Part shown: piece after piece, positions 1 through 64,000 of the stretch | Position numbering within the stretch: position 1 is the first letter of the stretch | Layout: every line of letters starts with the position of its first letter | Assembly (NCBI GenBank): GCA_963717935.1 | Contig: CAVQXP010000004.1 | Span: 192,001-256,000 of the forward strand | DNA length: 64,000 nucleotides | Direction of reading: 5' to 3' | Source: Candidatus Eiseniibacteriota bacterium | GTDB taxonomy: Bacteria > Eisenbacteria > RBG-16-71-46 | Notes under the pieces: generated by a model | The model's database searches: none | The model's input: only the letters and a program-made list of their open reading frames with translations | What the model was told of the DNA's origin: nothing | Made by a program: the position numbers and the translations under genes

Positions 1-215
1 GCAGCCTGGGCGACCGCGTCGCGGTGGAGACAGGCGTCGAATATGCGCTCGAGAAGCTCCGCCCGGCGCTCTTCCTGCCGATGCATGCCGGCTCGTTCGG
101 CTGCGACTTCGGCGCCTGCGAGACGAGGAGCCACGAGCGCTTCCCGCAGATGCGCGTGGAGACGGTGTCGAACCGCGGGGACCACCTGCGCTACCGGAAG
201 GAAGGATCTCGCTAG
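1..215 (+). CDS. 3' end of probable MBL-fold metallo-hydrolase (UlaG-like), truncated by window edge
   Basis: C-terminal 'LEKLRPALFLPMH' resembles the P-x-H end motif of UlaG-like MBL proteins; stop at 213-215. Confidence 0.45.
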   Translation, partial: SLGDRVAVETGVEYALEKLRPALFLPMHAGSFGCDFGACETRSHERFPQMRVETVSNRGDHLRYRKEGSR

Positions 216-309
216 AGGCGGGCGGGGCCGACCGGCTCCCGGGGCCGGATCGCCTGGACCCTTCATGAGCCGCTGCCGCGAACGTCACGCGGCGCGCGAA
301 CGGTCCAGG

Positions 310-1156
310 CTAGGGCCCGACGCCCATCATCACCTTCGTCACGGTGACGAACGACATCAGCACGGCGAAGGCCGTGAGCGCCAGGAGCGCGAGCGCCAGC
401 ACCTGCACCAGCGGCGTCTCGCGCTTCTCGTCGTCGAATCGCATCATCGTCGCCGTGAGCCAGCCGCCGGCGAAACCGCCGAGGTGCGCCCAGTTGTTCA
501 CGCCCGACATCATGAAACCCATCACGAACAGGATGATGGCCCACTGCCAGAGCTGGGCGCTCAACATCGAGATGCGGCGGCGACGGCCGTAGACGATGAG
601 CGCGGCGAGCAATCCGAAGATGCTGCCCGAGGCGCCGATGGTGGGCGCGCCGCTCAGCAGGTTCGAGGCAAGGAAGCCGGTCGCGCCGGAGACGGTGAAG
701 AGGATGAACGCGCGACCCGGCCCGTAGACCTCGGTGACGTTCGGGCCCAGCTGCCGGACCCACATCAGGTTGAAGAAGATGTGGAGCAGTCCGCCGTGCA
801 GGTAGATGGCGCTGAAGAGGGTCCACCACCAGCCCTGCTGCCAGGCGATGCCACCCGTCATGCCGAGCTGGTAGAGAGAGCGCGTGCCGGGCGAGAGGAG
901 GTTGAACAACGCTCCCAGCCCCTGGCCGCGCATCTGGAAGATGGCGCTCGGCTGGAGCGCGAGAGCGACGGCGATAGAGCGCGACACAGGCGCCGACGAT
1001 GACGGCGTTGAGGTCGAGCCTCCGCCCGAAGAGGCGCTGCAACTGCGGCGTCATGCCGTAGAACCCAGGGCGCCAGGCGCCGCAGAACGGACAGCGTTCC
1101 TCGTCCACGCCGATGAGCTTTTCGCAGCCTGGGCAGATCATGGAGCCGGGCGACAT
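310..1156 (-). CDS. Rhomboid family intramembrane serine protease with N-terminal Zn-ribbon (one frameshift near 985)
   Basis: HGGLLHIFFN, catalytic GASG, WAHLGG in ORF 310-987; MSPGSMICPGC...RCPFC N-terminus in the adjacent frame starting at ATG 1156. Confidence 0.85.
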
Positions 1157-1271
1157 GCCGGGCAGGATAAGCCAACCCGGCGCCCGGAGGCGAGCGCCCC
1201 GCCCGGCCCCCATGCGGAACCGGCCCCGCGAAGTGCGGGGCCGGCGTGAAGGTCCGCCTGGAGAGCGGCGG

Positions 1272-1955
1272 CTAGTCGTCCTCTTCCTCGTCCCCCACGG
1301 GCGCCTCGCGCCACTTCTTCAGCTGCTCGGGCGCGAGCAGAGCGCGCACCTCGAGCACGGTGGCGGTGCGGGACTTCTGCATCCCGGCCCGCAACTGCGC
1401 GAGCTTGTCGATCTGCGCGTCGATCTTCGTCCTGTCAGGCGTCTCGGCGCGCATCAGTTGCTGCAGGTCCATCGTGGCGATGCGCAGATCCGCCTGACGC
1501 TGGATCATCTGACGCTGCTGACGCTCATGGATGAGCGCCACCTTCTTCTGCTGGTCGGCGGTGAGGTCGAGGCCGCGCAGCATCATCGGTCCGTGGCCGG
1601 CGCCCATGCCGGGGCCGCACATCGGACCACCCTGCATGCCCCCGCCCATGCCGCCCCTCGTGCCGCGGCCGGCCATGCGCTTGCCCATCCCGCCCTTCAT
1701 GCAGCAGCCCTTCATGTCGCCGTGCATGCAGCAGCCGCCCTTGCCCATGCCGGCCTTCATGCCGCAACCCGGCAGGTCGGCGCCCATGCCCATGCCCGCG
1801 CCACCGCGCATGGTGCAACCTGGCATCGACTGCCCGGCCGTCTTGCTCGCCGGAGCGGTCTTGTCGGTCTTGTCGGCCGCCAGTGCCAGGAGCGCGGGCA
1901 CGGCCATCATGAGCACGGCTGCCACGGCCACGGCCTTCCAGTGATTCTTCCTCAT
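1272..1955 (-). CDS. Spy/CpxP (LTXXQ) family periplasmic protein with Met/Gly/Cys-rich insert
   Basis: Signal peptide MRKNHWKAVAVAAVLMMAVPALLALAA; LDLTADQQKK and LLAPEQLKKW motifs; GAGG/GGAAG-type RBS upstream. Confidence 0.8.
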   Translation of the reverse strand: MRKNHWKAVAVAAVLMMAVPALLALAADKTDKTAPASKTAGQSMPGCTMRGGAGMGMGADLPGCGMKAGMGKGGCCMHGDMKGCCMKGGMGKRMAGRGTRGGMGGGMQGGPMCGPGMGAGHGPMMLRGLDLTADQQKKVALIHERQQRQMIQRQADLRIATMDLQQLMRAETPDRTKIDAQIDKLAQLRAGMQKSRTATVLEVRALLAPEQLKKWREAPVGDEEEDD

Positions 1956-2284
1956 GGACTTCCTCCCTCGGGGCAGGCACCCGTACTGCGGCGTACGTCC
2001 ACCGTACCGGTTGGTGTATCTGGTTCCTGTTTCAGCGCGCAAGTCGTGTCTCGACAACGAGGCTCGCCCTCGCGCCAGAGGGCGAGGCAAACCGCGGGCC
2101 ACATGATGGTCGCAGGCCCGGTCCCTGCTGTGCAAGCGCGAACGCGCGTGAACAAGCCGTTTCTGCGCGTCCCGACCGTGTCCGGGCGAGTCCCCTGACA
2201 CCACCCGGACATCCGCCTGACGAAGGCTTGCGTTTCGGCGCCGGTCACGGCATCTTGATGCGGTCCGCTGCGAGGCGGGTGCGT

Positions 2285-2370
2285 CGTTAGGGGTGGTCGG
2301 CAAGGACAAGCGCCGACCTGAGAGCAAACCCTCTGAACCTGATCTGGCCAAGACCAGCGTAGGGAAACGG
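2285..2370 (+). ncRNA. TPP (THI-box) riboswitch
   Basis: GGGGTG...CTGAGAG...ACCC..TGAACCTGATCTGG...ACCAGCGTAGGGAA conserved elements; P3 stem GGTCGGC/GCCGACC. Confidence 0.93.
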
Positions 2371-2400
2371 CGAAGACAATCGAGCTCTCCGCTTGCCTTC

Positions 2401-2432
2401 ATGCCGTCCCTTCGCGGGCGGCATCTCTGTTC
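2401..2432 (+). terminator. Putative terminator hairpin (riboswitch expression platform)
   Basis: ATGCCGTCC-loop-GGGCGGCAT followed by a weak CTCTGTT tail, between aptamer and ATG 2502. Confidence 0.5.
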
Positions 2433-2501
2433 CGGGCTGCGCGGCCCCGACGTCTCGCGATCTCGCGCGCCCCGAAGAGCGCCCCCGCCGCGGGATCGCC
2501 C

Positions 2502-3910
2502 ATGTTCAGCACGAGCCCCCTCGACTGGGGGTTGATCCTCCTCTACTTCGGATTCCTCGCCGCGGTCTGGGCGGGCGCCTTCGGGCACCGTCCGGGAGCG
2601 CTCGAGTACCTCGTGGCCGGACGGCGCGTCACGCTGCCCGCGCTGGTCGCCACGCTGGTCGCCACGCTGGTACGGCGGCATCCTGGGCGTGGGCGAGTAC
2701 TCGTGGCGCCACGGGCTCGCCAACTGGCTCGTCTTCGGCGTGCCCTACTACATCGGCGCGCTGCTCTTCGCCGTCTTCTTCGCGAAGCGCGCACGGGATG
2801 CCAGGCTCTACACGCTGCCCGACCTGCTCGACCGCGCCTACGGCCGCGGACCCGCGCTCGTGGGGGCGCTCGCGGTGTTCATCGTGGCGCAGCCCGCCGC
2901 CTACGTGCTCATGCTCGGCACGCTCTTCGCCGCCATGTTCGGCCTGCCGCTGGCGCCCTGCATCGTGGGCGCGGCACTGCTGTCGGTCTTCTACATCGAC
3001 AAGGGCGGGTTGCGGGCCGTGGTCTTCACCGACCAGGTGCAGTTCGTCCTCATGTACTCGGGCTTCGCGCTCCTCCTCGCTTCCTCGTGGCGCAGCACGG
3101 CACGCTGTCGTTCCTGCGCGCGCACGCTGCCACCCGCCCATTTCACCTGGCACGGAGGCAATCCGCCCCAGGCCATCTTCGTCTGGTACTTCATCGCGCT
3201 CTCGGCGCTCGTGGACCCGGGCTTCTGGCAGCGCGCCTACGCGGCCCGCGACCCGAAGGTCGCGCGCAACGCCGTGCTGTGGTCGGTCGCGTGCTGGGCG
3301 GTGTTCGACTTCATGACCACGATGGCCGGCCTCTACGCACGGGCCCTGCTGCCCCGGCTCAAGGACCCGGTGTTCGCCTTCCCCGAGTTGGCGCGCATCA
3401 CGCTGCCGCCGTTCGCGCTCGGCCTCTTCTACCTCTCCATGATCGCCACGGTGATGAGCACGATCGATTCCTACGGGTTCATCGCCGCGGCCACGGTGGG
3501 CCGCGACGTCGTCTGGCGCATCGTGCGCGGCGACGAGGACCGCGTGCCGCGGCTGGACACGCTACGGCCTGTGGCTCGCCGCCGGCTTCGCCGCCGCGCT
3601 CGCGCTCGCCAACCAGAGCGTGATCGCGCTCTGGCACGACCTGGGCTCGATCGTCACGCCCACGCTGCTGCTGCCGGTGGGCACCGCCCTGCTCCAGCGC
3701 GGCCGGCTCGGTGCGCGCTGGACCCTGGTCGCCATGCTCACGCCCTTCTGTCCTCTCGCTCTCCTGGATCCTGCTCAAGGCCTTCCCCCCGGCGGGCATG
3801 GCCGCCGGGGCTATCCGTGGTCCATCGAACCCATCTATGTCGGGCTCGCCGCGTCGCTGCTCGTCTACTCCGCGGGCTGGCTCCGGCCGAAGACGGAGGT
3901 CGCACGATGA
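2502..3910 (+). CDS. Sodium:solute symporter family transporter, probable thiamine/precursor uptake (several frameshifts)
   Basis: EYLVAGR, ATLVAT-WYGGILG, YTLPDLL, GGLRAVVFTDQVQF, WQRAYAA, MSTIDS spread over ORFs 2502/2689/3620; directly downstream of TPP riboswitch. Confidence 0.85.
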
Positions 3911-6271
3911 GGACATCATCGCTCGCGCTCGCGTTCGCGCTCGCGCTCGACGCTCGTCGCTCCGGGTGCCGCGGCCCCGGTGCAGCAGACCGCGATCCGC
4001 GCGTCCCGCGCGCGGCCGTGCCGGCCGAGGACGCGCCCCGGGACACGCTGCGGCGGATCGTGCCGCTGCCCGAGGTGGTGGTGAGCACGACCCGGCTCGA
4101 CGACCGCGCGCCGCTCGCGCGCGCGATGCTCGGACGCGACGAGATCGCGCGGCGCAACACGGGGCAGGACACGCCCATGCTGCTCGCCACGCTGCCCGGA
4201 GCCTACGCCTACTCCGACGCCGGCAACGGCATCGGCTACTCGTACCTCTCGGTGCGCGGCTTTCCGCAGCGCCGCGATCAGCGTGCTCGTCAACGGCGTG
4301 CCGCTCAACGACCCCGAGTCCCACGAGGTCTACTGGATCGACCACCCCGACCTGATGGCCTCGACCAGCGAGGTGCAGTTGCAGCGCGGCGTCGGCTCGG
4401 CCCTCTACGGCGGCGCGTCGCTCGGCGGCACGGTCGCGGTCGAGACCGCGCCCTTCGGCGAGACGCCGCGCGCCTCGGCCACCGTCGCCTACGGCTCGTG
4501 GGAGACGAAGCGGACCATGCTCGAGACCGACTCCGGGCGGCTGCCGGGCGGCTGGAACTTCTACGGGCGCTACTCCCGCATCGAGACCCAGGGCTACCGC
4601 GAGCGGTCCTGGTCGAAGCTCTGGTCCTACGCGCTCGCCGCGCGGCGCACGCTCGGCAGCCAGTCGTTCCGCCTGAACCTCTACGGCGGCCCCGAGGAGA
4701 CGCACCTCGCCTACCTCGGCGTGCCGCGCGCCTATCTCGAGGGCCAGGTCAGCGGCGACGCCGGCCGCGACCGGCGCTTCAATCCCATCACCTACGCCGG
4801 CGAGTGCGACCACTTCTTCGAGCCGCACTACGAGTTCATCCACACGTGGGCGCCACGCGCGGGACTCACCGTCTCGCAGACCTTGTTCTGGTTCGACGGC
4901 AAGGGCTACTACGACGAGCAGCGCGTCGGCCGCAGCCTGGAGCAGTACCGGCTCGGTCCGTGGTGGACCGCGGACTCCACGCTCGTCCCCCGCGGCTACT
5001 ACGCGCAGGACGAAGAGGGCGAACCTGGTGCGGGACGCGCAGGGCCGGGTCGCAGGTCGTGCGCTTCGACCTGGTGCGCCGCCGCACCGTCGCCAACCGT
5101 CACTTCGGCTGGATCCCGCGGGTGCGCGTCGAGCACGCGGGCGGCGTGCTCACGGTGGGCGGCGAGGTCCGCGCCCACGACGGCAGGCACTGGGGCGAGA
5201 TCGTGACGGGCGACGGACTGCCGCCGGGCACCGCGCCGGACCACAGGTACTACGACTATCACCCGCGCACGCTCTCGGGATCGCTGTTCGTGCGCGAGGA
5301 GTGGCAGCCCGATCCGCGACTGCTCCTGACCGCCGACCTGGCGTGGCGGCACCAGGCCTACCGGATGCGGGATGATCGTCTTCGACGGCGTCCGCTTCGA
5401 CCAGGACTACGACTTCGCGCTGCCGCGCCTGGGCGTGACCTTCACGCCCGGCAGCTCGACGACGCTCTTCGCCTCGTTCGCCATCTCCGGCCGCGAGCCC
5501 GCCTTCCGGGACCTCTACGATGCCGAAGGCGCGGGCAGCGTGCCCCTCTACCGCATCCGCGACACGGCCACCAACCACTACGAGGACCCGCTCATCAGGC
5601 CGGAGAGCGTGCGCGACTGGGAGGCGGGGTTCGCCTGGCGCGGAGCGCGCGCCACCGCGACCGTGAACCTCTTCCGCATGGATCTCCGCGACGAACTGGT
5701 CTATGCGGGCCAGTTCAACACCGACCTGGGCTACCCCATCCTCGGGAACGCCGCGCGCTCGGTGCACCAGGGCGTGGAGCTGGCGGCGCGCGCCCGGCAG
5801 GTCCTGCCCCGCGGGCTGCGGCTCGACGTGGATGCGAACGCCACGCTCAGCGACAACCACTTCGTCGAGTACCGCGAGGCCTGGGGTCCGGACCCCGGCG
5901 ACGTCGTCTCGTACGATGGCAAGACGCTCGGGCTCTTCCCCGCGGTGCTCGGCAACCTCGCGGCGCGCGTGGGGTGGCGCGACGTCACGGCCGGTCTCGA
6001 GGCGACCCATGCCGGCCGCATGTACCTCGACAACCGCCAGGACGTGCTCGCCAGCATCGGTCCGCACACGGTGCTGAACGCCACCGCCCGCTGGGGCCTC
6101 GCGGTCGGCGAGGCGTCACGTGCCGAGCTTTCGCTCCGGGTCTCGAACCTGCTCGACGAGCGCTACGCCGCCGGTGGCTACATGGACTACGACGCGGAGG
6201 GGAGCCTCGTGCCGATGTTCGTGCCCGCGGCGACCCGCGGCTGGCTCACGCAGGTGAGCGTGGGGTTCTGA
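3907..6271 (+). CDS. TonB-dependent receptor, probable thiamine-related (several frameshifts)
   Basis: Signal-like N-terminus, EVVVS TonB-box-like segment, plug motifs SVRGF / VLVNGVPLND / QRGVGSALYG, NLLDERY, C-terminal Phe; ATGA overlap with symporter stop. Confidence 0.88.
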
Positions 6272-6292
6272 CGCCGGGACCCGGCGGCCCGC

Positions 6293-6814
6293 TCACGCTC
6301 GCGGGGTCGCGAGGATCTGAGTGATCCGGGCCAGATGGTGGTCGTCGTGCTCGGCGGCGAAGACCATCATGTCCAGCACGTTGACGGTGCGCTTCAGCCG
6401 CGGATGCGAGGCCGTCCGCCCGACGTCGGATGGACCGAGATCTTCCAGCCGGCTCACATGGCGGAGTCGAGCCACCCGGAACGCGGCCAGGAGATCTTCG
6501 ACGGGCCGCTCGTTGAACCGCGCAACCTCCACCCGGCTGGCATCGTGGGCCGCCGGGCGCAGCGCCTTCGCTCCCGCGAGGAAGTCGTCCAGTCGTCCGT
6601 CCCACAGATCCTCCACGAGGAGAAGGTGGCCGACGTTCTCCTGGATGGACCAGGAGTCGCCGTGGCGCACGGCAAGCCAGGCGGGCGGGGAGCCTTCCAG
6701 ACGGTCCTCGAGGCGGGCCGGAGTGCCCCGCAGCCGCTCGAGGACATCAGGGAACAGGGAAACCGGCAGGCCGAAGGCGAAGTCCCGTTCCAGCCAGCGT
6801 GCCCGTTCGATCAT
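6293..6814 (-). CDS. DinB family protein
   Basis: WSIQENVGHL and AEHDDHH His motifs. Confidence 0.8.
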   Translation of the reverse strand: MIERARWLERDFAFGLPVSLFPDVLERLRGTPARLEDRLEGSPPAWLAVRHGDSWSIQENVGHLLLVEDLWDGRLDDFLAGAKALRPAAHDASRVEVARFNERPVEDLLAAFRVARLRHVSRLEDLGPSDVGRTASHPRLKRTVNVLDMMVFAAEHDDHHLARITQILATPRA

Positions 6815-6913
6815 GGACGCCTCCTCTCCCGGGACCGGGCCCGAGGCCACCGGTCGAGCAGACGGCCGGTGCGGTAGACCTTCCGACGAGTGCAGGGAAC
6901 CCCCGCCTGCCGG

Positions 6914-7351
6914 TCAACTCCCGGTGCGCGGCCCGGACGGGCCTTCGTCGGCCGGCTCACCCTGGCCTTCGACGCCGAGCCAGTCCAGCGCAGCCTGCAT
7001 CGAACGGAACACCGACACGGACTTGGAGCCGCGCTGGTTCAGCTCGCGGTAGGTCTCGAACATGCGCGCGAACCCGTAAGCGAGATCCCGCGGGGCGACG
7101 ATGGCCAGCCTCGACGACGCTCCCGACACATCCATGGCCGAGGCCAGTTCGGCCAGCGCCCTCACCCGGTCGTCCGACGACAGGACGAAATCCTCGACCT
7201 CGCCCAGGTCGACGACCTCGTCATAGCCGGCAAGGTCATCGCGGGACCAGACCTCGCGCTGATAGGCGAAGACGTCCTCGTCCGACAGGATCCTGGCCGC
7301 CGTGGCGAAGACGACCCGTCGTTCCAGGTCGATTCGGTATTCGAGGGGCAT
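6914..7351 (-). CDS. Hypothetical protein (STAS/SpoIIAA-like)
   Basis: GGAGG RBS; RLAIVAPRDLAYGFARMF...VFRSMQAALDWL pattern. Confidence 0.6.
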   Translation of the reverse strand: MPLEYRIDLERRVVFATAARILSDEDVFAYQREVWSRDDLAGYDEVVDLGEVEDFVLSSDDRVRALAELASAMDVSGASSRLAIVAPRDLAYGFARMFETYRELNQRGSKSVSVFRSMQAALDWLGVEGQGEPADEGPSGPRTGS

Positions 7352-7508
7352 CGATACCTCCGACCTTCCTGGCCGCGACCGGATCGCGGCCCGTATCGTG
7401 CCGCAATCCGGAGTCTAGCACCCACCGCGGGCCCGGCGAACGCAGTGCGGGGGCGGCGCGGCGGAGAGCAGGAGATCCGGAGGAGACGGGCGGCAAGGAG
7501 GCAGGTGG

Positions 7509-7537
7509 TTGCCTTTCCAGGGCAAGTCCAATATTAT
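7509..7537 (+). promoter_or_regulatory. sigma70-type promoter of tetR-efflux operon
   Basis: TTGCCT-17 nt-TATTAT in an AT-rich patch. Confidence 0.6.
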
Positions 7538-7541
7538 CCCT

Positions 7542-7573
7542 CGGTCATTTATGGGTACGGTCATTCTTGACCG
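7542..7573. promoter_or_regulatory. Candidate TetR operator
   Basis: Palindrome CGGTCA-ttct-TGACCG (7558-7573) plus an extra CGGTCATT half-site at 7542. Confidence 0.6.
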
Positions 7574-7587
7574 GAGGCCATTCAACC

Positions 7588-8187
7588 ATGAGCATCGAAC
7601 CATCCCGACGAGAGCGCAAGAAGGACGAGACCCGCCACCGGATCTTCCACGCGGCGATCGATCTCTTCCGCGAGAAGGGCTTCGAGCAGACCACGGTGGA
7701 CGACATCACCGAGAAGGCCGACGTCGCGAAGGGCACCTTCTTCAATTATTTCCACCGCAAGGAGGCCGTGCTCGCCTACCTCACGGAGAGCCGGCTGCTC
7801 GCGATCGAGGAGAGCGCGGAGGCCCTGCTCGCCGAAGATCGGCCTGCGCCGGAGAAGTTGTTCGACCTGCTGGCCTCCATAGCATCCCCCTACGCGGAGG
7901 ACCACGACCTCTCCCGCTACGTCCTGACGGAGCTCATGTCGCGTATGTACCTGCCGTCGGAGGAGGAGATGATGCGCTGGCACGAGTTGTTCGTGAACAT
8001 CATCCTCCGGGGCCAGGAACGTGGTGAGATCCGCCCCGAGATCGCCGCCGAGCGCATCGAACGCGTCGTCGGCTGCGTCTTCCATGGCACGGTCTTCCAG
8101 TGGGTCCATTGCCACCCGAACGTCTTCCCGCTCCTTCCTGAGCTGCGCGAACGTCTCACGCTGGTGATGGAGGGCTTCGCCTCATGA
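7588..8187 (+). CDS. TetR/AcrR family transcriptional regulator
   Basis: RRERKK...LFREKGFEQTTVDDITEKADVAKGTFFNYF HTH. Confidence 0.93.
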   Translation: MSIEPSRRERKKDETRHRIFHAAIDLFREKGFEQTTVDDITEKADVAKGTFFNYFHRKEAVLAYLTESRLLAIEESAEALLAEDRPAPEKLFDLLASIASPYAEDHDLSRYVLTELMSRMYLPSEEEMMRWHELFVNIILRGQERGEIRPEIAAERIERVVGCVFHGTVFQWVHCHPNVFPLLPELRERLTLVMEGFAS

Positions 8188-9612
8188 ATCGTCTCTCCCT
8201 GTGCGTCACGATCCTCCTCGCCGCCGCCCTGGTGCTGCCGGCCACGGCTCTCGCCCGCCGGGAACCTCCGCCCGCACCGGCCCCCGCCGACACGCTGCGA
8301 CTCACGCTCGACGACGCCATCCAGCGCTCGCTCGCCCGCAGCGAGGACGTGCGCACGGCCCGCGCGAACGTCAGGCAGACCCAGGGCCAGGTCTTCCAGG
8401 CCATGTCCCAGGCGCTGCCGCAGATCTCGGGCACGATCCTCTACGACCGGAAGCTCCAGAGCCTCTTCTCGGGCATGGCCGCCGACACCGGCGGTCTTCG
8501 GCGCGATCCTCAAGAACAGCTCCTTCGCCGCCAGTGCACAGCTGGACCGTCGCCCTCACGGCGCAACAACTCCTGTGGTCGAGCGGCAAGGTCGGCGCTG
8601 CCCTGAACACGGCACGGGCCGCCAACCAGGCCGCGCAGGCCAACGAGCGCGAGACCGCCTCCGAGCTGAAGCTACCAGGTGCGGCGGGCCTACTACGACG
8701 CGGTCTACTCGCAGCGGCTGGTCGAGATCGCCGAGATCGCGCTCGAGCAGGCCCGGGGCCACCTCGCCCACGTGCGCGCAGGGCGCCGCGAGGGCAGCCG
8801 CTCCGAGTACGAGCAACTGCGCGCCGAAGTGGACGCCGCCAACCAGGAGCCCGACGTGGTCGCGGCCAGGAACGGCGCGAGCCTCGCCCTGCTGAACCTG
8901 AAGCGACTGGTCGACGTACCGCTGGGGCAGCCGCTGTCCCTGCTCACACCCCTCGTGGCCGCAGACGGCACGGTGCCGGTGGTCACGGACCTCTCGACCG
9001 CGGTGGACCAGCGGCCGGCGGTGGCCGCGGCGAACCACATGGTCGAGGCGCGCCGGCTGGCCGTGAAGCTGTACCGCGGCCAGTACTGGCCCGACCTGTA
9101 CGTCTCGACCGACCTGTCGCACGTGGCGTATCCATCGGACCCGTGGCCGCTCCGGCGCGAATTCCGGCGCAACTGGGACGCCTACGTGCCGCATCGACGT
9201 GCCCATCTTCAACGGATTGCGGACTCACGGCCAGGTGGTCGAGGCCCGTGCCGAGTACGAGAGGGCGACAGCCACCCGAGACCTCGCGCAGAAGGGCGCG
9301 GCCATCGAGGCGGTGCAGGCCCGCGACGAGATCGAGCGCTCGCAGACCACGCTGCTCGCCCGGCGCGAGACCGTGCGCCAGGCGCTGCGCGCCTGGGAGC
9401 TGGCCGGCGTGCGCTTCAAGAACGGCATGTCCACGCAGATCGAGGTCTCGGACGCGCGTCTGCAGCTCCAGTCGTCCGAGGTCAACGAGATCCAGGCCAT
9501 GCGCGATTATCTGGTCGCCATCGCCCAGCTCGAGCGCGCGGTGGGCCACCCGCTGCCCGTCGAGCGTCAGCCCATCGAACAACTCGTCCCCAACCCTGAA
9601 GGAACGCACTGA
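8184..9612 (+). CDS. TolC family outer membrane efflux protein (frameshifted)
   Basis: Signal peptide, LTLDDAIQRSL, ALPQIS, VPIFNG, RFKNGMSTQIEVSDA...LERAVG over ORFs 8184/8679/9199. Confidence 0.88.
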
Positions 9613-10752
9613 TGCATACGCGCCCGATGAAGCGACTTCTGGCGGTCGCCCTGCTGGCGGCCATGGTGGCCGGCGGAGGCGGTTGCGCCGCGAAGAAGAA
9701 CTCGGCCCCCGCGGGGCCCGAGACCGCCCTGCTCACGACGCGCGACCTCGCCGTGGTGGCCCGCAGGGACGTCGCGACCGGCGTGCCCGTGCAGGGCACG
9801 TTGAAGCCCCTGACGGACGTGAACCTGCTCGCACCCTTCCCGGACGTGATCGAGGAAGTGGTGGTCAGGGAGGGCCAGGCGGTGCAGCGCGGCCAGGTGC
9901 TGGCGCGCATGCGGATGACCTCGGTCGCGCCCGCCGCGGCCAGCGCCGAAGCCCAGCGCCGCATCGCCGAGGCCGATCTGCGGCGCATGGAGAACCTCCT
10001 GAAGGAGGGCGCGGTCGCCGAGCGGGACGTCGAGGTCGCCGACGGCGCAGCTCAAGGCCGCCGAGGCCGCCGCGGCCATGGCCCGCAAGCGCCTCGACGA
10101 GGCGACCGTGCGGGCTCCGTTCGCGGGCGTGGTCGCCCAGCGCTTCCTGCAGAGCGGCGACCGCGTCGGTGACGGCGACCGCCTGTTCCGCGTCGTCAAC
10201 ACCGACGAGCTCGAGTTCACGGCCAGCGTGACCACCGAGGCGCTGGGCCAGCTCAAGGCCGGGCGCCCCGGTGGCGCTGACGGTGAGCGGGCTCGACGGC
10301 CGCCAGGTCTCCGGCCGCGTGTCCCGCGTCAACTCCACGGTGGATCCGGCGACCCGGCAGGTGAAGGTCTACGTGCTCGTGCCCAACCGTGACCACCGGC
10401 TGGCCGGGGACATGTTCGCGAGCGGACGCGTCGTGCTCGAGCAGGCGCGGGCCGCGCTCGCCGTGCCGGGTTCCGGCGTGACGACCGGAACGGACGGCAC
10501 GGCCCGCGTCTGGATCGTGGACGGCCACACGCTCCGCCGGCGCACCGTCACCATCGGCCTGCGCGACGAGCAGGCGCGACCTCGTCGAGGTGCGCAGCGG
10601 GCTGCGCGAGGGCGACAGGGTGCGTCATCAGCTCCGGCGAGGGCCTGGTGGACGGCCAGCCCGTGCAGCTCTCGCGCGGCCTCACGCCGGACGCGCCCGC
10701 GGCGACCACGCCCCCGGCCCCCGCGCCAGCCGCGGACGCCGGGAAGAGGTAG
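9612..10752 (+). CDS. RND efflux membrane fusion (adaptor) lipoprotein (frameshifted)
   Basis: Lipobox-like GGGC; VVVREGQAVQRGQVLA; VRAPFAGVV; VDPATRQVKV; RTVTIG. Confidence 0.85.
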
Positions 10753-10755
10753 CCC

Positions 10756-13700
10756 ATGTTCCTGAGCGATCTCTCCATCAAGAAACCGGTCCTCGCGACC
10801 ATGCTGATCCTGGCGCTGGTCGTGCTCGGGCTGTTCTCGCTCCGCCGTCTCGCCATCGACCAGTGGCCGAACGTGGACTTCCCGTTCGTCTCCATCCAGA
10901 CCTACTACCGGGGCGCGTCCCCCGAGGTGGTCGAGCGCGAGGTCACGAAGAAGATCGAGGAGGCGGTCAACTCGACCGAGGGCGTCAAGACCGTGCAGTC
11001 GGTGTCCACCGAGGGATACTCGATGATCTTCATCGAGTTCCGGCTCGGCATCAAGGTCATGAACGCACTGGCCGACGTGCGGGCCAAGGTGGACGCCATC
11101 CGCGCGGACCTGCCCACCGACATCGACGCGCCGATCGTCCAGCGCTTCGACATCCAGAGCCTGCCCATCATGAGCTTCTCGGTCCGCGGCGAGGGCTGGG
11201 CGATGCGCGATCTCACGCGCCTCGCCGAAGAGACCATCAGCCGGCGCATCGAGAACATCCCCGGCGTCGGCAGCGTGACCGTGGTCGGCGGCCTGCGCCG
11301 GGAGATCCACCTCCTGCTGCTGCCCGACCGCATGAACGCCCTGGGCGTCTCGCCCGACATGGTGATGGCGGCCGTGCAACGCGAGAACGCCGACGTGCCC
11401 GCCGGCCGCGTGGAGAAGGGCGCGCGCGAGGACCTCGTGCGCATCAAGGGCCGCATCAAGGATCCCAAGGACTTCGCCAACGTGGTCGTGACCACGCGTG
11501 GCGGCGCCCCCATCCGCCTCAGCGACGTCGCCCGCGTCGAGGACGCGCAGGAGGAGGAGCGCGACGTCGCATACGTGGACGGCGAGCGCACCGTCGCCGT
11601 CGAGGTGCGCAAGATCTCGGGCGGCAACACCGTCCAGGTCGCGGACGAGGTGCACAAGGCCATCGTCGAGTTGAACCGCACGCTGCCGACCGGCGTGAAG
11701 ACCAAGATGATCTCCGACAACTCGACCTGGATCCGCAACTCGGTCGAGGACGTCGAGAAGACGCTGCTCGAGGGCGGACTGCTCACCGTGCTCATCGTCT
11801 TCATGTTCCTGAACTCGTGGCGCTCGACGGTCATCACCGGGCTCACGCTGCCGGTGTCGGTGATCTCGGCCTTCCTCGCCGTCTACGCGTTCGGCTTCAC
11901 GCTGAACATGATGACCCTGATGGCGCTGTCCCTGGCCATCGGCATCCTGATCGACGACGCGATCGTCGTGCGTGAGAACATCGTCCGACATCTCGAGCGA
12001 GGCGAGGACCACTTCACCGCCGCGCGCAAGGGCACCGACGAGATCGGCTTCGCCGTGCTCTCCACCTCGCTCTCGATCCTCGCGGTCTTCATCCCGGTGG
12101 CGTTCATGGGCGGCATCGTCGGCCGCATGTTCTTCCAGTTCGGCATCACCGTCGCCTTCGCCGTGGCGGTGTCGCTGTTCGCGTCGTTCACGCTGGACCC
12201 GATGCTGTCGTCGCGCTGGTACGACCCGGACGCCGAGGGCCGCAAGCACGGGGGCCCGATCGGGCACGTGCTCGAGAAGTTCAACAACGCCTTCGCCGGC
12301 GTTGGCGTGCGCTATCGGAGCCTGATCGGGTGGGCGCTGGCCCACCGCGGGCTGACCGTGGGCATCGCCGCCGCGTCCTTCGTCCTCGCGCTGGTCCTGC
12401 CGATGGTCGGGATCGTCGGCGGGGAGTTCATGCCCGACTCCGACGACGAGGAGGCCACGAGCGTGGACTTCGAGACCCCGGTGGGCTCGTCGCTGTCCTA
12501 CACCGAGGGCAAGGCGCAGGAGATCGTGCGCCACCTCAGGACCCTGCCCGAGGTCACCTACTGCTACACCACGATCGGCGGCAGCGCGCACAACAACTCG
12601 GTCAAGTCGGGGAGCATCTACGTGAAGCTCACCCCCAAGCACGAACGCCGGCGCTCGCAGATGCGGATCGAGCGCGACCTGCGCGCCAAGCTGCCGCATG
12701 TTCAGCGGCGTGAACGCCCGCATCCTCGTCCCGGGCTTCAGCGGCCACAGCGAGGCGCCGATCCAACTGCTGGTGCAGGGTCCCAACCTGGACGAACTGC
12801 GGCGCATCTCGGAGCAGGTCATGGCGACGATCAAGGACGTGCCCGGCCTGGTCGAGCTCAAGTCCACGCTCGAGCGGCAGAAGCCCGAGTGGGTGGTGGA
12901 CGTGGACCGCAAGCTCGCGGCGGACGTCGGCCTCTCGGTCGCGGCGATCGGCAATTCGCTGCGCCCGATCCTCGCCGGGCAGACCGTCGGGGACTGGGAG
13001 GACGAGAGCGGCGTGGCCAACGACGTCGTCGTGCGGCTCGCGCCGGAGTTCCGGACGTCGCGAGACCGACCTGACGAACATCCCCATCGCCACCGGCCAG
13101 GTGGACGGCCGCACCGGCCAGCCCGTGATGATCCCGCTCGGCCAGGTCGCGGGCCTTCGTTACGGCGGCGCCCCGAACCAGATCGACCGCCGCAACCTCG
13201 AGCGCGTCGCCACGATCGAGGGCAGCTACCAGGGTCGCGCGCTGACCGCCGTCGTGAGCGATGTGAACAAGCGCGTCAAGACGCTGAACCTGCCCCCGGG
13301 CTATCGCTTCAGCTTCGGCGGCGACCAGGAGATGTTCGCCGAGACCGTCGGCTACATGGTCGAGTCGCTCCTGCTGGCCATCGTGTTCATCTACCTGATC
13401 CTGGCCTCGCAGTTCGGCAGCTTCACCCAGCCGCTGGCCATCATGTTCTCGCTGCCGCTGGCGCTGTTCGGCGTCTCGCTGGGCCTCGCGCTGGGCCGCA
13501 GCTCGTTCAACATGATGAGCATGGTGGGCATCATCATGCTGATGGGCCTGGTGGTGAAGAACGCCATCCTGCTGGTGGACTTCGCCAACAAGGCCCGGGA
13601 CCGCGGCAGCGACCGCAAGCAGGCGCTGGTGGACGCGGGGCAGTTGCGGCTGCGGCCCATCGTCATGACCACGCTGGCCATGATCTTCGGCATGCTCCCG

Positions 13701-13964
13701 ACCGCGCTCGCGCTCGGGGCCGGCTCGGAGTTCCGCGCGCCGATGGCGTACGCCGTGATCGGCGGGCTCATCACCTCGACCCTGCTGACGCTCGTCGTCG
13801 TCCCGGTGGTCTACACCTACCTGGACGACTTCAGCGACTGGTTCGGGTCGTTCGCCATGCGCTTCACGAAATCGCCCGCGGAGTACGCGGAATATGTCGC
13901 GCGGCGCGGCAGACCCGCGGCCGGGAGGCCGGAGGAAGCGCCCGAGTCGACGACCGGGGCATAG
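10756..13964 (+). CDS. RND efflux permease, AcrB/MdtBC-like HAE1 (frameshifts near 12700 and 13070)
   Basis: [58 protein letters not shown]. Confidence 0.92.
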
Positions 13965-13986
13965 ACCGGGACCGCGTCCACGCGGT

Positions 13987-14018
13987 GGAGCCGGGCGGGC
14001 CATCCTCCGCCCGGCTCC
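13987..14018. terminator. Hairpin between convergent RND gene and mutY
   Basis: GGAGCCGGGCGG / CCGCCCGGCTCC 12-bp stem. Confidence 0.5.
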
Positions 14019-14073
14019 CTTCGTCCGGGACCGCGGCGGTCCTCCCCGGTCCCGCCCGGAGCGCGCGGGCGGG

Positions 14074-15135
14074 CTACGGGCCGATGCGCAGCCTTGCCAC
14101 CTTCCTCGCCAGCGCGGTGAGCGCCACGCCGGGCTTCCGCGGGTCGACCCAGCGCAGGCGCGCCGAGCGCGGCAGGGGAACGGCCAGCTCTCCGCGCCAC
14201 ACCTCGGCCGCGAGCGCGCGGTGGGTGATGGCGTAGCGGAGGGTCTCCCCCGCCGGCGCGAGCCGCGCGCGCAGGCCGAGCCCGGCGAGCCGCGCGTCCA
14301 GGGCCCGGCGCGCGGACCGGCGCGGCGCCAGCTCGACACCGGGCGGCTCCCACAATCCGGCGAGCAGCGGACCTTCGCGGCGCACGACGAGCATGCGACC
14401 CCGCCGCTCGATGAGCACGACCGCCTGCCGCACGTTCTCCCCCGCCCGTCTCAAGGGCACCGGCGGGAACTCCGCCACGCGGCCGAGCGCGAAGGCGCGG
14501 CACCAGCGGCGACACCGGGCACTCGCCGCAGCGCGGGGCCCGCGGGACGCAGACGGTCGCGCCCAGTTCCATCAGCGCCTGGTTCCAGTCGCCGGGCCGG
14601 CGCGCCGGGACCAGCGCGGCGGCCAGCGCCCACAGCACCTGCGCGCCCCGCGACGCGCGCAGCGCGCGCAAGCCGCGACAGAACGCGCGCCACGTTCCCG
14701 TCCAGCGCGGGAAGTGCGCGATCGAAGGCGATGGAGAGCACCGCTCCGGCCGTGTAGCGGCCGACCCCGGGCAGCCGGGCGAATGCCACGGGCTCGTCGG
14801 GCACGCGGCCCGCCGTGCTCGCGCACCACGAGGCGCGCCGCCTCGCGCAGATGGCGGGCGCGACGGTAGTAACCGAGCCCCGCCCAGGCGGTGAGCACGT
14901 CGGTCTCGCGGGCCCGGGCCAGCGATTCGAGGGTCGGGAAGCGTTCCAGGAACCCGTGGTAGTACGGCGCCACGGTGGTGACCCGGGTCTGCTGGAGCAT
15001 CACCTCGGAGAGCCAGACCCGGTAGGGGTCGCGCTCGCCGCGCCACGGCAGCGAACGGCGGTGACCGTCGTACCAGCGCAGGAGCGCGCGGCGCAGTGCG
15101 GGATCCGACGCGCCGCCGGGAGTCTCATGCGGCAT
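14074..15135 (-). CDS. mutY: A/G-specific adenine glycosylase (frameshifted)
   Basis: RSLPWR...[61 protein letters not shown]6-CGECP, NUDIX-like C-terminus. Confidence 0.92.
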
Positions 15136-15184
15136 GGGCAGGCTCCGGCCGGCGCGGGCGCCGGGCGCGGTGCGCGGGCCGGCC

Positions 15185-15253
15185 CGGGGGTCGGAGATGG
15201 TCGTGGGCGAGCAGAGGCACCATGCGCTCGCCCACGACCATCTCCGACCCCCG
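15185..15253. repeat. Perfect 28-bp inverted repeat with 13-nt loop
   Basis: CGGGGGTCGGAGATGGTCGTGGGCGAGC (15185-15212) and its exact reverse complement (15226-15253). Confidence 0.9.
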
Positions 15254-15258
15254 CTGTC

Positions 15259-15462
15259 TCAGCGCTTCGACTGCAGGGGCCCGACGGGAGCGTCCTTGAG
15301 ATTCGGCGTCCTGGTCTGTGCGCCCGTCCACGCGCAGGTCAGCGGGTTGCCGCAGCGCGGACAGGGAATCTTCGCATCGGCGCCTTCGTCGGCGGTGGGC
15401 ATCCAGCGCTCCACCTTCACCTGGCAGCCGGGCACATGGCAGAGGTATACGCAGAGAGGCAT
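15259..15462 (-). CDS. Small Zn-ribbon protein (FmdB-like)
   Basis: MPLCVYLCHVPGC...IPCPRCG; GGAG RBS upstream. Confidence 0.65.
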   Translation of the reverse strand: MPLCVYLCHVPGCQVKVERWMPTADEGADAKIPCPRCGNPLTCAWTGAQTRTPNLKDAPVGPLQSKR

Positions 15463-15715
15463 CGCTTCGTCTCCCATCGAACGCTCGCCGGCGGGCCGCC
15501 ACGGCCCGCCCGGCCACCGCGACATGATAGCCGAACGGCGCCGCGTCTGCCGCGGGACGGCGGGCGCGGAGCCCGGCAGGAGGGTCCCGCGGGCACGCTC
15601 GGCTCCGCTTCCCGCTGCGCCTCGCTCTTCCTCGCCGGGCTCCGCCGGTCCCTGGCTCCACCCGGCTCCGGGCGGCCTCGCGGGATCCTCCTGCCGGGCC
15701 CCGCGCCCGCGGGCC

Positions 15716-16724
15716 TCAGTTCAGCTCCCTCGCCAGCCACCGCAGGACGTTGAGGGCGAACTGCTGGTTGTCGTCGAGGTCCGGCCGGTTGAGGCCGATC
15801 CTCAGGCGGCTCTTCCTCATTCGCAGGGCGTCCGTTCCGAGCACGAACTGGGAGCCGAACATCGCCGCCTCGCCCAGCACCACCACGCGCCCCTTGCCGA
15901 AGCCGAACGCCACGCCCTGGAAACGATCGACCGCGGTCACGGCCCCGGGCGTGTTCACCGCCGACGTGGTGTCCGCCTTCCGGCGGGCCTCGAGGCTGGC
16001 TTCGCGCCGCGCGTCCGGGGTGAAGGGCAGGTCCAGGGCCGAGGGGCTGAGCACCAGCAGGCCCGGCTGCCCGGGCGGGCCCACCAGCGACTGGCCGGTG
16101 AAGGTCGCCACCCGATCGATGCGCTCGCTCTTGTCCCGCCCGCGCGTGATCGCGTGGTCGCCCAGCAGGCCCAGGGCGCGCGTGAAGAGGATGCAGCCCA
16201 TGTTCCCGGTCTCGGGGTCCACGCGGCGCGTGTCCACCGTGTAGCTCTTGCCCATGTCCACGCCGAAGCGGACGGCAAGGCTGTCCATCGCCGAGGCGAA
16301 GGGCGCGTGGTCGGCGATGAGGAGGAGCGAGCCTCCCGCCCTTCACCCAGTCGCGCACCACGTCGCACTCGGCGATCCGGATGGCGTTCTCGCGGGCGGC
16401 CGGGCCGTTCAGGTCCCGCGCGCCGAGCGCGTCGGCCACGATCAGCACCTGGCAGGCCTCGAGCAACTGGGGCGAGAACGCCTGCCCGCCGGAGATCACG
16501 TTCAGGCCATCCTGCGAGAGCAGGTTCGCGAAGGTACGGTAGAGCCCGTTCCGGGTGAAGTGGTTCCCGTGGGCTTCGTCGATCATCACGACCGGCCGGC
16601 GGGCGGTGAAGGCCGGCTTCGCGACCTTCGGGACGAAGGTGGTGTCTTCCACCTGGCTCTGGGAGCGGGCGGGCACGGCGGCGACGGCGAGCAGCAGCAG
16701 GGCGAAGAGGAACGTGCGTCCCAT
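15716..16724 (-). CDS. Exported DUF4350/GATase-like domain protein (frameshift near 16340)
   Basis: Signal peptide MGRTFLFALLLLAVAAVPARS; IDEAHGNHFT; GGSLLLIADHAPF; GKGRVVVLGEAAMF; NQQFALNVLRWL. Confidence 0.65.
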
Positions 16725-16947
16725 GCGGTGGATCCCTCTCTGGCGGCGCGAAACGCACAGCCGGTTCGTGGACAGTCTAGCCACTCGGACCGGACCGGAT
16801 GTCGAGAATCGGTCAACAAGGATACATGCGGCGTCCGGCGGGCCGAAGTCGGCCCGGCCGGCCACGGCCGCGCCCGCTGCAGCGCGGCTCCCGCTTGAGG
16901 CGGCCGGGGCGCGCCGATTATGCTCTTCCGGCTCAGGAGCCCATCCC

Positions 16948-17946
16948 ATGCCCACCGTCGGCACCCTCATAGACCCGCAGGGCCGCGTCCTCCGCGATCT
17001 TCGCATCTCGGTCACGGACCGCTGCAACCTGCGTTGCGTCTACTGCATGCCCCTCGAGGGCATCGCCTGGCTGCCCCGGACGGACGTGCTCACCTACGAG
17101 GAGATCGTCCGCGCGGCCCGCCTCGCCATCGGGCTCGGCGTGACCAGCATCCGGCTCACCGGCGGTGAGCCGACGGTGCGCGCCGGCCTGGAGGTGCTGG
17201 TGCGCGCGCTCCGCGACCTCGACCCGGCGCTCGACCTCTCGCTGACGACGAACGGCCTCAAGCTCGCGACGATGGCCGGGGCCCTGCGCCAGGCCGGGCT
17301 CACGCGCATCAACGTGAGCCTCGACACGCTCGACCGCGCACGCTTCCAGAGAATCGCCCGGCGCGACAGCCTCCCCGAGATCCTCGCGGGCCTCGAAGCC
17401 GCGAAGCGCGCGGGCTTCTCCCCCATCAAGGTCAACGCCGTGTTGATGCGCGGGTTCAACGAGGACGAGGCCGTGCCGCTCGCGCGCTGGGCCCGCGAAC
17501 AGGGCTTCGAGCTGCGCTTCGTCGAATGGATGCCGCTCGATTCGCAGCGCTCGTGGTCCACCGAGCGGCTGGTCCCGGCGGCGGAGATCCTGGCCGGGCT
17601 CGAGGCCGCGTTCCCGCTCGAGCCGGTGCCGGGCCCGGACCCGAGCGCCCCCGCCGAACTCCATCGCTATCGTGACGGAGGAGGCACGGTGGGCGTCGTC
17701 GCCTCGGTGACCCGCCCCTTCTGCGAGCGCTGCGACCGCATCCGGCTCACGGCCGACGGGCAGATCCGCACCTGCCTCTTCGCGCACGAGGAGCACGACC
17801 TCCGCGGGGCCCTGCGCCACGGTGCGAGCGACGAGGAGATCGCCACCCTGCTGAAGGCGGCGGCGTGGCGCAAGGAACCAGGGCACCTCATCAACAACCC
17901 GGCGTTCCTGCAGCCCGCCCGCGGGATGAGCGCGATCGGCGGCTGA
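16948..17946 (+). CDS. moaA: GTP 3',8-cyclase (molybdenum cofactor biosynthesis)
   Basis: LRISVTDRCNLRCVYCMP, RLTGGEP, FCERCDRIRLTADG..RTCL, C-terminal MSAIGG. Confidence 0.96.
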   Translation: MPTVGTLIDPQGRVLRDLRISVTDRCNLRCVYCMPLEGIAWLPRTDVLTYEEIVRAARLAIGLGVTSIRLTGGEPTVRAGLEVLVRALRDLDPALDLSLTTNGLKLATMAGALRQAGLTRINVSLDTLDRARFQRIARRDSLPEILAGLEAAKRAGFSPIKVNAVLMRGFNEDEAVPLARWAREQGFELRFVEWMPLDSQRSWSTERLVPAAEILAGLEAAFPLEPVPGPDPSAPAELHRYRDGGGTVGVVASVTRPFCERCDRIRLTADGQIRTCLFAHEEHDLRGALRHGASDEEIATLLKAAAWRKEPGHLINNPAFLQPARGMSAIGG

Positions 17947-17979
17947 GAGCGGAAGGATCGCCCCGGCCGCCGCCCGGGA

Positions 17980-18966
17980 CTACGGTGCCCCGCCTGGCGC
18001 CGGCCTCACCCCCAGGAACACGACTTCCTCCTCGAGCGTGACGCCGAAGCGCTCGCGAACCCGCGACTTCATCTCCTCCGCCAGCGCGAGCACGTCCGCG
18101 GCGGTCGCCTGGCCCGCGTTCACGATGATGTTCGCGTGCCTCGCGAAGACCACGGCGTCGCCCACGCGCAGGCCGCGGCAGCCGCACTCTTCGAGCAGCT
18201 GCCCCGCGGCCACGCGGCGCGTGCCGGGTGAGTGCTTCGCCCCCGGCACCTGCCAGTCGGGCGGCAGGTTCTTGAAGTACGAGCCCGCCGTGGGCTCGGA
18301 GCGCCACTCGGGGTGCTTCACCCGGCGGATCTCGAGCCTCTCGTCGAACTCGCGCTGGATGGCCGCACGCTCGCCAGGCGCCAGCTGCAGCCGGCACGAG
18401 AGCAGCACGCGCGGGTCGCGCTTGAGGCGCGAGTCCCGGTAGCCGAACTCGTACCAGGCCGCCGGCTGCGTCTCGATCGTCGCGCCGTCGGGAGTGGCGT
18501 GGATGCAGTCGATGACATGGGAACCGATGTCCCGGCCGTAGCAGCCGGCGTTGCCATGGAGCGCGCCGCCGATCGTGCCCGGGATGCCCGCCGCGAACTC
18601 GAGCCCGGCGAGCGAGCGGTCGCGGCAGCGCTCGATGAAGCCGAGGAGATCCGCGCCACAGCCCACGTGGGCCACCGCACCCTCGAACTCGACCTCCTCG
18701 CAGGCGTTCCGGATGACGAGCCCGCGCAGCCCCGCGTCCGACACGAGCAGGTTGCTGCCACCGCCGAGAAGGAAGACCGGCAGGCCCAGCTCGTGGCCGG
18801 CCCGCAGCGCGGCCACCAGGCGCTCGGGGTCGCGGGCGACGTAGAAGAAGTCGGCGGGGCCGCCGATGCGGAAGGTGGTGTGGAGCCGCAGCGGCTCCGC
18901 CCTCCGCAGTCCGCCGCCGAGTGTTCGCTGCAGGCGGTCATCGAGGTTCGGGGCGGGGCCAGCCAT
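17980..18966 (-). CDS. murB: UDP-N-acetylenolpyruvoylglucosamine reductase
   Basis: HTTFRIGGPA, LGGGSNLLVSD, GIPGTIGGA..GNAG, PTAGSYFKN, HANIIVN. The ORF track labels this ORF '+', but the protein reads on the minus strand. Confidence 0.95.
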   Translation of the reverse strand: MAGPAPNLDDRLQRTLGGGLRRAEPLRLHTTFRIGGPADFFYVARDPERLVAALRAGHELGLPVFLLGGGSNLLVSDAGLRGLVIRNACEEVEFEGAVAHVGCGADLLGFIERCRDRSLAGLEFAAGIPGTIGGALHGNAGCYGRDIGSHVIDCIHATPDGATIETQPAAWYEFGYRDSRLKRDPRVLLSCRLQLAPGERAAIQREFDERLEIRRVKHPEWRSEPTAGSYFKNLPPDWQVPGAKHSPGTRRVAAGQLLEECGCRGLRVGDAVVFARHANIIVNAGQATAADVLALAEEMKSRVRERFGVTLEEEVVFLGVRPAPGGAP

Positions 18967-19074
18967 GCGCGGATCTCCGGGGTCAAGCCGTGGGAGCCGA
19001 TGGCCCCGGGACGGCCGGTGCAAGGGTCGCATCTTAGTCCGTCGCGCATGCGCACGGAAAGTCGTGCGGAACGG

Positions 19075-19235
19075 CGGCGGAGCGCAGACAGGGCCGGGAG
19101 ACGGCTAAGTACGGACACGCTCGCCTCCCGGCCCTGTCTGCGCTCCACCGCGGGCGTTGGCAGAACCAGGAGACGGCCAGGCACGGACACGCTCGCCTCC
19201 CGGCCCTGTCTGTGCTCCGCCGCGGGCGTTGGCAG
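19075..19235. repeat. Tandem ~67-bp duplication (period 72) plus an inverted partial copy
   Basis: 19097-19163 and 19169-19235 nearly identical; 19075-19100 is the reverse complement of their core CTCCCGGCCCTGTCTGYGCTCCRCCG. Confidence 0.85.
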
Positions 19236-19296
19236 GGGGCCCCGGGGCGCGCTTATAGTGTCTCCAGGAGACGTTCACGCACCCGAAGGAGGCGGC

Positions 19297-19524
19297 ATGA
19301 GCAGGCTGACGATCACCTACTGCGATCAGTGAGGGTACCTGCCCAGGGCTGCCGGTCTGGCGGCCGAGATCCGTGGTGCCAGGGGCATCGAGGCCGAGCT
19401 GGTGAAGAGCTCCGGTGGCATCTTCGACGTCGTCCTCGACGGAGCGACCCTCTTCTCGAAGCACGAGACCGGGCGGTTCCCCGAGCCGGGTGAAGTGCTG
19501 GATCTGATTCCCGCCACACCCTGA
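19297..19524 (+). CDS. Rdx (SelW/SelT/SelH) family selenoprotein, CxxU
   Basis: AAGGAGG RBS; MSRLTITYCDQ-TGA(19330-19332)-GYLPRAAGLAAEI...SSGGIFDVVLDGATLFSKHETGRFPEPGEV; SECIS-like hairpin follows the TGA. Confidence 0.92.
19333..19368 (+). promoter_or_regulatory. Bacterial SECIS-like element
   Basis: GGCTGCC-GGTCT-GGCGGCC stem-loop with G-starting apical loop, beginning ~14 nt after the in-frame TGA. Confidence 0.75.
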
Positions 19525-19569
19525 CCCGCCACCTGCGCACGGGGCAGGTGGCGAGGGCGCGGCGGGCTC

Positions 19570-20034
19570 TCAGCCTCCCGCCTCCAGCTCCCCCACCGCC
19601 TGCTCCGCGCGCTTGCACAACCCGGGCAGCGCGTCGCGCACCGCGGGCGTCATGGCGCCGCCGATGGTGAACGGGTCCAGCACCTCGACCGCGATGATCC
19701 GCAGCTTCTGCGGGAAGTGCAGCCCGAGACGCCCGGCGAGGTCGAGCATCTCGGGAAAACCCGCGAAATGCGGCGAGGGATTCTGAACGCGGGCCAGCGT
19801 GCCGGCGGCGATCTCGTGGACCGTCCCGACGGGACGCGAGCCGGTGCAGGCGGCGTCGAGCACGACCGCGGCGTCGTAGCCCGCCAGCACGTCGAGCAGG
19901 GCCAGTCCGTGCAGCGCCGTGGCCTCGACGTCGGCCCGGCCTGCCAGGCGCGGCCCGAGTTCCTTCACGGCCAGGTGGCCGATGGCGTCGTCCGCCAGCA
20001 GGTCGTTGCCCAGCCCCAGCACGAGGATCTTCAT
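19570..20034 (-). CDS. Hydrogenase maturation protease (HycI/HoxW/HybD family)
   Basis: MKILVLGLGNDLLADDAIG, VVLDA, SPH. Confidence 0.92.
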   Translation of the reverse strand: MKILVLGLGNDLLADDAIGHLAVKELGPRLAGRADVEATALHGLALLDVLAGYDAAVVLDAACTGSRPVGTVHEIAAGTLARVQNPSPHFAGFPEMLDLAGRLGLHFPQKLRIIAVEVLDPFTIGGAMTPAVRDALPGLCKRAEQAVGELEAGG

Positions 20035-20047
20035 GGAGCGGGCGACC

Positions 20048-20769
20048 TCAGGCCCGGCCGCGCGTGGACTGCAGGCTCTTCCAGAACGGCCTGTGCAGGA
20101 AGCTCCGTTCGTCGAGCGCGCAGAGGCGCTGGAACAGCGGCAGGTTGACGGTGAAGGCGAGCATGTCGGCCGGAAGGTAGCTTGCGCATCGCCGCGTCGG
20201 TGGCGCCGATGACGGCCTGCGGCACGTCGCCCGAGCCGGGCGGACCGAGCAGCTGCAGGCAGCCCGAGCCGAACGGCGCCGTGACCGGCGCCGCCTGGTC
20301 CGGCCCCACGTCGTAGTTCGCCCCGAGGATGAGCGCGGAGAGACGGTCGGGGTCCACGAGGAACGTGACCGTCTTCAGGTACGCCTCCTGGCCCGGATGC
20401 AGCGGACCGATGAGCAGGTTCGCGTGCTCCGGATGATAGACCTGCCGCCACTCGACCCACCGCATCATGGTCTCGCGGTGACGCTTCAGACCCTCCTCCT
20501 CCACCAGGAAGGTCACCAGGTCCTCGCGTGAGCGCTCCTCCACGCCGAACAGGCAGGAGCCCGCGCCGCGGCAGCCGTAGCCGTCCCTCGTCAGGTGGAG
20601 CGTGCGGCCCCGCAGCCAGTCCTTGTAGAACGCGAACACGCACGCGCGCACGCGCGGCGCCGGGCGCACGCACGGCTCGAACGGCGCGGGGTCCGGAGCG
20701 TCGTACAGACCGATCGGCGGGCGTCTCGAGCCCCAGGTTGTCCAGCAGGCGGGTGGGATCCGGCTGCAT
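20048..20769 (-). CDS. DUF169 family protein (frameshifts near 20720 and 20180)
   Basis: IGLYDAPDP, ACVF, YGCRGAG, VTFLVDPDRLSAL, APFGSGC, AVIGATD. Confidence 0.65.
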
Positions 20770-20923
20770 GGCGACCTCCTTCTGCGATTCCCCGATGGCG
20801 AGAGCCGCCTCCGGCGCGAGCGCCCCGGCGACGGCTCCCGAAACACCGGCCGGCCACCGCGCGGGGTGCGGCCCCGGACCTGCGAAGATCCGCAGGTGCC
20901 CCGCAGCGGCGCCGGCCTTCCCT

Positions 20924-22453
20924 CTACGCCTTCGGGTCGCGGCGGATCTCCTGCACCAGCTGGCGGTCCGGGTCGTAGATGCGCGCGATCAGCGGCATCT
21001 CCCCGGGCAGCGCGTGCGTGGCGCAGCCGAAGCACGGGTCGTAGGCGCGGAACGCCATCTCGACCATGTTCAGCAGACCGTCGGTGACCTTGCCCTTCGA
21101 GATCAGGCCCTTGGCGGCCTTGTCCACGCTCATCGCGATGCGGGCCGCGTTGTTCTGGGTCGCGACGATGAGGTTCGCCATCGTGATGATGCCGTTCTCA
21201 TCGGTCTCGTAGTGGTGGAACAGCGTGCCCCGCGGCGCCTCGACCACGCCGATGCCCACCGAGGGCTTCTGGGTCGGGATGGTGCGGATGTCCTGGCTGA
21301 TGATGTCCGGGTCGTCCAGCAGCTCCACCATGCGCTCGGCCGCCTGGAGGATCTCGACGCACCGCGCCCAGTGGTTCGCCAGCGTGTGGTGCACCGGCTT
21401 CCCGCCGAGCGTGGCGTAGAGCTCCTCGTAGGCCTTCTGCGCCAGCGGCGTCGCCATGCCGTCCGAGGCGTTCAGCCGGGCCATCGGCGCGACCGCGAAC
21501 AGGCTGGTCCCCGGCCCGTCCACGAAGCCCTTCCAGCCCAGCGGCTTCAGGAACGGGAACTTGATGTAGCTCCACTCCTCGACGTGCTCGCCGACGTAGT
21601 CGCGGTACTTCTGCACCGGGAACTTCGCGTACTCCTTGCCGGCCGGGTCCACGACGCGGATCAGGCCGTCGTAGAAGTTCACCTTGTTGTTCGCGTCCAC
21701 CAGGCCCATGTAGTGGGTCTTGTGCGTGTACGCGTCCGAGGTGATCAGTTTCACGTACTCCGGGTTCTTCAGGACGATGTCCTTGAACACCTGCAGCGTG
21801 AACTGCGCGAACCCGACCGACTCCTTCGCCAGTTCCTTGAACCTCGGCAGGTCGGACGGCGCCAGGCCCTTCGACACGCCCCCGGGCAGGCCGAGCACCG
21901 GGTGGATCACCTTGCCGCCGAAGTACGCGATCAGATCGCGCACGCGCCGGCGCATGCTGATGACCTGCTTGCCGACCTCGACGCCGACCGTCTCGATCAC
22001 GCCGACCACGTTGCGCTTCGCCGCGGGCGCGTCCGGCCCCACGATGAAGTCCGGCCCACCCAGGATGTAGACGTGCAGCGCGTGGTCCTCGAACGTGAAG
22101 GCGTTGTACACCAGCTCGCGGATCTTCCTCGCCGCGGGCGGCGGCTCGACCTTGTAGAGGTCGTCCAGCGCCTTGGTGGCGGCCATGTGGTGCGCCGTGG
22201 GGCAGACCCCGCAGATGCGGCTGGTGATCTGCGGCATGTCCTCCGCGGGCCGGCCGATGCTGAACACCTCGAATCCCCGCAGCTCGGGGATCTGCAGGTA
22301 GGCGTGCTCCACGTCACCCTGCTCGTCCAGGAAGATGTCGATCTTCCCGTGCCCCTCGAGGCGGGTGATCGGATCGATGGTGATGCGCTTGCCATTGGCG
22401 ACGGCGGCGGCCCCGGTGTCGCCCTTCGAGACTGATCCAGTGACTGGGTTCAT
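20924..22453 (-). CDS. mvhA: [NiFe]-hydrogenase large subunit, group 3 (MvhA-type)
   Basis: DPITRLEGHGK, ELRGFE, RICGVC (L1), EAPRGTLFHHY, RAYDPCFGCATH (L2) with cleavable C-terminal tail. Confidence 0.93.
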   Translation of the reverse strand: MNPVTGSVSKGDTGAAAVANGKRITIDPITRLEGHGKIDIFLDEQGDVEHAYLQIPELRGFEVFSIGRPAEDMPQITSRICGVCPTAHHMAATKALDDLYKVEPPPAARKIRELVYNAFTFEDHALHVYILGGPDFIVGPDAPAAKRNVVGVIETVGVEVGKQVISMRRRVRDLIAYFGGKVIHPVLGLPGGVSKGLAPSDLPRFKELAKESVGFAQFTLQVFKDIVLKNPEYVKLITSDAYTHKTHYMGLVDANNKVNFYDGLIRVVDPAGKEYAKFPVQKYRDYVGEHVEEWSYIKFPFLKPLGWKGFVDGPGTSLFAVAPMARLNASDGMATPLAQKAYEELYATLGGKPVHHTLANHWARCVEILQAAERMVELLDDPDIISQDIRTIPTQKPSVGIGVVEAPRGTLFHHYETDENGIITMANLIVATQNNAARIAMSVDKAAKGLISKGKVTDGLLNMVEMAFRAYDPCFGCATHALPGEMPLIARIYDPDRQLVQEIRRDPKA

Positions 22454-22513
22454 AGGCTTGCCTTCTCCGGTTTCAAGGGGTCCGCCGTCGGTTCCCTGCG
22501 ATATCACGATGGG

Positions 22514-23404
22514 TCAACGTCCACCTCCGCCGCTCCCCGCGCTGGAGAGCGCCGGCATGGCGTTGACGAGCTCCGAGCCGATGCCCAGCTTCCCGGGCGG
22601 GACGCCGAGCGCCAGCCCGATCAACTGCGTGAAATAGAGCACCGGCACGTTGAGGTTCGTTCCGAACTCGCTGTTGACCTGCTTCTGGTAGCACTCCAGG
22701 TTGACCTGGCAGAGCGGACAGGCCGTGGCGATGATCGCCGCGCCGGACTGCACCGCGTTCTCCAGCAGGTTCCGGACCAGGCTGAGCGCCGCCTCGCGGT
22801 TGGTGATCAGCAGCGCGCCGCCGCAGCAACGGAGCTTGAGCAGGTACTCCACCGGATCCGCGCCGATCGCCGTCATCAGGTCCTCGAAGAAACGCGGGGA
22901 CTCGACGTCCTCGTGGTCCTTGCGGGGCCTCAGGATCTGGCAGCCGTAGTACGGCGCCACCTTGAGGCCGGTCAGCGGCCGGCGCACGCGCTTCTTGATC
23001 TCCTCCAGCCCGACGTCGTTCACCAGCACGTCGATCAGGTGGCGCACCTCGGAGGTCCCCGCGAACTTCAGGTCGTCCTCGGCCAGCGCCTCGTTGATGT
23101 GCTCCATGAGGTCCGGCTCGCGCTTGAGGTGCTTGCGGGCCGCGTACATGTTCTTGTAGCAGCCGCTGCAGGGCGCGATCACGTCCAGCTTCGATTGCTC
23201 GGCGATGGCGAGATTGCGGGCGCACAGCGTGTACGCGAGCAGCTCGTCGATGTTGAAGTAGGTGGTCGCGCCACAGCAGTTCCAGTCCTCGATCTCCTCC
23301 AGCTCGACATCGAGGGCGCGCGTCGTCGCGATCGCGGAGTCGTGATAGCTCCGCGCCATCTTCTCCAGCGAGCAGCCCGGGAAGTAGGCGTACTTCCTGG
23401 TCAT
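22514..23404 (-). CDS. hdrB: Heterodisulfide reductase subunit B
   Basis: YAYFPGCSL, DWNCCGA, PCSGC, YYGCQ, RCCGG, ACPLCQVNL, PVLYFTQLIGLA; ATG at 23404. Confidence 0.92.
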   Translation of the reverse strand: MTRKYAYFPGCSLEKMARSYHDSAIATTRALDVELEEIEDWNCCGATTYFNIDELLAYTLCARNLAIAEQSKLDVIAPCSGCYKNMYAARKHLKREPDLMEHINEALAEDDLKFAGTSEVRHLIDVLVNDVGLEEIKKRVRRPLTGLKVAPYYGCQILRPRKDHEDVESPRFFEDLMTAIGADPVEYLLKLRCCGGALLITNREAALSLVRNLLENAVQSGAAIIATACPLCQVNLECYQKQVNSEFGTNLNVPVLYFTQLIGLALGVPPGKLGIGSELVNAMPALSSAGSGGGGR

Positions 23405-23982
23405 TTCTCCTCCACCGGGACGATCTTCCGGACCATCCGCTTGAAGTTCTCCAGCCGCTTGATCCGGGCCGGCAGCACCGGCATGCGGCCCTTGAGCATC
23501 AGGCCGGTCGCGGTCGCCGCTTCCTGCAGCATGTCCTGGAAGCCGAAGGAGAACAGATAGGTCGTCGCCAGTACCGGCTCGTAGGACCGGCCGCTCTTCA
23601 TGATGGTCTGGATGAACGTCTCGGAGAACGTCGGACCGATCAGGTCCTTGGCGTACTCGCTCTTCCAGATCGAGTACCTCTTCAGCGCGTACATCAGCTC
23701 CGCGATGTCGATCCCCCGCGGGCACCGCACCGTGCACATGTAGCACGACGAGCAGTACCAGTAGGTGTTCGCCCGGAGCGTGTCATCCTTCCGGTTCGCC
23801 CGGATCATCGCGATGATCCGTCGAGGCGTGTGGCTCATGAACCCGCCGGAGGCCACCGGGCAGGACCCGGAGCACGTCCCGCACTGGATGCAGGTGTTCA
23901 CCGGGTTGCTGGTGGAGGCGTGGAGGAGGTTGTTGATCTCCCCGATGAAATCCAGCCTGGTCTCCATGGTCTCGGTGCTCAT
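23401..23982 (-). CDS. hdrC: Heterodisulfide reductase subunit C
   Basis: CIQCGTCSGSCP and WYCSSCYMCTVRCPRGI. Confidence 0.9.
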   Translation of the reverse strand: MSTETMETRLDFIGEINNLLHASTSNPVNTCIQCGTCSGSCPVASGGFMSHTPRRIIAMIRANRKDDTLRANTYWYCSSCYMCTVRCPRGIDIAELMYALKRYSIWKSEYAKDLIGPTFSETFIQTIMKSGRSYEPVLATTYLFSFGFQDMLQEAATATGLMLKGRMPVLPARIKRLENFKRMVRKIVPVEEK

Positions 23983-24401
23983 TTCTTCTCGCTTGCCTTC
24001 GCGCTCGCCGCCTTCAGCAGGGCCTCGATCCGCTCCAGCAGGAGACGCGGCTCGACCGGCTTCTCCATCAGTTCGTCCACCTCGACGAAGTGGGGGTGCA
24101 GCGCCTGGCTGCCGAACAGGAAGGCGATCTGCTCCCGGATGCCCGTCATGATCAGGACGGGGATCTCGCGCAGCTTGGGGTCCCGGCTCATCTTGCGCGC
24201 GATCATGACGCCCTCGGCGCCGCGCCCCATCATGATGTCGAGCAGCAGCAGGTCGTACTTCTTCTTCTGCAGCGCCGCGAGGCCGTCCTTCGGGTTGTGG
24301 GCGACATCGACGTCGTACTGGGCGGCCGTCAGGATGGACTTGATGCCATCGACGAAATCGGGATCGTCGTCGATCATCAGCAGCTGCTTGCGATCGCTCA
24401 T
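23979..24401 (-). CDS. Single-domain response regulator (REC only)
   Basis: LLMIDDD, LLLLDIMM, IMTG, EKP. Confidence 0.92.
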   Translation of the reverse strand: MSDRKQLLMIDDDPDFVDGIKSILTAAQYDVDVAHNPKDGLAALQKKKYDLLLLDIMMGRGAEGVMIARKMSRDPKLREIPVLIMTGIREQIAFLFGSQALHPHFVEVDELMEKPVEPRLLLERIEALLKAASAKASEKK

Positions 24402-25561
24402 CGCTGGTCTCCGGGATCACGGGTGGATGGGGCAGCCGGTGCCTCTCCGGGCGGGCGGGTGCTCTCTGCGGTATGCACGGGCAGGCGGACGATGAACGTC
24501 GTCCCCTTGCCGATCTGGCTCTCGACCGAGATGGTGCCGTGGTGGGATTCGATGATCCGGCGCGTGAGCGCCAGCCCCAGACCGCACCCCGCCTCGGCGT
24601 CGGGGCCGACCTTGCCACGGTAGAACGCGTCGAAGACGAAGGGCACGTCCTCCGCCGCGATGCCGACACCGGTGTCGGCGACCGAGACCACGACCTGGTC
24701 GGCCTCCACCCCGGCGCCCACGGCGACCCTGCCCCCCGCGTGCGTGTACTTGACGGCATTGCCGATCAGGTTGACCAGCGCCTCGGTCAGGATCGTCTCG
24801 TCCCCGAGCACCTGCGGCAGCGAACCCGGCGTCGAATCCGTGATCGCGATGTCCTTGCGCGTCGCGTGCGGCTGCACGCTCTCGATCGCCCTGGCGATCG
24901 CGGCCTGGACCGAAACGGACACGAAGTCGTCGCCGATCTTCCCATCGGGGACCGACACGGCCCTCAGCCAGCTCTGGATCATCTTGAGCAGGTCGGCGAT
25001 CCGGACCTTGAGGCGTTCGAGACGGCCCTTCTGCGACTCGTTGAGCTGGGGCTCCAGCTCGGCCGTGAGCACGAACAGGTTCTGCTGGACCGCGCTCAGG
25101 GGCGAGCGCAGCTCGTGGGAGATGATCGCCGCGAAGTTCTGCTGCAGCATCTCCTTCTCCCGGCGCAGCGTGATGGCCTCCAGCACGAGCCGCCGGCGCT
25201 CGATTCCGCGCTGGACGATCAGGCGCAATTCGTCGGGCGTGAAAGGCTTGGGCAGGAAGTCGAACGCCCCCCTCTTCATCGCCTCGACCGCGGACTCCAC
25301 CGTCGAGAATCCGGTGATGACGATGGTCACGATCGTCGGGTCGACGCCGCGCAGCCCCTCCAGCACCTCGAACCCGGAGATGCCCGGCATCATCAGGTCC
25401 ACCAGGACCAGGTCCGGCGCGAACCCCTCCGCCATCTTCAGGCCCTCGGTCCCGTCCGGGGCCGTGGCGATCTCGTAGCCCCCGCCCTCCAGCACCGCGA
25501 GGCAGGAATCGAGGACGATCTCCTCGTCGTCGATGATCAGGATCTTGCTGGGCTTCTCCAC
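24398..25561 (-). CDS. Cytoplasmic hybrid REC-HisKA-HATPase kinase
   Basis: ILIIDDE...LVDLMMPG...FLPKPF then ISHELRSPL, NLIGNAVKY, DTGVGI, GCGLGL; GTG start. Confidence 0.9.
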   Translation of the reverse strand: MEKPSKILIIDDEEIVLDSCLAVLEGGGYEIATAPDGTEGLKMAEGFAPDLVLVDLMMPGISGFEVLEGLRGVDPTIVTIVITGFSTVESAVEAMKRGAFDFLPKPFTPDELRLIVQRGIERRRLVLEAITLRREKEMLQQNFAAIISHELRSPLSAVQQNLFVLTAELEPQLNESQKGRLERLKVRIADLLKMIQSWLRAVSVPDGKIGDDFVSVSVQAAIARAIESVQPHATRKDIAITDSTPGSLPQVLGDETILTEALVNLIGNAVKYTHAGGRVAVGAGVEADQVVVSVADTGVGIAAEDVPFVFDAFYRGKVGPDAEAGCGLGLALTRRIIESHHGTISVESQIGKGTTFIVRLPVHTAESTRPPGEAPAAPSTRDPGDQR

Positions 25562-25563
25562 GC

Positions 25564-27564
25564 TTACGCCGCCTCCACCAGCGACAACGGCAGGCTCACC
25601 ACGAACGTGGTGCCCTTGCCGACCGTACTCTGGACCGCGATGGTCCCCCGGTGCTCCTTGACGATCCCGTAGCTGATCGCCAGCCCCAGCCCCGTGCCGC
25701 GACGCGCCCCCTTCGTCGTGAAGAAGGGATCGAAGATCCGCTCCAGGTCCGCCTCCTTGATGCCGCAGCCGGTGTCGGCGAACTCGAACTCGAGGAACCG
25801 GCCCGATGCGTCCATCCGGGTCGTCAGCGTCAGACGGCCGTCCGTGGGCGTCGCCTCCGCCGCGTTGATGATCAGGTTCATGAAGACCTGCTGCATCTGC
25901 GACGGATCCATCGGCACCGGGGGCAGGTTCTCGCCGAATCGCTTCACCAGCTCGATGTTGTGGAACAGCGCCTGGTTGGCTACCAGCGAGATGCACTCCT
26001 GCAGCACCGCGTTCACGTTGCACGGACGCTCGTCGGGCTTGCTCTGGCGCGAGAAGTCCAGCAGCCCGCGGACGATCTTGCGGCAGCGATTCGCCTGCGT
26101 GACGATCTTCTGCAGCGACGAGCGCGTGGAGCCCTCGCCCGGGTTCTTTTCCAGCAGCAGCTGCGAGTAGGTCACGATGCCCGTGAGCGGGTTGTTGATC
26201 TCGTGCGCCACGCCGGCGGCGAGCTGCCCGATGATGGCGAGCCGCTCGGACTCCATGACCTTGCGTGCGGTCTGTTCCTTGAGCTGCTCGTCCCGTTTCT
26301 TCAGGGCCGCGGCCATGCCGTTGAAGGTCTCGGCCAGTTCCTGGAACTCGTCGCCCGAACGGATCTCGACACGCTGGTCCAGGTTCCCGCACGCGAGCTG
26401 CTCCGCTCCGGCGACGAGATGTTCCAGCGAGTTGGAGATGCGCCGCGAGAGGTAGTGGGACAGCGTGAGCGCCAGCAGCGAGCCGACCAGCGTGACCGCC
26501 AGGAACACGAACACGGTGCGGCGGCGGACCTCGACGTACTTGCCCTCGAGCAGCCCCACGTACAGCATGCCGATGATGGCGCCACCGTAGTCCCGGATCG
26601 GCTCGTACGCGGTGATGGACCAGTCCCGGACGACGTAGGCACGGTGGATCCAGTGCTGGCCGCCCCGCACGACCCGGTTGTAGACGTTCTCGGCGGCTCG
26701 CGTGCCGACCGCCCGCGAGCCGTCCGCGGTCAGGACGTTGGTCGAGATCCGCAGGTCGTCCTGGAAGATGGTCGCCGTCCCCATGTCGCGCCCGCGGTAC
26801 TGCAGGCCCTGGAACACGGTCTGCTTGATCTTGTCCACCATCTCGTGGTTGCGGTTCAGCAGCACGCCCCCGTAGACGACGCCGACGAAGCGATGGTCGA
26901 AGTCGAACACCGGCGCCGCCGCCTTGAGCATCATGCCGTCGGTCGAGCGCCTTTCGGGGCGCACCCGCGCCTTCTCCGTCGGGATCAACTCGATCGTCGC
27001 CCGCGCGGCCAGCTGCGGCGACTCCCTGGCCAGGTCGGCGGTCGGGACCAGGACGGTCGCGGAGACGGGCACGTGCTGCTGCAGCACCGCGCGCACCAGT
27101 TGGTCCTGGCTCTGGTCGTCACCGAAGAGGACCGGGTTGGTCGTGCGCAGCCGCACGATGCCCGCCGCATCGGTCACGGTCAGGACGTCGAGACGCTCCT
27201 GCTCGCGGATGTCCGCCAGCCGCTGCACCAGCCACTCGCGGCCCTCGGCGGACGCCAGGGAGCGGACGAAGTCCCGGTCCGAGACGAAGCGGACCGCATC
27301 GGTGATCCTCAGCAGGTTGTTCTGGTAGATCTCCCGGGCGGAGTTGAGATCCGTGCGCACCTTCTCCTGGGCCTGTTCCACGAAGCGGTCGCCGATGACC
27401 CACGTGCCCACCAGGCTGAGGATCAGGCTGATCAGGATGATGATCAGCAGGAAGCTCAGCTCCAGCTTGGCGCCGATGCGCAGATGGAACAGCCGCGCCA
27501 GGCCGCCGCCTTCACGCGGTGGCCTGTTGCGCAGGCTGTCCAGGATGGTGGTCAGGATGTTCAC
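25564..27564 (-). CDS. Membrane sensor histidine kinase (Cache-type periplasmic domain, HAMP, HisKA, HATPase)
   Basis: Two TM segments; GTATIFQDDLRISTNV...RAVGT, AYEPIRD..IIGMLYVG; DEFQELAETFNGM; AHEINNPL; FDPFFTTK..GTGLGL. Confidence 0.92.
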   Translation of the reverse strand: MNILTTILDSLRNRPPREGGGLARLFHLRIGAKLELSFLLIIILISLILSLVGTWVIGDRFVEQAQEKVRTDLNSAREIYQNNLLRITDAVRFVSDRDFVRSLASAEGREWLVQRLADIREQERLDVLTVTDAAGIVRLRTTNPVLFGDDQSQDQLVRAVLQQHVPVSATVLVPTADLARESPQLAARATIELIPTEKARVRPERRSTDGMMLKAAAPVFDFDHRFVGVVYGGVLLNRNHEMVDKIKQTVFQGLQYRGRDMGTATIFQDDLRISTNVLTADGSRAVGTRAAENVYNRVVRGGQHWIHRAYVVRDWSITAYEPIRDYGGAIIGMLYVGLLEGKYVEVRRRTVFVFLAVTLVGSLLALTLSHYLSRRISNSLEHLVAGAEQLACGNLDQRVEIRSGDEFQELAETFNGMAAALKKRDEQLKEQTARKVMESERLAIIGQLAAGVAHEINNPLTGIVTYSQLLLEKNPGEGSTRSSLQKIVTQANRCRKIVRGLLDFSRQSKPDERPCNVNAVLQECISLVANQALFHNIELVKRFGENLPPVPMDPSQMQQVFMNLIINAAEATPTDGRLTLTTRMDASGRFLEFEFADTGCGIKEADLERIFDPFFTTKGARRGTGLGLAISYGIVKEHRGTIAVQSTVGKGTTFVVSLPLSLVEAA

Positions 27565-28532
27565 CCTTGCGTCGGCACCTTTCTGCGGAGCAGCGACTTG
27601 GCCAGCCCGTAGCGATAGAACGTCCCCACCGGGTCGGGGATGCCGGAGAGGACCTGGTCGATGGCGCCCTGCTCCTTGGGCTCGACGTTCGACGCCACCG
27701 AGGAGAGGATCTTGGCGCCCTGGTCCTTCACCCGGGAGGTCGGACCGAAGCAGCCCGTGCAGGGCATGTTGCCCTGGATGCAGACCGCCTCGCAGCCGCC
27801 CCGTGTCGCCGGACCCATGCAGATGACACCCTGCGCCAGGATGCACTTCTCCGGATCGATCACCACCTGGTGCGGCCGCTTGAACTCGGTGAACCCCAGG
27901 TCGGTGGGCTTGCTCGCCTTGCGCGGGCATTCGTCACAGAGCGCGATGTCGGGGGCCAGCACGGTCCCCTTCGGCGGCAGCTTGCCCTCCAGCAGCGCGC
28001 CGACTGCGGCCTTCGTCAGCTTGGGCGTGGGCGGGCAGCCCGGGATGTAGTAGTCCACGTCCACCACCTGGTCGAGCGAGCGGACCACCTCGCGCAGCTG
28101 CGGAAGCCGCAGAGCGTGGCCGGCGTCCGTGGACGAGACCTGCGGGCGCGTCCCCGCCGCGTTCGCCGTCGACGGGCCGTCGTGGTAGGCGAACTTGAGG
28201 ATGTCCTCGAGCTGGAACTGGTTGGCCAGCCCCGGGATGCCACCCGCGGCCGAGCAGGCGCCGTAGGCGATCAGGTACTGGCTCTTGCGCCGCAGCAGGT
28301 GCGCCATCTCCTCCTGCTCGGAGGTGCGGATGGCGCCGTTCAGGAACGTGGCGACGATGGACTTGTCCGGCATCGCCTCGACGTCCTTCTTCTTGAAGTC
28401 CATCGCGCAGGGCCAGAAGATGATGTCCACCGCCTCGACCACGCCGAGGATGTCCTCGGCCAGGTCCACGATGGCCTCTTCGCAGCCGCCGCAGGACGCG
28501 CACCAGTAGAACGCGACTTTCGGCTTGCTCAT
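27561..28532 (-). CDS. mvhG: [NiFe]-hydrogenase small subunit (MvhG-type)
   Basis: WCASCGGC, AYGACSAAGGIPGL, IPGCPP, LCDECP, CILAQGVICMGPATRGGCEAVC...PCTGCFGP. Confidence 0.92.
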   Translation of the reverse strand: MSKPKVAFYWCASCGGCEEAIVDLAEDILGVVEAVDIIFWPCAMDFKKKDVEAMPDKSIVATFLNGAIRTSEQEEMAHLLRRKSQYLIAYGACSAAGGIPGLANQFQLEDILKFAYHDGPSTANAAGTRPQVSSTDAGHALRLPQLREVVRSLDQVVDVDYYIPGCPPTPKLTKAAVGALLEGKLPPKGTVLAPDIALCDECPRKASKPTDLGFTEFKRPHQVVIDPEKCILAQGVICMGPATRGGCEAVCIQGNMPCTGCFGPTSRVKDQGAKILSSVASNVEPKEQGAIDQVLSGIPDPVGTFYRYGLAKSLLRRKVPTQG

Positions 28533-29020
28533 TTGGCCTCCTGCATTCCGGCGTGGGCGTGGGCCTCCGCCTCGCTCATCACCTCGCGGTCCCACGCCTG
28601 GAACTGCCCGGGCAGGTCGAGCGGACCGAGCGCCTTGACCTTCTCCACCATGTCGTTGACCACCGACTTGACCTTGTCGCCCTCGGCGGCCGAGATCCAC
28701 TCCAGCCGCAGCCGCCCCGGCTCGATGCCCATGTCGCGGAGCATCCGCTGGAGGAGCTCGAACCGGCGCAGCATCTTGTAGTTGCCTTCACCGTAGTGGC
28801 AGTCACCAGGATGGCAGCCGCCGATGAGCACGCCGTCGGCGCCCTTGGCGAAGGCATCCATGATGAACTGCGGGTCCACGCGGCCCGAGCACATCAGCCG
28901 GATGGTCCGGATGTTGGCCGCGTACTTCATGCGCGACACGCCGGCCAGGTCCGCCGCCGTGTAGGTGCACCAGTTGCAGAAGAACGCGACGATCCGCGGC
29001 TCCCAGGGTTTGTCATTCAT
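28529..29020 (-). CDS. mvhD: Methyl-viologen-reducing hydrogenase delta subunit [2Fe-2S]
   Basis: FFCNWCTYTAADLAG, MCSGRVD, GCHPGDCHY, RLRLEWISAAEG. Confidence 0.95.
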   Translation of the reverse strand: MNDKPWEPRIVAFFCNWCTYTAADLAGVSRMKYAANIRTIRLMCSGRVDPQFIMDAFAKGADGVLIGGCHPGDCHYGEGNYKMLRRFELLQRMLRDMGIEPGRLRLEWISAAEGDKVKSVVNDMVEKVKALGPLDLPGQFQAWDREVMSEAEAHAHAGMQEAK

Positions 29021-30995
29021 TGGCCAGGATCCCTTCGATCTCGCTGTAGATCTCTTCGTCCTCGAACAGGTTCTGGACGATCGAACCGGACGGACAGGAG
29101 GCCACGCAGGTCCCGCAGCCCTTGCAGAGCGCCTCGTTGATGATCGCCTTCTTCGTGCCCTCGACGAACGTGATCGCCGTGTAGGGACAGAGCGGGATGC
29201 AGGACTTGCAGCCCGAGCAGTCCTCCTCGCGGATGTACGCCGTGTTCGGCTCCTGCTCGATGTGCCCCCGGCAGATCAGCGAGTAGGCCTCCGCCGCCGC
29301 CGCGCCCGCCTGGGCCACGGTGTCCGGGATGTCCTTCGGGCCCTGGCAGCAGCCCGCGAGGAACACACCGTCCGTGAAGGTGCTGACCGGGGCCAGCTTG
29401 GGGTGGCGTTCGAGGAAGAAGCCCTCGGTGCCGCAGCTCATGTTGAGCATCCGGCGCACGTCCTGGGCGTCGGCCTGGGGCTCCAGCCCCACCGCGAGCA
29501 CCAGCATGTCCACCGGGAACTTGAGCACGCGGCCGAGCAGCGTGTCCTCCGCCTGCAGGAGCAGCCGGTTGCCCTCGGGATCGCTCGGGTCCGGGAAGAC
29601 GTCCGCCACCTTGCCACGGACCAGGTGCACGCCCTCCCCGGCGATGCGGTTGTAGAACTCCTCCATGCTCTTCCCCGGGGTCCGCATGTCGATGTAGAAG
29701 TTGTAGACCTCGGCGTTCGTGTGCTCCTTGATCAGGTGCGCCAGCTTCAGCGAGTACAGGCAGCAGACCCGCGAGCACCACTTGTTGTTGTTCTCGTCGC
29801 GCGAGCCGATGCAGTGGACGATGCCCACCGTCTTCGGCTTCTTGCCGTTGCGCGTGACGATCTCGCCGCCGGTCGGCCCCGAGGCGTTGACCAGGCGCTC
29901 GACCTCGAGCGCGTTGTAGACGTTCGGGTAGAGGCCGTAGCCGTAGAAGGGCATGCGCTTCGCGTCGAAGATCTTGAACCCGGTCGCCATGATCACCGTG
30001 CCGACCTTGATCTCCTTGATCTCTTCCTTCTGGCCGAAGTCGATGGCCTTGCGGTCACCGCAGGCCGCGACGCAGGGCTCCTTGCACTTGCCGTGGGTCC
30101 AGACCCGGCAGGTGCCCGGATCGATCATGACGATGGGCGGCACCGCCTGCGGGAACGGCATGAAGACGGGCTTGCGCTTGCCGAGGCCCTCGTTGAACTC
30201 GTCCGCGAACCGCGGCTCCCGGTAGACGCACGCCTCGATGCACTCCCCGCAGCCCGTGCACAGGTCCTCGACGATGTAGCGGGGCTTGCGCTTGATCGTG
30301 ACGGTGTAGTTCCCCACGTAGCCTTCCACCTTCACGACCTCGGAATAGGTCCACATGGTGATGTTCGGATGCGAGCCCACGGCGGACATCTTGGGCGTGA
30401 GGATGCAGGCGGCGCAGTCGAGGGTGGGGAACGTCTTGTCGAACTTGGCCATGTGCCCGCCGATCGTGGCTTCACGCTCGACGAGGGTGACCTTCTGGCC
30501 GCCATCGGCCAGTGTCAGCGCGGCGTGGATGCCCGCGATGCCGCCACCCACCACCAGCACGCCGGGATCGATCGGGACCTTCTTGATCTCGAGCGGCTTG
30601 TGGTACGGCACGCGCCGGATCGCGGCGCGCACCAGGGCCAGCGCCTTCCGCGTCGCTTCCGCGCCGTCCGTGTGCACCCAGGCGTTGTGCTCGCGGATGT
30701 TCACCATCTGGAAGAAGAACGGGCTCAGGCCGCCCTTCATGGTCGCGTTGCGGAACGTGCGCTCGTGCAGGAGCGGCGAGCACGCGGCCACGACGATGCG
30801 GTTCAGCTTGTGCTCCTTGATGTCCTGCTGGATCAGCTCCTGGCCCGGATCGGAGCACATGTACTTGTAGTTCCGGGAGACGGCCACCCCGGGCAGCTTG
30901 GCCGCGTACTTGGCCACCGCCTCCACGTCCACCATGGCGGCGATATTGGTGCCGCAGTGACAAACGTAGAACCCGATTCTAACGGGCTCGCTCAT
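29013..30995 (-). CDS. hdrA: Heterodisulfide reductase subunit A (flavin-based electron bifurcation)
   Basis: GFYVCHCGTNIA, AACSP..HE, VVGGGIAG, KTFPTLDCAACILTPKM, HCIGSRD..WCSRVCC, GPKDIPD, ferredoxin motifs. Confidence 0.96.
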   Translation of the reverse strand: MSEPVRIGFYVCHCGTNIAAMVDVEAVAKYAAKLPGVAVSRNYKYMCSDPGQELIQQDIKEHKLNRIVVAACSPLLHERTFRNATMKGGLSPFFFQMVNIREHNAWVHTDGAEATRKALALVRAAIRRVPYHKPLEIKKVPIDPGVLVVGGGIAGIHAALTLADGGQKVTLVEREATIGGHMAKFDKTFPTLDCAACILTPKMSAVGSHPNITMWTYSEVVKVEGYVGNYTVTIKRKPRYIVEDLCTGCGECIEACVYREPRFADEFNEGLGKRKPVFMPFPQAVPPIVMIDPGTCRVWTHGKCKEPCVAACGDRKAIDFGQKEEIKEIKVGTVIMATGFKIFDAKRMPFYGYGLYPNVYNALEVERLVNASGPTGGEIVTRNGKKPKTVGIVHCIGSRDENNNKWCSRVCCLYSLKLAHLIKEHTNAEVYNFYIDMRTPGKSMEEFYNRIAGEGVHLVRGKVADVFPDPSDPEGNRLLLQAEDTLLGRVLKFPVDMLVLAVGLEPQADAQDVRRMLNMSCGTEGFFLERHPKLAPVSTFTDGVFLAGCCQGPKDIPDTVAQAGAAAAEAYSLICRGHIEQEPNTAYIREEDCSGCKSCIPLCPYTAITFVEGTKKAIINEALCKGCGTCVASCPSGSIVQNLFEDEEIYSEIEGILANE

Positions 30996-30998
30996 CGG

Positions 30999-32204
30999 TC
31001 AACCCTCCAGTGACTCGGCCAGCAGTTCGACCACGTCCCGGACCACCAGCTGTTTGTCGTGGCCGAGCGTCTTCACGGCGTCTTCGAAACGGAACAGTTC
31101 CAGCGGACACGAGACGGCCAGCACCTCCGCGCCGGCGGCGACGGCCTCCTTCACCCGCCGCTCGGACAGCCGGTCCATCTCCTTCGACTTGTAGTAGGTG
31201 TCCAACCACATCCCTCCACCGCCACCCCCGCAGCACAGCGAGTTGGCCCGGTTGTGGACCATCTCGACCAGCGTCACGCCGGGGATGGCGCCGAGCAGCT
31301 CGCGCGGCTCGTCGTAGCAACCCATGCCCCGCCCGAGACAGCAATTGTCGTGGTAGGCGACCTTCCGCTCGAGCTTCCCCGTGAGCCGGGGCTTCAGCTG
31401 CTCGAGACGCTGCGCCAGGAACAGCGTCGTGTGTTCGACCTGCCAGCCCATCTCGGCAAGCGGATAGCGGCTGCGGAAGGCGTTGAAGGCATGCGGATCA
31501 CCGGTGACGATGCGGTTGAACTTGTGCTTCTTCAGGGTCTTGACGTTGGCCTCGGCCAGCGTCTCGAACAGGCCGGGCTCCCAGGTCAGACGTCCGCACT
31601 CGCCGGCGCACTTCTCCTCGTGACCGAGGATGGCGAAGTCCACGCCCAGCGCGTGGAACAGCTTCGCCGTGGCGCGGCTGTTCGCCTGGCCCCGGGGATA
31701 GAACGAGGTGTAGCACTCCACGAACCAGAGCACGTCCACCGGGCCCGGCTTCTCCGCCAGACTGCGCACCGGCACGCCCGCGGTGGCCGCCCAGGCGGCC
31801 CGCTTGCGCGGCGACTCCCCCATCGGGTTGCCGTACCGCGCCATGTTCTCGAGCGACTTCTGCAGCTCGCCCGGCATCTCCTTCAGGTTCGCCAGCGTCT
31901 GCTCCTTGACCAGCGGCAGCAGGACTTCCGTGAGCCGGATGTCGCGCGGGCACTTGCTCATGCACGCAAAGCACGATACGCAGCGCAGCAGGCTGCCGGA
32001 GGCGATGACCTCGTCGAGCAGGCCCCGCCAGAGCATGTTGATGACCGCGCGCGGGGGGTACTCCATGTACTCCCCGTACGGGCACGCTCCGGCGCACGTC
32101 CCGCACTGCAGACAGGTCATGATCTGGCGACCCTCGGGCGTGGCCAGCAGGGTCTCCAGTGTGGTGTCGGTCGGACAGGTGACAGTGCGTTCAACGAGAG
32201 CCAT
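30999..32204 (-). CDS. HdrD/GlpC-like Fe-S oxidoreductase (2x[4Fe-4S] + CCG domains)
   Basis: CLQCGTCAGACP, CVSCFACMSKCP, YHDNCCLGR, LCCGGGGG, VSCP. Confidence 0.88.
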   Translation of the reverse strand: MALVERTVTCPTDTTLETLLATPEGRQIMTCLQCGTCAGACPYGEYMEYPPRAVINMLWRGLLDEVIASGSLLRCVSCFACMSKCPRDIRLTEVLLPLVKEQTLANLKEMPGELQKSLENMARYGNPMGESPRKRAAWAATAGVPVRSLAEKPGPVDVLWFVECYTSFYPRGQANSRATAKLFHALGVDFAILGHEEKCAGECGRLTWEPGLFETLAEANVKTLKKHKFNRIVTGDPHAFNAFRSRYPLAEMGWQVEHTTLFLAQRLEQLKPRLTGKLERKVAYHDNCCLGRGMGCYDEPRELLGAIPGVTLVEMVHNRANSLCCGGGGGGMWLDTYYKSKEMDRLSERRVKEAVAAGAEVLAVSCPLELFRFEDAVKTLGHDKQLVVRDVVELLAESLEG

Positions 32205-32217
32205 GGGTCGTCCCTTC

Positions 32218-34256
<2,039 letters not shown>

Positions 34257-34260
<4 letters not shown>

Positions 34261-35243
34261 GCGCCGGCCTTCCGGGCCTCGATGGCGGCCTTCAGGGGCT
34301 CGACCAGATCGAAGAGGTCCATGACCGCACCGTACTTGGCGACATCGAAGATCGGAGCGCTGGGGTCGGTGTTGATGGCGATGATCATCGGCGAGTCCTT
34401 CATGCCCTCCTGGTGTTCCGGAGCGCCGCTGATCCCCAGTGCGAGGTAGAGCCTGGGCTTGACGGTCATGCCGGACTTGCCGACCTGACGGGTCAGCGGA
34501 AGCCAGCCCTGGTCGATGACCGGGCGCGAGCCGCAGACCGCGCCACCCAGCAGCGCGGCGAGCTCTTCGCCCAGGGCGATGTTGTCCTGGGTCTGGATGC
34601 CGCGGCCGAGGGCCACGAGGATGTTCTGCTTCGTGATGTCGACGTCGCCGGCCGGGGGCGCGATGAACGCCTTGAACGTCACCGGCGAGGCCTCCAGCGG
34701 AACCTCCACGTTCCGTACGGGCGGCGTCTTCTCGCTTCGGCCCGCGTCCGCGGGGAAGGAACCCGGATTGACGCCGATGATGCCGCGTCCCGCCGGGAGA
34801 CGGACATCCGTGAGGATCTTCCCGCCGAACAGCTGGCTGGTGACGAGCACGTCGGGCCCGTCCGCCTTCGCGTCCTTGCAGTAACTGACGAAGGGGAGGT
34901 CCATCCGCGCCGAGAGGATCGAGCCGACCCCCATGGTGACGTTCGTCCCGCCGAGCAGGACCAATCCGACCGACTCCTTCTCCATCAGGCTCTTGAGCAG
35001 GGCCCCGAGCGTGGCGGCCGCCGGCATCTCGAGCGCGGGAGCGGACACGACCAGGACCTCGTCGGCCAGGCCCAGGCCGGATGCAAGGGAAGCGACGTCG
35101 CTGCCGACCAGCGCCACGCGAAGGGGCACGCCCCGCGCGTCCGCCAGTCTCCGGCCCGCACCGAGCATCTCGAACGTGATATCCGCGACCTCGCCCCTGA
35201 GGTGCTCCGCCAGGATGAGGATTCCGTCTGCCATGGTCGTCAC
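34257..35243 (-). CDS. etfA: Electron transfer flavoprotein alpha subunit
   Basis: GSRPVIDQGW..QVGKSGMTVKPRLYLALGISGAPEH..INTDPSAPIF. Confidence 0.95.
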
Positions 35244-35248
35244 CCCCC

Positions 35249-36019
35249 TCAGATCAGGCTCTGGTTCGCGAGCAGGTCCACGAGACGGCTCGCCACCTCT
35301 TCCGGCGAACCCTCCAGCATCTCCGCGCGTCCGGCGCTCTCCGGCTTGAACATCTTCTCGATCGGGAAGCGGGCGGGTCGATCCGGCGTCACGTCCACGG
35401 TCTCCAGGGTGGAGGACTTCATGGCCGCGCGCACCTTCGCGATGGGCACGTACCGCGGCGGCTTCTCGGCCGCCTGGATCCCCAGCACCGCCGCCATCGG
35501 AAGGCTGAACTCCCCGCGCAGGCCGCCGGCGAATTCCTTCGTCACCACGAGCCCGCCGTCGCCGGGTGCGACCACCACCACCACACCCACGTACGGCAGC
35601 CCCAGCAGGTCCGCGAGGAAGGGACCGATCTCACCCTCGATGTCGTCGATCGCCTGGCTGCGCAACAGGATCAGGGCGTCCCCCCCGACCGCGCCGGCCG
35701 ACTTGAGGAAGTCGGCGAACAACTTCGCCGCCGAGAGACTGCGCACCTCGCCCAGATCTCCGGTGAGCTTGACGGCACGATCCGCGCCCTTGGCCAGCGC
35801 CTGGAACAGCGCCTCTTCCACCTCGGGGGCGTCGAGGGCCACGACGGTCACCGTGCCCCCGTGCCTCTCCTTCAGCAGCAGGGCCTGCTCGAGGGCATGT
35901 TCGTCGGAGTCGCTGAGCTTGAATCTCAGCCACTCCGCGTCCAGCGACTTGTTGTCCGCGGCGACGGCCAGCTCTTCGACCGTATCGGGAACCGTCTTCA
36001 GCAGGACGAACAGGTTCAT
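35249..36019 (-). CDS. etfB: Electron transfer flavoprotein beta subunit
   Basis: LLKTVPDT, DEHALEQAL, ALAKGADRA, QAIDD, PRY. Confidence 0.93.
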   Translation of the reverse strand: MNLFVLLKTVPDTVEELAVAADNKSLDAEWLRFKLSDSDEHALEQALLLKERHGGTVTVVALDAPEVEEALFQALAKGADRAVKLTGDLGEVRSLSAAKLFADFLKSAGAVGGDALILLRSQAIDDIEGEIGPFLADLLGLPYVGVVVVVAPGDGGLVVTKEFAGGLRGEFSLPMAAVLGIQAAEKPPRYVPIAKVRAAMKSSTLETVDVTPDRPARFPIEKMFKPESAGRAEMLEGSPEEVASRLVDLLANQSLI

Positions 36020-36308
36020 GGGCCGATACCTCGCTTTGGGCGATCCTCACTGTGACGTGATCTGTCGAACGACATGGGGTGTCTCGGTCATCGCCGGCCC
36101 ACGGGCAGAGGCAGGTGCTGGGGCGCGACGAAGCGACGGTGTCCCCGCGGATGCCGTCGCCGGACTCGAAGCCGGACAATAGCAGCGCAGGCCGTGATGC
36201 TCTATCCGGCGCGACGCCGACCGAGGCATCGAGCCCCTGTCGGCATCGGATCGGCAGCGCCCCGCGGCCTGCACCTTGAAGCGGGACAACAGTTCCGCGT
36301 ATCCAGCT

Positions 36309-36324
36309 TGCATGGAGGGTGCCA
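36309..36324 (-). promoter_or_regulatory. Candidate sigma54 (-24/-12) promoter facing etfB
   Basis: Minus strand TGGCAC-CCTCC-ATGCA vs consensus TGGCAC-N5-TTGCW. Confidence 0.55.
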
Positions 36325-36852
36325 ACACCGCTGGGGAACTGGAGGGCCATCGCCCGCCTCCATCACGCGTCCGGAGCGGCGTTCTTCGGGGTTCGCCCGG
36401 CGTTCGCGTCCCTGTCCGGCCACCACCCCCTGCCCCACCGGCTTTCCCCCGTCGGGCACCCGGCGCGGCGCTCTGCGCGACTCCTGGAACCAGATGGGTC
36501 CGCCTAACCTCATGTCGTTCATCCGATTCCTCGAATCAACGAGGCTCGGTGGATTCGGCCGGCCGCCTCCAGGTCCCCGTCGGGGGCCCCGGCCTTCATG
36601 CGCGATCGTGCCAGAAACCACCGTTCTCCCGGGAAGAACAGGGATGTCCCCCGGCATGACGCCCCTGACAGACCTGACAGCCAGACCGACCGTGGCCGCG
36701 GGCTCTCGAGCCTGCGTGGGACCCCGATTCGTGGAGCAGCCTCGCGCGTCTCCCGGTGATCGATGTCCGCGCGAGACCGCGACCTCGCGTGAGCGAGGAG
36801 GAGCGCGCGGAATCGCTCGGCGTGGCTACAACGCTCCGGGCATGCGCTCACG

Positions 36853-36882
36853 TTGACGTCGCGACGCACGGAAACAGATACT
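36853..36882 (+). promoter_or_regulatory. Candidate sigma70 promoter of transketolase
   Basis: TTGACG-18 nt-GATACT. Confidence 0.4.
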
Positions 36883-36941
36883 CCGATGAGCTGAGACGAT
36901 GGGCGCCGTCGCGACGACGGCACCACCACCAGGGGGGACTC

Positions 36942-39314
36942 ATGGCATTCCAATTCGGGCCGCGCCGGGGCCGCTACGTCGAGGTCGCCGCCGCGACGCG
37001 CGACCAGGCACCGGCACTCCCGCCGCAGGAGCTGGAGCACTTCGAGGCCTTCGACCTCATCTACCGCTCGCTCTGCGCGGTGCTCTACAACTACGTCCCC
37101 CTGTCGGGGCACCCTGGCGGCTCCATCTCGTCGGGCCGCTTCGTGGCCGGCCTGCTCTTCGACGCGATGGACTACGACGTCAGCAGCCCGGACCGTGACG
37201 ACGCCGACCTGATCTCGTACGCGGCCGGGCACAAGGCTCTCGGCCTGTACGCCATGTGGGCGCTGCGAAACGAGTTACTGCGAGCCGGCGCACCCGACCT
37301 GCTGCCGCGCGACGAGAGACACCAGTTGCGGCTCGAGGACCTGCTCGGCTTCCGTCGCAATCCCTCCAGCCGCACTCCCCTGTTCCTGAAGTTCAAGGCC
37401 AAGCCGCTCGACGGCCATCCGACGCCGGGCACGCCCTTCCTCCGGCTCTCGACCGGCGCCTCGGGCGTGGGCGTGTCGGCCTCGCTGGGCCTGGCGTTCG
37501 GCGCTCGCGACTACTACGGCGCGGGCGCCCCGCGCGTGCACATCGTCGAGGGCGAGGGCGGCATGACGCCCGGCCGCGTCGTGGAGGCCCTGGCCGGCGC
37601 CGGCACCGCCTCGCTCGACAACGCCGTGCTCCACGTGGACTGGAACCAGGCCTCGATCGACTCGAACCAGGTCTGCCGCGACGGCGAGAAGCCCGGCGAC
37701 TACGTGCAGTGGACGCCGGCGGAGCTGGCCTACCTGCACGACTGGAACGTCGTGTTCGTGCCCGACGGCAAGGACTTCCAGCAGGTGCTCGCCGCCCAGC
37801 GCCTGGCGGTCACGATGGGCAACTCGCAGCCCACGGCCATCGTCTACCGCACCGTCAAGGGCTGGCAGTACGGCGTCGAGGGCCGCGGCTCGCATGGCGC
37901 CGGCCACGCGCTCTGCTCGGACGGCTTCTACCAGGCGGTGCAGCCGCTGCTCGGCGACGCGAAGCAGGCCCTGCCCTGCTGCCAGGGCCTCGACGCGCGG
38001 CGCTGCGCGGGACCAGGCGGCCCGGCGGTCGTGGAGGCCTGCTTCTGGGACGCGCTGCAGGTCATCCGCAAGGCCGTCGAGACGAGGCCCGCGATGGTGC
38101 AGCACCTCGCCGGCCGGCTGCGCGCCGCACGCGAGCGGCTCGACGCCCGGGCGCGCAAGCCCCGCGCGGGCGCGCCCCGCGTCGAGGCCGTGTACGAGAG
38201 CATCGCGCAGGACGGCGGCGCGATCCCCGCGCCCCTGCGGCTCGCCCCCGGCACCGTGACCACGCTGCGCAACGAGCTGGGCCGCACGCTCCACCACCTC
38301 AACCAGGCCAGCGGCGGCGCGTTGTTCGTGGCTTCGGCCGACCTGCTGGGCTCGACCAGCGTGAACAAGGTCACCGAGGGCTTCCCCGCCGGCTTCTGGA
38401 ACACCACGACCAATCCCGGGTCGCGCACGCTCGCGATCGGCGGCATCTGCGAGGACGGCATGAGCGGCGTCGTCTCGGGCCTCGGCAACTTCGGCCGGCA
38501 CATCGGCGTGGCCTCCTCCTACGCGGCCTTCCTCGCCCCGCTCGCCCACGTCTCCGCCCGCCTGCACGCCATCGGCAACCAGGCGCGCCGCGGCGTGGAC
38601 GGCGGGCCGTACCGGCCGCTCATCCTGATCTGCGCGCACGCCGGGTTGAAGACCGGTGAGGACGGCCCGACCCACGCCGACCCGCAGGCGCTCCAGTTGC
38701 TGCAGGAGAACTTCCCGCCCGGGACCGCCATGACGCTCACGCCCTGGGACCCCGCGGAACTGTGGCCGCTGGTCTCCGCCGCGCTCGCGCGACGGCCGGC
38801 CGTGCTCGCGCCGTTCGTCACGCGACCCAGCGAGACCGTGCCCGACCGCGCGAAGCTGGGCCTCGCTCCCGTCGAGGCGGCCCGCACCGGCGTCTACCGG
38901 CTGCGCGCGCCGAGGGCGAAGGCCGACGGCACGCTGGTGCTCCAGGAGAGCGCGGTCACGCTGGCCTTCGTCGCCGACGTGCTGCCCCGCCTCGAGCAGG
39001 AAGGCGTGGACCTGGACATCTACTACGTGGCGAGCGCCGAGCTGTTCGACGCGCTGCCGGCCGCGGAGCGCGAGCGCATCTTCCCCGAGGCGGGCGCCCG
39101 GGAGGCCATGGGCATCACCGGCTTCACCTTCGCCACGATGTACCGCTGGGTGAGGTCCGACCGCGGGCGGGCGGCCACGCTGCATCCCTACCTCAAGGGC
39201 CACTACCCGGGCAGCGGCCAGGGAGCGGCCGTCCTGCACGAGGCGGGGCTGGACGCGGAGGCGCAGCATGCGGCCATCCGCGGCTACCTCGACGTGAAGG
39301 CGAGGAGCCGGTAG
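36942..39314 (+). CDS. Transketolase-family ThDP enzyme (divergent)
   Basis: SGHPGGS, AGHK, LDGHPT, STGASGVG, SADLLGST, HAGLKTGEDGPTH. Confidence 0.85.
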   Translation: MAFQFGPRRGRYVEVAAATRDQAPALPPQELEHFEAFDLIYRSLCAVLYNYVPLSGHPGGSISSGRFVAGLLFDAMDYDVSSPDRDDADLISYAAGHKALGLYAMWALRNELLRAGAPDLLPRDERHQLRLEDLLGFRRNPSSRTPLFLKFKAKPLDGHPTPGTPFLRLSTGASGVGVSASLGLAFGARDYYGAGAPRVHIVEGEGGMTPGRVVEALAGAGTASLDNAVLHVDWNQASIDSNQVCRDGEKPGDYVQWTPAELAYLHDWNVVFVPDGKDFQQVLAAQRLAVTMGNSQPTAIVYRTVKGWQYGVEGRGSHGAGHALCSDGFYQAVQPLLGDAKQALPCCQGLDARRCAGPGGPAVVEACFWDALQVIRKAVETRPAMVQHLAGRLRAARERLDARARKPRAGAPRVEAVYESIAQDGGAIPAPLRLAPGTVTTLRNELGRTLHHLNQASGGALFVASADLLGSTSVNKVTEGFPAGFWNTTTNPGSRTLAIGGICEDGMSGVVSGLGNFGRHIGVASSYAAFLAPLAHVSARLHAIGNQARRGVDGGPYRPLILICAHAGLKTGEDGPTHADPQALQLLQENFPPGTAMTLTPWDPAELWPLVSAALARRPAVLAPFVTRPSETVPDRAKLGLAPVEAARTGVYRLRAPRAKADGTLVLQESAVTLAFVADVLPRLEQEGVDLDIYYVASAELFDALPAAERERIFPEAGAREAMGITGFTFATMYRWVRSDRGRAATLHPYLKGHYPGSGQGAAVLHEAGLDAEAQHAAIRGYLDVKARSR

Positions 39315-39363
39315 CGCAGGCGGCCCGCGTCCGGCCGCCCGCCACCTGCGGCGCTCCGAAGCG

Positions 39364-39401
39364 ACGAGCGACCCGGGCCCTCGCGGACCCGGGTCGCTCG
39401 T
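39364..39401. terminator. Hairpin between convergent tkt-like and bfr genes
   Basis: ACGAGCGACCCGGG / CCCGGGTCGCTCGT 14-bp stem. Confidence 0.6.
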
Positions 39402-39417
39402 TCACGGCCGGCGCGGA

Positions 39418-39885
39418 CTACTCGGACTGGTTGGCGAGGTAGACCTGCAGGCCCATCTGCGCGATCTGCGCCCGCTGCACCTCGGCCCAGTCCACGTGCT
39501 CCTCTTCCATCTTGAGGATCTTCGTGAGCAGGTCCGCGGTGGCCTGGTCCTCGGCCTCGCGCGCCACGCGGATCGCGGAGTTGTAGGCGCGCACCGCGCT
39601 CAGTTCGGCCTCCTCGTCGTGCGCGACCATCTGCGTGACGTCCTTGCCGATCTTCATGGCGTTGAGCTTCGAGACGACCGGCATGCCATCGAGGAACAGG
39701 ATCCGCTGGATGAGCCACTCGGCGTGCTTCATCTCCTCCATGGCCTGCTTCTCGATGGCGCCGTGGAGTTTCTTGTAGCCCCAGCTCTCGCACATCTCCG
39801 AGTGCACCATGTACTGGCTGATGGCGGTCAGCTCCTCCGCCAGCAACTCGTTCAGGACGGCCAGCACCTTGTCGTTGCCCTTCAT
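39418..39885 (-). CDS. bfr: Bacterioferritin
   Basis: MKGNDKV..ELTAISQYMVHSEM..WG..EEMKHAEWLIQRILFL..EEEHVDW; heme Met and ferroxidase ligands present. Confidence 0.95.
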   Translation of the reverse strand: MKGNDKVLAVLNELLAEELTAISQYMVHSEMCESWGYKKLHGAIEKQAMEEMKHAEWLIQRILFLDGMPVVSKLNAMKIGKDVTQMVAHDEEAELSAVRAYNSAIRVAREAEDQATADLLTKILKMEEEHVDWAEVQRAQIAQMGLQVYLANQSE

Positions 39886-40093
39886 CGTCCGTTCCCTCCT
39901 TGCGATGTGAACGCAGCGTATCCGGGCACGGTGCTCGCCTGCACGTTGCCCGTCAAGTCGGCCTCGATGCCACCGCGGCGCACGGCCGCTGCGCCCACCC
40001 CGACACCCGTCATCCAGCGGGACTTCGCGATGGACTCCCTCCCGCCCGGCCGCCCCCGCTCACCTGCGGGCGGAGAGCCGCAGCCCCGCGCCG

Positions 40094-40597
40094 TCAGCGC
40101 GCCGGGCGCCCCAGCAGCAGCCGGCGCGCGTACGGGATCAGGCCGCCCGCGTCGATGATCGCCTGCCGCGCCTGCGGCAGGGGCTCGATCGCGAACGACT
40201 TGCCCGAGGTCCGGTTCCAGACCTTGCCGTCCTTGATCTCGAGCTCGTCGCCCTCCTCCGCCTCGATCGTCGGGCAGATCACCATGGCGAGCCCGACGTT
40301 GATCGAGTTCTGCAGGAAGATGCGCGCGAAGTGCCGCGCGATGACGGTGACCTCGTAGCCCTTGATGCACGAGGCGGCCTGCTCGCGGGAGGAGCCGCAG
40401 CCGAAGTTGCCCCCCGCCACGATGAACGAGCCGGGCGGGATCTCCTTCGCCTTCAGCCTCCGGTTGAACTCCGCGTCGTCCACGAAGGCGAACTGCGGCG
40501 TCTCCGTCGGCAGCACCGTCGCCATGAACCGGCCCGGGTAGATGATGTCGGTCGAGACGTCGTCGCCGAGCTTGCGCACGACCTTGCCGGTGGCCAT
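40094..40597 (-). CDS. Isopropylmalate/homoaconitate hydratase small subunit (LeuD/HacB-like)
   Basis: GDDVSTDIIYPGR, GGNFGCGSSREQA, FARIFLQNSINVG, AGGL. Confidence 0.92.
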   Translation of the reverse strand: MATGKVVRKLGDDVSTDIIYPGRFMATVLPTETPQFAFVDDAEFNRRLKAKEIPPGSFIVAGGNFGCGSSREQAASCIKGYEVTVIARHFARIFLQNSINVGLAMVICPTIEAEEGDELEIKDGKVWNRTSGKSFAIEPLPQARQAIIDAGGLIPYARRLLLGRPAR

Positions 40598-40598
40598 C

Positions 40599-41888
40599 TC
40601 AGTCCACTCCTCTCGGGTCGGAGATCACGCCGGTGATCGCGCTGGCCGCCGCAACCGCGGTCGAGCACAGGTAGACCTCGGCGTTCGGGTTGCCCATCCG
40701 CCCCTTGAAGTTGCGGTTGGTGGTGGCGAGCGCCGTCTCGCCGTCGGCCAGCGCGCCCTGGTGCACGCCCAGGCACGGGCCGCAGCCGGGATTGCACACC
40801 ACCGCGCCGGCCGCGACGATGTCGCGCAGGTAGCCCAGGCGCAGCGCCTCGGAGTAGATGCGCCACGAGGCCGGGAACACCAGCATGCGGGTGCTGTCCG
40901 CCACGCGCTTGCCCTTGAGGATCTTCGCCGCCACCTCGAGGTCGTCGAGCCGGCCGTTGGTGCACGAGCCGACCACGATCTGCTGCACCTTCTTCCCCTT
41001 CACCTCGCCGATCGGCTTGACGTTGTCCACCGTGTGCGGGCAGGCGATCTGCGGCCCCAGCGTCGTCACGTCGATCTCGATCACCTGGTCGTAGACCGCG
41101 TCCGCGTCCGGCCCGAACAGGTCGAGCGCGTCCTTCACGCCGGCCTCGTCGCGCAGGTAGCGCTCGGTCTCGGCGTCGGGCGGCACCACGCCGGCCGTGG
41201 CGCCGGCCTCCACGGTCATGTTGCAGAGCACCAGCCGGCCCGAGGTCGGCATGGTCCTGATCGCCTCGCCGTGGAACTCGATGACCTTGTAGTTCGCGCC
41301 CTCGGCCGTGAGCTTCCCGACCAGGTGGAGGATCAGGTCCTTCGGGTACACCCCTCGGGGAAGCGGCCCGTTCACCACGACCTTGATGGTGCCGGGCACT
41401 TCCACGTTGAGGATGCTGCCCAGCGCCCACACCGCGGCCATCTCGGTGGCGCCGATGCCGAAGGCGAAGGCCCCGAGCGCGCCGTGCGTCGTGGTGTGGC
41501 TGTCGGTGCCCACCAGCACGAAGCCCGGCCGCACGTAGCCGTTCTCGGGCAGGATCTGGTGGCAGATGCCGCCCACGTCGCCGCGGATGTCGTGGAACTT
41601 GGTGATGCCCTGCTTCGCGATGAAGTCGCGGATCTTCTTCTGGTTGGTCGCCGTCTTCGACGACTCCGCCGGCACGCGGTGGTCGAAGATGATGGCGATG
41701 CGCGACGGATCCCAGACCTTCGGCTCCCGGCCGGTGCCCTGGAAGATCTCGTTGAACTGGTTGATGACGAGCGCGCCGTTCTCGTGCGACATCGCCAGGT
41801 GGACCGGCGGCTCGAGGACGTCGCCCACCGCCACCGCGGGCTTGCCGCAGGCGCGGGCCAGCAGTTTCTGCACGTAGGTCATGCCCAT
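40599..41888 (-). CDS. Isopropylmalate/homoaconitate hydratase large subunit (LeuC/HacA-like)
   Basis: IFDHRVP, GICHQ, GTDSHTTTHGA, GSCTNGR, PGCGPCLG, TTNRNFKGRMG; GAAGGAGG-like RBS before ATG 41888. Confidence 0.93.
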   Translation of the reverse strand: MGMTYVQKLLARACGKPAVAVGDVLEPPVHLAMSHENGALVINQFNEIFQGTGREPKVWDPSRIAIIFDHRVPAESSKTATNQKKIRDFIAKQGITKFHDIRGDVGGICHQILPENGYVRPGFVLVGTDSHTTTHGALGAFAFGIGATEMAAVWALGSILNVEVPGTIKVVVNGPLPRGVYPKDLILHLVGKLTAEGANYKVIEFHGEAIRTMPTSGRLVLCNMTVEAGATAGVVPPDAETERYLRDEAGVKDALDLFGPDADAVYDQVIEIDVTTLGPQIACPHTVDNVKPIGEVKGKKVQQIVVGSCTNGRLDDLEVAAKILKGKRVADSTRMLVFPASWRIYSEALRLGYLRDIVAAGAVVCNPGCGPCLGVHQGALADGETALATTNRNFKGRMGNPNAEVYLCSTAVAAASAITGVISDPRGVD

Positions 41889-41917
41889 CGTGATCCCTTC
41901 CTCCTTCAGCGGCCGTG

Positions 41918-43118
41918 TCAGACGATGCCCTTCGACTTGAGCGCTGCCAGCTCCTCCGGCGTCACGCCGACGCCCGCCAGCACCTCCGCGGTGTGCGCGG
42001 ACAGGCGCGGCGGCGGCGCCGTGATGTCGCCCGGGGTCTTCTCGAACTTCGCGGTCAGCCCGAAGAGCGGCAGCGTGCCGAGCCCCTCCGCGGGCACCTG
42101 CTTGAGCGTGCCGCGGTGCCGGATCTGCGGCTGCTGGAGCGCGTCCTCCAGGCTCAGGATCTCCCCGCTCGGGACGTCCTTCGCGTTGAGCAGGTCCACC
42201 CACTCCTTCGTGGGGCGCTCGGCGAGCTTCACCTCGAGCAGCGGCGTCAGCACCTTGCGGTTCTGCTTGCGGATGTCGCGCTTCTGGAAACGCTCGTCGG
42301 TCTTGAGCTCCGGCACGCCGAGCACGTCGCAGACCGACTCCCACTGCTCCTGCTTGTTCGCGGCGATGTTGATGAAGCCGTCCTTCGTCCGGAACATGCC
42401 GGACGGCGCCGCGGTGAAGTTGTCGTTGCCCATGAGCACCGGCTGCTGCTTGCCGATCAGCAGGTTCGCCGCGACCCAGCCCATGAGCGGCATGATGGAA
42501 TCGAGCATCGCGACGTCGATGAACTGCCCCTCGCCCGACCGCTCGCGGTGGTAGAGGGCCGCCATGACGGCGAAGGCCGCGTTGAGCCCGCCCACCGTGT
42601 CGCACACCGGGAAGCCGGCGCGCAGCGGGTTCAGGCGCTCGTCGCCGTTGACGGCCATCTCGCCGCTCAGGCCCTGGATGATCTGGTCGTAGGCCGGCTT
42701 GAACGCGTCCGGCCCGGTCTGCCCGAAGCCCGAGATGGCGCAGTAGACCAGCCGCGGGTTGATCTGCCTTGAGGACGTCGTAGCCGAGCCCGAGCCGACC
42801 CATGACGTCCGGGCGGAAGTTCTCGACCAGCACGTCCGCGTCCTTCACCAGCCGCTTGAAGATCTCCTTGCCCTCGGGAGACTTGGTGTTGAGCGTCACC
42901 GACTTCTTGTTGGCGTTCTGGGCGAGGAAGCTGGTGCCCATCAACTGCTCGTTCAGCGCGGGCACGATGCCGAGCTTGCGGGCCAGGTCGCCGTCCTTCG
43001 GGTTCTCGATCTTGATGACCTCGGCGCCGAGCAGCGCCAGGTGCAGCGTGCAGAACGGCCCCGCCAGCACGTTCGTCAGGTCGAGGACCCGCACTCCGGA
43101 AAGGATGGACCTGCTCAT
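41918..43118 (-). CDS. Class III (CaiB/BaiF) CoA transferase (frameshift near 42765)
   Basis: LSGVRVLDLTNVLAGPFCT..LGAEVIKIE, NANKKSVTLN, DVLVENFRP, ISGFGQTGP..AYD. Confidence 0.92.
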
Positions 43119-44029
43119 GAAGGCTCCTTCGTCGCGATGGGCCCCGTCCGGTGGACGTAGCCCTGCATGTCACGTCCGAAATGCGCCGCCACGTCGCGCG
43201 CGACCGCGATCAGACGCTCGAGGTCCACGTCAGGGCGGAGGCCCTGCCGGTGCAGGACGTGGACGAGATCCTCGGTGGCCACGTTGCCGGCCGCCACCTT
43301 CGTGAAGGGGCAGCCGCCCGAGACCCGCGAAGGAGGTCTCGAACGACGTCACGCCCGCGCGCCGGGCCGCGAAGATGTTGGCCATGCCGAGACCGTAGGT
43401 GTTGTGGAAATGGCAGGTGCACTCGACCGCCGGGATCGAGGCCGAGCACCGACGCCGAACAGCCGCTCGACCTGCGCCGGGTCGGCGTGCCCGGCCGTGT
43501 CGGCCAGGCTGATGCTCCCGAGCCCCGCCTCGAGGTAGGCGCGCACCATGCCGAGCACGCGCTCCTCGGGAACCGGCCCTTCGAAGCCGCAGCCGAAGGC
43601 CGACTGCACCGAGACCTGCACCTTCTTCCCCGCCGCCACGGCCTGCTTCGCCGCGCCGATGATGCGCTGCGTGGCCTCTTCGGTCCCCATGCCGGTGTTC
43701 TTCCGGCTGTGGGTCTCGCTCGCCGAGGCGCCCAGGCAGAACATCTCGACCCCGCACTTCAGTCCGCGCTCGAGCCCCTTCTCGTTCAGCACCAGGCCCG
43801 AGAGCACCGTGGCGGAGGTCTTGCCCGCCGTCAGCCGCCGGAACAGCTCGTCGGTGTCGGCCATCTGCGGGACCTTCTCCGGGTGGACGAACGAGCCCAC
43901 CTGGACGATGTCCACGCCGGCGTCCATGACCCGGCGGATCCAGCCCTCCTTCGTCTCGAGCGGGACGACCTGCTTCTCCATCTGCAGCCCGTCCCGCGGG
44001 CCGACTTCGTGGATGACGATGCGCGTCAT
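43115..44029 (-). CDS. HMG-CoA lyase-like DRE-TIM metallolyase (frameshifts near 43445 and 43320)
   Basis: EVGPRDGLQ, GSFVHPEKVPQMADT, SAFGCGFEG, SLADTAG, HFHNTYG, GCPF, GNVATED. Confidence 0.9.
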
Positions 44030-44045
44030 GATCTCCCCGGCCGCG

Positions 44046-45167
44046 CTAGAGCTTCGCGGCGATGGCCTCGGCCATCTCCAGCGTCTTCGCCGCACCGCCC
44101 ATGTCGTAGGTGCGCACCTTGCCCTCGCGCACGACCTCGGCGACCGCCTTCTCGACGCGCGCTCCCGCGTCGGTCTGGCCCAGCCAGTCGAGCATCATCT
44201 TGGCCGCGAGGATCGTGGCGATCGGGTTCACCTTGTACTGCCCCGCGTACTTGGGCGCCGAGCCGTGCGTGGGCTCGAACACCGCGAGCTTCTCGCCGAT
44301 GTTGCCCGAGCAGCCGAACCCCAGCCCGCCCACCATCTGCGCGCACAGGTCCGAGATGATGTCGCCGTAGAGGTTCGGCGCCACCAGCACGTCGTAGTTG
44401 AACGGGTTCTTGAGCAGCCACATCGTCATGGCGTCGATGTTGGCGTCGTCCATGGCGATCCCCGGGTAGTCCTTCGCCACCTGCTTCGCCATCTCGAGGA
44501 ACAGCCCGTCGGTGGCGCGCACCACGTTCGCCTTGTGCACCACCGTGACCTTCTTGCGCCCGAACTTCTTCGCGAACTCGAACGCCGCGCGGACGATGCG
44601 CTCCGAGCCCTTCTTCGTGTTGATCTTGCAGGAGATCGCGTACTGGTCGCCCGGCAGGTCCTTGAACGCCTTGAAGGGCGGCGACAGCTCGGTGAGCGTG
44701 TCGCGCAGCTTGTCCGGCACCGTGTTGAACTCGACGCCCGAGTAGAGGTCCTCGGTGTTCTCGCGGAACACGACGAGGTCGATCCCCTCCTTGAAATTGA
44801 GCGGGTTCTGCGCGTAGGCCTTGCACGGCCGCAGGCAGACGTAAAGATCGAAGAGCTGCCGCATGCGCACGATGGGCGAGCGGTAGACCAGGCCCTTGCC
44901 CTGCAGCGCCGGCACCAGCTCCTTCTCCGCCGCCTTCACGGGCTTCGAGGTGATGGCGCCGAACATCGCGGCGTCGACGCTCTTCAGCAGGTCGACCGTG
45001 CGCGCCGGGAAGGCGTCGCCCTCCCTGCACCAGAACTCCCAGCCGATGTCGCCGTGGATGTATTCGGCGTCGAGGCCGACCCTGTCGAGCACGAGCTTCG
45101 CCGCTTCCATCACTTCGATGCCGACGCCGTCACCGGGCAACCATGCGATCTTGAACTTCTTCGCCAC
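44046..45167 (-). CDS. Beta-decarboxylating dehydrogenase (isocitrate/isopropylmalate/homoisocitrate family)
   Basis: PGDGVGIEV, RENTEDLY, VHKANV, NLYGDIISD, FEPTHGSAP, RTYDMGG; GTG start with GGAGG RBS. Confidence 0.93.
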   Translation of the reverse strand: MAKKFKIAWLPGDGVGIEVMEAAKLVLDRVGLDAEYIHGDIGWEFWCREGDAFPARTVDLLKSVDAAMFGAITSKPVKAAEKELVPALQGKGLVYRSPIVRMRQLFDLYVCLRPCKAYAQNPLNFKEGIDLVVFRENTEDLYSGVEFNTVPDKLRDTLTELSPPFKAFKDLPGDQYAISCKINTKKGSERIVRAAFEFAKKFGRKKVTVVHKANVVRATDGLFLEMAKQVAKDYPGIAMDDANIDAMTMWLLKNPFNYDVLVAPNLYGDIISDLCAQMVGGLGFGCSGNIGEKLAVFEPTHGSAPKYAGQYKVNPIATILAAKMMLDWLGQTDAGARVEKAVAEVVREGKVRTYDMGGAAKTLEMAEAIAAKL

Positions 45168-45485
45168 GGAGCAACCTCCTCGTTGGGCTCTGCGCTGCGG
45201 GTCCGGACACATCCACGGGTGCTGCCAGGCGAGCGGAGCCGTCGCGACCCGCTCGAACTTGAGTGCGGGGGACTCTAAGGCCTCGGACGACCGATGGACA
45301 ATGCGAGGAGGGGGCCGCGGGCGCCGAAATTCATTCGGCCGGAGCGAACGCGCCGGCACGGCGCTCGAGGCGGGAGCCGCAAGGGAGGCAAGGGGCTACA
45401 GGAGCGGAAGGCCGCGTGGAGATGCCACGGGGGCCGCCCGGTCAGGCGGACAGGACGGCCCCTGCTGTCGGTCACGGGGAGTGCG

Positions 45486-45740
45486 TCACTCCTCGACCCG
45501 TTCGACGACGACCGTCAGCTTGCTGACCACGGCGGCGATCGCGCCCACCGCGATCAACGCCGGCGCGAGAACCGCACCCACCACACCGACACTGAGCGGA
45601 ATCTCGATGAGCACCCTGCCCTCGGCATTCTTGAGGGTGATCCGTCGGATGTTGCCCTCGTGAACCAGGGCCTTGACCTTGGCCAGAAGCTCCTCGCCGC
45701 TGACGTGGAACTCCTCCGTGCGAGCCGTCTTGTCCGCCAT
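45486..45740 (-). CDS. DUF4342 domain protein
   Basis: KVKALVHEGNIRRITLK..LIEIPLSVGVVG. Confidence 0.8.
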   Translation of the reverse strand: MADKTARTEEFHVSGEELLAKVKALVHEGNIRRITLKNAEGRVLIEIPLSVGVVGAVLAPALIAVGAIAAVVSKLTVVVERVEE

Positions 45741-45821
45741 TCTTGAGATCCTCCGCCTGTGTTCGCCGCGACGCGCGAGGCCGGCCGCCGACCGTGGATG
45801 CCCCCTGCTTGTCCCCTTCCC

Positions 45822-46190
45822 TTACGCCTTCACGTTGAAGAACAGCTCTCGCGACCGGTGCCGTCCATCGATGCTTGCCCGGCCCGTGGCGACCAGGACA
45901 TAGAGCATGTTCAGCGCGGCCAGGTGCGAGGGCACCTGGCGCCGGCTCTTGGAACGTGTGAAGACGACCTTTGCCGTGAGTCCCTGCTGACCTCGAAGCC
46001 GGCGGTAGAGCTTGTCCACGGCGGCCCTGCCGACGAGGTTGAAGTTGCCCGCGCTCCGCTTGCTGATGGAGACCGACATGACGAAGTACTGCCGCGCGCT
46101 GGACAGGACATAGTAATGCTGGCGCTTGCCTTCCACTTCTCCGTGGAATTCCAACCCCGTGGTCAGGCTCTTGACGCTTAGCCTCATCAC
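45822..46190 (-). CDS. Hypothetical basic protein
   Basis: GGAGG RBS, protein-like composition; no recognised motif. Confidence 0.55.
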   Translation of the reverse strand: MMRLSVKSLTTGLEFHGEVEGKRQHYYVLSSARQYFVMSVSISKRSAGNFNLVGRAAVDKLYRRLRGQQGLTAKVVFTRSKSRRQVPSHLAALNMLYVLVATGRASIDGRHRSRELFFNVKA

Positions 46191-46378
46191 TCGCCCTCCG
46201 CTCGATCACCGACTCCAGTCCACAGGACGCGAAGGCGATCCGGGGGGCGGAGCCGGTTGCCCGTCCTCATCCCCGGCCCCACCCGTGGAAGCCCGCCGCA
46301 CTCGGAGAATCCTACTTCGTCCGACGCGGGGCTTGCACGCAAAGACCGCGGCACGGCCCCTGTCAGCCTCCTGCGGCG

Positions 46379-46720
46379 CTAGCGGTAGCCCCGCTCCCCC
46401 GGCCGGCCGAGCTTCTCGAGCCACAACTGCTCGAGCATCCGCAGGTCCGCGGCCGGGTCGTGGCCCGGCTCCTCCGGCGGCTTGAGCGTGTCCAGCGTCT
46501 CGAACTCGAAGGCCTCCGGGCCGGACTCGTTCCAGTCCTGCTGGAGCGCCCGGTCCGGATGCCCGCCGGCCCCGAGCTGGAAGCGCTGCCGGTTGAGCAT
46601 CCCCGGCACGTCCACGCTCGAACCGATCAGCGACTTCCCGTTCACCGTGTTCCGCACCCGGAACACGCCCATCTGCCGCGGGGATTCCTTGTAGGCGCGG
46701 ATCTGCGCTTTGCGGTCCAT
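46379..46720 (-). CDS. GIY-YIG nuclease-like small protein
   Basis: GVFRVRNTVNGKSLIGSS..NRQRFQL..LQQDWNESGPEAFEFETL. Confidence 0.8.
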   Translation of the reverse strand: MDRKAQIRAYKESPRQMGVFRVRNTVNGKSLIGSSVDVPGMLNRQRFQLGAGGHPDRALQQDWNESGPEAFEFETLDTLKPPEEPGHDPAADLRMLEQLWLEKLGRPGERGYR

Positions 46721-46961
46721 GGCGGGCGCTCCTATGGGACTCCGACGCTCGAGCGAGGGGTCAGGCCCCGCCGAACGTCTGAAGTGAACGGACAACTGGC
46801 GGCAAGCCGGCTGCGGCCGCTCGGTGAGAGGCTCAGCCTAGGGCTACACCCAGGAGGCCCTCGTGGACCGCGCGGTCGGCGGTCGAGTAGCGGCAGAAGA
46901 CTACCACCTCAACGACGGGGAACTCCCACACCGACGAGCGGCCCTGAGAATGGGGCGGCGG

Positions 46962-47666
46962 TCAGTCCTTCACGCAGCGGACGCAGAAGCCGCTGGCCTT
47001 GTGGCCCGCGTTCCTGCTGACTCCAGCGTTGCCGTGGTCGAGGCCGACGTGCCAGGCGTAGGCAGTGTCCTCTTCCGTCGCGGACCACCACGTGCCGTGG
47101 CTGCCCCGGTCACCGAACCACCCCGCCCGGGCACGGCCACCACCGGGAAGGCCACCGAAGCCGCTGCGATTCGTCGCGCCCCGGTTGGGACGACTCCAGT
47201 GGCTCGCGAGCGTGTCCTTCAGCTTGCCGCCGGCCACCCGCGGGCCGCCCATGCGCTTCACCAACGCCGCCCATTCCGCATCGGAAGGGACGTGCCAGCC
47301 TGCCGGGCACAGGCCGCGCGCGTCGGTGACCGCGTGGAAGTTGTACAGGGCGCCATACATGGCCCGGTATCCCGCACGGTCGTTCTCGTACCAGCAGTAC
47401 GCACCGGTCGTCGCATCGCGCCACTTCGCGTCGTCGGTCGTCAGCGACAACGGGCTGCCATCGCGGTAGCGGGTGACTCTCAGGTCCTGGGCCATCCAGA
47501 CCTGGGCCCCGATCCTGACCGCGCGATAGAGATTTCCGTCGCGGTCCCTCACGGGCTCCTGCGCCGGTGCGGCGCAGGCTGGCAGGCGAGCGTCCACGCC
47601 GGGCAGGCAGCAGAGCGCAAGGCAAACGATGCTCGCTCCCGCGATGCGAGAACGCTTCCAGGTCAT
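46962..47666 (-). CDS. FISUMP (Fibrobacter succinogenes major paralogous) domain protein
   Basis: DRDGNLYRAVRIGAQVWMAQDL, YGALYN, LCPAGWHVPSDAEW, GFCVRCVKD. Confidence 0.88.
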   Translation of the reverse strand: MTWKRSRIAGASIVCLALCCLPGVDARLPACAAPAQEPVRDRDGNLYRAVRIGAQVWMAQDLRVTRYRDGSPLSLTTDDAKWRDATTGAYCWYENDRAGYRAMYGALYNFHAVTDARGLCPAGWHVPSDAEWAALVKRMGGPRVAGGKLKDTLASHWSRPNRGATNRSGFGGLPGGGRARAGWFGDRGSHGTWWSATEEDTAYAWHVGLDHGNAGVSRNAGHKASGFCVRCVKD

Positions 47667-47715
47667 GGCACCTCGTCCTCTCCGCCGCAGCGCGGTCGTC
47701 CGCCACCAGCGCGGG

Positions 47716-48366
47716 TCAGGTCGCGTAGCGTAGCACGGCGATGAAGTGACACGCCGTGCCCGCGAGCACGAACAGGTGCCAGACGAAGTGGGCGTACCGC
47801 ATCCGGCGGGCCGCATAGAAGCCCACCCCCGCCGTGTACGCGACCCCGCCGGCCGCGAGCCAGAAGAGACCCCACGCCGGCATCGCGTGCCACAACGGCC
47901 GCGCCGCGGCCAGGATCAGCCACGCCATGCCCAGGTACAACCCGGTCGACAGCCGCGGATGCCGCAGGCCACCGACCGACTTGACGACGATCCCGGCCAC
48001 GGCGAGGGCCCAGATGACCCCGAAGAGCGTCCACCCCCACGGGCCACGGAGCACGCCCAGCGTGAACGGCGTGTAGGTGCCCGCGATGAGCAGGTAGATC
48101 GCGCCGTGGTCGAGGATGTGCAACACGCGCTTGGCGCGGTTCGGGGCCAGCGCGTGGTAGAGCGTCGAGGCCAGGTAGAGGAGCGCCATGGTCGCGCCGA
48201 AGACCGCCGCGCCCACGGTGGCGGCCGCGCCGTGCCGGATCGCGCCGAGCACGAGCACCGGCAGGGCGATCAGCGCCGCGAGGAATCCCGTGCCGTGGCT
48301 GATGCTGTTCGCGATCTCCTCCCCGGGGGACTGCGCCCGAGGCCGGACGGCCGGCGCTTCGACCAT
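47716..48366 (-). CDS. Hemolysin III / PAQR (YqfA/TrhA) family membrane protein
   Basis: EEIANSISHG, STLYH, DHGAIYLLIAGTYTPF, HFVWHLFV. Confidence 0.92.
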   Translation of the reverse strand: MVEAPAVRPRAQSPGEEIANSISHGTGFLAALIALPVLVLGAIRHGAAATVGAAVFGATMALLYLASTLYHALAPNRAKRVLHILDHGAIYLLIAGTYTPFTLGVLRGPWGWTLFGVIWALAVAGIVVKSVGGLRHPRLSTGLYLGMAWLILAAARPLWHAMPAWGLFWLAAGGVAYTAGVGFYAARRMRYAHFVWHLFVLAGTACHFIAVLRYAT

Positions 48367-48492
48367 GGAGTCTCCTTCGTGCGCGGCCAGCGGACTTGCG
48401 CTCGGCTGCGGGACCCCGCCGTGCCTGCCTGACCGCGATGAAGCCATCTCCCGGGCGCCCGCTCCACCTCGGCGCTCCGGGAGACCGGTCGC

Positions 48493-49755
48493 TCAGTGCC
48501 CGAAGCCGAAGCCCACTTCCACGTCCCACTGGTCCATGCGCAGCGCGATCTCCTGCTGGCCGGGCGCTTCGAGGACGTTCGCGCCCTTGACCTCGTTCGA
48601 GAATGCGCGCGTCAGGGCGAAGTGGATGTCGCGGCCGCCTGCGAGCGTCTTGCTGAAGCCGACGGTGGCGTGCTGCTGGATTACGCCGGGCGCCAGGATG
48701 TTGAACAGCATCTCCTTCTCCGGGATCGGCTGCTGGCCGTACGAGTAACCGGCGCGCCAGGTCCAGCCATTCGCGGCGTGCAGCTGGACGCCGCCCTTCA
48801 CGATGGTCATGTCCTGCCAGCCGAAGCCCGCGCCGCCGTCGTTGCCGAGCGTTGCCGGCGCGAGGTTCGGCAGGATCGGATTCGCCACCGACTTGACCTC
48901 GGAGTAGCGGACCTGCTGCACGTCCACGACGAAGTCCACCTTCGGGTTCGGGGTCACGACCACGCCGGCCACCCAGTTCGACGGGATGTCGAAGTCACCC
49001 TGCTCGGCGTACAGGCCCTGGTAGCTGTCGAACGGGCTCATCCACGTGCGGCTCTGGTAGGACGCGCCGAAGGCCAGCTGTGGCGTCCAGCGCCCGAGGT
49101 ACCCGACGCGCACGCCGCCGCCCAGGGAACTGGCGTAGCCGTTGTCCGTGAGGTCGTTCGCCGCGCTCGAGAACGACGCGAAGGCCGCGAGGCCGGTCGC
49201 CTTGAAGCGCTGGACCGCCAGGACCGGCGTGAGGCCGAGCGCGTTCTTCTCGTCCAGCTTCCGCGCGTAGGTCACGGCGACGAAGAGCTGCATGAGGTCC
49301 ACGCCGGTGGGCTCGAAGCCGAAGGTGGGCTCCGCGTAGTTCGTGTTCATGCCACCGTTGCCGTAGAGGCTCACGCCCACGCTCTGGTCCCCGTCCAGCG
49401 GATGGTTGTAGCCCAGCGACGGCACGGGGAAGTAGCGGCTGTCGCTCTCCACCTTGCCGGGGGCGAGGCCGAAGGTGCCGGGATAGCCCGAAGGGGCGCC
49501 GGTCACCGTGTAGTCGCGGTTGGGGTTGAACAGCGCGAGCGCCACGTCGAAGCGCTCGCCGACGAACGCCATGGCCGCGGGGTTGGTCGCCGCCGCGAGC
49601 GAGCCCAGGGGCAGCGCCACGCCGGCGCCCGCGAGGGCCTTGTAGTCGGTGCCGTAGCCGTGTTCGAAATAGCCGTTGGTCGCCCGCACGACCGACGGAG
49701 TGAGGATCACCGCCAGCGCCAGGAACAGGGGAAGCGTCCGCGTCAACCGTCTCAT
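48493..49755 (-). CDS. FadL/OmpP1/TodX family outer-membrane transport protein
   Basis: Signal peptide then TNGYFEHGYG..ALAGAG..AATNPAAM; YGNGGMNT; beta-strand C-terminus. Confidence 0.85.
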   Translation of the reverse strand: MRRLTRTLPLFLALAVILTPSVVRATNGYFEHGYGTDYKALAGAGVALPLGSLAAATNPAAMAFVGERFDVALALFNPNRDYTVTGAPSGYPGTFGLAPGKVESDSRYFPVPSLGYNHPLDGDQSVGVSLYGNGGMNTNYAEPTFGFEPTGVDLMQLFVAVTYARKLDEKNALGLTPVLAVQRFKATGLAAFASFSSAANDLTDNGYASSLGGGVRVGYLGRWTPQLAFGASYQSRTWMSPFDSYQGLYAEQGDFDIPSNWVAGVVVTPNPKVDFVVDVQQVRYSEVKSVANPILPNLAPATLGNDGGAGFGWQDMTIVKGGVQLHAANGWTWRAGYSYGQQPIPEKEMLFNILAPGVIQQHATVGFSKTLAGGRDIHFALTRAFSNEVKGANVLEAPGQQEIALRMDQWDVEVGFGFGH

Positions 49756-49855
49756 CTGGGTTCCTTTCGTTCGATGATTCCCGGCGCAGACTGCGGCGCT
49801 GCGCCCGGCGCATGCCTCCGCTGCATGCCTGAGCGCTGCATCACCCGCGCGCCAA

Positions 49856-50521
49856 TCAATGCGGGAGGATCGCCACCACTCCATCCTCCAGATCATAACG
49901 TGCACCGACGACGGTCAAGTCGCCCTTCCTGACCGATTCCTTCAAGATCGGGGCGGAGGACTTCACCTGCTGAACGACCCTGGCGACATTGGCCCTGACG
50001 GCATTGTCCAGCAACTCGCCGGGCTCGTTCCTGGCCTTGTCGACGGCTGGTTGGATGGCCTTGATCAAGCTGCCGATGTGCCCGGGGGCCTTGCCGCCCT
50101 TCACCGCTGCCTCCACGGCGCCACATCGTTCGTGACCGAGGACCATGATGTACCTGACGCCCAGATGTTCCACGGCATATTCGATGCTGCCCAGAGCCGC
50201 ATCGTCCAGGATGTTCCCCGCCAGACGGATGACGAACAGATCGCCCAATCCCTGGTCGAAGAGGACCTCCGGAGGCACCCTGGAGTCGGCGCAACTCACG
50301 ATGACGGCAAAGGGATGTTGCCCCTTGGCGACTTCGGCGCGACGCTCGGCCGTCTGGTTCGGGTGCAAGGGTCCCGCATCGACGTACCGCTTGTTCCCAT
50401 CCATCAATGTCTGCTGCGCGACGTCGCCTGCGGCAGCCGAGCCCTCCGTGGCGACCAGCGCACGGCCACTGAACGAGACCAGCACGATCAGGCCGATCCC
50501 CACCGCGATCCCTCTCTTCAT
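49856..50521 (-). CDS. Beta-class carbonic anhydrase with signal peptide
   Basis: QHPFAVIVSCADSRVPPE, FVIRLAGN, GHERCGAV. Confidence 0.93.
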   Translation of the reverse strand: MKRGIAVGIGLIVLVSFSGRALVATEGSAAAGDVAQQTLMDGNKRYVDAGPLHPNQTAERRAEVAKGQHPFAVIVSCADSRVPPEVLFDQGLGDLFVIRLAGNILDDAALGSIEYAVEHLGVRYIMVLGHERCGAVEAAVKGGKAPGHIGSLIKAIQPAVDKARNEPGELLDNAVRANVARVVQQVKSSAPILKESVRKGDLTVVGARYDLEDGVVAILPH

Positions 50522-50610
50522 GATCTTCCTCCTTTATCTGTCTGCGGGCCCCGGCATGCCGGACGACTACGCCCGCTCCAGGTCCACGCAAGCACTCTTC
50601 GATCACTTCT

Positions 50611-51345
50611 TCAACGGGGCCGGCGCCCGGTCGACAGGCCACGGTTCTGCAACTCCTCGATACAGACCCCCGCGGGCTTCCTGGTCGGGAACGTCTTCAG
50701 CGTCCCCAGGATCCTGCGGACGAGCGCCGGGTCGATCTTCTCCTTCGCCGGCTGCACCCGCGGATCGACCCCGGCAGGATCGGCCACCAGGATCCGCTTC
50801 ATCCACGACGGTGAGATATCGACGAAATACGTCGGGCCCTTCTTGCCTTCCGGCGTCATGACGGGGCCCGCGTCGGCCGTGGTGGGTTCGGGTCCGGTGT
50901 CGTCCAGGTCGTCAGGGGACCCCGGATACGTCACTCGCGTACAGGTCAGTTCCAGTTCGTAGATCTTCGCTCCGTGAAGGGACGTGGATTCGCGGACCGT
51001 CACCGGATCCCCGCAGGACGAGGATTCCTCCGGACCGTCGGCCTCTGTCACGACCTGGGCGCGCCTGATCCCGATCTCCCTCGCCACCACGCCGGCCGGT
51101 TGCCGTGGACACTCGCCCGGGGGCCATACCTCGAAATCGATCAGTCTGCGCCCCGTGCCGGCGCGTTTCAGCTCTCCGCTCGCCCCGTCGACGTACGCCC
51201 GGTATTCCAGGTCGGCGGGATACGACAGCTCGTAGCCGAATCTCTCGTTGCGGTAGGTCTTCCAGCCCTCCGGGTTCTCCTCGGCGGCGCCCGCCACTCC
51301 GGCGAGCAGCAACAGGCACAGTCCGATCATCGAGAACCGCTTCAT
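50611..51345 (-). CDS. Exported hypothetical protein
   Basis: Signal peptide MKRFSMIGLCLLLLAGVAGA; WKTYRNERFGYELSYP (PsbP-like N-terminal pattern). Confidence 0.6.
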   Translation of the reverse strand: MKRFSMIGLCLLLLAGVAGAAEENPEGWKTYRNERFGYELSYPADLEYRAYVDGASGELKRAGTGRRLIDFEVWPPGECPRQPAGVVAREIGIRRAQVVTEADGPEESSSCGDPVTVRESTSLHGAKIYELELTCTRVTYPGSPDDLDDTGPEPTTADAGPVMTPEGKKGPTYFVDISPSWMKRILVADPAGVDPRVQPAKEKIDPALVRRILGTLKTFPTRKPAGVCIEELQNRGLSTGRRPR

Positions 51346-51565
51346 GGCGTCTTCCCCGGCAAGGCCGGCGCTCCGGCCGCCATGCCCGATGAATACGAGG
51401 GGTCCGGCCGTCGACAGAAGGTCCACGGCATCAGACGAGAGTCCCGGCTTTTCGGGTTCGGCCAGGGTCTGTCTCTTCTTCGTGACCAGCTTCCAGCCTC
51501 GACGAAAAGCGCTCGTCGATCTTGAATCCGCCGAACGACCACGCTCACTCGTCACGAAGCAGAGA

Positions 51566-52954
51566 CTACAAGCATCGCAGGAAGGCAACCAGGTCCTTCT
51601 TCTCCTCGGCGTTCAGGTGGAGTTGCTGGACGAGGTTGAAGTACTCCACCGCGTCCTCCAGGGTGAGGCAACGACCGTCGTGCAGGTAGGGCGGGGAGTC
51701 CTTGATGCCGCGGAGCGGGAAGGTCTTGATCGGGCCATCGTGGGCCATCATCATGCCGTTCACCAGTTCCTGCTTGTAGAAGCGCTCCGCCATGAGGTTG
51801 CTCATGCTGTTGTCGGTGTAGTACGGGCCCGGGTGGCACTTGGCGCACTTCGCCTTGCCGTTGAAGAGCGCTTCGCCCCTGCGCTCGGCGCGTGTCGCCT
51901 TGGCCGGATCGAGCTCGCAGTAGATGTCCAGCTTCGGGGCGGGCGGGAAGTCCAGGATTGCCAGGAACTCCGCCATGAAGTGGACCTGCGTCCCCCGCTC
52001 CAGGGTGTTGATGCCCTTCTTGGCGGCCATGCAGATGTCGCCATCGAAATACGCGGCCCGCTGCTCGAACTCCACGAAGTCCTCGACGGTCTTGAGCGCC
52101 CGCTGCGAGCCGAAGAGCCGCTGGATGTTCATGCCGCGCAGGGACGGCGTGTTGATGCGGTGGCGGAACTCCTGGGGCCGGATGTCACCCACCAGGTGGG
52201 TGGCGTCGTTGGTGTGCCCGTTCACATGGCAGTCGAAGCAGGTTACGCCGAGCATGCCGTCCGGCCGGTCGGTCCGCCGGTCCTCGGTGGCGTTGAACTG
52301 CTGCTGCGGGAACTGGGTGAGCAGGAGACGGAGCCCTTCGAGTTGCTTCGGGTTCAGGATGCCGTTGAAGATCTCGTAGTAGTTGTTGATCGTGATGAGC
52401 CGGCCCCTGGCCACGTCGCCCAGGTCGGGCCGAGTGGTGAGGTAGATGGCCGGCACCGGGTCGGGCAGGAACTGTTCGGGCAAATCGAAGTCCAGGTCGA
52501 AGCGGGCCAGCCTCGGCAGGGCCTTCAGCGTCATCTCGGGGAAGAGCATGCCCCCCTCGGCGTGATCGGGGAAGGGCAGAGGCTTGTAGGGAAAGAGCCC
52601 TTTTTCCTTGATCTGCCCCGGCGTCAACCGGTCGAGTTCCTCCCAGGTGACGCCCGAGAGCTTGGCCGTCGGCCCCACGGGGACGGACTTGCCGCCCGAC
52701 ATCCTCACGTCCGGATCGGTCTTGACGTCGAGGTTGTACCTCGCTCTGAGCAACTCCGCGTGGGCCGTTGCCAGCTCCGCCTTGACGGCCAGGCGTGCGG
52801 CCTTGATCTGCTCGAAGGTCATGGCCTGGTTCGTCGGGCCGTAGCTGGACGAGACCTTTCCCTGCTGCGCCTGAACGGTGGCGACAACCGCCATCGCGAG
52901 CACCAGCAGGAAGACGCCCATCAGAAGCATGCTGCGACGCGTTCGTGCCTTCAT
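51566..52954 (-). CDS. Di-heme cytochrome c of the bCcP/MauG superfamily ('cytochrome B6'-type annotation)
   Basis: Signal peptide; CFDCH and CAKCH; NTPSLRG; KTFPLRGIKDSPPYLHDGR. Confidence 0.85.
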   Translation of the reverse strand: MKARTRRSMLLMGVFLLVLAMAVVATVQAQQGKVSSSYGPTNQAMTFEQIKAARLAVKAELATAHAELLRARYNLDVKTDPDVRMSGGKSVPVGPTAKLSGVTWEELDRLTPGQIKEKGLFPYKPLPFPDHAEGGMLFPEMTLKALPRLARFDLDFDLPEQFLPDPVPAIYLTTRPDLGDVARGRLITINNYYEIFNGILNPKQLEGLRLLLTQFPQQQFNATEDRRTDRPDGMLGVTCFDCHVNGHTNDATHLVGDIRPQEFRHRINTPSLRGMNIQRLFGSQRALKTVEDFVEFEQRAAYFDGDICMAAKKGINTLERGTQVHFMAEFLAILDFPPAPKLDIYCELDPAKATRAERRGEALFNGKAKCAKCHPGPYYTDNSMSNLMAERFYKQELVNGMMMAHDGPIKTFPLRGIKDSPPYLHDGRCLTLEDAVEYFNLVQQLHLNAEEKKDLVAFLRCL

Positions 52955-53051
52955 CTCAAAGCCCTCCCTCGCTCCGGTTCCGTGCTCTGCACACGCCTGT
53001 GGCCGGTCTCCCGAGTCGTCCTCGTTCGCAGCACCGCCTCCTTTCAGCGTC

Positions 53052-53123
53052 GCCTGACGTTCGCGCTCACCTGCCGCCGTCGAGCGCAGCGGAATGACGG
53101 CCGGGTGAAGCGCGGAGCCGGGT
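53052..53123 (-). mobile_element. Degenerate integron attC-like site
   Basis: 72-bp imperfect palindrome abutting a stop codon; GCGCTCACC/GGTGAAGCGC arms with an extrahelical base; ends in GTCAGGC (GTTRRRY-like). Confidence 0.55.
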
Positions 53124-53124
53124 C

Positions 53125-53865
53125 TCAGGAGCCGTCGGTCGCGACTTCCCCACGAGCCCCGTCAAGCCGGACCCGTACCTCTCCGTGGTTGTCGGCGATG
53201 TGTTCCAGCAGCGCCCAGATGAAGACGATGGCGCCCGCCATCTCGAGGCTCTCCTCGACGGTCGCCACGATCATGTACGGCACCCTGTAGTCGGGCGATG
53301 GAGCGCAGCAGCCCCCGATCAACTCGAGACCGATGGCCCCTCCGACGTAGAGGATCGCAGCCATCAGGAACCGGAGTCTCGTCTTCACAGGGAGGTGCAG
53401 CAGGAATTTCAGGAAGACCACCGCCAGAACGACCACAAGTGCGATGCCAGGAACGACCCAGGCAAGACGAAAGACGCCGGAAGCGCCATCGCCCAACAGC
53501 CTGGCTGCGGGTCTGGTCAGCATCTCGTGAAGGGCGACCGCCTCATCGACGGCCATGAACAGGAATCCGAATGAAAGGGCCACCCAATGTGAAACGTAGG
53601 CAGCCTTCCGGCGTCTCTCCAACACGGCGATCGCCGCAAGGAGCAACGCTGCGGAGAGCAGCAACAGCGTGGAGAAGCAGGTCGGGAGGCTCATTTCTGC
53701 ATCGACGTTGAAGAACCGGACGAGCCCGCAAAGACAGTCATGCCCGGTCAGGAAGACTGTCACCTGCATCGCAACGCTGGCAAGAACCAGAAGAACGGCC
53801 ACCGCCCCCAGCGCGCGAGCGATTGCAGCCGGGTTCAGTGCTATCTGGCCAACTGGCGGCTCCAT
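53125..53865 (-). CDS. Hypothetical multi-pass membrane protein (cassette-like)
   Basis: 6-7 TM segments; FNVDAE, DEAVALHE, EESLEM motifs; visibly more A/T at third positions; GTTAGGC at 53897-53891 just before the RBS. Confidence 0.75.
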   Translation of the reverse strand: MEPPVGQIALNPAAIARALGAVAVLLVLASVAMQVTVFLTGHDCLCGLVRFFNVDAEMSLPTCFSTLLLLSAALLLAAIAVLERRRKAAYVSHWVALSFGFLFMAVDEAVALHEMLTRPAARLLGDGASGVFRLAWVVPGIALVVVLAVVFLKFLLHLPVKTRLRFLMAAILYVGGAIGLELIGGCCAPSPDYRVPYMIVATVEESLEMAGAIVFIWALLEHIADNHGEVRVRLDGARGEVATDGS

Positions 53866-54205
53866 GAGTGCTTCTCCTGCTGTTGGTCGGGCCTAACGCA
53901 AGTCAGACGGTCCCGCGCAGCCGGATGCCGGCTCCCGCGTGGCAGCGCGACGGCACTCGAGCGGCGGCGGGACGACGGGACGGCCCACGCCCGGCGTCGG
54001 GCCCTCGCGCGCGAGGGCGGGGGTGGGCGGGGACACGCGATGCGGATCCTGTCCGAGGCAGGCCGCGGCTGGCATCGATCCTCCACGTCGGGGCTTGACG
54101 AGGCGGATTGCTCAAGCGGCGAGTATCTACCCGGGCGCGGTCACCGGACAAGGAACATCGGGGATGTGGTTGTGATTCGCGGCGTTGGGTCCACCACGCG
54201 TCACC

Positions 54206-55777
54206 TCAGTATCCCGGCAGCCGCATCATCACGCCCGGCCCGATGGGCCAGTGCAGCCAGTAGAACACCAGCAGCAGCGCCGTCCACGACACCAGGAAGG
54301 CGATCGAGTAGGGCAGCATCATCGAGATGAGCGTGCCCGCCCCGGCCTTCGGGTCGTAGCGCCGGGCCGCCACGATGAGGATTGGCAGGTAGGGGAAACA
54401 GGGCGTGATGATGTTCACCACGGATGCCCCGATGCGGAAGACGACCTGGGTGCACTCGGGGGTGAAGCCGAGCATGGCGAACATCGGCACGAACACCGGG
54501 GCCATCATGGCCCACTTGGCCGAGGCCGAGGTGATGAAGAAGTCCAGCGAGGCCGAGAAGAGGATCAGCCCCACCAGCAGCGGCGCGCCGTGGAAGCCCA
54601 TGCCCTTGAGGAAGCGCGCGCCCGAGATGGCGACGATGCCGCCGAGGTTCGACCAGCCGAAGAAGGCGATGAACTGCGCGGCGGTGAAGGCGAGCACGAT
54701 GTAGGTGCCCATGGTCGCGAGCGTGTCGCCGGTCATCCTCGTGACGTCGCGGTCACTGCGGATCTGCCCCGAGGCGATGCCAAACGTGAGCCCGGGGATG
54801 AAGAAGAGCAGCATGATGAGGACGATGATGCTGTCGAAGAACGGCTTGGCCTGCTCCAGGACCGTCGCCCCGGGGCCGCGCAGCGGCGCCCAGGCCGGCA
54901 GCACGAGCACCAGGAAGAGCGCCACGGTCAGCGCCAGGGCCAGGCCCGCGGCCCGCAGCCCGCGGCGCTCCGCGCGCGAGACCTCTCCGAGCGCGTGCGC
55001 GTCCGGCGGGGCGCCCGGCGCGGGCTTCCAGGGCCCGAGCCGCGGCTCGACGAAGCGGTGCGTGACCCAGGTCCCGACCACGGTGAGTACCGGGGCCGTG
55101 ACCGCGAGGAAGAAGTAGTTGCCCAGCACCTGCGGCTCGTAGCCCGGCAGCAGCTTCGAGGCCCTGGTCGCCTCCTGCGTGAACCCGATGAGCAGGACGT
55201 CGAGCGGCGACGGCAGCACGTTCGCGCTGAAGGCGCCGCCGACCCCCGCGAAGGCCGCCGCGAGGCCCACCAGGGGATTGCGCCCGGCGGCGGCGAACAG
55301 CATCGCGGCGATGGGCGGCAGGATGATCACGCCGGCGTCGGCAGCGAGGTGCGCGAGCATCCCCGCGAAGATCACGGCCGCGGTGAGCAGCGTGGGCGGC
55401 ATGCTGGTCACGAAAGTCCGCAGCGACAGCGTGATGAGCCCGGTCTTCTCGGCGACGCCGACGCCCATCATCGCCACCAGCACGATGCCGAGCGGCGCGA
55501 AACCCATGAAATTCCTCACCGCCTCGGTGAAGATGCGCCGCAGCCCATCGCGGTCGAGCAGGTTGACGGCCGCGATGACCGAGCCGTCGCGGGGGTGGAC
55601 GACCGTGACCCCGAGGCGCGCGGTGATCCACGAGGCGACGAGGACGAGCCCCGCCAGGATCAGGAAGATCGTGATGGGATCGGGCAACCGGTTGCCGACG
55701 CGCTCGATGGCGTCGAGCGCGCGGGTGAATGCAGGTCGGCGCGGGAGCTTCGACGGGCTGGGGCGGCGCTCGCTCAT
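54206..55777 (-). CDS. AbgT family transporter
   Basis: IERVGNRLPDP, NFMGFAPLG, GRNPLVGLAAAFAGV, SASAKWA, NIITP, GTLISMMLPYS. Confidence 0.93.
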   Translation of the reverse strand: MSERRPSPSKLPRRPAFTRALDAIERVGNRLPDPITIFLILAGLVLVASWITARLGVTVVHPRDGSVIAAVNLLDRDGLRRIFTEAVRNFMGFAPLGIVLVAMMGVGVAEKTGLITLSLRTFVTSMPPTLLTAAVIFAGMLAHLAADAGVIILPPIAAMLFAAAGRNPLVGLAAAFAGVGGAFSANVLPSPLDVLLIGFTQEATRASKLLPGYEPQVLGNYFFLAVTAPVLTVVGTWVTHRFVEPRLGPWKPAPGAPPDAHALGEVSRAERRGLRAAGLALALTVALFLVLVLPAWAPLRGPGATVLEQAKPFFDSIIVLIMLLFFIPGLTFGIASGQIRSDRDVTRMTGDTLATMGTYIVLAFTAAQFIAFFGWSNLGGIVAISGARFLKGMGFHGAPLLVGLILFSASLDFFITSASAKWAMMAPVFVPMFAMLGFTPECTQVVFRIGASVVNIITPCFPYLPILIVAARRYDPKAGAGTLISMMLPYSIAFLVSWTALLLVFYWLHWPIGPGVMMRLPGY

Positions 55778-55868
55778 CGCGGATTCCTGGGGCGGACTCC
55801 CGAGGTTGTCAGAGGGCGCAGATTGGAGCAGGCTGCCGCTTTCCGCAAGCCCGAAAGGAGTCCGCTCC

Positions 55869-57020
55869 ATGCTCTGCATGCGTTTCGCGCCGACACTGTC
55901 CCTGGTGCTCGCGCTCTGCCCACCTGTGTTCGCGCAGGCCGCCCTGCAGCCGCAGGCTGCGGCCCCGCCCACGCTCGAGCAGGTCCGCGCGGGCATGAAC
56001 ATCCCGTCGCTCTCGCTGGATCTGCGCGGGCAGATGGATTCTGTCGGCTTCGCCTCGACCGCCACGCAGATGGCGAAGGTCTGGGAGCTTTCGGCCACGC
56101 CGCCCGCGCCCGACTCGTTCGGCGTGCGCCCTGCGCCGGGCGTGGCCGCGGTCATCTGCCCGCACGACGACTACCTCTATGCCGGCCGCGTCTATCGCAG
56201 CGTGCTGCCGCTCATCACCGCGCGCACGGTCGTGCTGGTGGGCGTCTTCCACCGCTACCGACGCTTCGGTGCGCACGACCGGCTGGTCTTCGACAAGTAC
56301 CGGACCTGGCGCACGCCCGACGGGCCGGTGCCGGTCTCGAGCCTGCGCGAGGCGCTCCTCTCCCACCTGTCGCCCGACGACTTCGTGCAGAGCACGGCCA
56401 TGCACGATTCCGAGCACTCGCTCGAGGCGCTGGTCTACTGGCTCAGGCACCTCCGCCCTGACCTGGAGATCCTGCCCATCCTCGTCCCGGCGTCGAAGTT
56501 CGACCGCCTCGAGGAACTGGCCGGTCATCTCGCCGCAGCGCTCGGCACCACCCTGATGGCGCACGACTGGCAGTTGGGGCGCGACGTGGCCATCGCGATC
56601 TCGACCGACGGCGTGCACTACGGGCCGGACTTCAAGTACGTGCCCTACGGCGACGGCGGGATCGCGGCCTACCAGAAGGCGACGGAGAGGGACCGCGCGC
56701 TCCTCGCCGGGCCGTTGAGCGGCACGCTGACCGCCGGGAAGGTGCGCGGGCTGTACGCGACCTTCGTCAACCCCGAGGACCCGGACGAGTACCGCCTGAC
56801 GTGGTGCGGCCGCTTCGCCGTGCCGTTCGGGCTGCTCCTGCTCGAGCGCATGTCCCGTGACCTGGGCCCGCTCACCGGCCGCCCGCTTGCGTACGCCACG
56901 TCGGTCGGCTGGCCCGAGTTGCCCGTGCGCGACCTCGGTCTGGGCGCCACCGCACCGGCCAGCCTCTACCACTTCGTCTCGTACCCGGCGGTGGCATTCA
57001 CCTTCGGGCGTGTGAAGTAG
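55869..57020 (+). CDS. MEMO1 / AmmeMemoRadiSam protein B-like, with signal peptide
   Basis: CPHDDYLYAG, WRTPDG, EHSLE, ISTDGVHYG, TWCG, VSY. Confidence 0.8.
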   Translation: MLCMRFAPTLSLVLALCPPVFAQAALQPQAAAPPTLEQVRAGMNIPSLSLDLRGQMDSVGFASTATQMAKVWELSATPPAPDSFGVRPAPGVAAVICPHDDYLYAGRVYRSVLPLITARTVVLVGVFHRYRRFGAHDRLVFDKYRTWRTPDGPVPVSSLREALLSHLSPDDFVQSTAMHDSEHSLEALVYWLRHLRPDLEILPILVPASKFDRLEELAGHLAAALGTTLMAHDWQLGRDVAIAISTDGVHYGPDFKYVPYGDGGIAAYQKATERDRALLAGPLSGTLTAGKVRGLYATFVNPEDPDEYRLTWCGRFAVPFGLLLLERMSRDLGPLTGRPLAYATSVGWPELPVRDLGLGATAPASLYHFVSYPAVAFTFGRVK

Positions 57021-57166
57021 CGCCGGTGGACGGGCACGGGGCGGGGCGGGCCCCGCCTCGTCGCCCCGGTACCCGCGTTCGTCGCGATCGGGTCGGTGCC
57101 CCGGGCGAGGCGGGCTACGGTCACCGGGCATCGCGCCATCCCACTCCCACCCGACGAGGCAACCTC

Positions 57167-59206
57167 ATGACGCTCCGCCTGCTCCGCTTCGCCTGTGCAC
57201 TCGCCCTTCTGGCCCTCTGCCTGCCCGCCCTCGCGGCGGCGCAGACGCACGGGCCGCAGCGCGCCTACATGGACACCACCTGCGCACCCTGCAGGGACTT
57301 CTTCCAGTACGCCAACGGCACCTGGCTCGCCACGGTGCAGATCCCGCCCTCCTACCCCGCCATCGGCATGGGCAGGGAGATCTTCGACCGTAACCAGGCG
57401 ACGCTCACCCGGTTGCTCGGACGGCTGGCCTCCGAAGCCGACCAGCAGAAGGACGCCACGCTGCAGAAGGTCGGCTGGCTCTACGCGGCGCTCATGGACT
57501 CGGCCCGCGCCGACCGCGACGGGCTCGCGCCCGTCCAGGAGGATCTCGCACGGATCGACGCCCTCCGCACGAAGGAGGACCTCCGCCGCGAGTTCGCGAG
57601 GGTGAGCGGCTACTCGCCGTTCGTGTTCGCCACCGAGGCGGACCCCGGGCAGAGCACCATGAACATCGGCCAGGTGTCACAGGGCGGTCTCGGACTGCCC
57701 GACCGCGACTACTACTTCCGCACCGATCCCAGGTCCGAGGACCTGCGGCAGTTCTACGTGGGCCACGTCGCGCGCGTGCTGGTGCTCGAGGGGATGGCGC
57801 CCGAACAGGCGAAGGACGCGGCCGACCGGATCATGAAGCTCGAGACCGCGCTGGCCGAGTCGTCGCTCTCCGTCACGGAGCAGCGCGAGCCCGAGAAGCT
57901 CTACCACAAGATGACGGTGAAGCAGCTTCAGGCGCTGGCTCCGGCGATCGACTGGGTGGCGTTCTTCGGCGAGTCCGGCGTGAAGACGATGGCCCGCCCG
58001 GCCGCGCCGGTGGACGTCTCGATGCCGGCGTTCATGCGCCAGCTGAGCGGCCTGATCGAGAGCACGCCCATCGAGGACTGGCGCGCCTACCTGCGCTACC
58101 ACACCCTGCACGGCGAGCTGCCGTGGCTGGGGCAGGCCGCCTACGACGAGGCGTTCTCGTTCCTCTCGAGGCTGTCGGGACAGAAGGTGCCCAGCCCGCG
58201 CTGGAAGCGCGCCGTGAGCGCCGTGGACGGCGCCATGGGCGAGGCCCTGGGCAAGGCCTACGTCGAGACGGAGTTCCCGCCGTCGTCCAAGGCGCGCATG
58301 GTCGAGCTGGTGGACAACCTCCAGGCGGCGCTGAAGGAGCGCATCGAGACGCGGCCCTGGATGAGCGCCGCGACCAGGAAACAGGCGCTCGCGAAGTTGA
58401 GCACGACGCTCCGGAAGATCGGCTATCCGGACAAGTGGCTCGACTACTCTCCGCTGAAGATCGACCCGCGGGAGTCCGCCGCCGCCGGCCTGCGCCGGGC
58501 GCAGGAGTTCGAGCGCATGCGGCAGCTGGCCAAGATCGGCAAGCGCGTGGACCGCAACGAATGGCAGATGACCGCGGCCACGGTGAACGCCTACTACAAC
58601 CCGCCGACCAACGAGATCTGTTTCCCCGCCGGCATCCTGCAACCGCCCATGTTCGACCCGAAGGCGGACGACGCTGCGAACTACGGCGCCATCGGCGCCG
58701 TGATCGGGCACGAGCTGACGCACGGTTTCGACGACCAGGGCCGCAAGTACGACGCCAAGGGGAACCTCAGGGACTGGTGGACCCCGGAGGATGGCCGGGA
58801 GTTCGAGGCGCGCACCCAGAAGCTCGTGGACCAGTACAACGGCTACATCGCCGAGGACACCCTGCACGTGAACGGCAAGTTCACGCTGGGCGAGAACCTG
58901 GGCGACCTGGGCGGCGTCACCGTCGCCTACCACGCCTGGAAGCTCTCGCTCAAGGGCAAGCCGGCGCCACAGGCGGTCGAGGGCTTCACGTCCGAGCAGC
59001 GCTTCTTCCTCAGCTTCGCGCAGATCTGGCGGAACGTGTACCGCCCCGAACTGACGCGGCTCATCTCCCTGACCGACCCGCACTCGCTGCCGCACTGGCG
59101 GGTCGTCGGTCCGCTGGGGAACATCCCCGAGTTCGCGCAGGCGTTCGGCTGCCAGCCCGGCGACCCGATGCTGATCACTCCGGAGAAGCGCACCGACGTC
59201 TGGTAG
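57167..59206 (+). CDS. M13 family (neprilysin/PepO-like) metallopeptidase
   Basis: Signal peptide; PCRDFFQYANG; KIGYPDKW; VNAYY; GHELTHGFDDQG; GENLGDLGG. Confidence 0.95.
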   Translation: MTLRLLRFACALALLALCLPALAAAQTHGPQRAYMDTTCAPCRDFFQYANGTWLATVQIPPSYPAIGMGREIFDRNQATLTRLLGRLASEADQQKDATLQKVGWLYAALMDSARADRDGLAPVQEDLARIDALRTKEDLRREFARVSGYSPFVFATEADPGQSTMNIGQVSQGGLGLPDRDYYFRTDPRSEDLRQFYVGHVARVLVLEGMAPEQAKDAADRIMKLETALAESSLSVTEQREPEKLYHKMTVKQLQALAPAIDWVAFFGESGVKTMARPAAPVDVSMPAFMRQLSGLIESTPIEDWRAYLRYHTLHGELPWLGQAAYDEAFSFLSRLSGQKVPSPRWKRAVSAVDGAMGEALGKAYVETEFPPSSKARMVELVDNLQAALKERIETRPWMSAATRKQALAKLSTTLRKIGYPDKWLDYSPLKIDPRESAAAGLRRAQEFERMRQLAKIGKRVDRNEWQMTAATVNAYYNPPTNEICFPAGILQPPMFDPKADDAANYGAIGAVIGHELTHGFDDQGRKYDAKGNLRDWWTPEDGREFEARTQKLVDQYNGYIAEDTLHVNGKFTLGENLGDLGGVTVAYHAWKLSLKGKPAPQAVEGFTSEQRFFLSFAQIWRNVYRPELTRLISLTDPHSLPHWRVVGPLGNIPEFAQAFGCQPGDPMLITPEKRTDVW

Positions 59207-59514
59207 AGGCCCGCCGCCCGGCCGGGCGACGCAGGCGCGGCCCGGGGAATCGGGAGCACCGCCAGGATACGGCGCGCGCGCCCCCGAGGTTCGGTCCCGG
59301 CACGCCGCACGCCGAGCACGCGCCGGGGCGCGGGACACGGAGCCCGCAGCGGGGGTCCCGGCCCCGGCCGACGCAGGATGCGGCGGCCGGGGGATTGCCG
59401 GGGAGCGAGCACCGCCAGGATGGCGGCGCGCAGCGTCCCCGCGGAGGGTTTCGTGTCGCACGGCACGCCGCCCACGCACGAGCACGCGACGAGCACGCGG
59501 CGGCCACGCGACCG

Positions 59515-59543
59515 TTGACGCCCTCCAGCGCGGTCATTATGGT
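59515..59543 (+). promoter_or_regulatory. Candidate sigma70 promoter of permease pair
   Basis: TTGACG-17 nt-TATGGT. Confidence 0.45.
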
Positions 59544-59650
59544 CTGCTCGCCCTCATGGGACCCGCGGTCTCGGCCGGCCCGAGCCCGGCCGTGAACCGC
59601 GAGGCGATTCTGCTGTCCGGCGCTCACGCAGAAGCCATCCGGGAGCCTTC

Positions 59651-61153
59651 ATGGCCAATCCGCTCTTCGCCACCAAACCGCTCAGCCTGTTGCTCGAGGA
59701 GATGAGGGGGGAGAACCGGCTTCGCCGCGTCCTTGGCCCCATCCAGCTCACCAGTCTCGGCGTCGGCGCCGTCATCGGGGCCGGCATCTTCGTGGCCACC
59801 GGCGCGGCCGCCCACAACGTGGCTGGCCCCGCGTTGATGCTCTCCTACGTGATCGCGGGCATCACCTGCATCTTCGCCGCGCTCTGCTACGCCGAGTTCG
59901 CCTCGATGGTCCCGGTCGCCGGCTCGGCCTACACCTACGCCTACGCCACGCTCGGGGAGCTGTTCGCCTGGATCATCGGCTGGGACCTGGTGCTGGAATA
60001 CGCCGTCGGCAGCGCGACCGTGGCCACGGGCTGGTCGGGCTACTTCCAGAACGTCCTGCTCAAGCTGAACTACCAGCTTCCGCTGGCCCTGCGCGAGTCC
60101 CCGTGGAAGTACGACGTCACGACCGGGGACTTCATCGCCACGAACTCGATGATCAACCTGCCCGCCATCATCATCGTCTGCATCGTCACGGCGGTCCTGG
60201 TGAAGGGGATCCAGGAGAGCGCGAACTTCAACGCCACCATGGTGGGCATCAAGCTGGCGGCGGTGCTGTTCGTCATCGGGGTCGGCGTGTTCTATCTCAA
60301 TCCCGCGAACTGGCATCCGTTCGCGCCCTACGGCTGGACCGGCGTGGGCTTCTTCGGCCACCACGTGGCGGGCCAGACCGACCCGCAGGGGGCGCCGATC
60401 GGCATGCTCGCGGGCGCGGCGATCATCTTCTTCGCCTACATCGGGTTCGACTCGGTCTCGACCCACGCCGAGGAGGCGCGCGTGCCGCAGCGCGACGTGC
60501 CGATCGGCATCATCGCGTCGCTCCTGATCTGCACCGTCCTCTACATCCTCGTGGTCGCCATCCTCACCGGCATGGTGCGCTACGACCAGCTCGACACCGC
60601 CGCCCCGGTCAGCATGGCATTCCGCCATGTGGGGCTGGGATGGGCCGAGGCCATCATCGCCACGGCCGGCGTGGCCGGCATCACCTCGGTGCTGCTCGTG
60701 ATGATGCTGTCCGGCCCCCGCGTGTTCCTGGCGATGGCGCGCGACGGCCTCGTCCCCAGGAGCTTCTTCGGCGCCGTGCACCCGCGGTTCCGGACCCCGT
60801 ACAAGACCACGATGCTGATCGGCGCGTTCGTCGCGGTCCTTGCGGGCCTGCTGCCGATCGACGCCCTCCTGCACCTGACCAACATCGGCACGCTGCTCGC
60901 CTTCGTGATCGTGTGCACGGCCGTGCTGATCATGCGCTACACGCATCCCGAGGCGGAGCGGCCGTTCCGGGCCCCGCTGGTCCCGCTGGTGCCCATCCTC
61001 GGCATCCTGTCCTGCCTGATGCTCATGTTCTCGCTGCCCGTCGCCAACTGGTGGCGGCTGTTCGCCTGGCTGGGGATCGGCTTCGTCATCTACTTCGCCT
61101 ACGGCCGGCGCCACAGCGTCATGGCGAAGGCCCGGGCCGCCACCGGGCGCTGA
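59651..61153 (+). CDS. APC family amino acid permease (CAT/YfnA-like)
   Basis: LGVGAVIGAGIF, YAEFASMVPVAGSAYTY, FFAYIGFD, AMARDGL. Confidence 0.93.
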   Translation: MANPLFATKPLSLLLEEMRGENRLRRVLGPIQLTSLGVGAVIGAGIFVATGAAAHNVAGPALMLSYVIAGITCIFAALCYAEFASMVPVAGSAYTYAYATLGELFAWIIGWDLVLEYAVGSATVATGWSGYFQNVLLKLNYQLPLALRESPWKYDVTTGDFIATNSMINLPAIIIVCIVTAVLVKGIQESANFNATMVGIKLAAVLFVIGVGVFYLNPANWHPFAPYGWTGVGFFGHHVAGQTDPQGAPIGMLAGAAIIFFAYIGFDSVSTHAEEARVPQRDVPIGIIASLLICTVLYILVVAILTGMVRYDQLDTAAPVSMAFRHVGLGWAEAIIATAGVAGITSVLLVMMLSGPRVFLAMARDGLVPRSFFGAVHPRFRTPYKTTMLIGAFVAVLAGLLPIDALLHLTNIGTLLAFVIVCTAVLIMRYTHPEAERPFRAPLVPLVPILGILSCLMLMFSLPVANWWRLFAWLGIGFVIYFAYGRRHSVMAKARAATGR

Positions 61154-61160
61154 GGCCGCC

Positions 61161-62624
61161 GTGGAGACCGTCCGCGAGTTCAAGCGCGAGCTGCGGCTGC
61201 TCGACTCGACGATGATCGTGATCGGATCCATGATCGGATCCGGGATCTTCATCGTCAGCGCCGACATCGGCCGCACCGTCGGGGGCCCGGGCTGGATGCT
61301 GATGTCCTGGCTCGTCGCCGGGGTCATCACGGTCATCGGCGCGCTCTCCTACGGCGAGCTGGCCGGCATGATGCCGCGCGCCGGCGGCCAGTACGTCTAC
61401 CTGCGCGAGGCGTACAACCCGCTCGTCGCATTCCTCTACGGCTGGACCCTGTTCACAGTGATCCAGACCGGCACGATCGCGGCCGTGGCCGTGGCCTTCG
61501 CCAAATTCACGGCCGTGCTCGTCCCCGCGCTGGGCGAGGACGTCTTGCTGTTCGACGCCGGGCTCTTCAAGGTGACCGCCGCACGCGTGGTGGCCATCGC
61601 GAGCATCGTCCTGCTCACCACGGTCAACCGCCACGGGCTGCACGGCGGCCGGCTGGTCCAGAACGTCTTCACGCTCACCAAGACCATCGCCGTGCTCGGC
61701 CTCATCACGCTGGGGCTCGCGCTCGGGAGCAATGCGCAGGCCGTCGCCGCGAACTTCGGCGACTTCTGGCGCGCGAGCTGGACGCACGTCTCCGCAGGCG
61801 CGGTCACCTCGGTGGAGCCCCTCGCGGGCCTCGCGCTGCTCGGGGCCCTCGGCGCCTCGATGGTCGGCTCGCTCTTCGCCAGCGACGCCTGGAACAACAT
61901 CACGTTCACGGCCGGCGAGGTGGTCGAGCCGAAGCGGAACGTCCCGCTGAGCCTCGCGCTGGGGACCGGCACGGTCGTCCTGCTCTACCTGCTGGCGAAC
62001 CTCGCCTACATCCGGATGCTGCCCGTGGAGGGCGTGCCCGGCGCGCCCGACGTGCTCGGGCGCGGCATCCAGTTCGCGACCTCCGACCGCGTCGGCGTGG
62101 CCGCCGCGACCATGCTCTTCGGCGCGCCGGCCGCGGTCTTCATGGCCGCGCTCATCATGGTCTCGACCTTCGGGTGCAACAACGGCCTCATCCTGGCGGG
62201 CGCGCGCGTCTACTACGCGATGGCGCGGGACGGGCTCTTCTTCGCGAGGGCGGGGCTGCTGAACCGCAAGGCGGTCCCGGGCGCGGCGCTGGTCGTGCAG
62301 GCCGTCTGGGCGAGCCTGCTCTGCCTCACCGGCACCTACGGCAACCTGCTCGATTACGTCATCTTCGCGGTGCTGATCTTCTACGGCCTCACGGTCGCGG
62401 GGCTCTTCGTCCTGCGGCGGAAGCGGCCCGACGCCGAGCGGCCCTACCGCGCCTTCGGCTACCCGGTCGTGCCGGCGCTCTACATCCTGGCCGCGGCGGC
62501 GATCGCGGTGGACCTGCTCATCCTCAAGCCCGCCTACACCTGGCCCGGGCTCGGGATCGTCCTGCTCGGCGTGCCGGTGTATCTCGCGTGGACAAGGACG
62601 ACGAGGACCCGGACGGGAGCCTGA
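61161..62624 (+). CDS. APC family amino acid permease (LAT/SteT-like)
   Basis: GSMIGSGIF, YGELAGMMPRAGGQYVYL, ARVYYAMARDGLFF, RPYRAFGYP. Confidence 0.93.
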   Translation: METVREFKRELRLLDSTMIVIGSMIGSGIFIVSADIGRTVGGPGWMLMSWLVAGVITVIGALSYGELAGMMPRAGGQYVYLREAYNPLVAFLYGWTLFTVIQTGTIAAVAVAFAKFTAVLVPALGEDVLLFDAGLFKVTAARVVAIASIVLLTTVNRHGLHGGRLVQNVFTLTKTIAVLGLITLGLALGSNAQAVAANFGDFWRASWTHVSAGAVTSVEPLAGLALLGALGASMVGSLFASDAWNNITFTAGEVVEPKRNVPLSLALGTGTVVLLYLLANLAYIRMLPVEGVPGAPDVLGRGIQFATSDRVGVAAATMLFGAPAAVFMAALIMVSTFGCNNGLILAGARVYYAMARDGLFFARAGLLNRKAVPGAALVVQAVWASLLCLTGTYGNLLDYVIFAVLIFYGLTVAGLFVLRRKRPDAERPYRAFGYPVVPALYILAAAAIAVDLLILKPAYTWPGLGIVLLGVPVYLAWTRTTRTRTGA

Positions 62625-62645
62625 CGGCGCCCCCGGGGCGCGGCA

Positions 62646-62990
62646 CTAGCCTGGCGGCCACCTCAACTGGCGTCCGCCGAACAGGTGGACGTGGAGGTGG
62701 TAGACGGACTGGCCGGCCTCCGGCCCCACGTTCGTGACCAGGCGCCACCCCAGGTCGAGCCGCTCGTCGCGCGCGATCTTCGCGGCCAGTCCGAACAGCT
62801 CCGTCAGCATGACGGCGTGCTGCGGGCCCAGGTCGGCCGCCGAGTCGGCGACGTGTTCCTTGGGGATCAGCAGGACGTGGGTCGGCGTCTGGGGGTTGTT
62901 GTCACGGAAGGCGTAGACATGCGTGGTCTCGCCCACCTTCTTCGCGGGGATCCTGCCCGCGGCGATCTCGCAGAAGATGCAGTCGGACAC
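62646..62990 (-). CDS. Histidine triad nucleotide-binding protein (HinT-like)
   Basis: DCIFCEI, HVLLIPKEH, AGQSVYHLHVHLFGG. Confidence 0.93.
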   Translation of the reverse strand: MSDCIFCEIAAGRIPAKKVGETTHVYAFRDNNPQTPTHVLLIPKEHVADSAADLGPQHAVMLTELFGLAAKIARDERLDLGWRLVTNVGPEAGQSVYHLHVHLFGGRQLRWPPG

Positions 62991-63091
62991 CGGAGTCTCC
63001 TTCAGGTCGGATTCGAGCCGGGCTCGACCATATCATCTCGCGCCTCGGGCAACGAAGGGGCGCGGCGCTTCCAGCCGCCTCGCGGGCGGGA

Positions 63092-64000
63092 CTACCGCGG
63101 AGCGACGGCGGCGCCCGCGGCCGGACGCGCAGCCGGCTCCGGGCCGGGCTGCGCCAGCTCCTGCTCGAGCAGGTCCGCCACCCGCCGGGTGAAGACCCCG
63201 GCTCCTTGACGGTTGAGGTGCGCCCGGTCGCGGTAGAGCGCGGCGTGCGCCAGCTCGGGATAGCGCTCGGGCGTCAGGTGGTGGAACGGCACGTCCAGAT
63301 CGCGCGCCACGCGCTCGAACTCGGCCATCGCCTGTGGGCCCACCCGGCCACCCCAGGTCGGGCTCTCGACGAAGACGATGCGCGCGCCATGGCCGCGGAC
63401 GTCGGCCACCAGCTGCCGCAGCTCGCGGCCGAACCAGGGCCCGAGACCGACGTCGGGGCGCGCGGGCCCTCCGGGCACGGCGTCCGCGGGCAGCGCGCCG
63501 TCGAGCGGCTCGAAGCCCCAGGTCATCGGCGGCGTGTCGCGGTTGGCCAGGATCGCGAGCATCAGGCCGTTGTACCGGTAGGCGTGGCTCGCGAGCTTCA
63601 CGCGGTTCCGCCAGTCGCGGCCGAGGATCCGGGTCACCGCCGCGTCGCGGCCGTAGAACGGCGACAGCAACTGGGCCGAGATCCGGTCGCGGTCCAGGTA
63701 GCTCACGTCGAAGACCACGAGCCGCGGCGGGTGGGCCGCGGCGGCCAGCGCCAGCAGCCCGCGCGAGAACACGACGCCGCGGCCATCGACCCCGGCGGCG
63801 AAGGTGCGCAGCCCGAGCCGTTCCGTGAGCGCGCGGTCGTCGTAGTGGTGGAGCGCCGTCGAGGCGCCGAGCACGAGCACGTCCGCGCGCGCGCGGATGG
63901 CCGAGTTCACCTGGCCCACCAGCTGCCCCTCGCCCACCGTGGCGTGGAGCGCGTCCAGCCACCGCCCGGCGCCCGCGTCGAGCAGCACGAGCAGCAGCGC
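63092..64000 (-). CDS. SGNH/DltD-like membrane-anchored protein, 5' end outside window
   Basis: VLVLGAS (G-x-S) and YRDRAHLN (DxxH) motifs; hydrophobic N-terminal part runs off the edge. Confidence 0.55.
   Translation of the reverse strand, partial: ALLLVLLDAGAGRWLDALHATVGEGQLVGQVNSAIRARADVLVLGASTALHHYDDRALTERLGLRTFAAGVDGRGVVFSRGLLALAAAAHPPRLVVFDVSYLDRDRISAQLLSPFYGRDAAVTRILGRDWRNRVKLASHAYRYNGLMLAILANRDTPPMTWGFEPLDGALPADAVPGGPARPDVGLGPWFGRELRQLVADVRGHGARIVFVESPTWGGRVGPQAMAEFERVARDLDVPFHHLTPERYPELAHAALYRDRAHLNRQGAGVFTRRVADLLEQELAQPGPEPAARPAAGAAVAPR

What the first reader, a model, noticed from the sequence alone, without database searches (positions are those of the whole stretch)
40094..45167. 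Synthase-less 2-oxoacid elongation operon: HICDH-like dehydrogenase + HMG-CoA-lyase-like + class III CoA transferase + aconitase-type pair
Seen: five tightly packed co-oriented genes (gaps of 1-29 nt and one ATGA overlap). Established: Leu, citramalate and alpha-aminoadipate pathways use a synthase (LeuA/CimA/homocitrate synthase), a LeuCD-type hydratase and a LeuB-type dehydrogenase. Here the synthase slot holds an HMGL-type lyase (EVGPRDGLQ, HFHNTYG, GCPF, GNVATED) plus a CaiB/BaiF transferase, the pairing used for citramalyl-CoA-type cleavage. The dehydrogenase segment GAITSKP...YRSPIVRMRQ resembles, from memory, the SPIVALR signature of fungal homoisocitrate dehydrogenases rather than LeuB or IDH. 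Inference: a CoA-conserving, possibly reversible route acetyl-CoA + 2-oxoglutarate <-> homocitryl-CoA <-> homocitrate <-> homoisocitrate <-> 2-oxoadipate + CO2, or the citrate/citramalate analogue. Run backwards it would be a carboxylating catabolic route for 2-oxoadipate. I know of no description of this operon, but could not search.
Basis: partly seen in the sequence, partly recalled or inferred. Interest (0 to 1): 0.85.

Follow-up and report, generated by a model that had tools for sequence, protein, structure and literature searches.

The report
Synthase-free homocitrate-type five-gene operon
Five neighbouring genes in an uncultured sediment bacterium, conserved in about a dozen phyla, probably interconvert 2-oxoadipate plus CO2 and 2-oxoglutarate plus acetyl-CoA, using a CoA-transferase and a lyase where textbook pathways use a synthase, and no paper I could search describes this.

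Summary
In this assembly four single-base insertions break the lyase and transferase. These match the assembly's general indel noise (1.9 per kb against a short-read relative), so the genes are probably intact. The same gene order occurs in 55 of 80 loci from about a dozen phyla, with invariant substrate-loop motifs.

Best reading (about 0.5): a reversible module linking 2-oxoadipate + CO2 + NADPH, homoisocitrate, homocitrate, homocitryl-CoA, and 2-oxoglutarate + acetyl-CoA, probably run catabolically. Support:
- Lysine-catabolic genes flank 11 of 80 cassette loci in three phyla.
- Two other operon types pair the same dehydrogenase clade with an equivalog-grade homoaconitase and a citrate-lyase-like or citryl-CoA-synthetase/lyase-like module; one also carries L-lysine 6-transaminase and P6C dehydrogenase.

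Against: among 41 Eisenbacteria genomes the cassette does not co-occur with P6C dehydrogenase, and the hydratase scores slightly closer to isopropylmalate/citramalate isomerase. Citrate and citramalate/isopropylmalate readings stay open. The fungal "SPIVALR" basis was not verified. This scan noted the cassette earlier on seven other genomes. Eight literature searches found no description.

The parts
44046..45167 (-). beta-decarboxylating dehydrogenase (373 aa, GTG start), isocitrate/homoisocitrate side of the Iso_dh family, predicted NADP(H)-dependent
   Evidence: PF00180 at 303 bits. Best NCBIfam AksF2 homoisocitrate DH at 344 bits, below its cut-off of 540. Best solved structure Thermus HICDH at 250 bits. 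Substrate loop YRSPIVRMRQ is invariant in all cassette loci covering it. K-Y in HGSAPKYAG at the NADP-discriminating position.
43115..44029 (-). HMG-CoA-lyase-like (DRE-TIM) acyl-CoA lyase, about 303 aa; frame broken in this assembly by single-base insertions at 43452, 43427 and 43320
   Evidence: PF00682 on two pieces, and NF004283 HMG-CoA lyase subfamily on three pieces at 162.5, 35.6 and 45 bits. The intact G005 ortholog scores 204 bits to B. subtilis HMG-CoA lyase 1ydo. Insertions located; absent from 4 of 4 runs' contigs.
41918..43118 (-). class III (CaiB/BaiF) CoA-transferase, about 399 aa, start overlaps the lyase stop (ATGA); frame broken by a single-base insertion at 42765
   Evidence: PF02515 at 139.5 and 259.2 bits on the two pieces. 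The intact G005 ortholog's best solved homolog is succinate--hydroxymethylglutarate CoA-transferase at 271.6 bits. Insertion located; absent from other contigs.
40599..41888 (-). large subunit of a LeuC/HacA-type (archaeal-type) aconitase-family hydratase, 429 aa
   Evidence: NF001614 539.7 > 385; TIGR02086 505.9 > 410; hacA_fam 496.5 > 385.7; HacA_Meth 472.8 < 550; LEU2 428.7 < 611. Solved structures: M. jannaschii IPM/citramalate isomerase 384.5 bits, homoaconitase 369 bits.
40094..40597 (-). small subunit of the LeuD/HacB-type hydratase, 167 aa, substrate-recognition loop F-M-A-T
   Evidence: TIGR02087 118.3 > 108.95. Solved structures: MJ1277-type IPM/citramalate isomerase small subunit 112 bits, homoaconitase small subunit 95 bits, with loops YLVY / YLRT / YNLT against FMAT here. 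YPGR[FY]MATVLP is invariant across cassette loci; one locus has H at the F/Y position.

Best explanation
The operon encodes a self-contained, synthase-free alkylmalate module whose substrate is most likely the homocitrate series.

Inferred steps:
1. The dehydrogenase interconverts 2-oxoadipate + CO2 + NADPH and homoisocitrate.
2. The LeuCD-type hydratase interconverts homoisocitrate and homocitrate via cis-homoaconitate.
3. The class III CoA-transferase moves CoA from a donor (succinyl-CoA or acetyl-CoA, unknown) onto homocitrate.
4. The HMG-CoA-lyase-like enzyme cleaves homocitryl-CoA to acetyl-CoA + 2-oxoglutarate.

No thioester is hydrolysed, so every step is reversible. The likely physiological direction is catabolic: it disposes of 2-oxoadipate from lysine/aminoadipate breakdown in a peptide-degrading anaerobe.

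Shown: gene content, order, conservation, family membership, invariant loop motifs, and the neighbourhoods. Inferred: substrate, direction and CoA donor.
For: 1. The cassette occurs in the same order in 55 of 80 loci from about a dozen phyla at 61-94% protein identity, and most of the rest are cut by contig ends. LeuD and dehydrogenase substrate loops are invariant, so there is one specificity.

2. Lysine-catabolic genes lie in the flanks of 11 of 80 cassette loci in three phyla. In Elusimicrobia, L058 has an LKR-like gene, a saccharopine-dehydrogenase-family gene and a P6C dehydrogenase at 785 bits > 730 directly after the cassette; L045 and L055 have the LKR-like and Sacchrp_dh genes; L042 and L044 have a class-III aminotransferase. 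In Chloroflexota, L084 and L107 have Sacchrp_dh and L115 has an aminotransferase. In Acidobacteriota, L086, L104 and L114 have LAT-like genes at 48-52% identity.

3. Sister operons share the dehydrogenase clade (53-60% identity, SPIV loop core, K-Y cofactor motif). Variant 2 is fused homoaconitase (TIGR00139 769 > 530) - dehydrogenase - CitD/E-like (276 < 443) - CitF-like (484 < 501), in an Eisenbacteria genome with no HMGL-like gene; it is complete in 26 of 80 metagenome loci. Variant 3 (L212) is SucC-like + SucD/citryl-CoA-lyase fusion (257 > 245) - homoaconitase (743 > 530) - dehydrogenase - PrpD-like, next to P6C dehydrogenase (779 > 730) and L-lysine 6-transaminase (590 > 521).

4. The dehydrogenase clade profile scores NAD-IDH 274 and Thermus HICDH 262, against IPMDH <= 204. 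The loop carries two extra arginines. The predicted NADP(H) dependence suits reductive carboxylation.

5. G000 encodes L-lysine 6-transaminase (649 > 521) among peptidase genes. It has its own citrate synthase, aconitase and ICDH. IlvD was found in 0 of 5 genomes and no acetolactate synthase reached its cut-off, so a housekeeping TCA or leucine role is unlikely.
Against: 1. Among 41 Eisenbacteria genomes, a true P6C dehydrogenase is in 14, and only 2 of these (G006, G033) are among the 12 with cassette genes. G000's best is a generic ALDH at 391 bits.
2. LAT is above cut-off in 8 of 12 cassette-bearing and 11 of 28 cassette-free genomes, so it is not specific. Sacchrp_dh shows no correlation.
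3. G000 has no LKR-like gene, and the other saccharopine-route homologs are only 29-37% identical.
4. 69 of 80 cassette loci show no lysine gene in the flanks.
5. LeuC and LeuD score slightly better against the methanogen IPM/citramalate isomerase than against homoaconitase (384.5 vs 369 bits; 112 vs 95 bits). The LeuD loop lacks the homoaconitase arginine. This is weakened because the Arg-less Pyrococcus subunit complements Thermus homoaconitase (passage in PMC7308503).
6. The cassette hydratase is only 35% and 30% identical to the fused homoaconitase of the sister operons, so that inference rests on the dehydrogenase clade alone.
7. No equivalog cut-off for any homoisocitrate dehydrogenase or homoaconitase is reached by the window's proteins.
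8. There are no enzyme data and no expression data.
Confidence: 0.5

Rival explanations
1. Citrate version. The module links 2-oxoglutarate + CO2 <-> isocitrate <-> citrate <-> citryl-CoA <-> oxaloacetate + acetyl-CoA. This would be an ATP-free citrate cleavage or formation route, for example for glutamate fermentation or a reductive TCA branch.
For: The dehydrogenase's loop and its ~30-residue insertion are most like prokaryotic NADP-isocitrate dehydrogenases: YRSPIVRMRQ against IRSLNVALRQ, with B. subtilis ICDH best at 75.8 bits. It has the NADP-type K-Y motif. The transferase's best solved homolog acts on hydroxymethylglutarate and the lyase is HMG-CoA-lyase-like; citrate is the 3-carboxy analogue of HMG (established chemistry). 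The sister operons use citrate-lyase-like and citryl-CoA-synthetase/lyase-like modules.
Against: The position of the isocitrate gamma-carboxylate ligand Asn115 is Ile in every member. The role of Asn115 is recalled, not checked in a paper. The hydratases are HacAB/IPMI-type or homoaconitase-equivalog, not aconitases. CitE-like and CitF-like proteins fall below citrate-lyase cut-offs. G000 already has citrate synthase, aconitase and ICDH. The neighbours are lysine genes, not glutamate genes.
Confidence: 0.15
2. Alkyl version. The module handles (R)-citramalate/3-methylmalate (pyruvate + acetyl-CoA <-> 2-oxobutyrate) or 2-/3-isopropylmalate (2-oxoisovalerate + acetyl-CoA <-> 2-oxoisocaproate). 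It would serve either as a thioester-saving route to isoleucine/leucine precursors or as a reverse route for leucine or 2-oxobutyrate breakdown. In this genus it could double as the only LeuB/LeuCD.
For: LeuC and LeuD score best against the methanogen isopropylmalate/citramalate isomerase, and the LeuD loop has no arginine. An HMGL-family lyase paired with a class III CoA-transferase is the pairing of Chloroflexus (R)-citramalyl-CoA lyase and succinyl-CoA:(R)-citramalate CoA-transferase (recalled, not tested). G000 and the closed same-genus genome G004 have no other LeuB- or LeuCD-like genes, while cassette-free relatives have an equivalog-grade LeuB next to the LeuA-like synthase.
Against: The dehydrogenase clade profile scores IPMDHs <= 204 bits against 262-274 for HICDH/NAD-IDH, and LeuB equivalogs are not reached (204 < 353; 278 < 393). 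The substrate loop is arginine-rich, not hydrophobic. IlvD was found in 0 of 5 genomes and acetolactate synthase reaches its cut-off in none, so the lineage seems not to make 2-oxoisovalerate by the standard route. Neighbours and sister operons point to lysine and homoaconitase.
Confidence: 0.15
3. The lyase and transferase are decaying pseudogenes in this organism, and only the dehydrogenase and hydratase still work.
For: As assembled, four single-base insertions break the two genes, while the dehydrogenase, LeuC and LeuD read through.
Against: The non-triplet indel rate in the cassette (10 in 5.26 kb) equals that over 33.7 kb of other G000-G005 alignments (1.87 per kb), and in-frame indels are far rarer (9). 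The aconitase and citrate synthase are also broken. The single-contig same-genus genome G004 is broken at other places in the same cassette. Outside the breaks the pieces are 92-98% identical to G005.
Confidence: 0.05

Closest known systems
Upper alpha-aminoadipate pathway (homocitrate synthase, homoaconitase, homoisocitrate dehydrogenase) of Thermus and fungi, and the methanogen 2-oxoacid elongation enzymes AksA/D/E/F
   Same: An aconitase-family hydratase plus an Iso_dh-family beta-decarboxylating dehydrogenase acting on an alkylmalate series. The best NCBIfam model for the dehydrogenase is AksF2, and the best solved structure is Thermus HICDH. LeuC passes the hacA_fam subfamily cut-off.
   Different: There is no synthase in the operon; a CoA-transferase and an acyl-CoA lyase take its place, so no thioester is hydrolysed and the route is reversible. 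No equivalog cut-off is reached. The dehydrogenase carries an ICDH-type insertion and an NADP-type motif, where Thermus HICDH has the NAD-type D-I. The likely direction is catabolic.
Chloroflexus aurantiacus succinyl-CoA:(R)-citramalate CoA-transferase with (R)-citramalyl-CoA lyase (recalled from memory; sequences not available here)
   Same: A class III CoA-transferase next to an HMGL-family lyase that cleaves a 3-hydroxy-3-substituted acyl-CoA to acetyl-CoA plus a 2-oxoacid.
   Different: That pair is not joined to a LeuCD-type hydratase and an Iso_dh dehydrogenase. The substrate here is probably a tricarboxylate. Similarity to the Chloroflexus proteins could not be tested.
Citrate cleavage systems: citrate lyase CitDEF, and citryl-CoA synthetase + citryl-CoA lyase (the latter recalled for Hydrogenobacter)
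   Same: The same logic of activating a hydroxy-tricarboxylate as a thioester and then cleaving it to acetyl-thioester plus a 2-oxoacid. Sister operons of the same dehydrogenase clade use CitDEF-like and SucCD/citryl-CoA-lyase-like modules.
   Different: The window's module is built from unrelated families (HMGL-like, CaiB-like). The sister CitE/CitF fall below citrate-lyase cut-offs and sit with an equivalog-grade homoaconitase.
Succinate--hydroxymethylglutarate CoA-transferase (SUGCT) with HMG-CoA lyase
   Same: These are the best solved homologs of the transferase (271.6 bits) and of the lyase (204.5 bits). Catalytic motifs of the lyase (RDGLQ, HFH, GGCPF) are kept.
   Different: HMG is not a malate derivative and cannot be a LeuCD/Iso_dh substrate (established chemistry). 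The conserved operon partners imply a 2-alkylmalate-type acid.

Membership tests
Isocitrate/isopropylmalate dehydrogenase superfamily (PF00180) | Full-length match above the Pfam gathering score | tested here: met
   302.9 bits against 27, profile positions 1-348 of 348.
Homoisocitrate dehydrogenase (AksF / AksF2 / iso_homocit_dh equivalogs) | Score above the curated equivalog cut-off | tested here: not met
   AksF2 344 < 540; AksF 304.6 < 500; iso_homocit_dh 200 < 680. These are the best-scoring models, but membership is not shown.
3-isopropylmalate dehydrogenase LeuB | Score above the curated equivalog cut-off | tested here: not met
   TIGR00169 204 < 353.2; PRK03437 278 < 393. By contrast, the LeuB of a cassette-free relative scores 453 > 393.
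Isocitrate dehydrogenase | Equivalog cut-off, and the Ser/Asn pair that binds the gamma-carboxylate (roles of Ser113/Asn115 recalled) | tested here: not met
   PRK08997 291.5 < 510; prok_nadp_idh 221.6 < 567. Ser is kept but the Asn115 position is Ile.
Homoaconitase / LeuCD-type hydratase (archaeal type) | Subfamily cut-offs for the large and small subunits; equivalog cut-offs for homoaconitase or IPM isomerase | tested here: inconclusive
   Subfamily cut-offs are met: TIGR02086 505.9 > 410, hacA_fam 496.5 > 385.7, TIGR02087 118.3 > 108.95. Equivalog cut-offs are not met: HacA_Meth 472.8 < 550, LEU2 428.7 < 610.7, HacB2 116.8 < 230, leud 118.7 < 245.9.
HMG-CoA lyase subfamily (NF004283) of the HMGL-like / DRE-TIM family | Score above the subfamily cut-off; conserved catalytic motifs | tested here: inconclusive
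   Only the three frame-separated pieces of the window gene were scanned: 162.5, 35.6 and 45 bits against a whole-protein cut-off of 246. The intact G005 ortholog was not scanned with NCBIfam; it scores 204.5 bits to solved B. subtilis HMG-CoA lyase with RDGLQ, HFH and GGCPF aligned. The Pfam HMGL-like cut-off is met (65 and 34.2 against 29).
LeuA / CimA / homocitrate synthase (condensing synthases) | Equivalog or subfamily cut-off | tested here: not met
   The best synthase models score <= 32 bits on the lyase pieces against cut-offs of 413-600. No synthase lies in the operon.
CoA-transferase family III (PF02515) | Match above the gathering score over the whole profile | tested here: met
   Pieces cover profile positions 1-107 and 110-366 at 139.5 and 259.2 bits against 23.3. 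No equivalog is reached (SucGlutTfsCaiB 94 + 190 against 750).
(R)-citramalyl-CoA lyase / succinyl-CoA:(R)-citramalate CoA-transferase of Chloroflexus | Orthology to the characterised proteins | not testable with these tools
   No model or sequence of these proteins was available in the libraries I could query. The resemblance is recalled.

The most novel reading that the evidence does not exclude
A widespread, undescribed carboxylating catabolic pathway. Anaerobes of a dozen or more phyla would dispose of lysine-derived 2-oxoadipate by running the first half of the aminoadipate pathway backwards (NADPH-dependent reductive carboxylation to homoisocitrate, then isomerisation to homocitrate), and then cleaving homocitrate to 2-oxoglutarate + acetyl-CoA. 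Evolution would have solved the cleavage step at least three times with non-homologous modules: HMGL-type lyase + class III CoA-transferase (this window), a citrate-lyase-like ACP complex, and a citryl-CoA-synthetase/lyase-like pair. All three are built around one NADP-type dehydrogenase clade.
Probability: 0.4. Interest if true: 0.85.

Novelty: new variant of a known kind. Interest (0 to 1): 0.72.

Why it matters
If the reading holds, it adds a new route to lysine/aminoadipate catabolism that needs neither a 2-oxoadipate dehydrogenase complex nor glutaryl-CoA chemistry, fixes one CO2 transiently, and returns the 2-oxoglutarate consumed by the upstream transaminations. It would show that the "irreversible" synthase step of 2-oxoacid elongation can be replaced by a lyase plus a CoA-transferase, making the whole module reversible and thioester-conserving. 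That is of interest for anaerobic energy budgets and for pathway engineering towards adipate and 2-oxoadipate. It would also give a function to a five-gene cassette found in hundreds of uncultured genomes, which current annotation labels as leucine-biosynthesis and HMG-CoA-lyase genes.

Tried and rejected
1. Housekeeping leuB/leuCD. This was my first reading, because G000 and the closed genome G004 have no other LeuB/LeuCD. I set it aside because IlvD is not found in 0 of 5 genomes and acetolactate synthase reaches its cut-off in none, LeuB equivalogs are not reached, and the clade profile sides with IC/HIC dehydrogenases.
2. LysW-type aminoadipate lysine biosynthesis. LysX is not found: best 41 bits against 276 in 5 of 5 genomes. 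G005, G017 and G009 have a true LysA.
3. Pseudogene reading of the four frame breaks. Rejected on the background indel rate.
4. Public runs. The best holder has 0.39 of the sampled words, so no run is shown to hold this strain. The laid contigs are relatives at 88-99% likeness.
5. All-against-all clustering of flank ORFs. No neighbour cluster occurs in more than 5 of 80 loci, and naive ORF calls in GC-rich loci were often on the wrong strand.
6. Annotation of loci holding only lyase + transferase (L080, L089, L090, L108) and of L085 and L063. Uninformative.
7. Comparison of window 20.9-36.1 kb with G005. That genome has no close counterpart (66-74% identity), so the region gave no indel estimate.
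8. Promoter and terminator scans. 0 promoter-like sites; 4 terminator-like sites against 2.8 +/- 1.6 in shuffles, all on the other strand.
9. The fungal "SPIVALR" signature. Not verified.
10. A 61-residue query to the structure library was too short to rank structures.
11. One family scan failed because I had guessed two ORF references that contained stops; I re-sent it without them.

Full report
**What is there.** The window is about 70% G+C, so I chose coding frames by third-position G+C and by translation. On the minus strand lie five genes:
- an Iso_dh-family dehydrogenase, 45167->44046;
- an HMGL-like lyase, 44029->43115;
- a family III CoA-transferase, 43118->41918;
- a LeuC-type subunit, 41888->40599;
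- a LeuD-type subunit, 40597->40094.

A ferritin gene follows downstream and a HlyIII-family gene lies upstream. Nothing in the immediate flanks of this window bears on function.

**Frame breaks.** The lyase changes frame three times and the transferase once. Against the closest short-read relative (G005, 94% DNA identity over 5.26 kb) the window carries single extra bases at 43452, 43427, 43320 and 42765. Contigs of related populations in 4 of 4 public runs laid on the stretch lack these bases. No run holds more than 0.39 of the sampled words, so these are relatives and not the source strain.

Of the 10 relatives' loci with a dehydrogenase of 80% identity or more:
- 8 hold all five genes: 7 read them in single frames, and the single-contig genome G004 is broken at other positions;
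- one (G003) is cut before LeuC;
- one (G016) has the dehydrogenase and LeuCD without the lyase and transferase.

Over 33.7 kb of G000-G005 alignments at seven places there are 63 non-triplet indels (1.87 per kb) against 9 triplet ones, and the cassette's rate is the same. The genome's aconitase and citrate synthase are also broken. I conclude that the breaks are assembly noise.

**Genome census.** The lineage is Candidatus Eisenbacteria by the titles of related records. G000 (3.02 Mb, 5 contigs, 93% complete) has only two Iso_dh genes: this one and an E. coli-type ICDH. The ICDH sits in a cluster with a fused mitochondrial-type aconitase and a citrate synthase. The only other HMGL-like gene is a short LeuA/NifV-like synthase that reaches no equivalog cut-off (188 bits against 463). 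The closed same-genus genome G004 shows the same picture.

In five genomes (G000, G004, G005, G017, G009):
- IlvD is found in 0 of 5, with two models.
- Acetolactate synthase reaches its cut-off in 0 of 5.
- IlvC is present in 5 of 5.
- A true LysA is present in 3 of 5.
- LysX is found in none.

The operon is therefore neither the TCA set, nor an ordinary leucine set fed by the standard valine pathway, nor part of a LysW-type lysine pathway.

**Conservation.** The lyase is 66-100% identical in records titled Eisenbacteria, Elusimicrobia, Gemmatimonadota, Acidobacteriota classes, Myxococcota, Bacteroidota/Ignavibacteria/Chlorobiaceae, Fibrobacterota, Latescibacterota, Zixibacteria, Planctomycetia, Chloroflexota and Opitutaceae.

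All five genes in the same order are present in 55 of 80 loci. Most of the other 25 are cut by contig ends. The exceptions on long loci are:
- L080 and L108, with lyase + transferase only;
- L040 and L085, with no dehydrogenase within 8 kb;
- L063, with no transferase.

The LeuD loop YPGR[FY]MATVLP and the dehydrogenase loop YRSPIVRMRQ are invariant in every locus that covers them, apart from one locus with H at the F/Y position. One substrate specificity is therefore conserved.

**What the proteins say.**
- *Dehydrogenase.* The best NCBIfam model is AksF2 homoisocitrate dehydrogenase (344 bits, below 540) and the best solved structure is Thermus HICDH (250 bits). A profile of the clade scores NAD-IDH 274, Thermus HICDH 262, S. 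pombe HICDH 233, and IPMDH 204 or less. Its loop and a ~30-residue insertion align best with prokaryotic NADP-ICDH. The Arg-Ser and Arg-Gln of IRSLNVALRQ are kept, the Asn position is Ile, and an extra Arg appears. It has K-Y where E. coli ICDH has the NADP-discriminating K344/Y345 (passage in PMC3521221) and where Thermus HICDH has D-I.
- *Hydratase.* It passes the archaeal LeuC/HacA and LeuD subfamily cut-offs but no equivalog cut-off. It is slightly closer to the methanogen IPM/citramalate isomerase than to homoaconitase, and its specificity loop FMAT lacks the homoaconitase arginine. A passage in PMC7308503 states that this region sets the preference, and that the Pyrococcus subunit (loop YNLT) can replace the Thermus homoaconitase subunit. 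The missing arginine is therefore not decisive.
- *Lyase.* It keeps the HMG-CoA-lyase catalytic motifs.
- *Transferase.* Its best solved homolog is succinate--hydroxymethylglutarate CoA-transferase.

**Context in other phyla.** No flanking gene cluster recurs in more than 5 of 80 loci. Targeted scoring, however, finds lysine-catabolic genes in the flanks of 11 of 80 loci in three phyla (families):
- Elusimicrobia: L058 has an LKR-like AlaDH/PNT protein, a saccharopine-dehydrogenase-family protein and a P6C dehydrogenase (785 > 730) directly after LeuD. L045 and L055 have the first two. L042 and L044 have a class-III aminotransferase.
- Chloroflexota: L084 and L107 have Sacchrp_dh, and L115 has an aminotransferase.
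- Acidobacteriota: L086, L104 and L114 have LAT-like genes.

**Sister operons.**
- *Variant 2.* In G025, a same-order Eisenbacteria genome with no HMGL-like gene, the closest paralog of the dehydrogenase (53-57% identity, loop YFSPIVGMRQ) lies in the operon fused homoaconitase (TIGR00139 769 > 530) - dehydrogenase - CitD/CitE-like (276 < 443) - CitF-like (484 < 501) - MFS transporter. It is usually preceded by an MmgE/PrpD-family gene.
- *Variant 3.* Six loci pair the homoaconitase-like gene with the dehydrogenase; L207, L212 and L215 also show the SucCD-like module upstream. L212 holds SucC-like + SucD/citryl-CoA-lyase fusion (257 > 245), homoaconitase (743 > 530), dehydrogenase (loop YFSPIVGLRQ) and PrpD-like, and on the other strand P6C dehydrogenase (779 > 730) and L-lysine 6-transaminase (590 > 521).
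- The pairing of PrpD-like with homoaconitase recalls the two-enzyme isomerisation of homocitrate in fungi (title and abstract of PMC3556520, listing).
- The cassette's own hydratase is only 35% and 30% identical to the fused homoaconitase. Only the dehydrogenase clade links the three operon types.

**Evidence against the lysine link in this lineage.** Among the 41 Eisenbacteria genomes searched, 12 hold cassette genes (G000, G001, G003, G004, G005, G006 as fragments, G007, G010, G017, G033, G039, G040), and G016 has the dehydrogenase and LeuCD only.
- A true P6C dehydrogenase is present in 14 of 41, of which only G006 and G033 are cassette-bearing.
- LAT is above cut-off in 20 of 41: 8 of the 12 cassette-bearing, 11 of the 28 cassette-free, and G016.
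- A ~100-bit Sacchrp_dh protein is present in 29 of 41 without pattern.
- G000 itself has LAT (649 bits) among peptidase genes, but no LKR-like gene and only a generic ALDH.
- These tallies include the unpublished genome G026, which is one of the 14 with a P6C dehydrogenase. No other claim rests on it.

**Mechanism and rivals.** The general mechanism follows from the conserved gene set and established enzymology of the four families: a 2-alkylmalate-type acid is isomerised by the hydratase, oxidatively decarboxylated or reductively formed by the dehydrogenase, activated by CoA transfer, and cleaved or formed by an HMGL-type lyase. I hold this at about 0.85. The substrate series is inferred:
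- homocitrate / 2-oxoadipate, about 0.5;
- citrate / 2-oxoglutarate, about 0.15;
- citramalate or isopropylmalate, about 0.15;
- something else, the remainder.

The catabolic direction is inferred from the NADP-type cofactor motif, from the P6C dehydrogenase and LAT neighbours, and from the citrate-lyase-like sister module. It is not shown.

**Novelty.** Eight full-text searches found no paper describing the cassette, homocitryl-CoA, a homocitrate lyase or a reverse aminoadipate route. The terms were: homocitryl-CoA; citramalyl-CoA lyase + isopropylmalate isomerase + CoA transferase; 2-oxoadipate / homoisocitrate / lysine degradation / homocitrate; homocitrate lyase; homoaconitase small subunit + isopropylmalate isomerase + substrate specificity; lysine catabolism / homoaconitase / citryl-CoA; 2-oxoadipate / reductive carboxylation / homoisocitrate dehydrogenase; aminoadipate / homocitrate / CoA-transferase / HMG-CoA lyase. 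Subscription journals are not covered.

Earlier notes of this scan describe the same cassette on seven other genomes, with readings split between 2-oxoadipate and citramalate. They are unchecked AI notes. Here I re-derived the conservation and the Elusimicrobia lysine neighbours independently. I also added the assembly-noise test, the genome census, the two sister operon types, and the negative co-occurrence result.

Noticed in passing
L031 (G025:C10:241500-251500), minus strand 9848->2229; also L136-L189: Sister operon: fused homoaconitase (equivalog grade) - SPIV-type dehydrogenase - CitD/CitE-like fusion - CitF-like - MFS transporter, usually preceded by an MmgE/PrpD-family gene and a DinB-like gene. 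It is complete in 26 of 80 metagenome loci. It looks like a citrate-lyase-style homocitrate cleavage operon, and I found no description of it.
   Followed up: partly
L212 (17.9 kb metagenome contig), 3968-15967; also L207, L209, L215: Third operon type: SucC-like + SucD/citryl-CoA-lyase fusion, HD-domain protein, homoaconitase, SPIV-type dehydrogenase and PrpD-like, next to P6C dehydrogenase and L-lysine 6-transaminase (both above equivalog cut-offs) and acyl-CoA dehydrogenases.
   Followed up: partly
window 20924-36019, minus strand: A cluster of NiFe-hydrogenase large subunit, a small-subunit-like Oxidored_q6 protein, FlpD/MvhD, an HdrA-like flavoprotein, two CCG-domain HdrBC-like proteins and ETF alpha/beta. 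G005 has no close counterpart (66-74% identity), so it is accessory within the genus. ORFs 25564-27930, 27561-28700 and 28529-29020 overlap, which may again be assembly frame breaks.
   Followed up: no
G000:C4:1532769-1537652 (outside the window): A fused mitochondrial-type aconitase, an E. coli-type NADP-ICDH and a citrate synthase form one cluster. Aconitase and citrate synthase each show a frame break in this assembly.
   Followed up: partly
Genomes G000, G004, G005, G017, G009: IlvD was found in 0 of 5 genomes with two models, and no acetolactate synthase reaches its cut-off, while IlvC is present in 5 of 5. These Eisenbacteria seem unable to make valine or leucine by the standard route.
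   Followed up: partly
L117 (G009:C43) 268-6665; L119 (G020:C1) 3066-7916; L116 (G000:C2) 6587-8482: In cassette-free relatives a thiolase, a short LeuA/NifV-like synthase, a small ORF and an equivalog-grade LeuB lie together. Genus g1 (including G000) keeps the synthase but has no such LeuB. The role of this synthase is unexplained.
   Followed up: partly
window 45350-47714: About 2.3 kb upstream of the dehydrogenase has no counterpart in G005, apart from a 73-nt island at 46380-46452. Its ORFs 45472-46209 and 46379-46795 have no Pfam match.
   Followed up: no
window 36756-39314, plus strand: An 852-aa thiamine-diphosphate enzyme with weak Transketolase_N and Transket_pyr matches, possibly an E1 component of a 2-oxoacid dehydrogenase. 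It converges on the operon.
   Followed up: no
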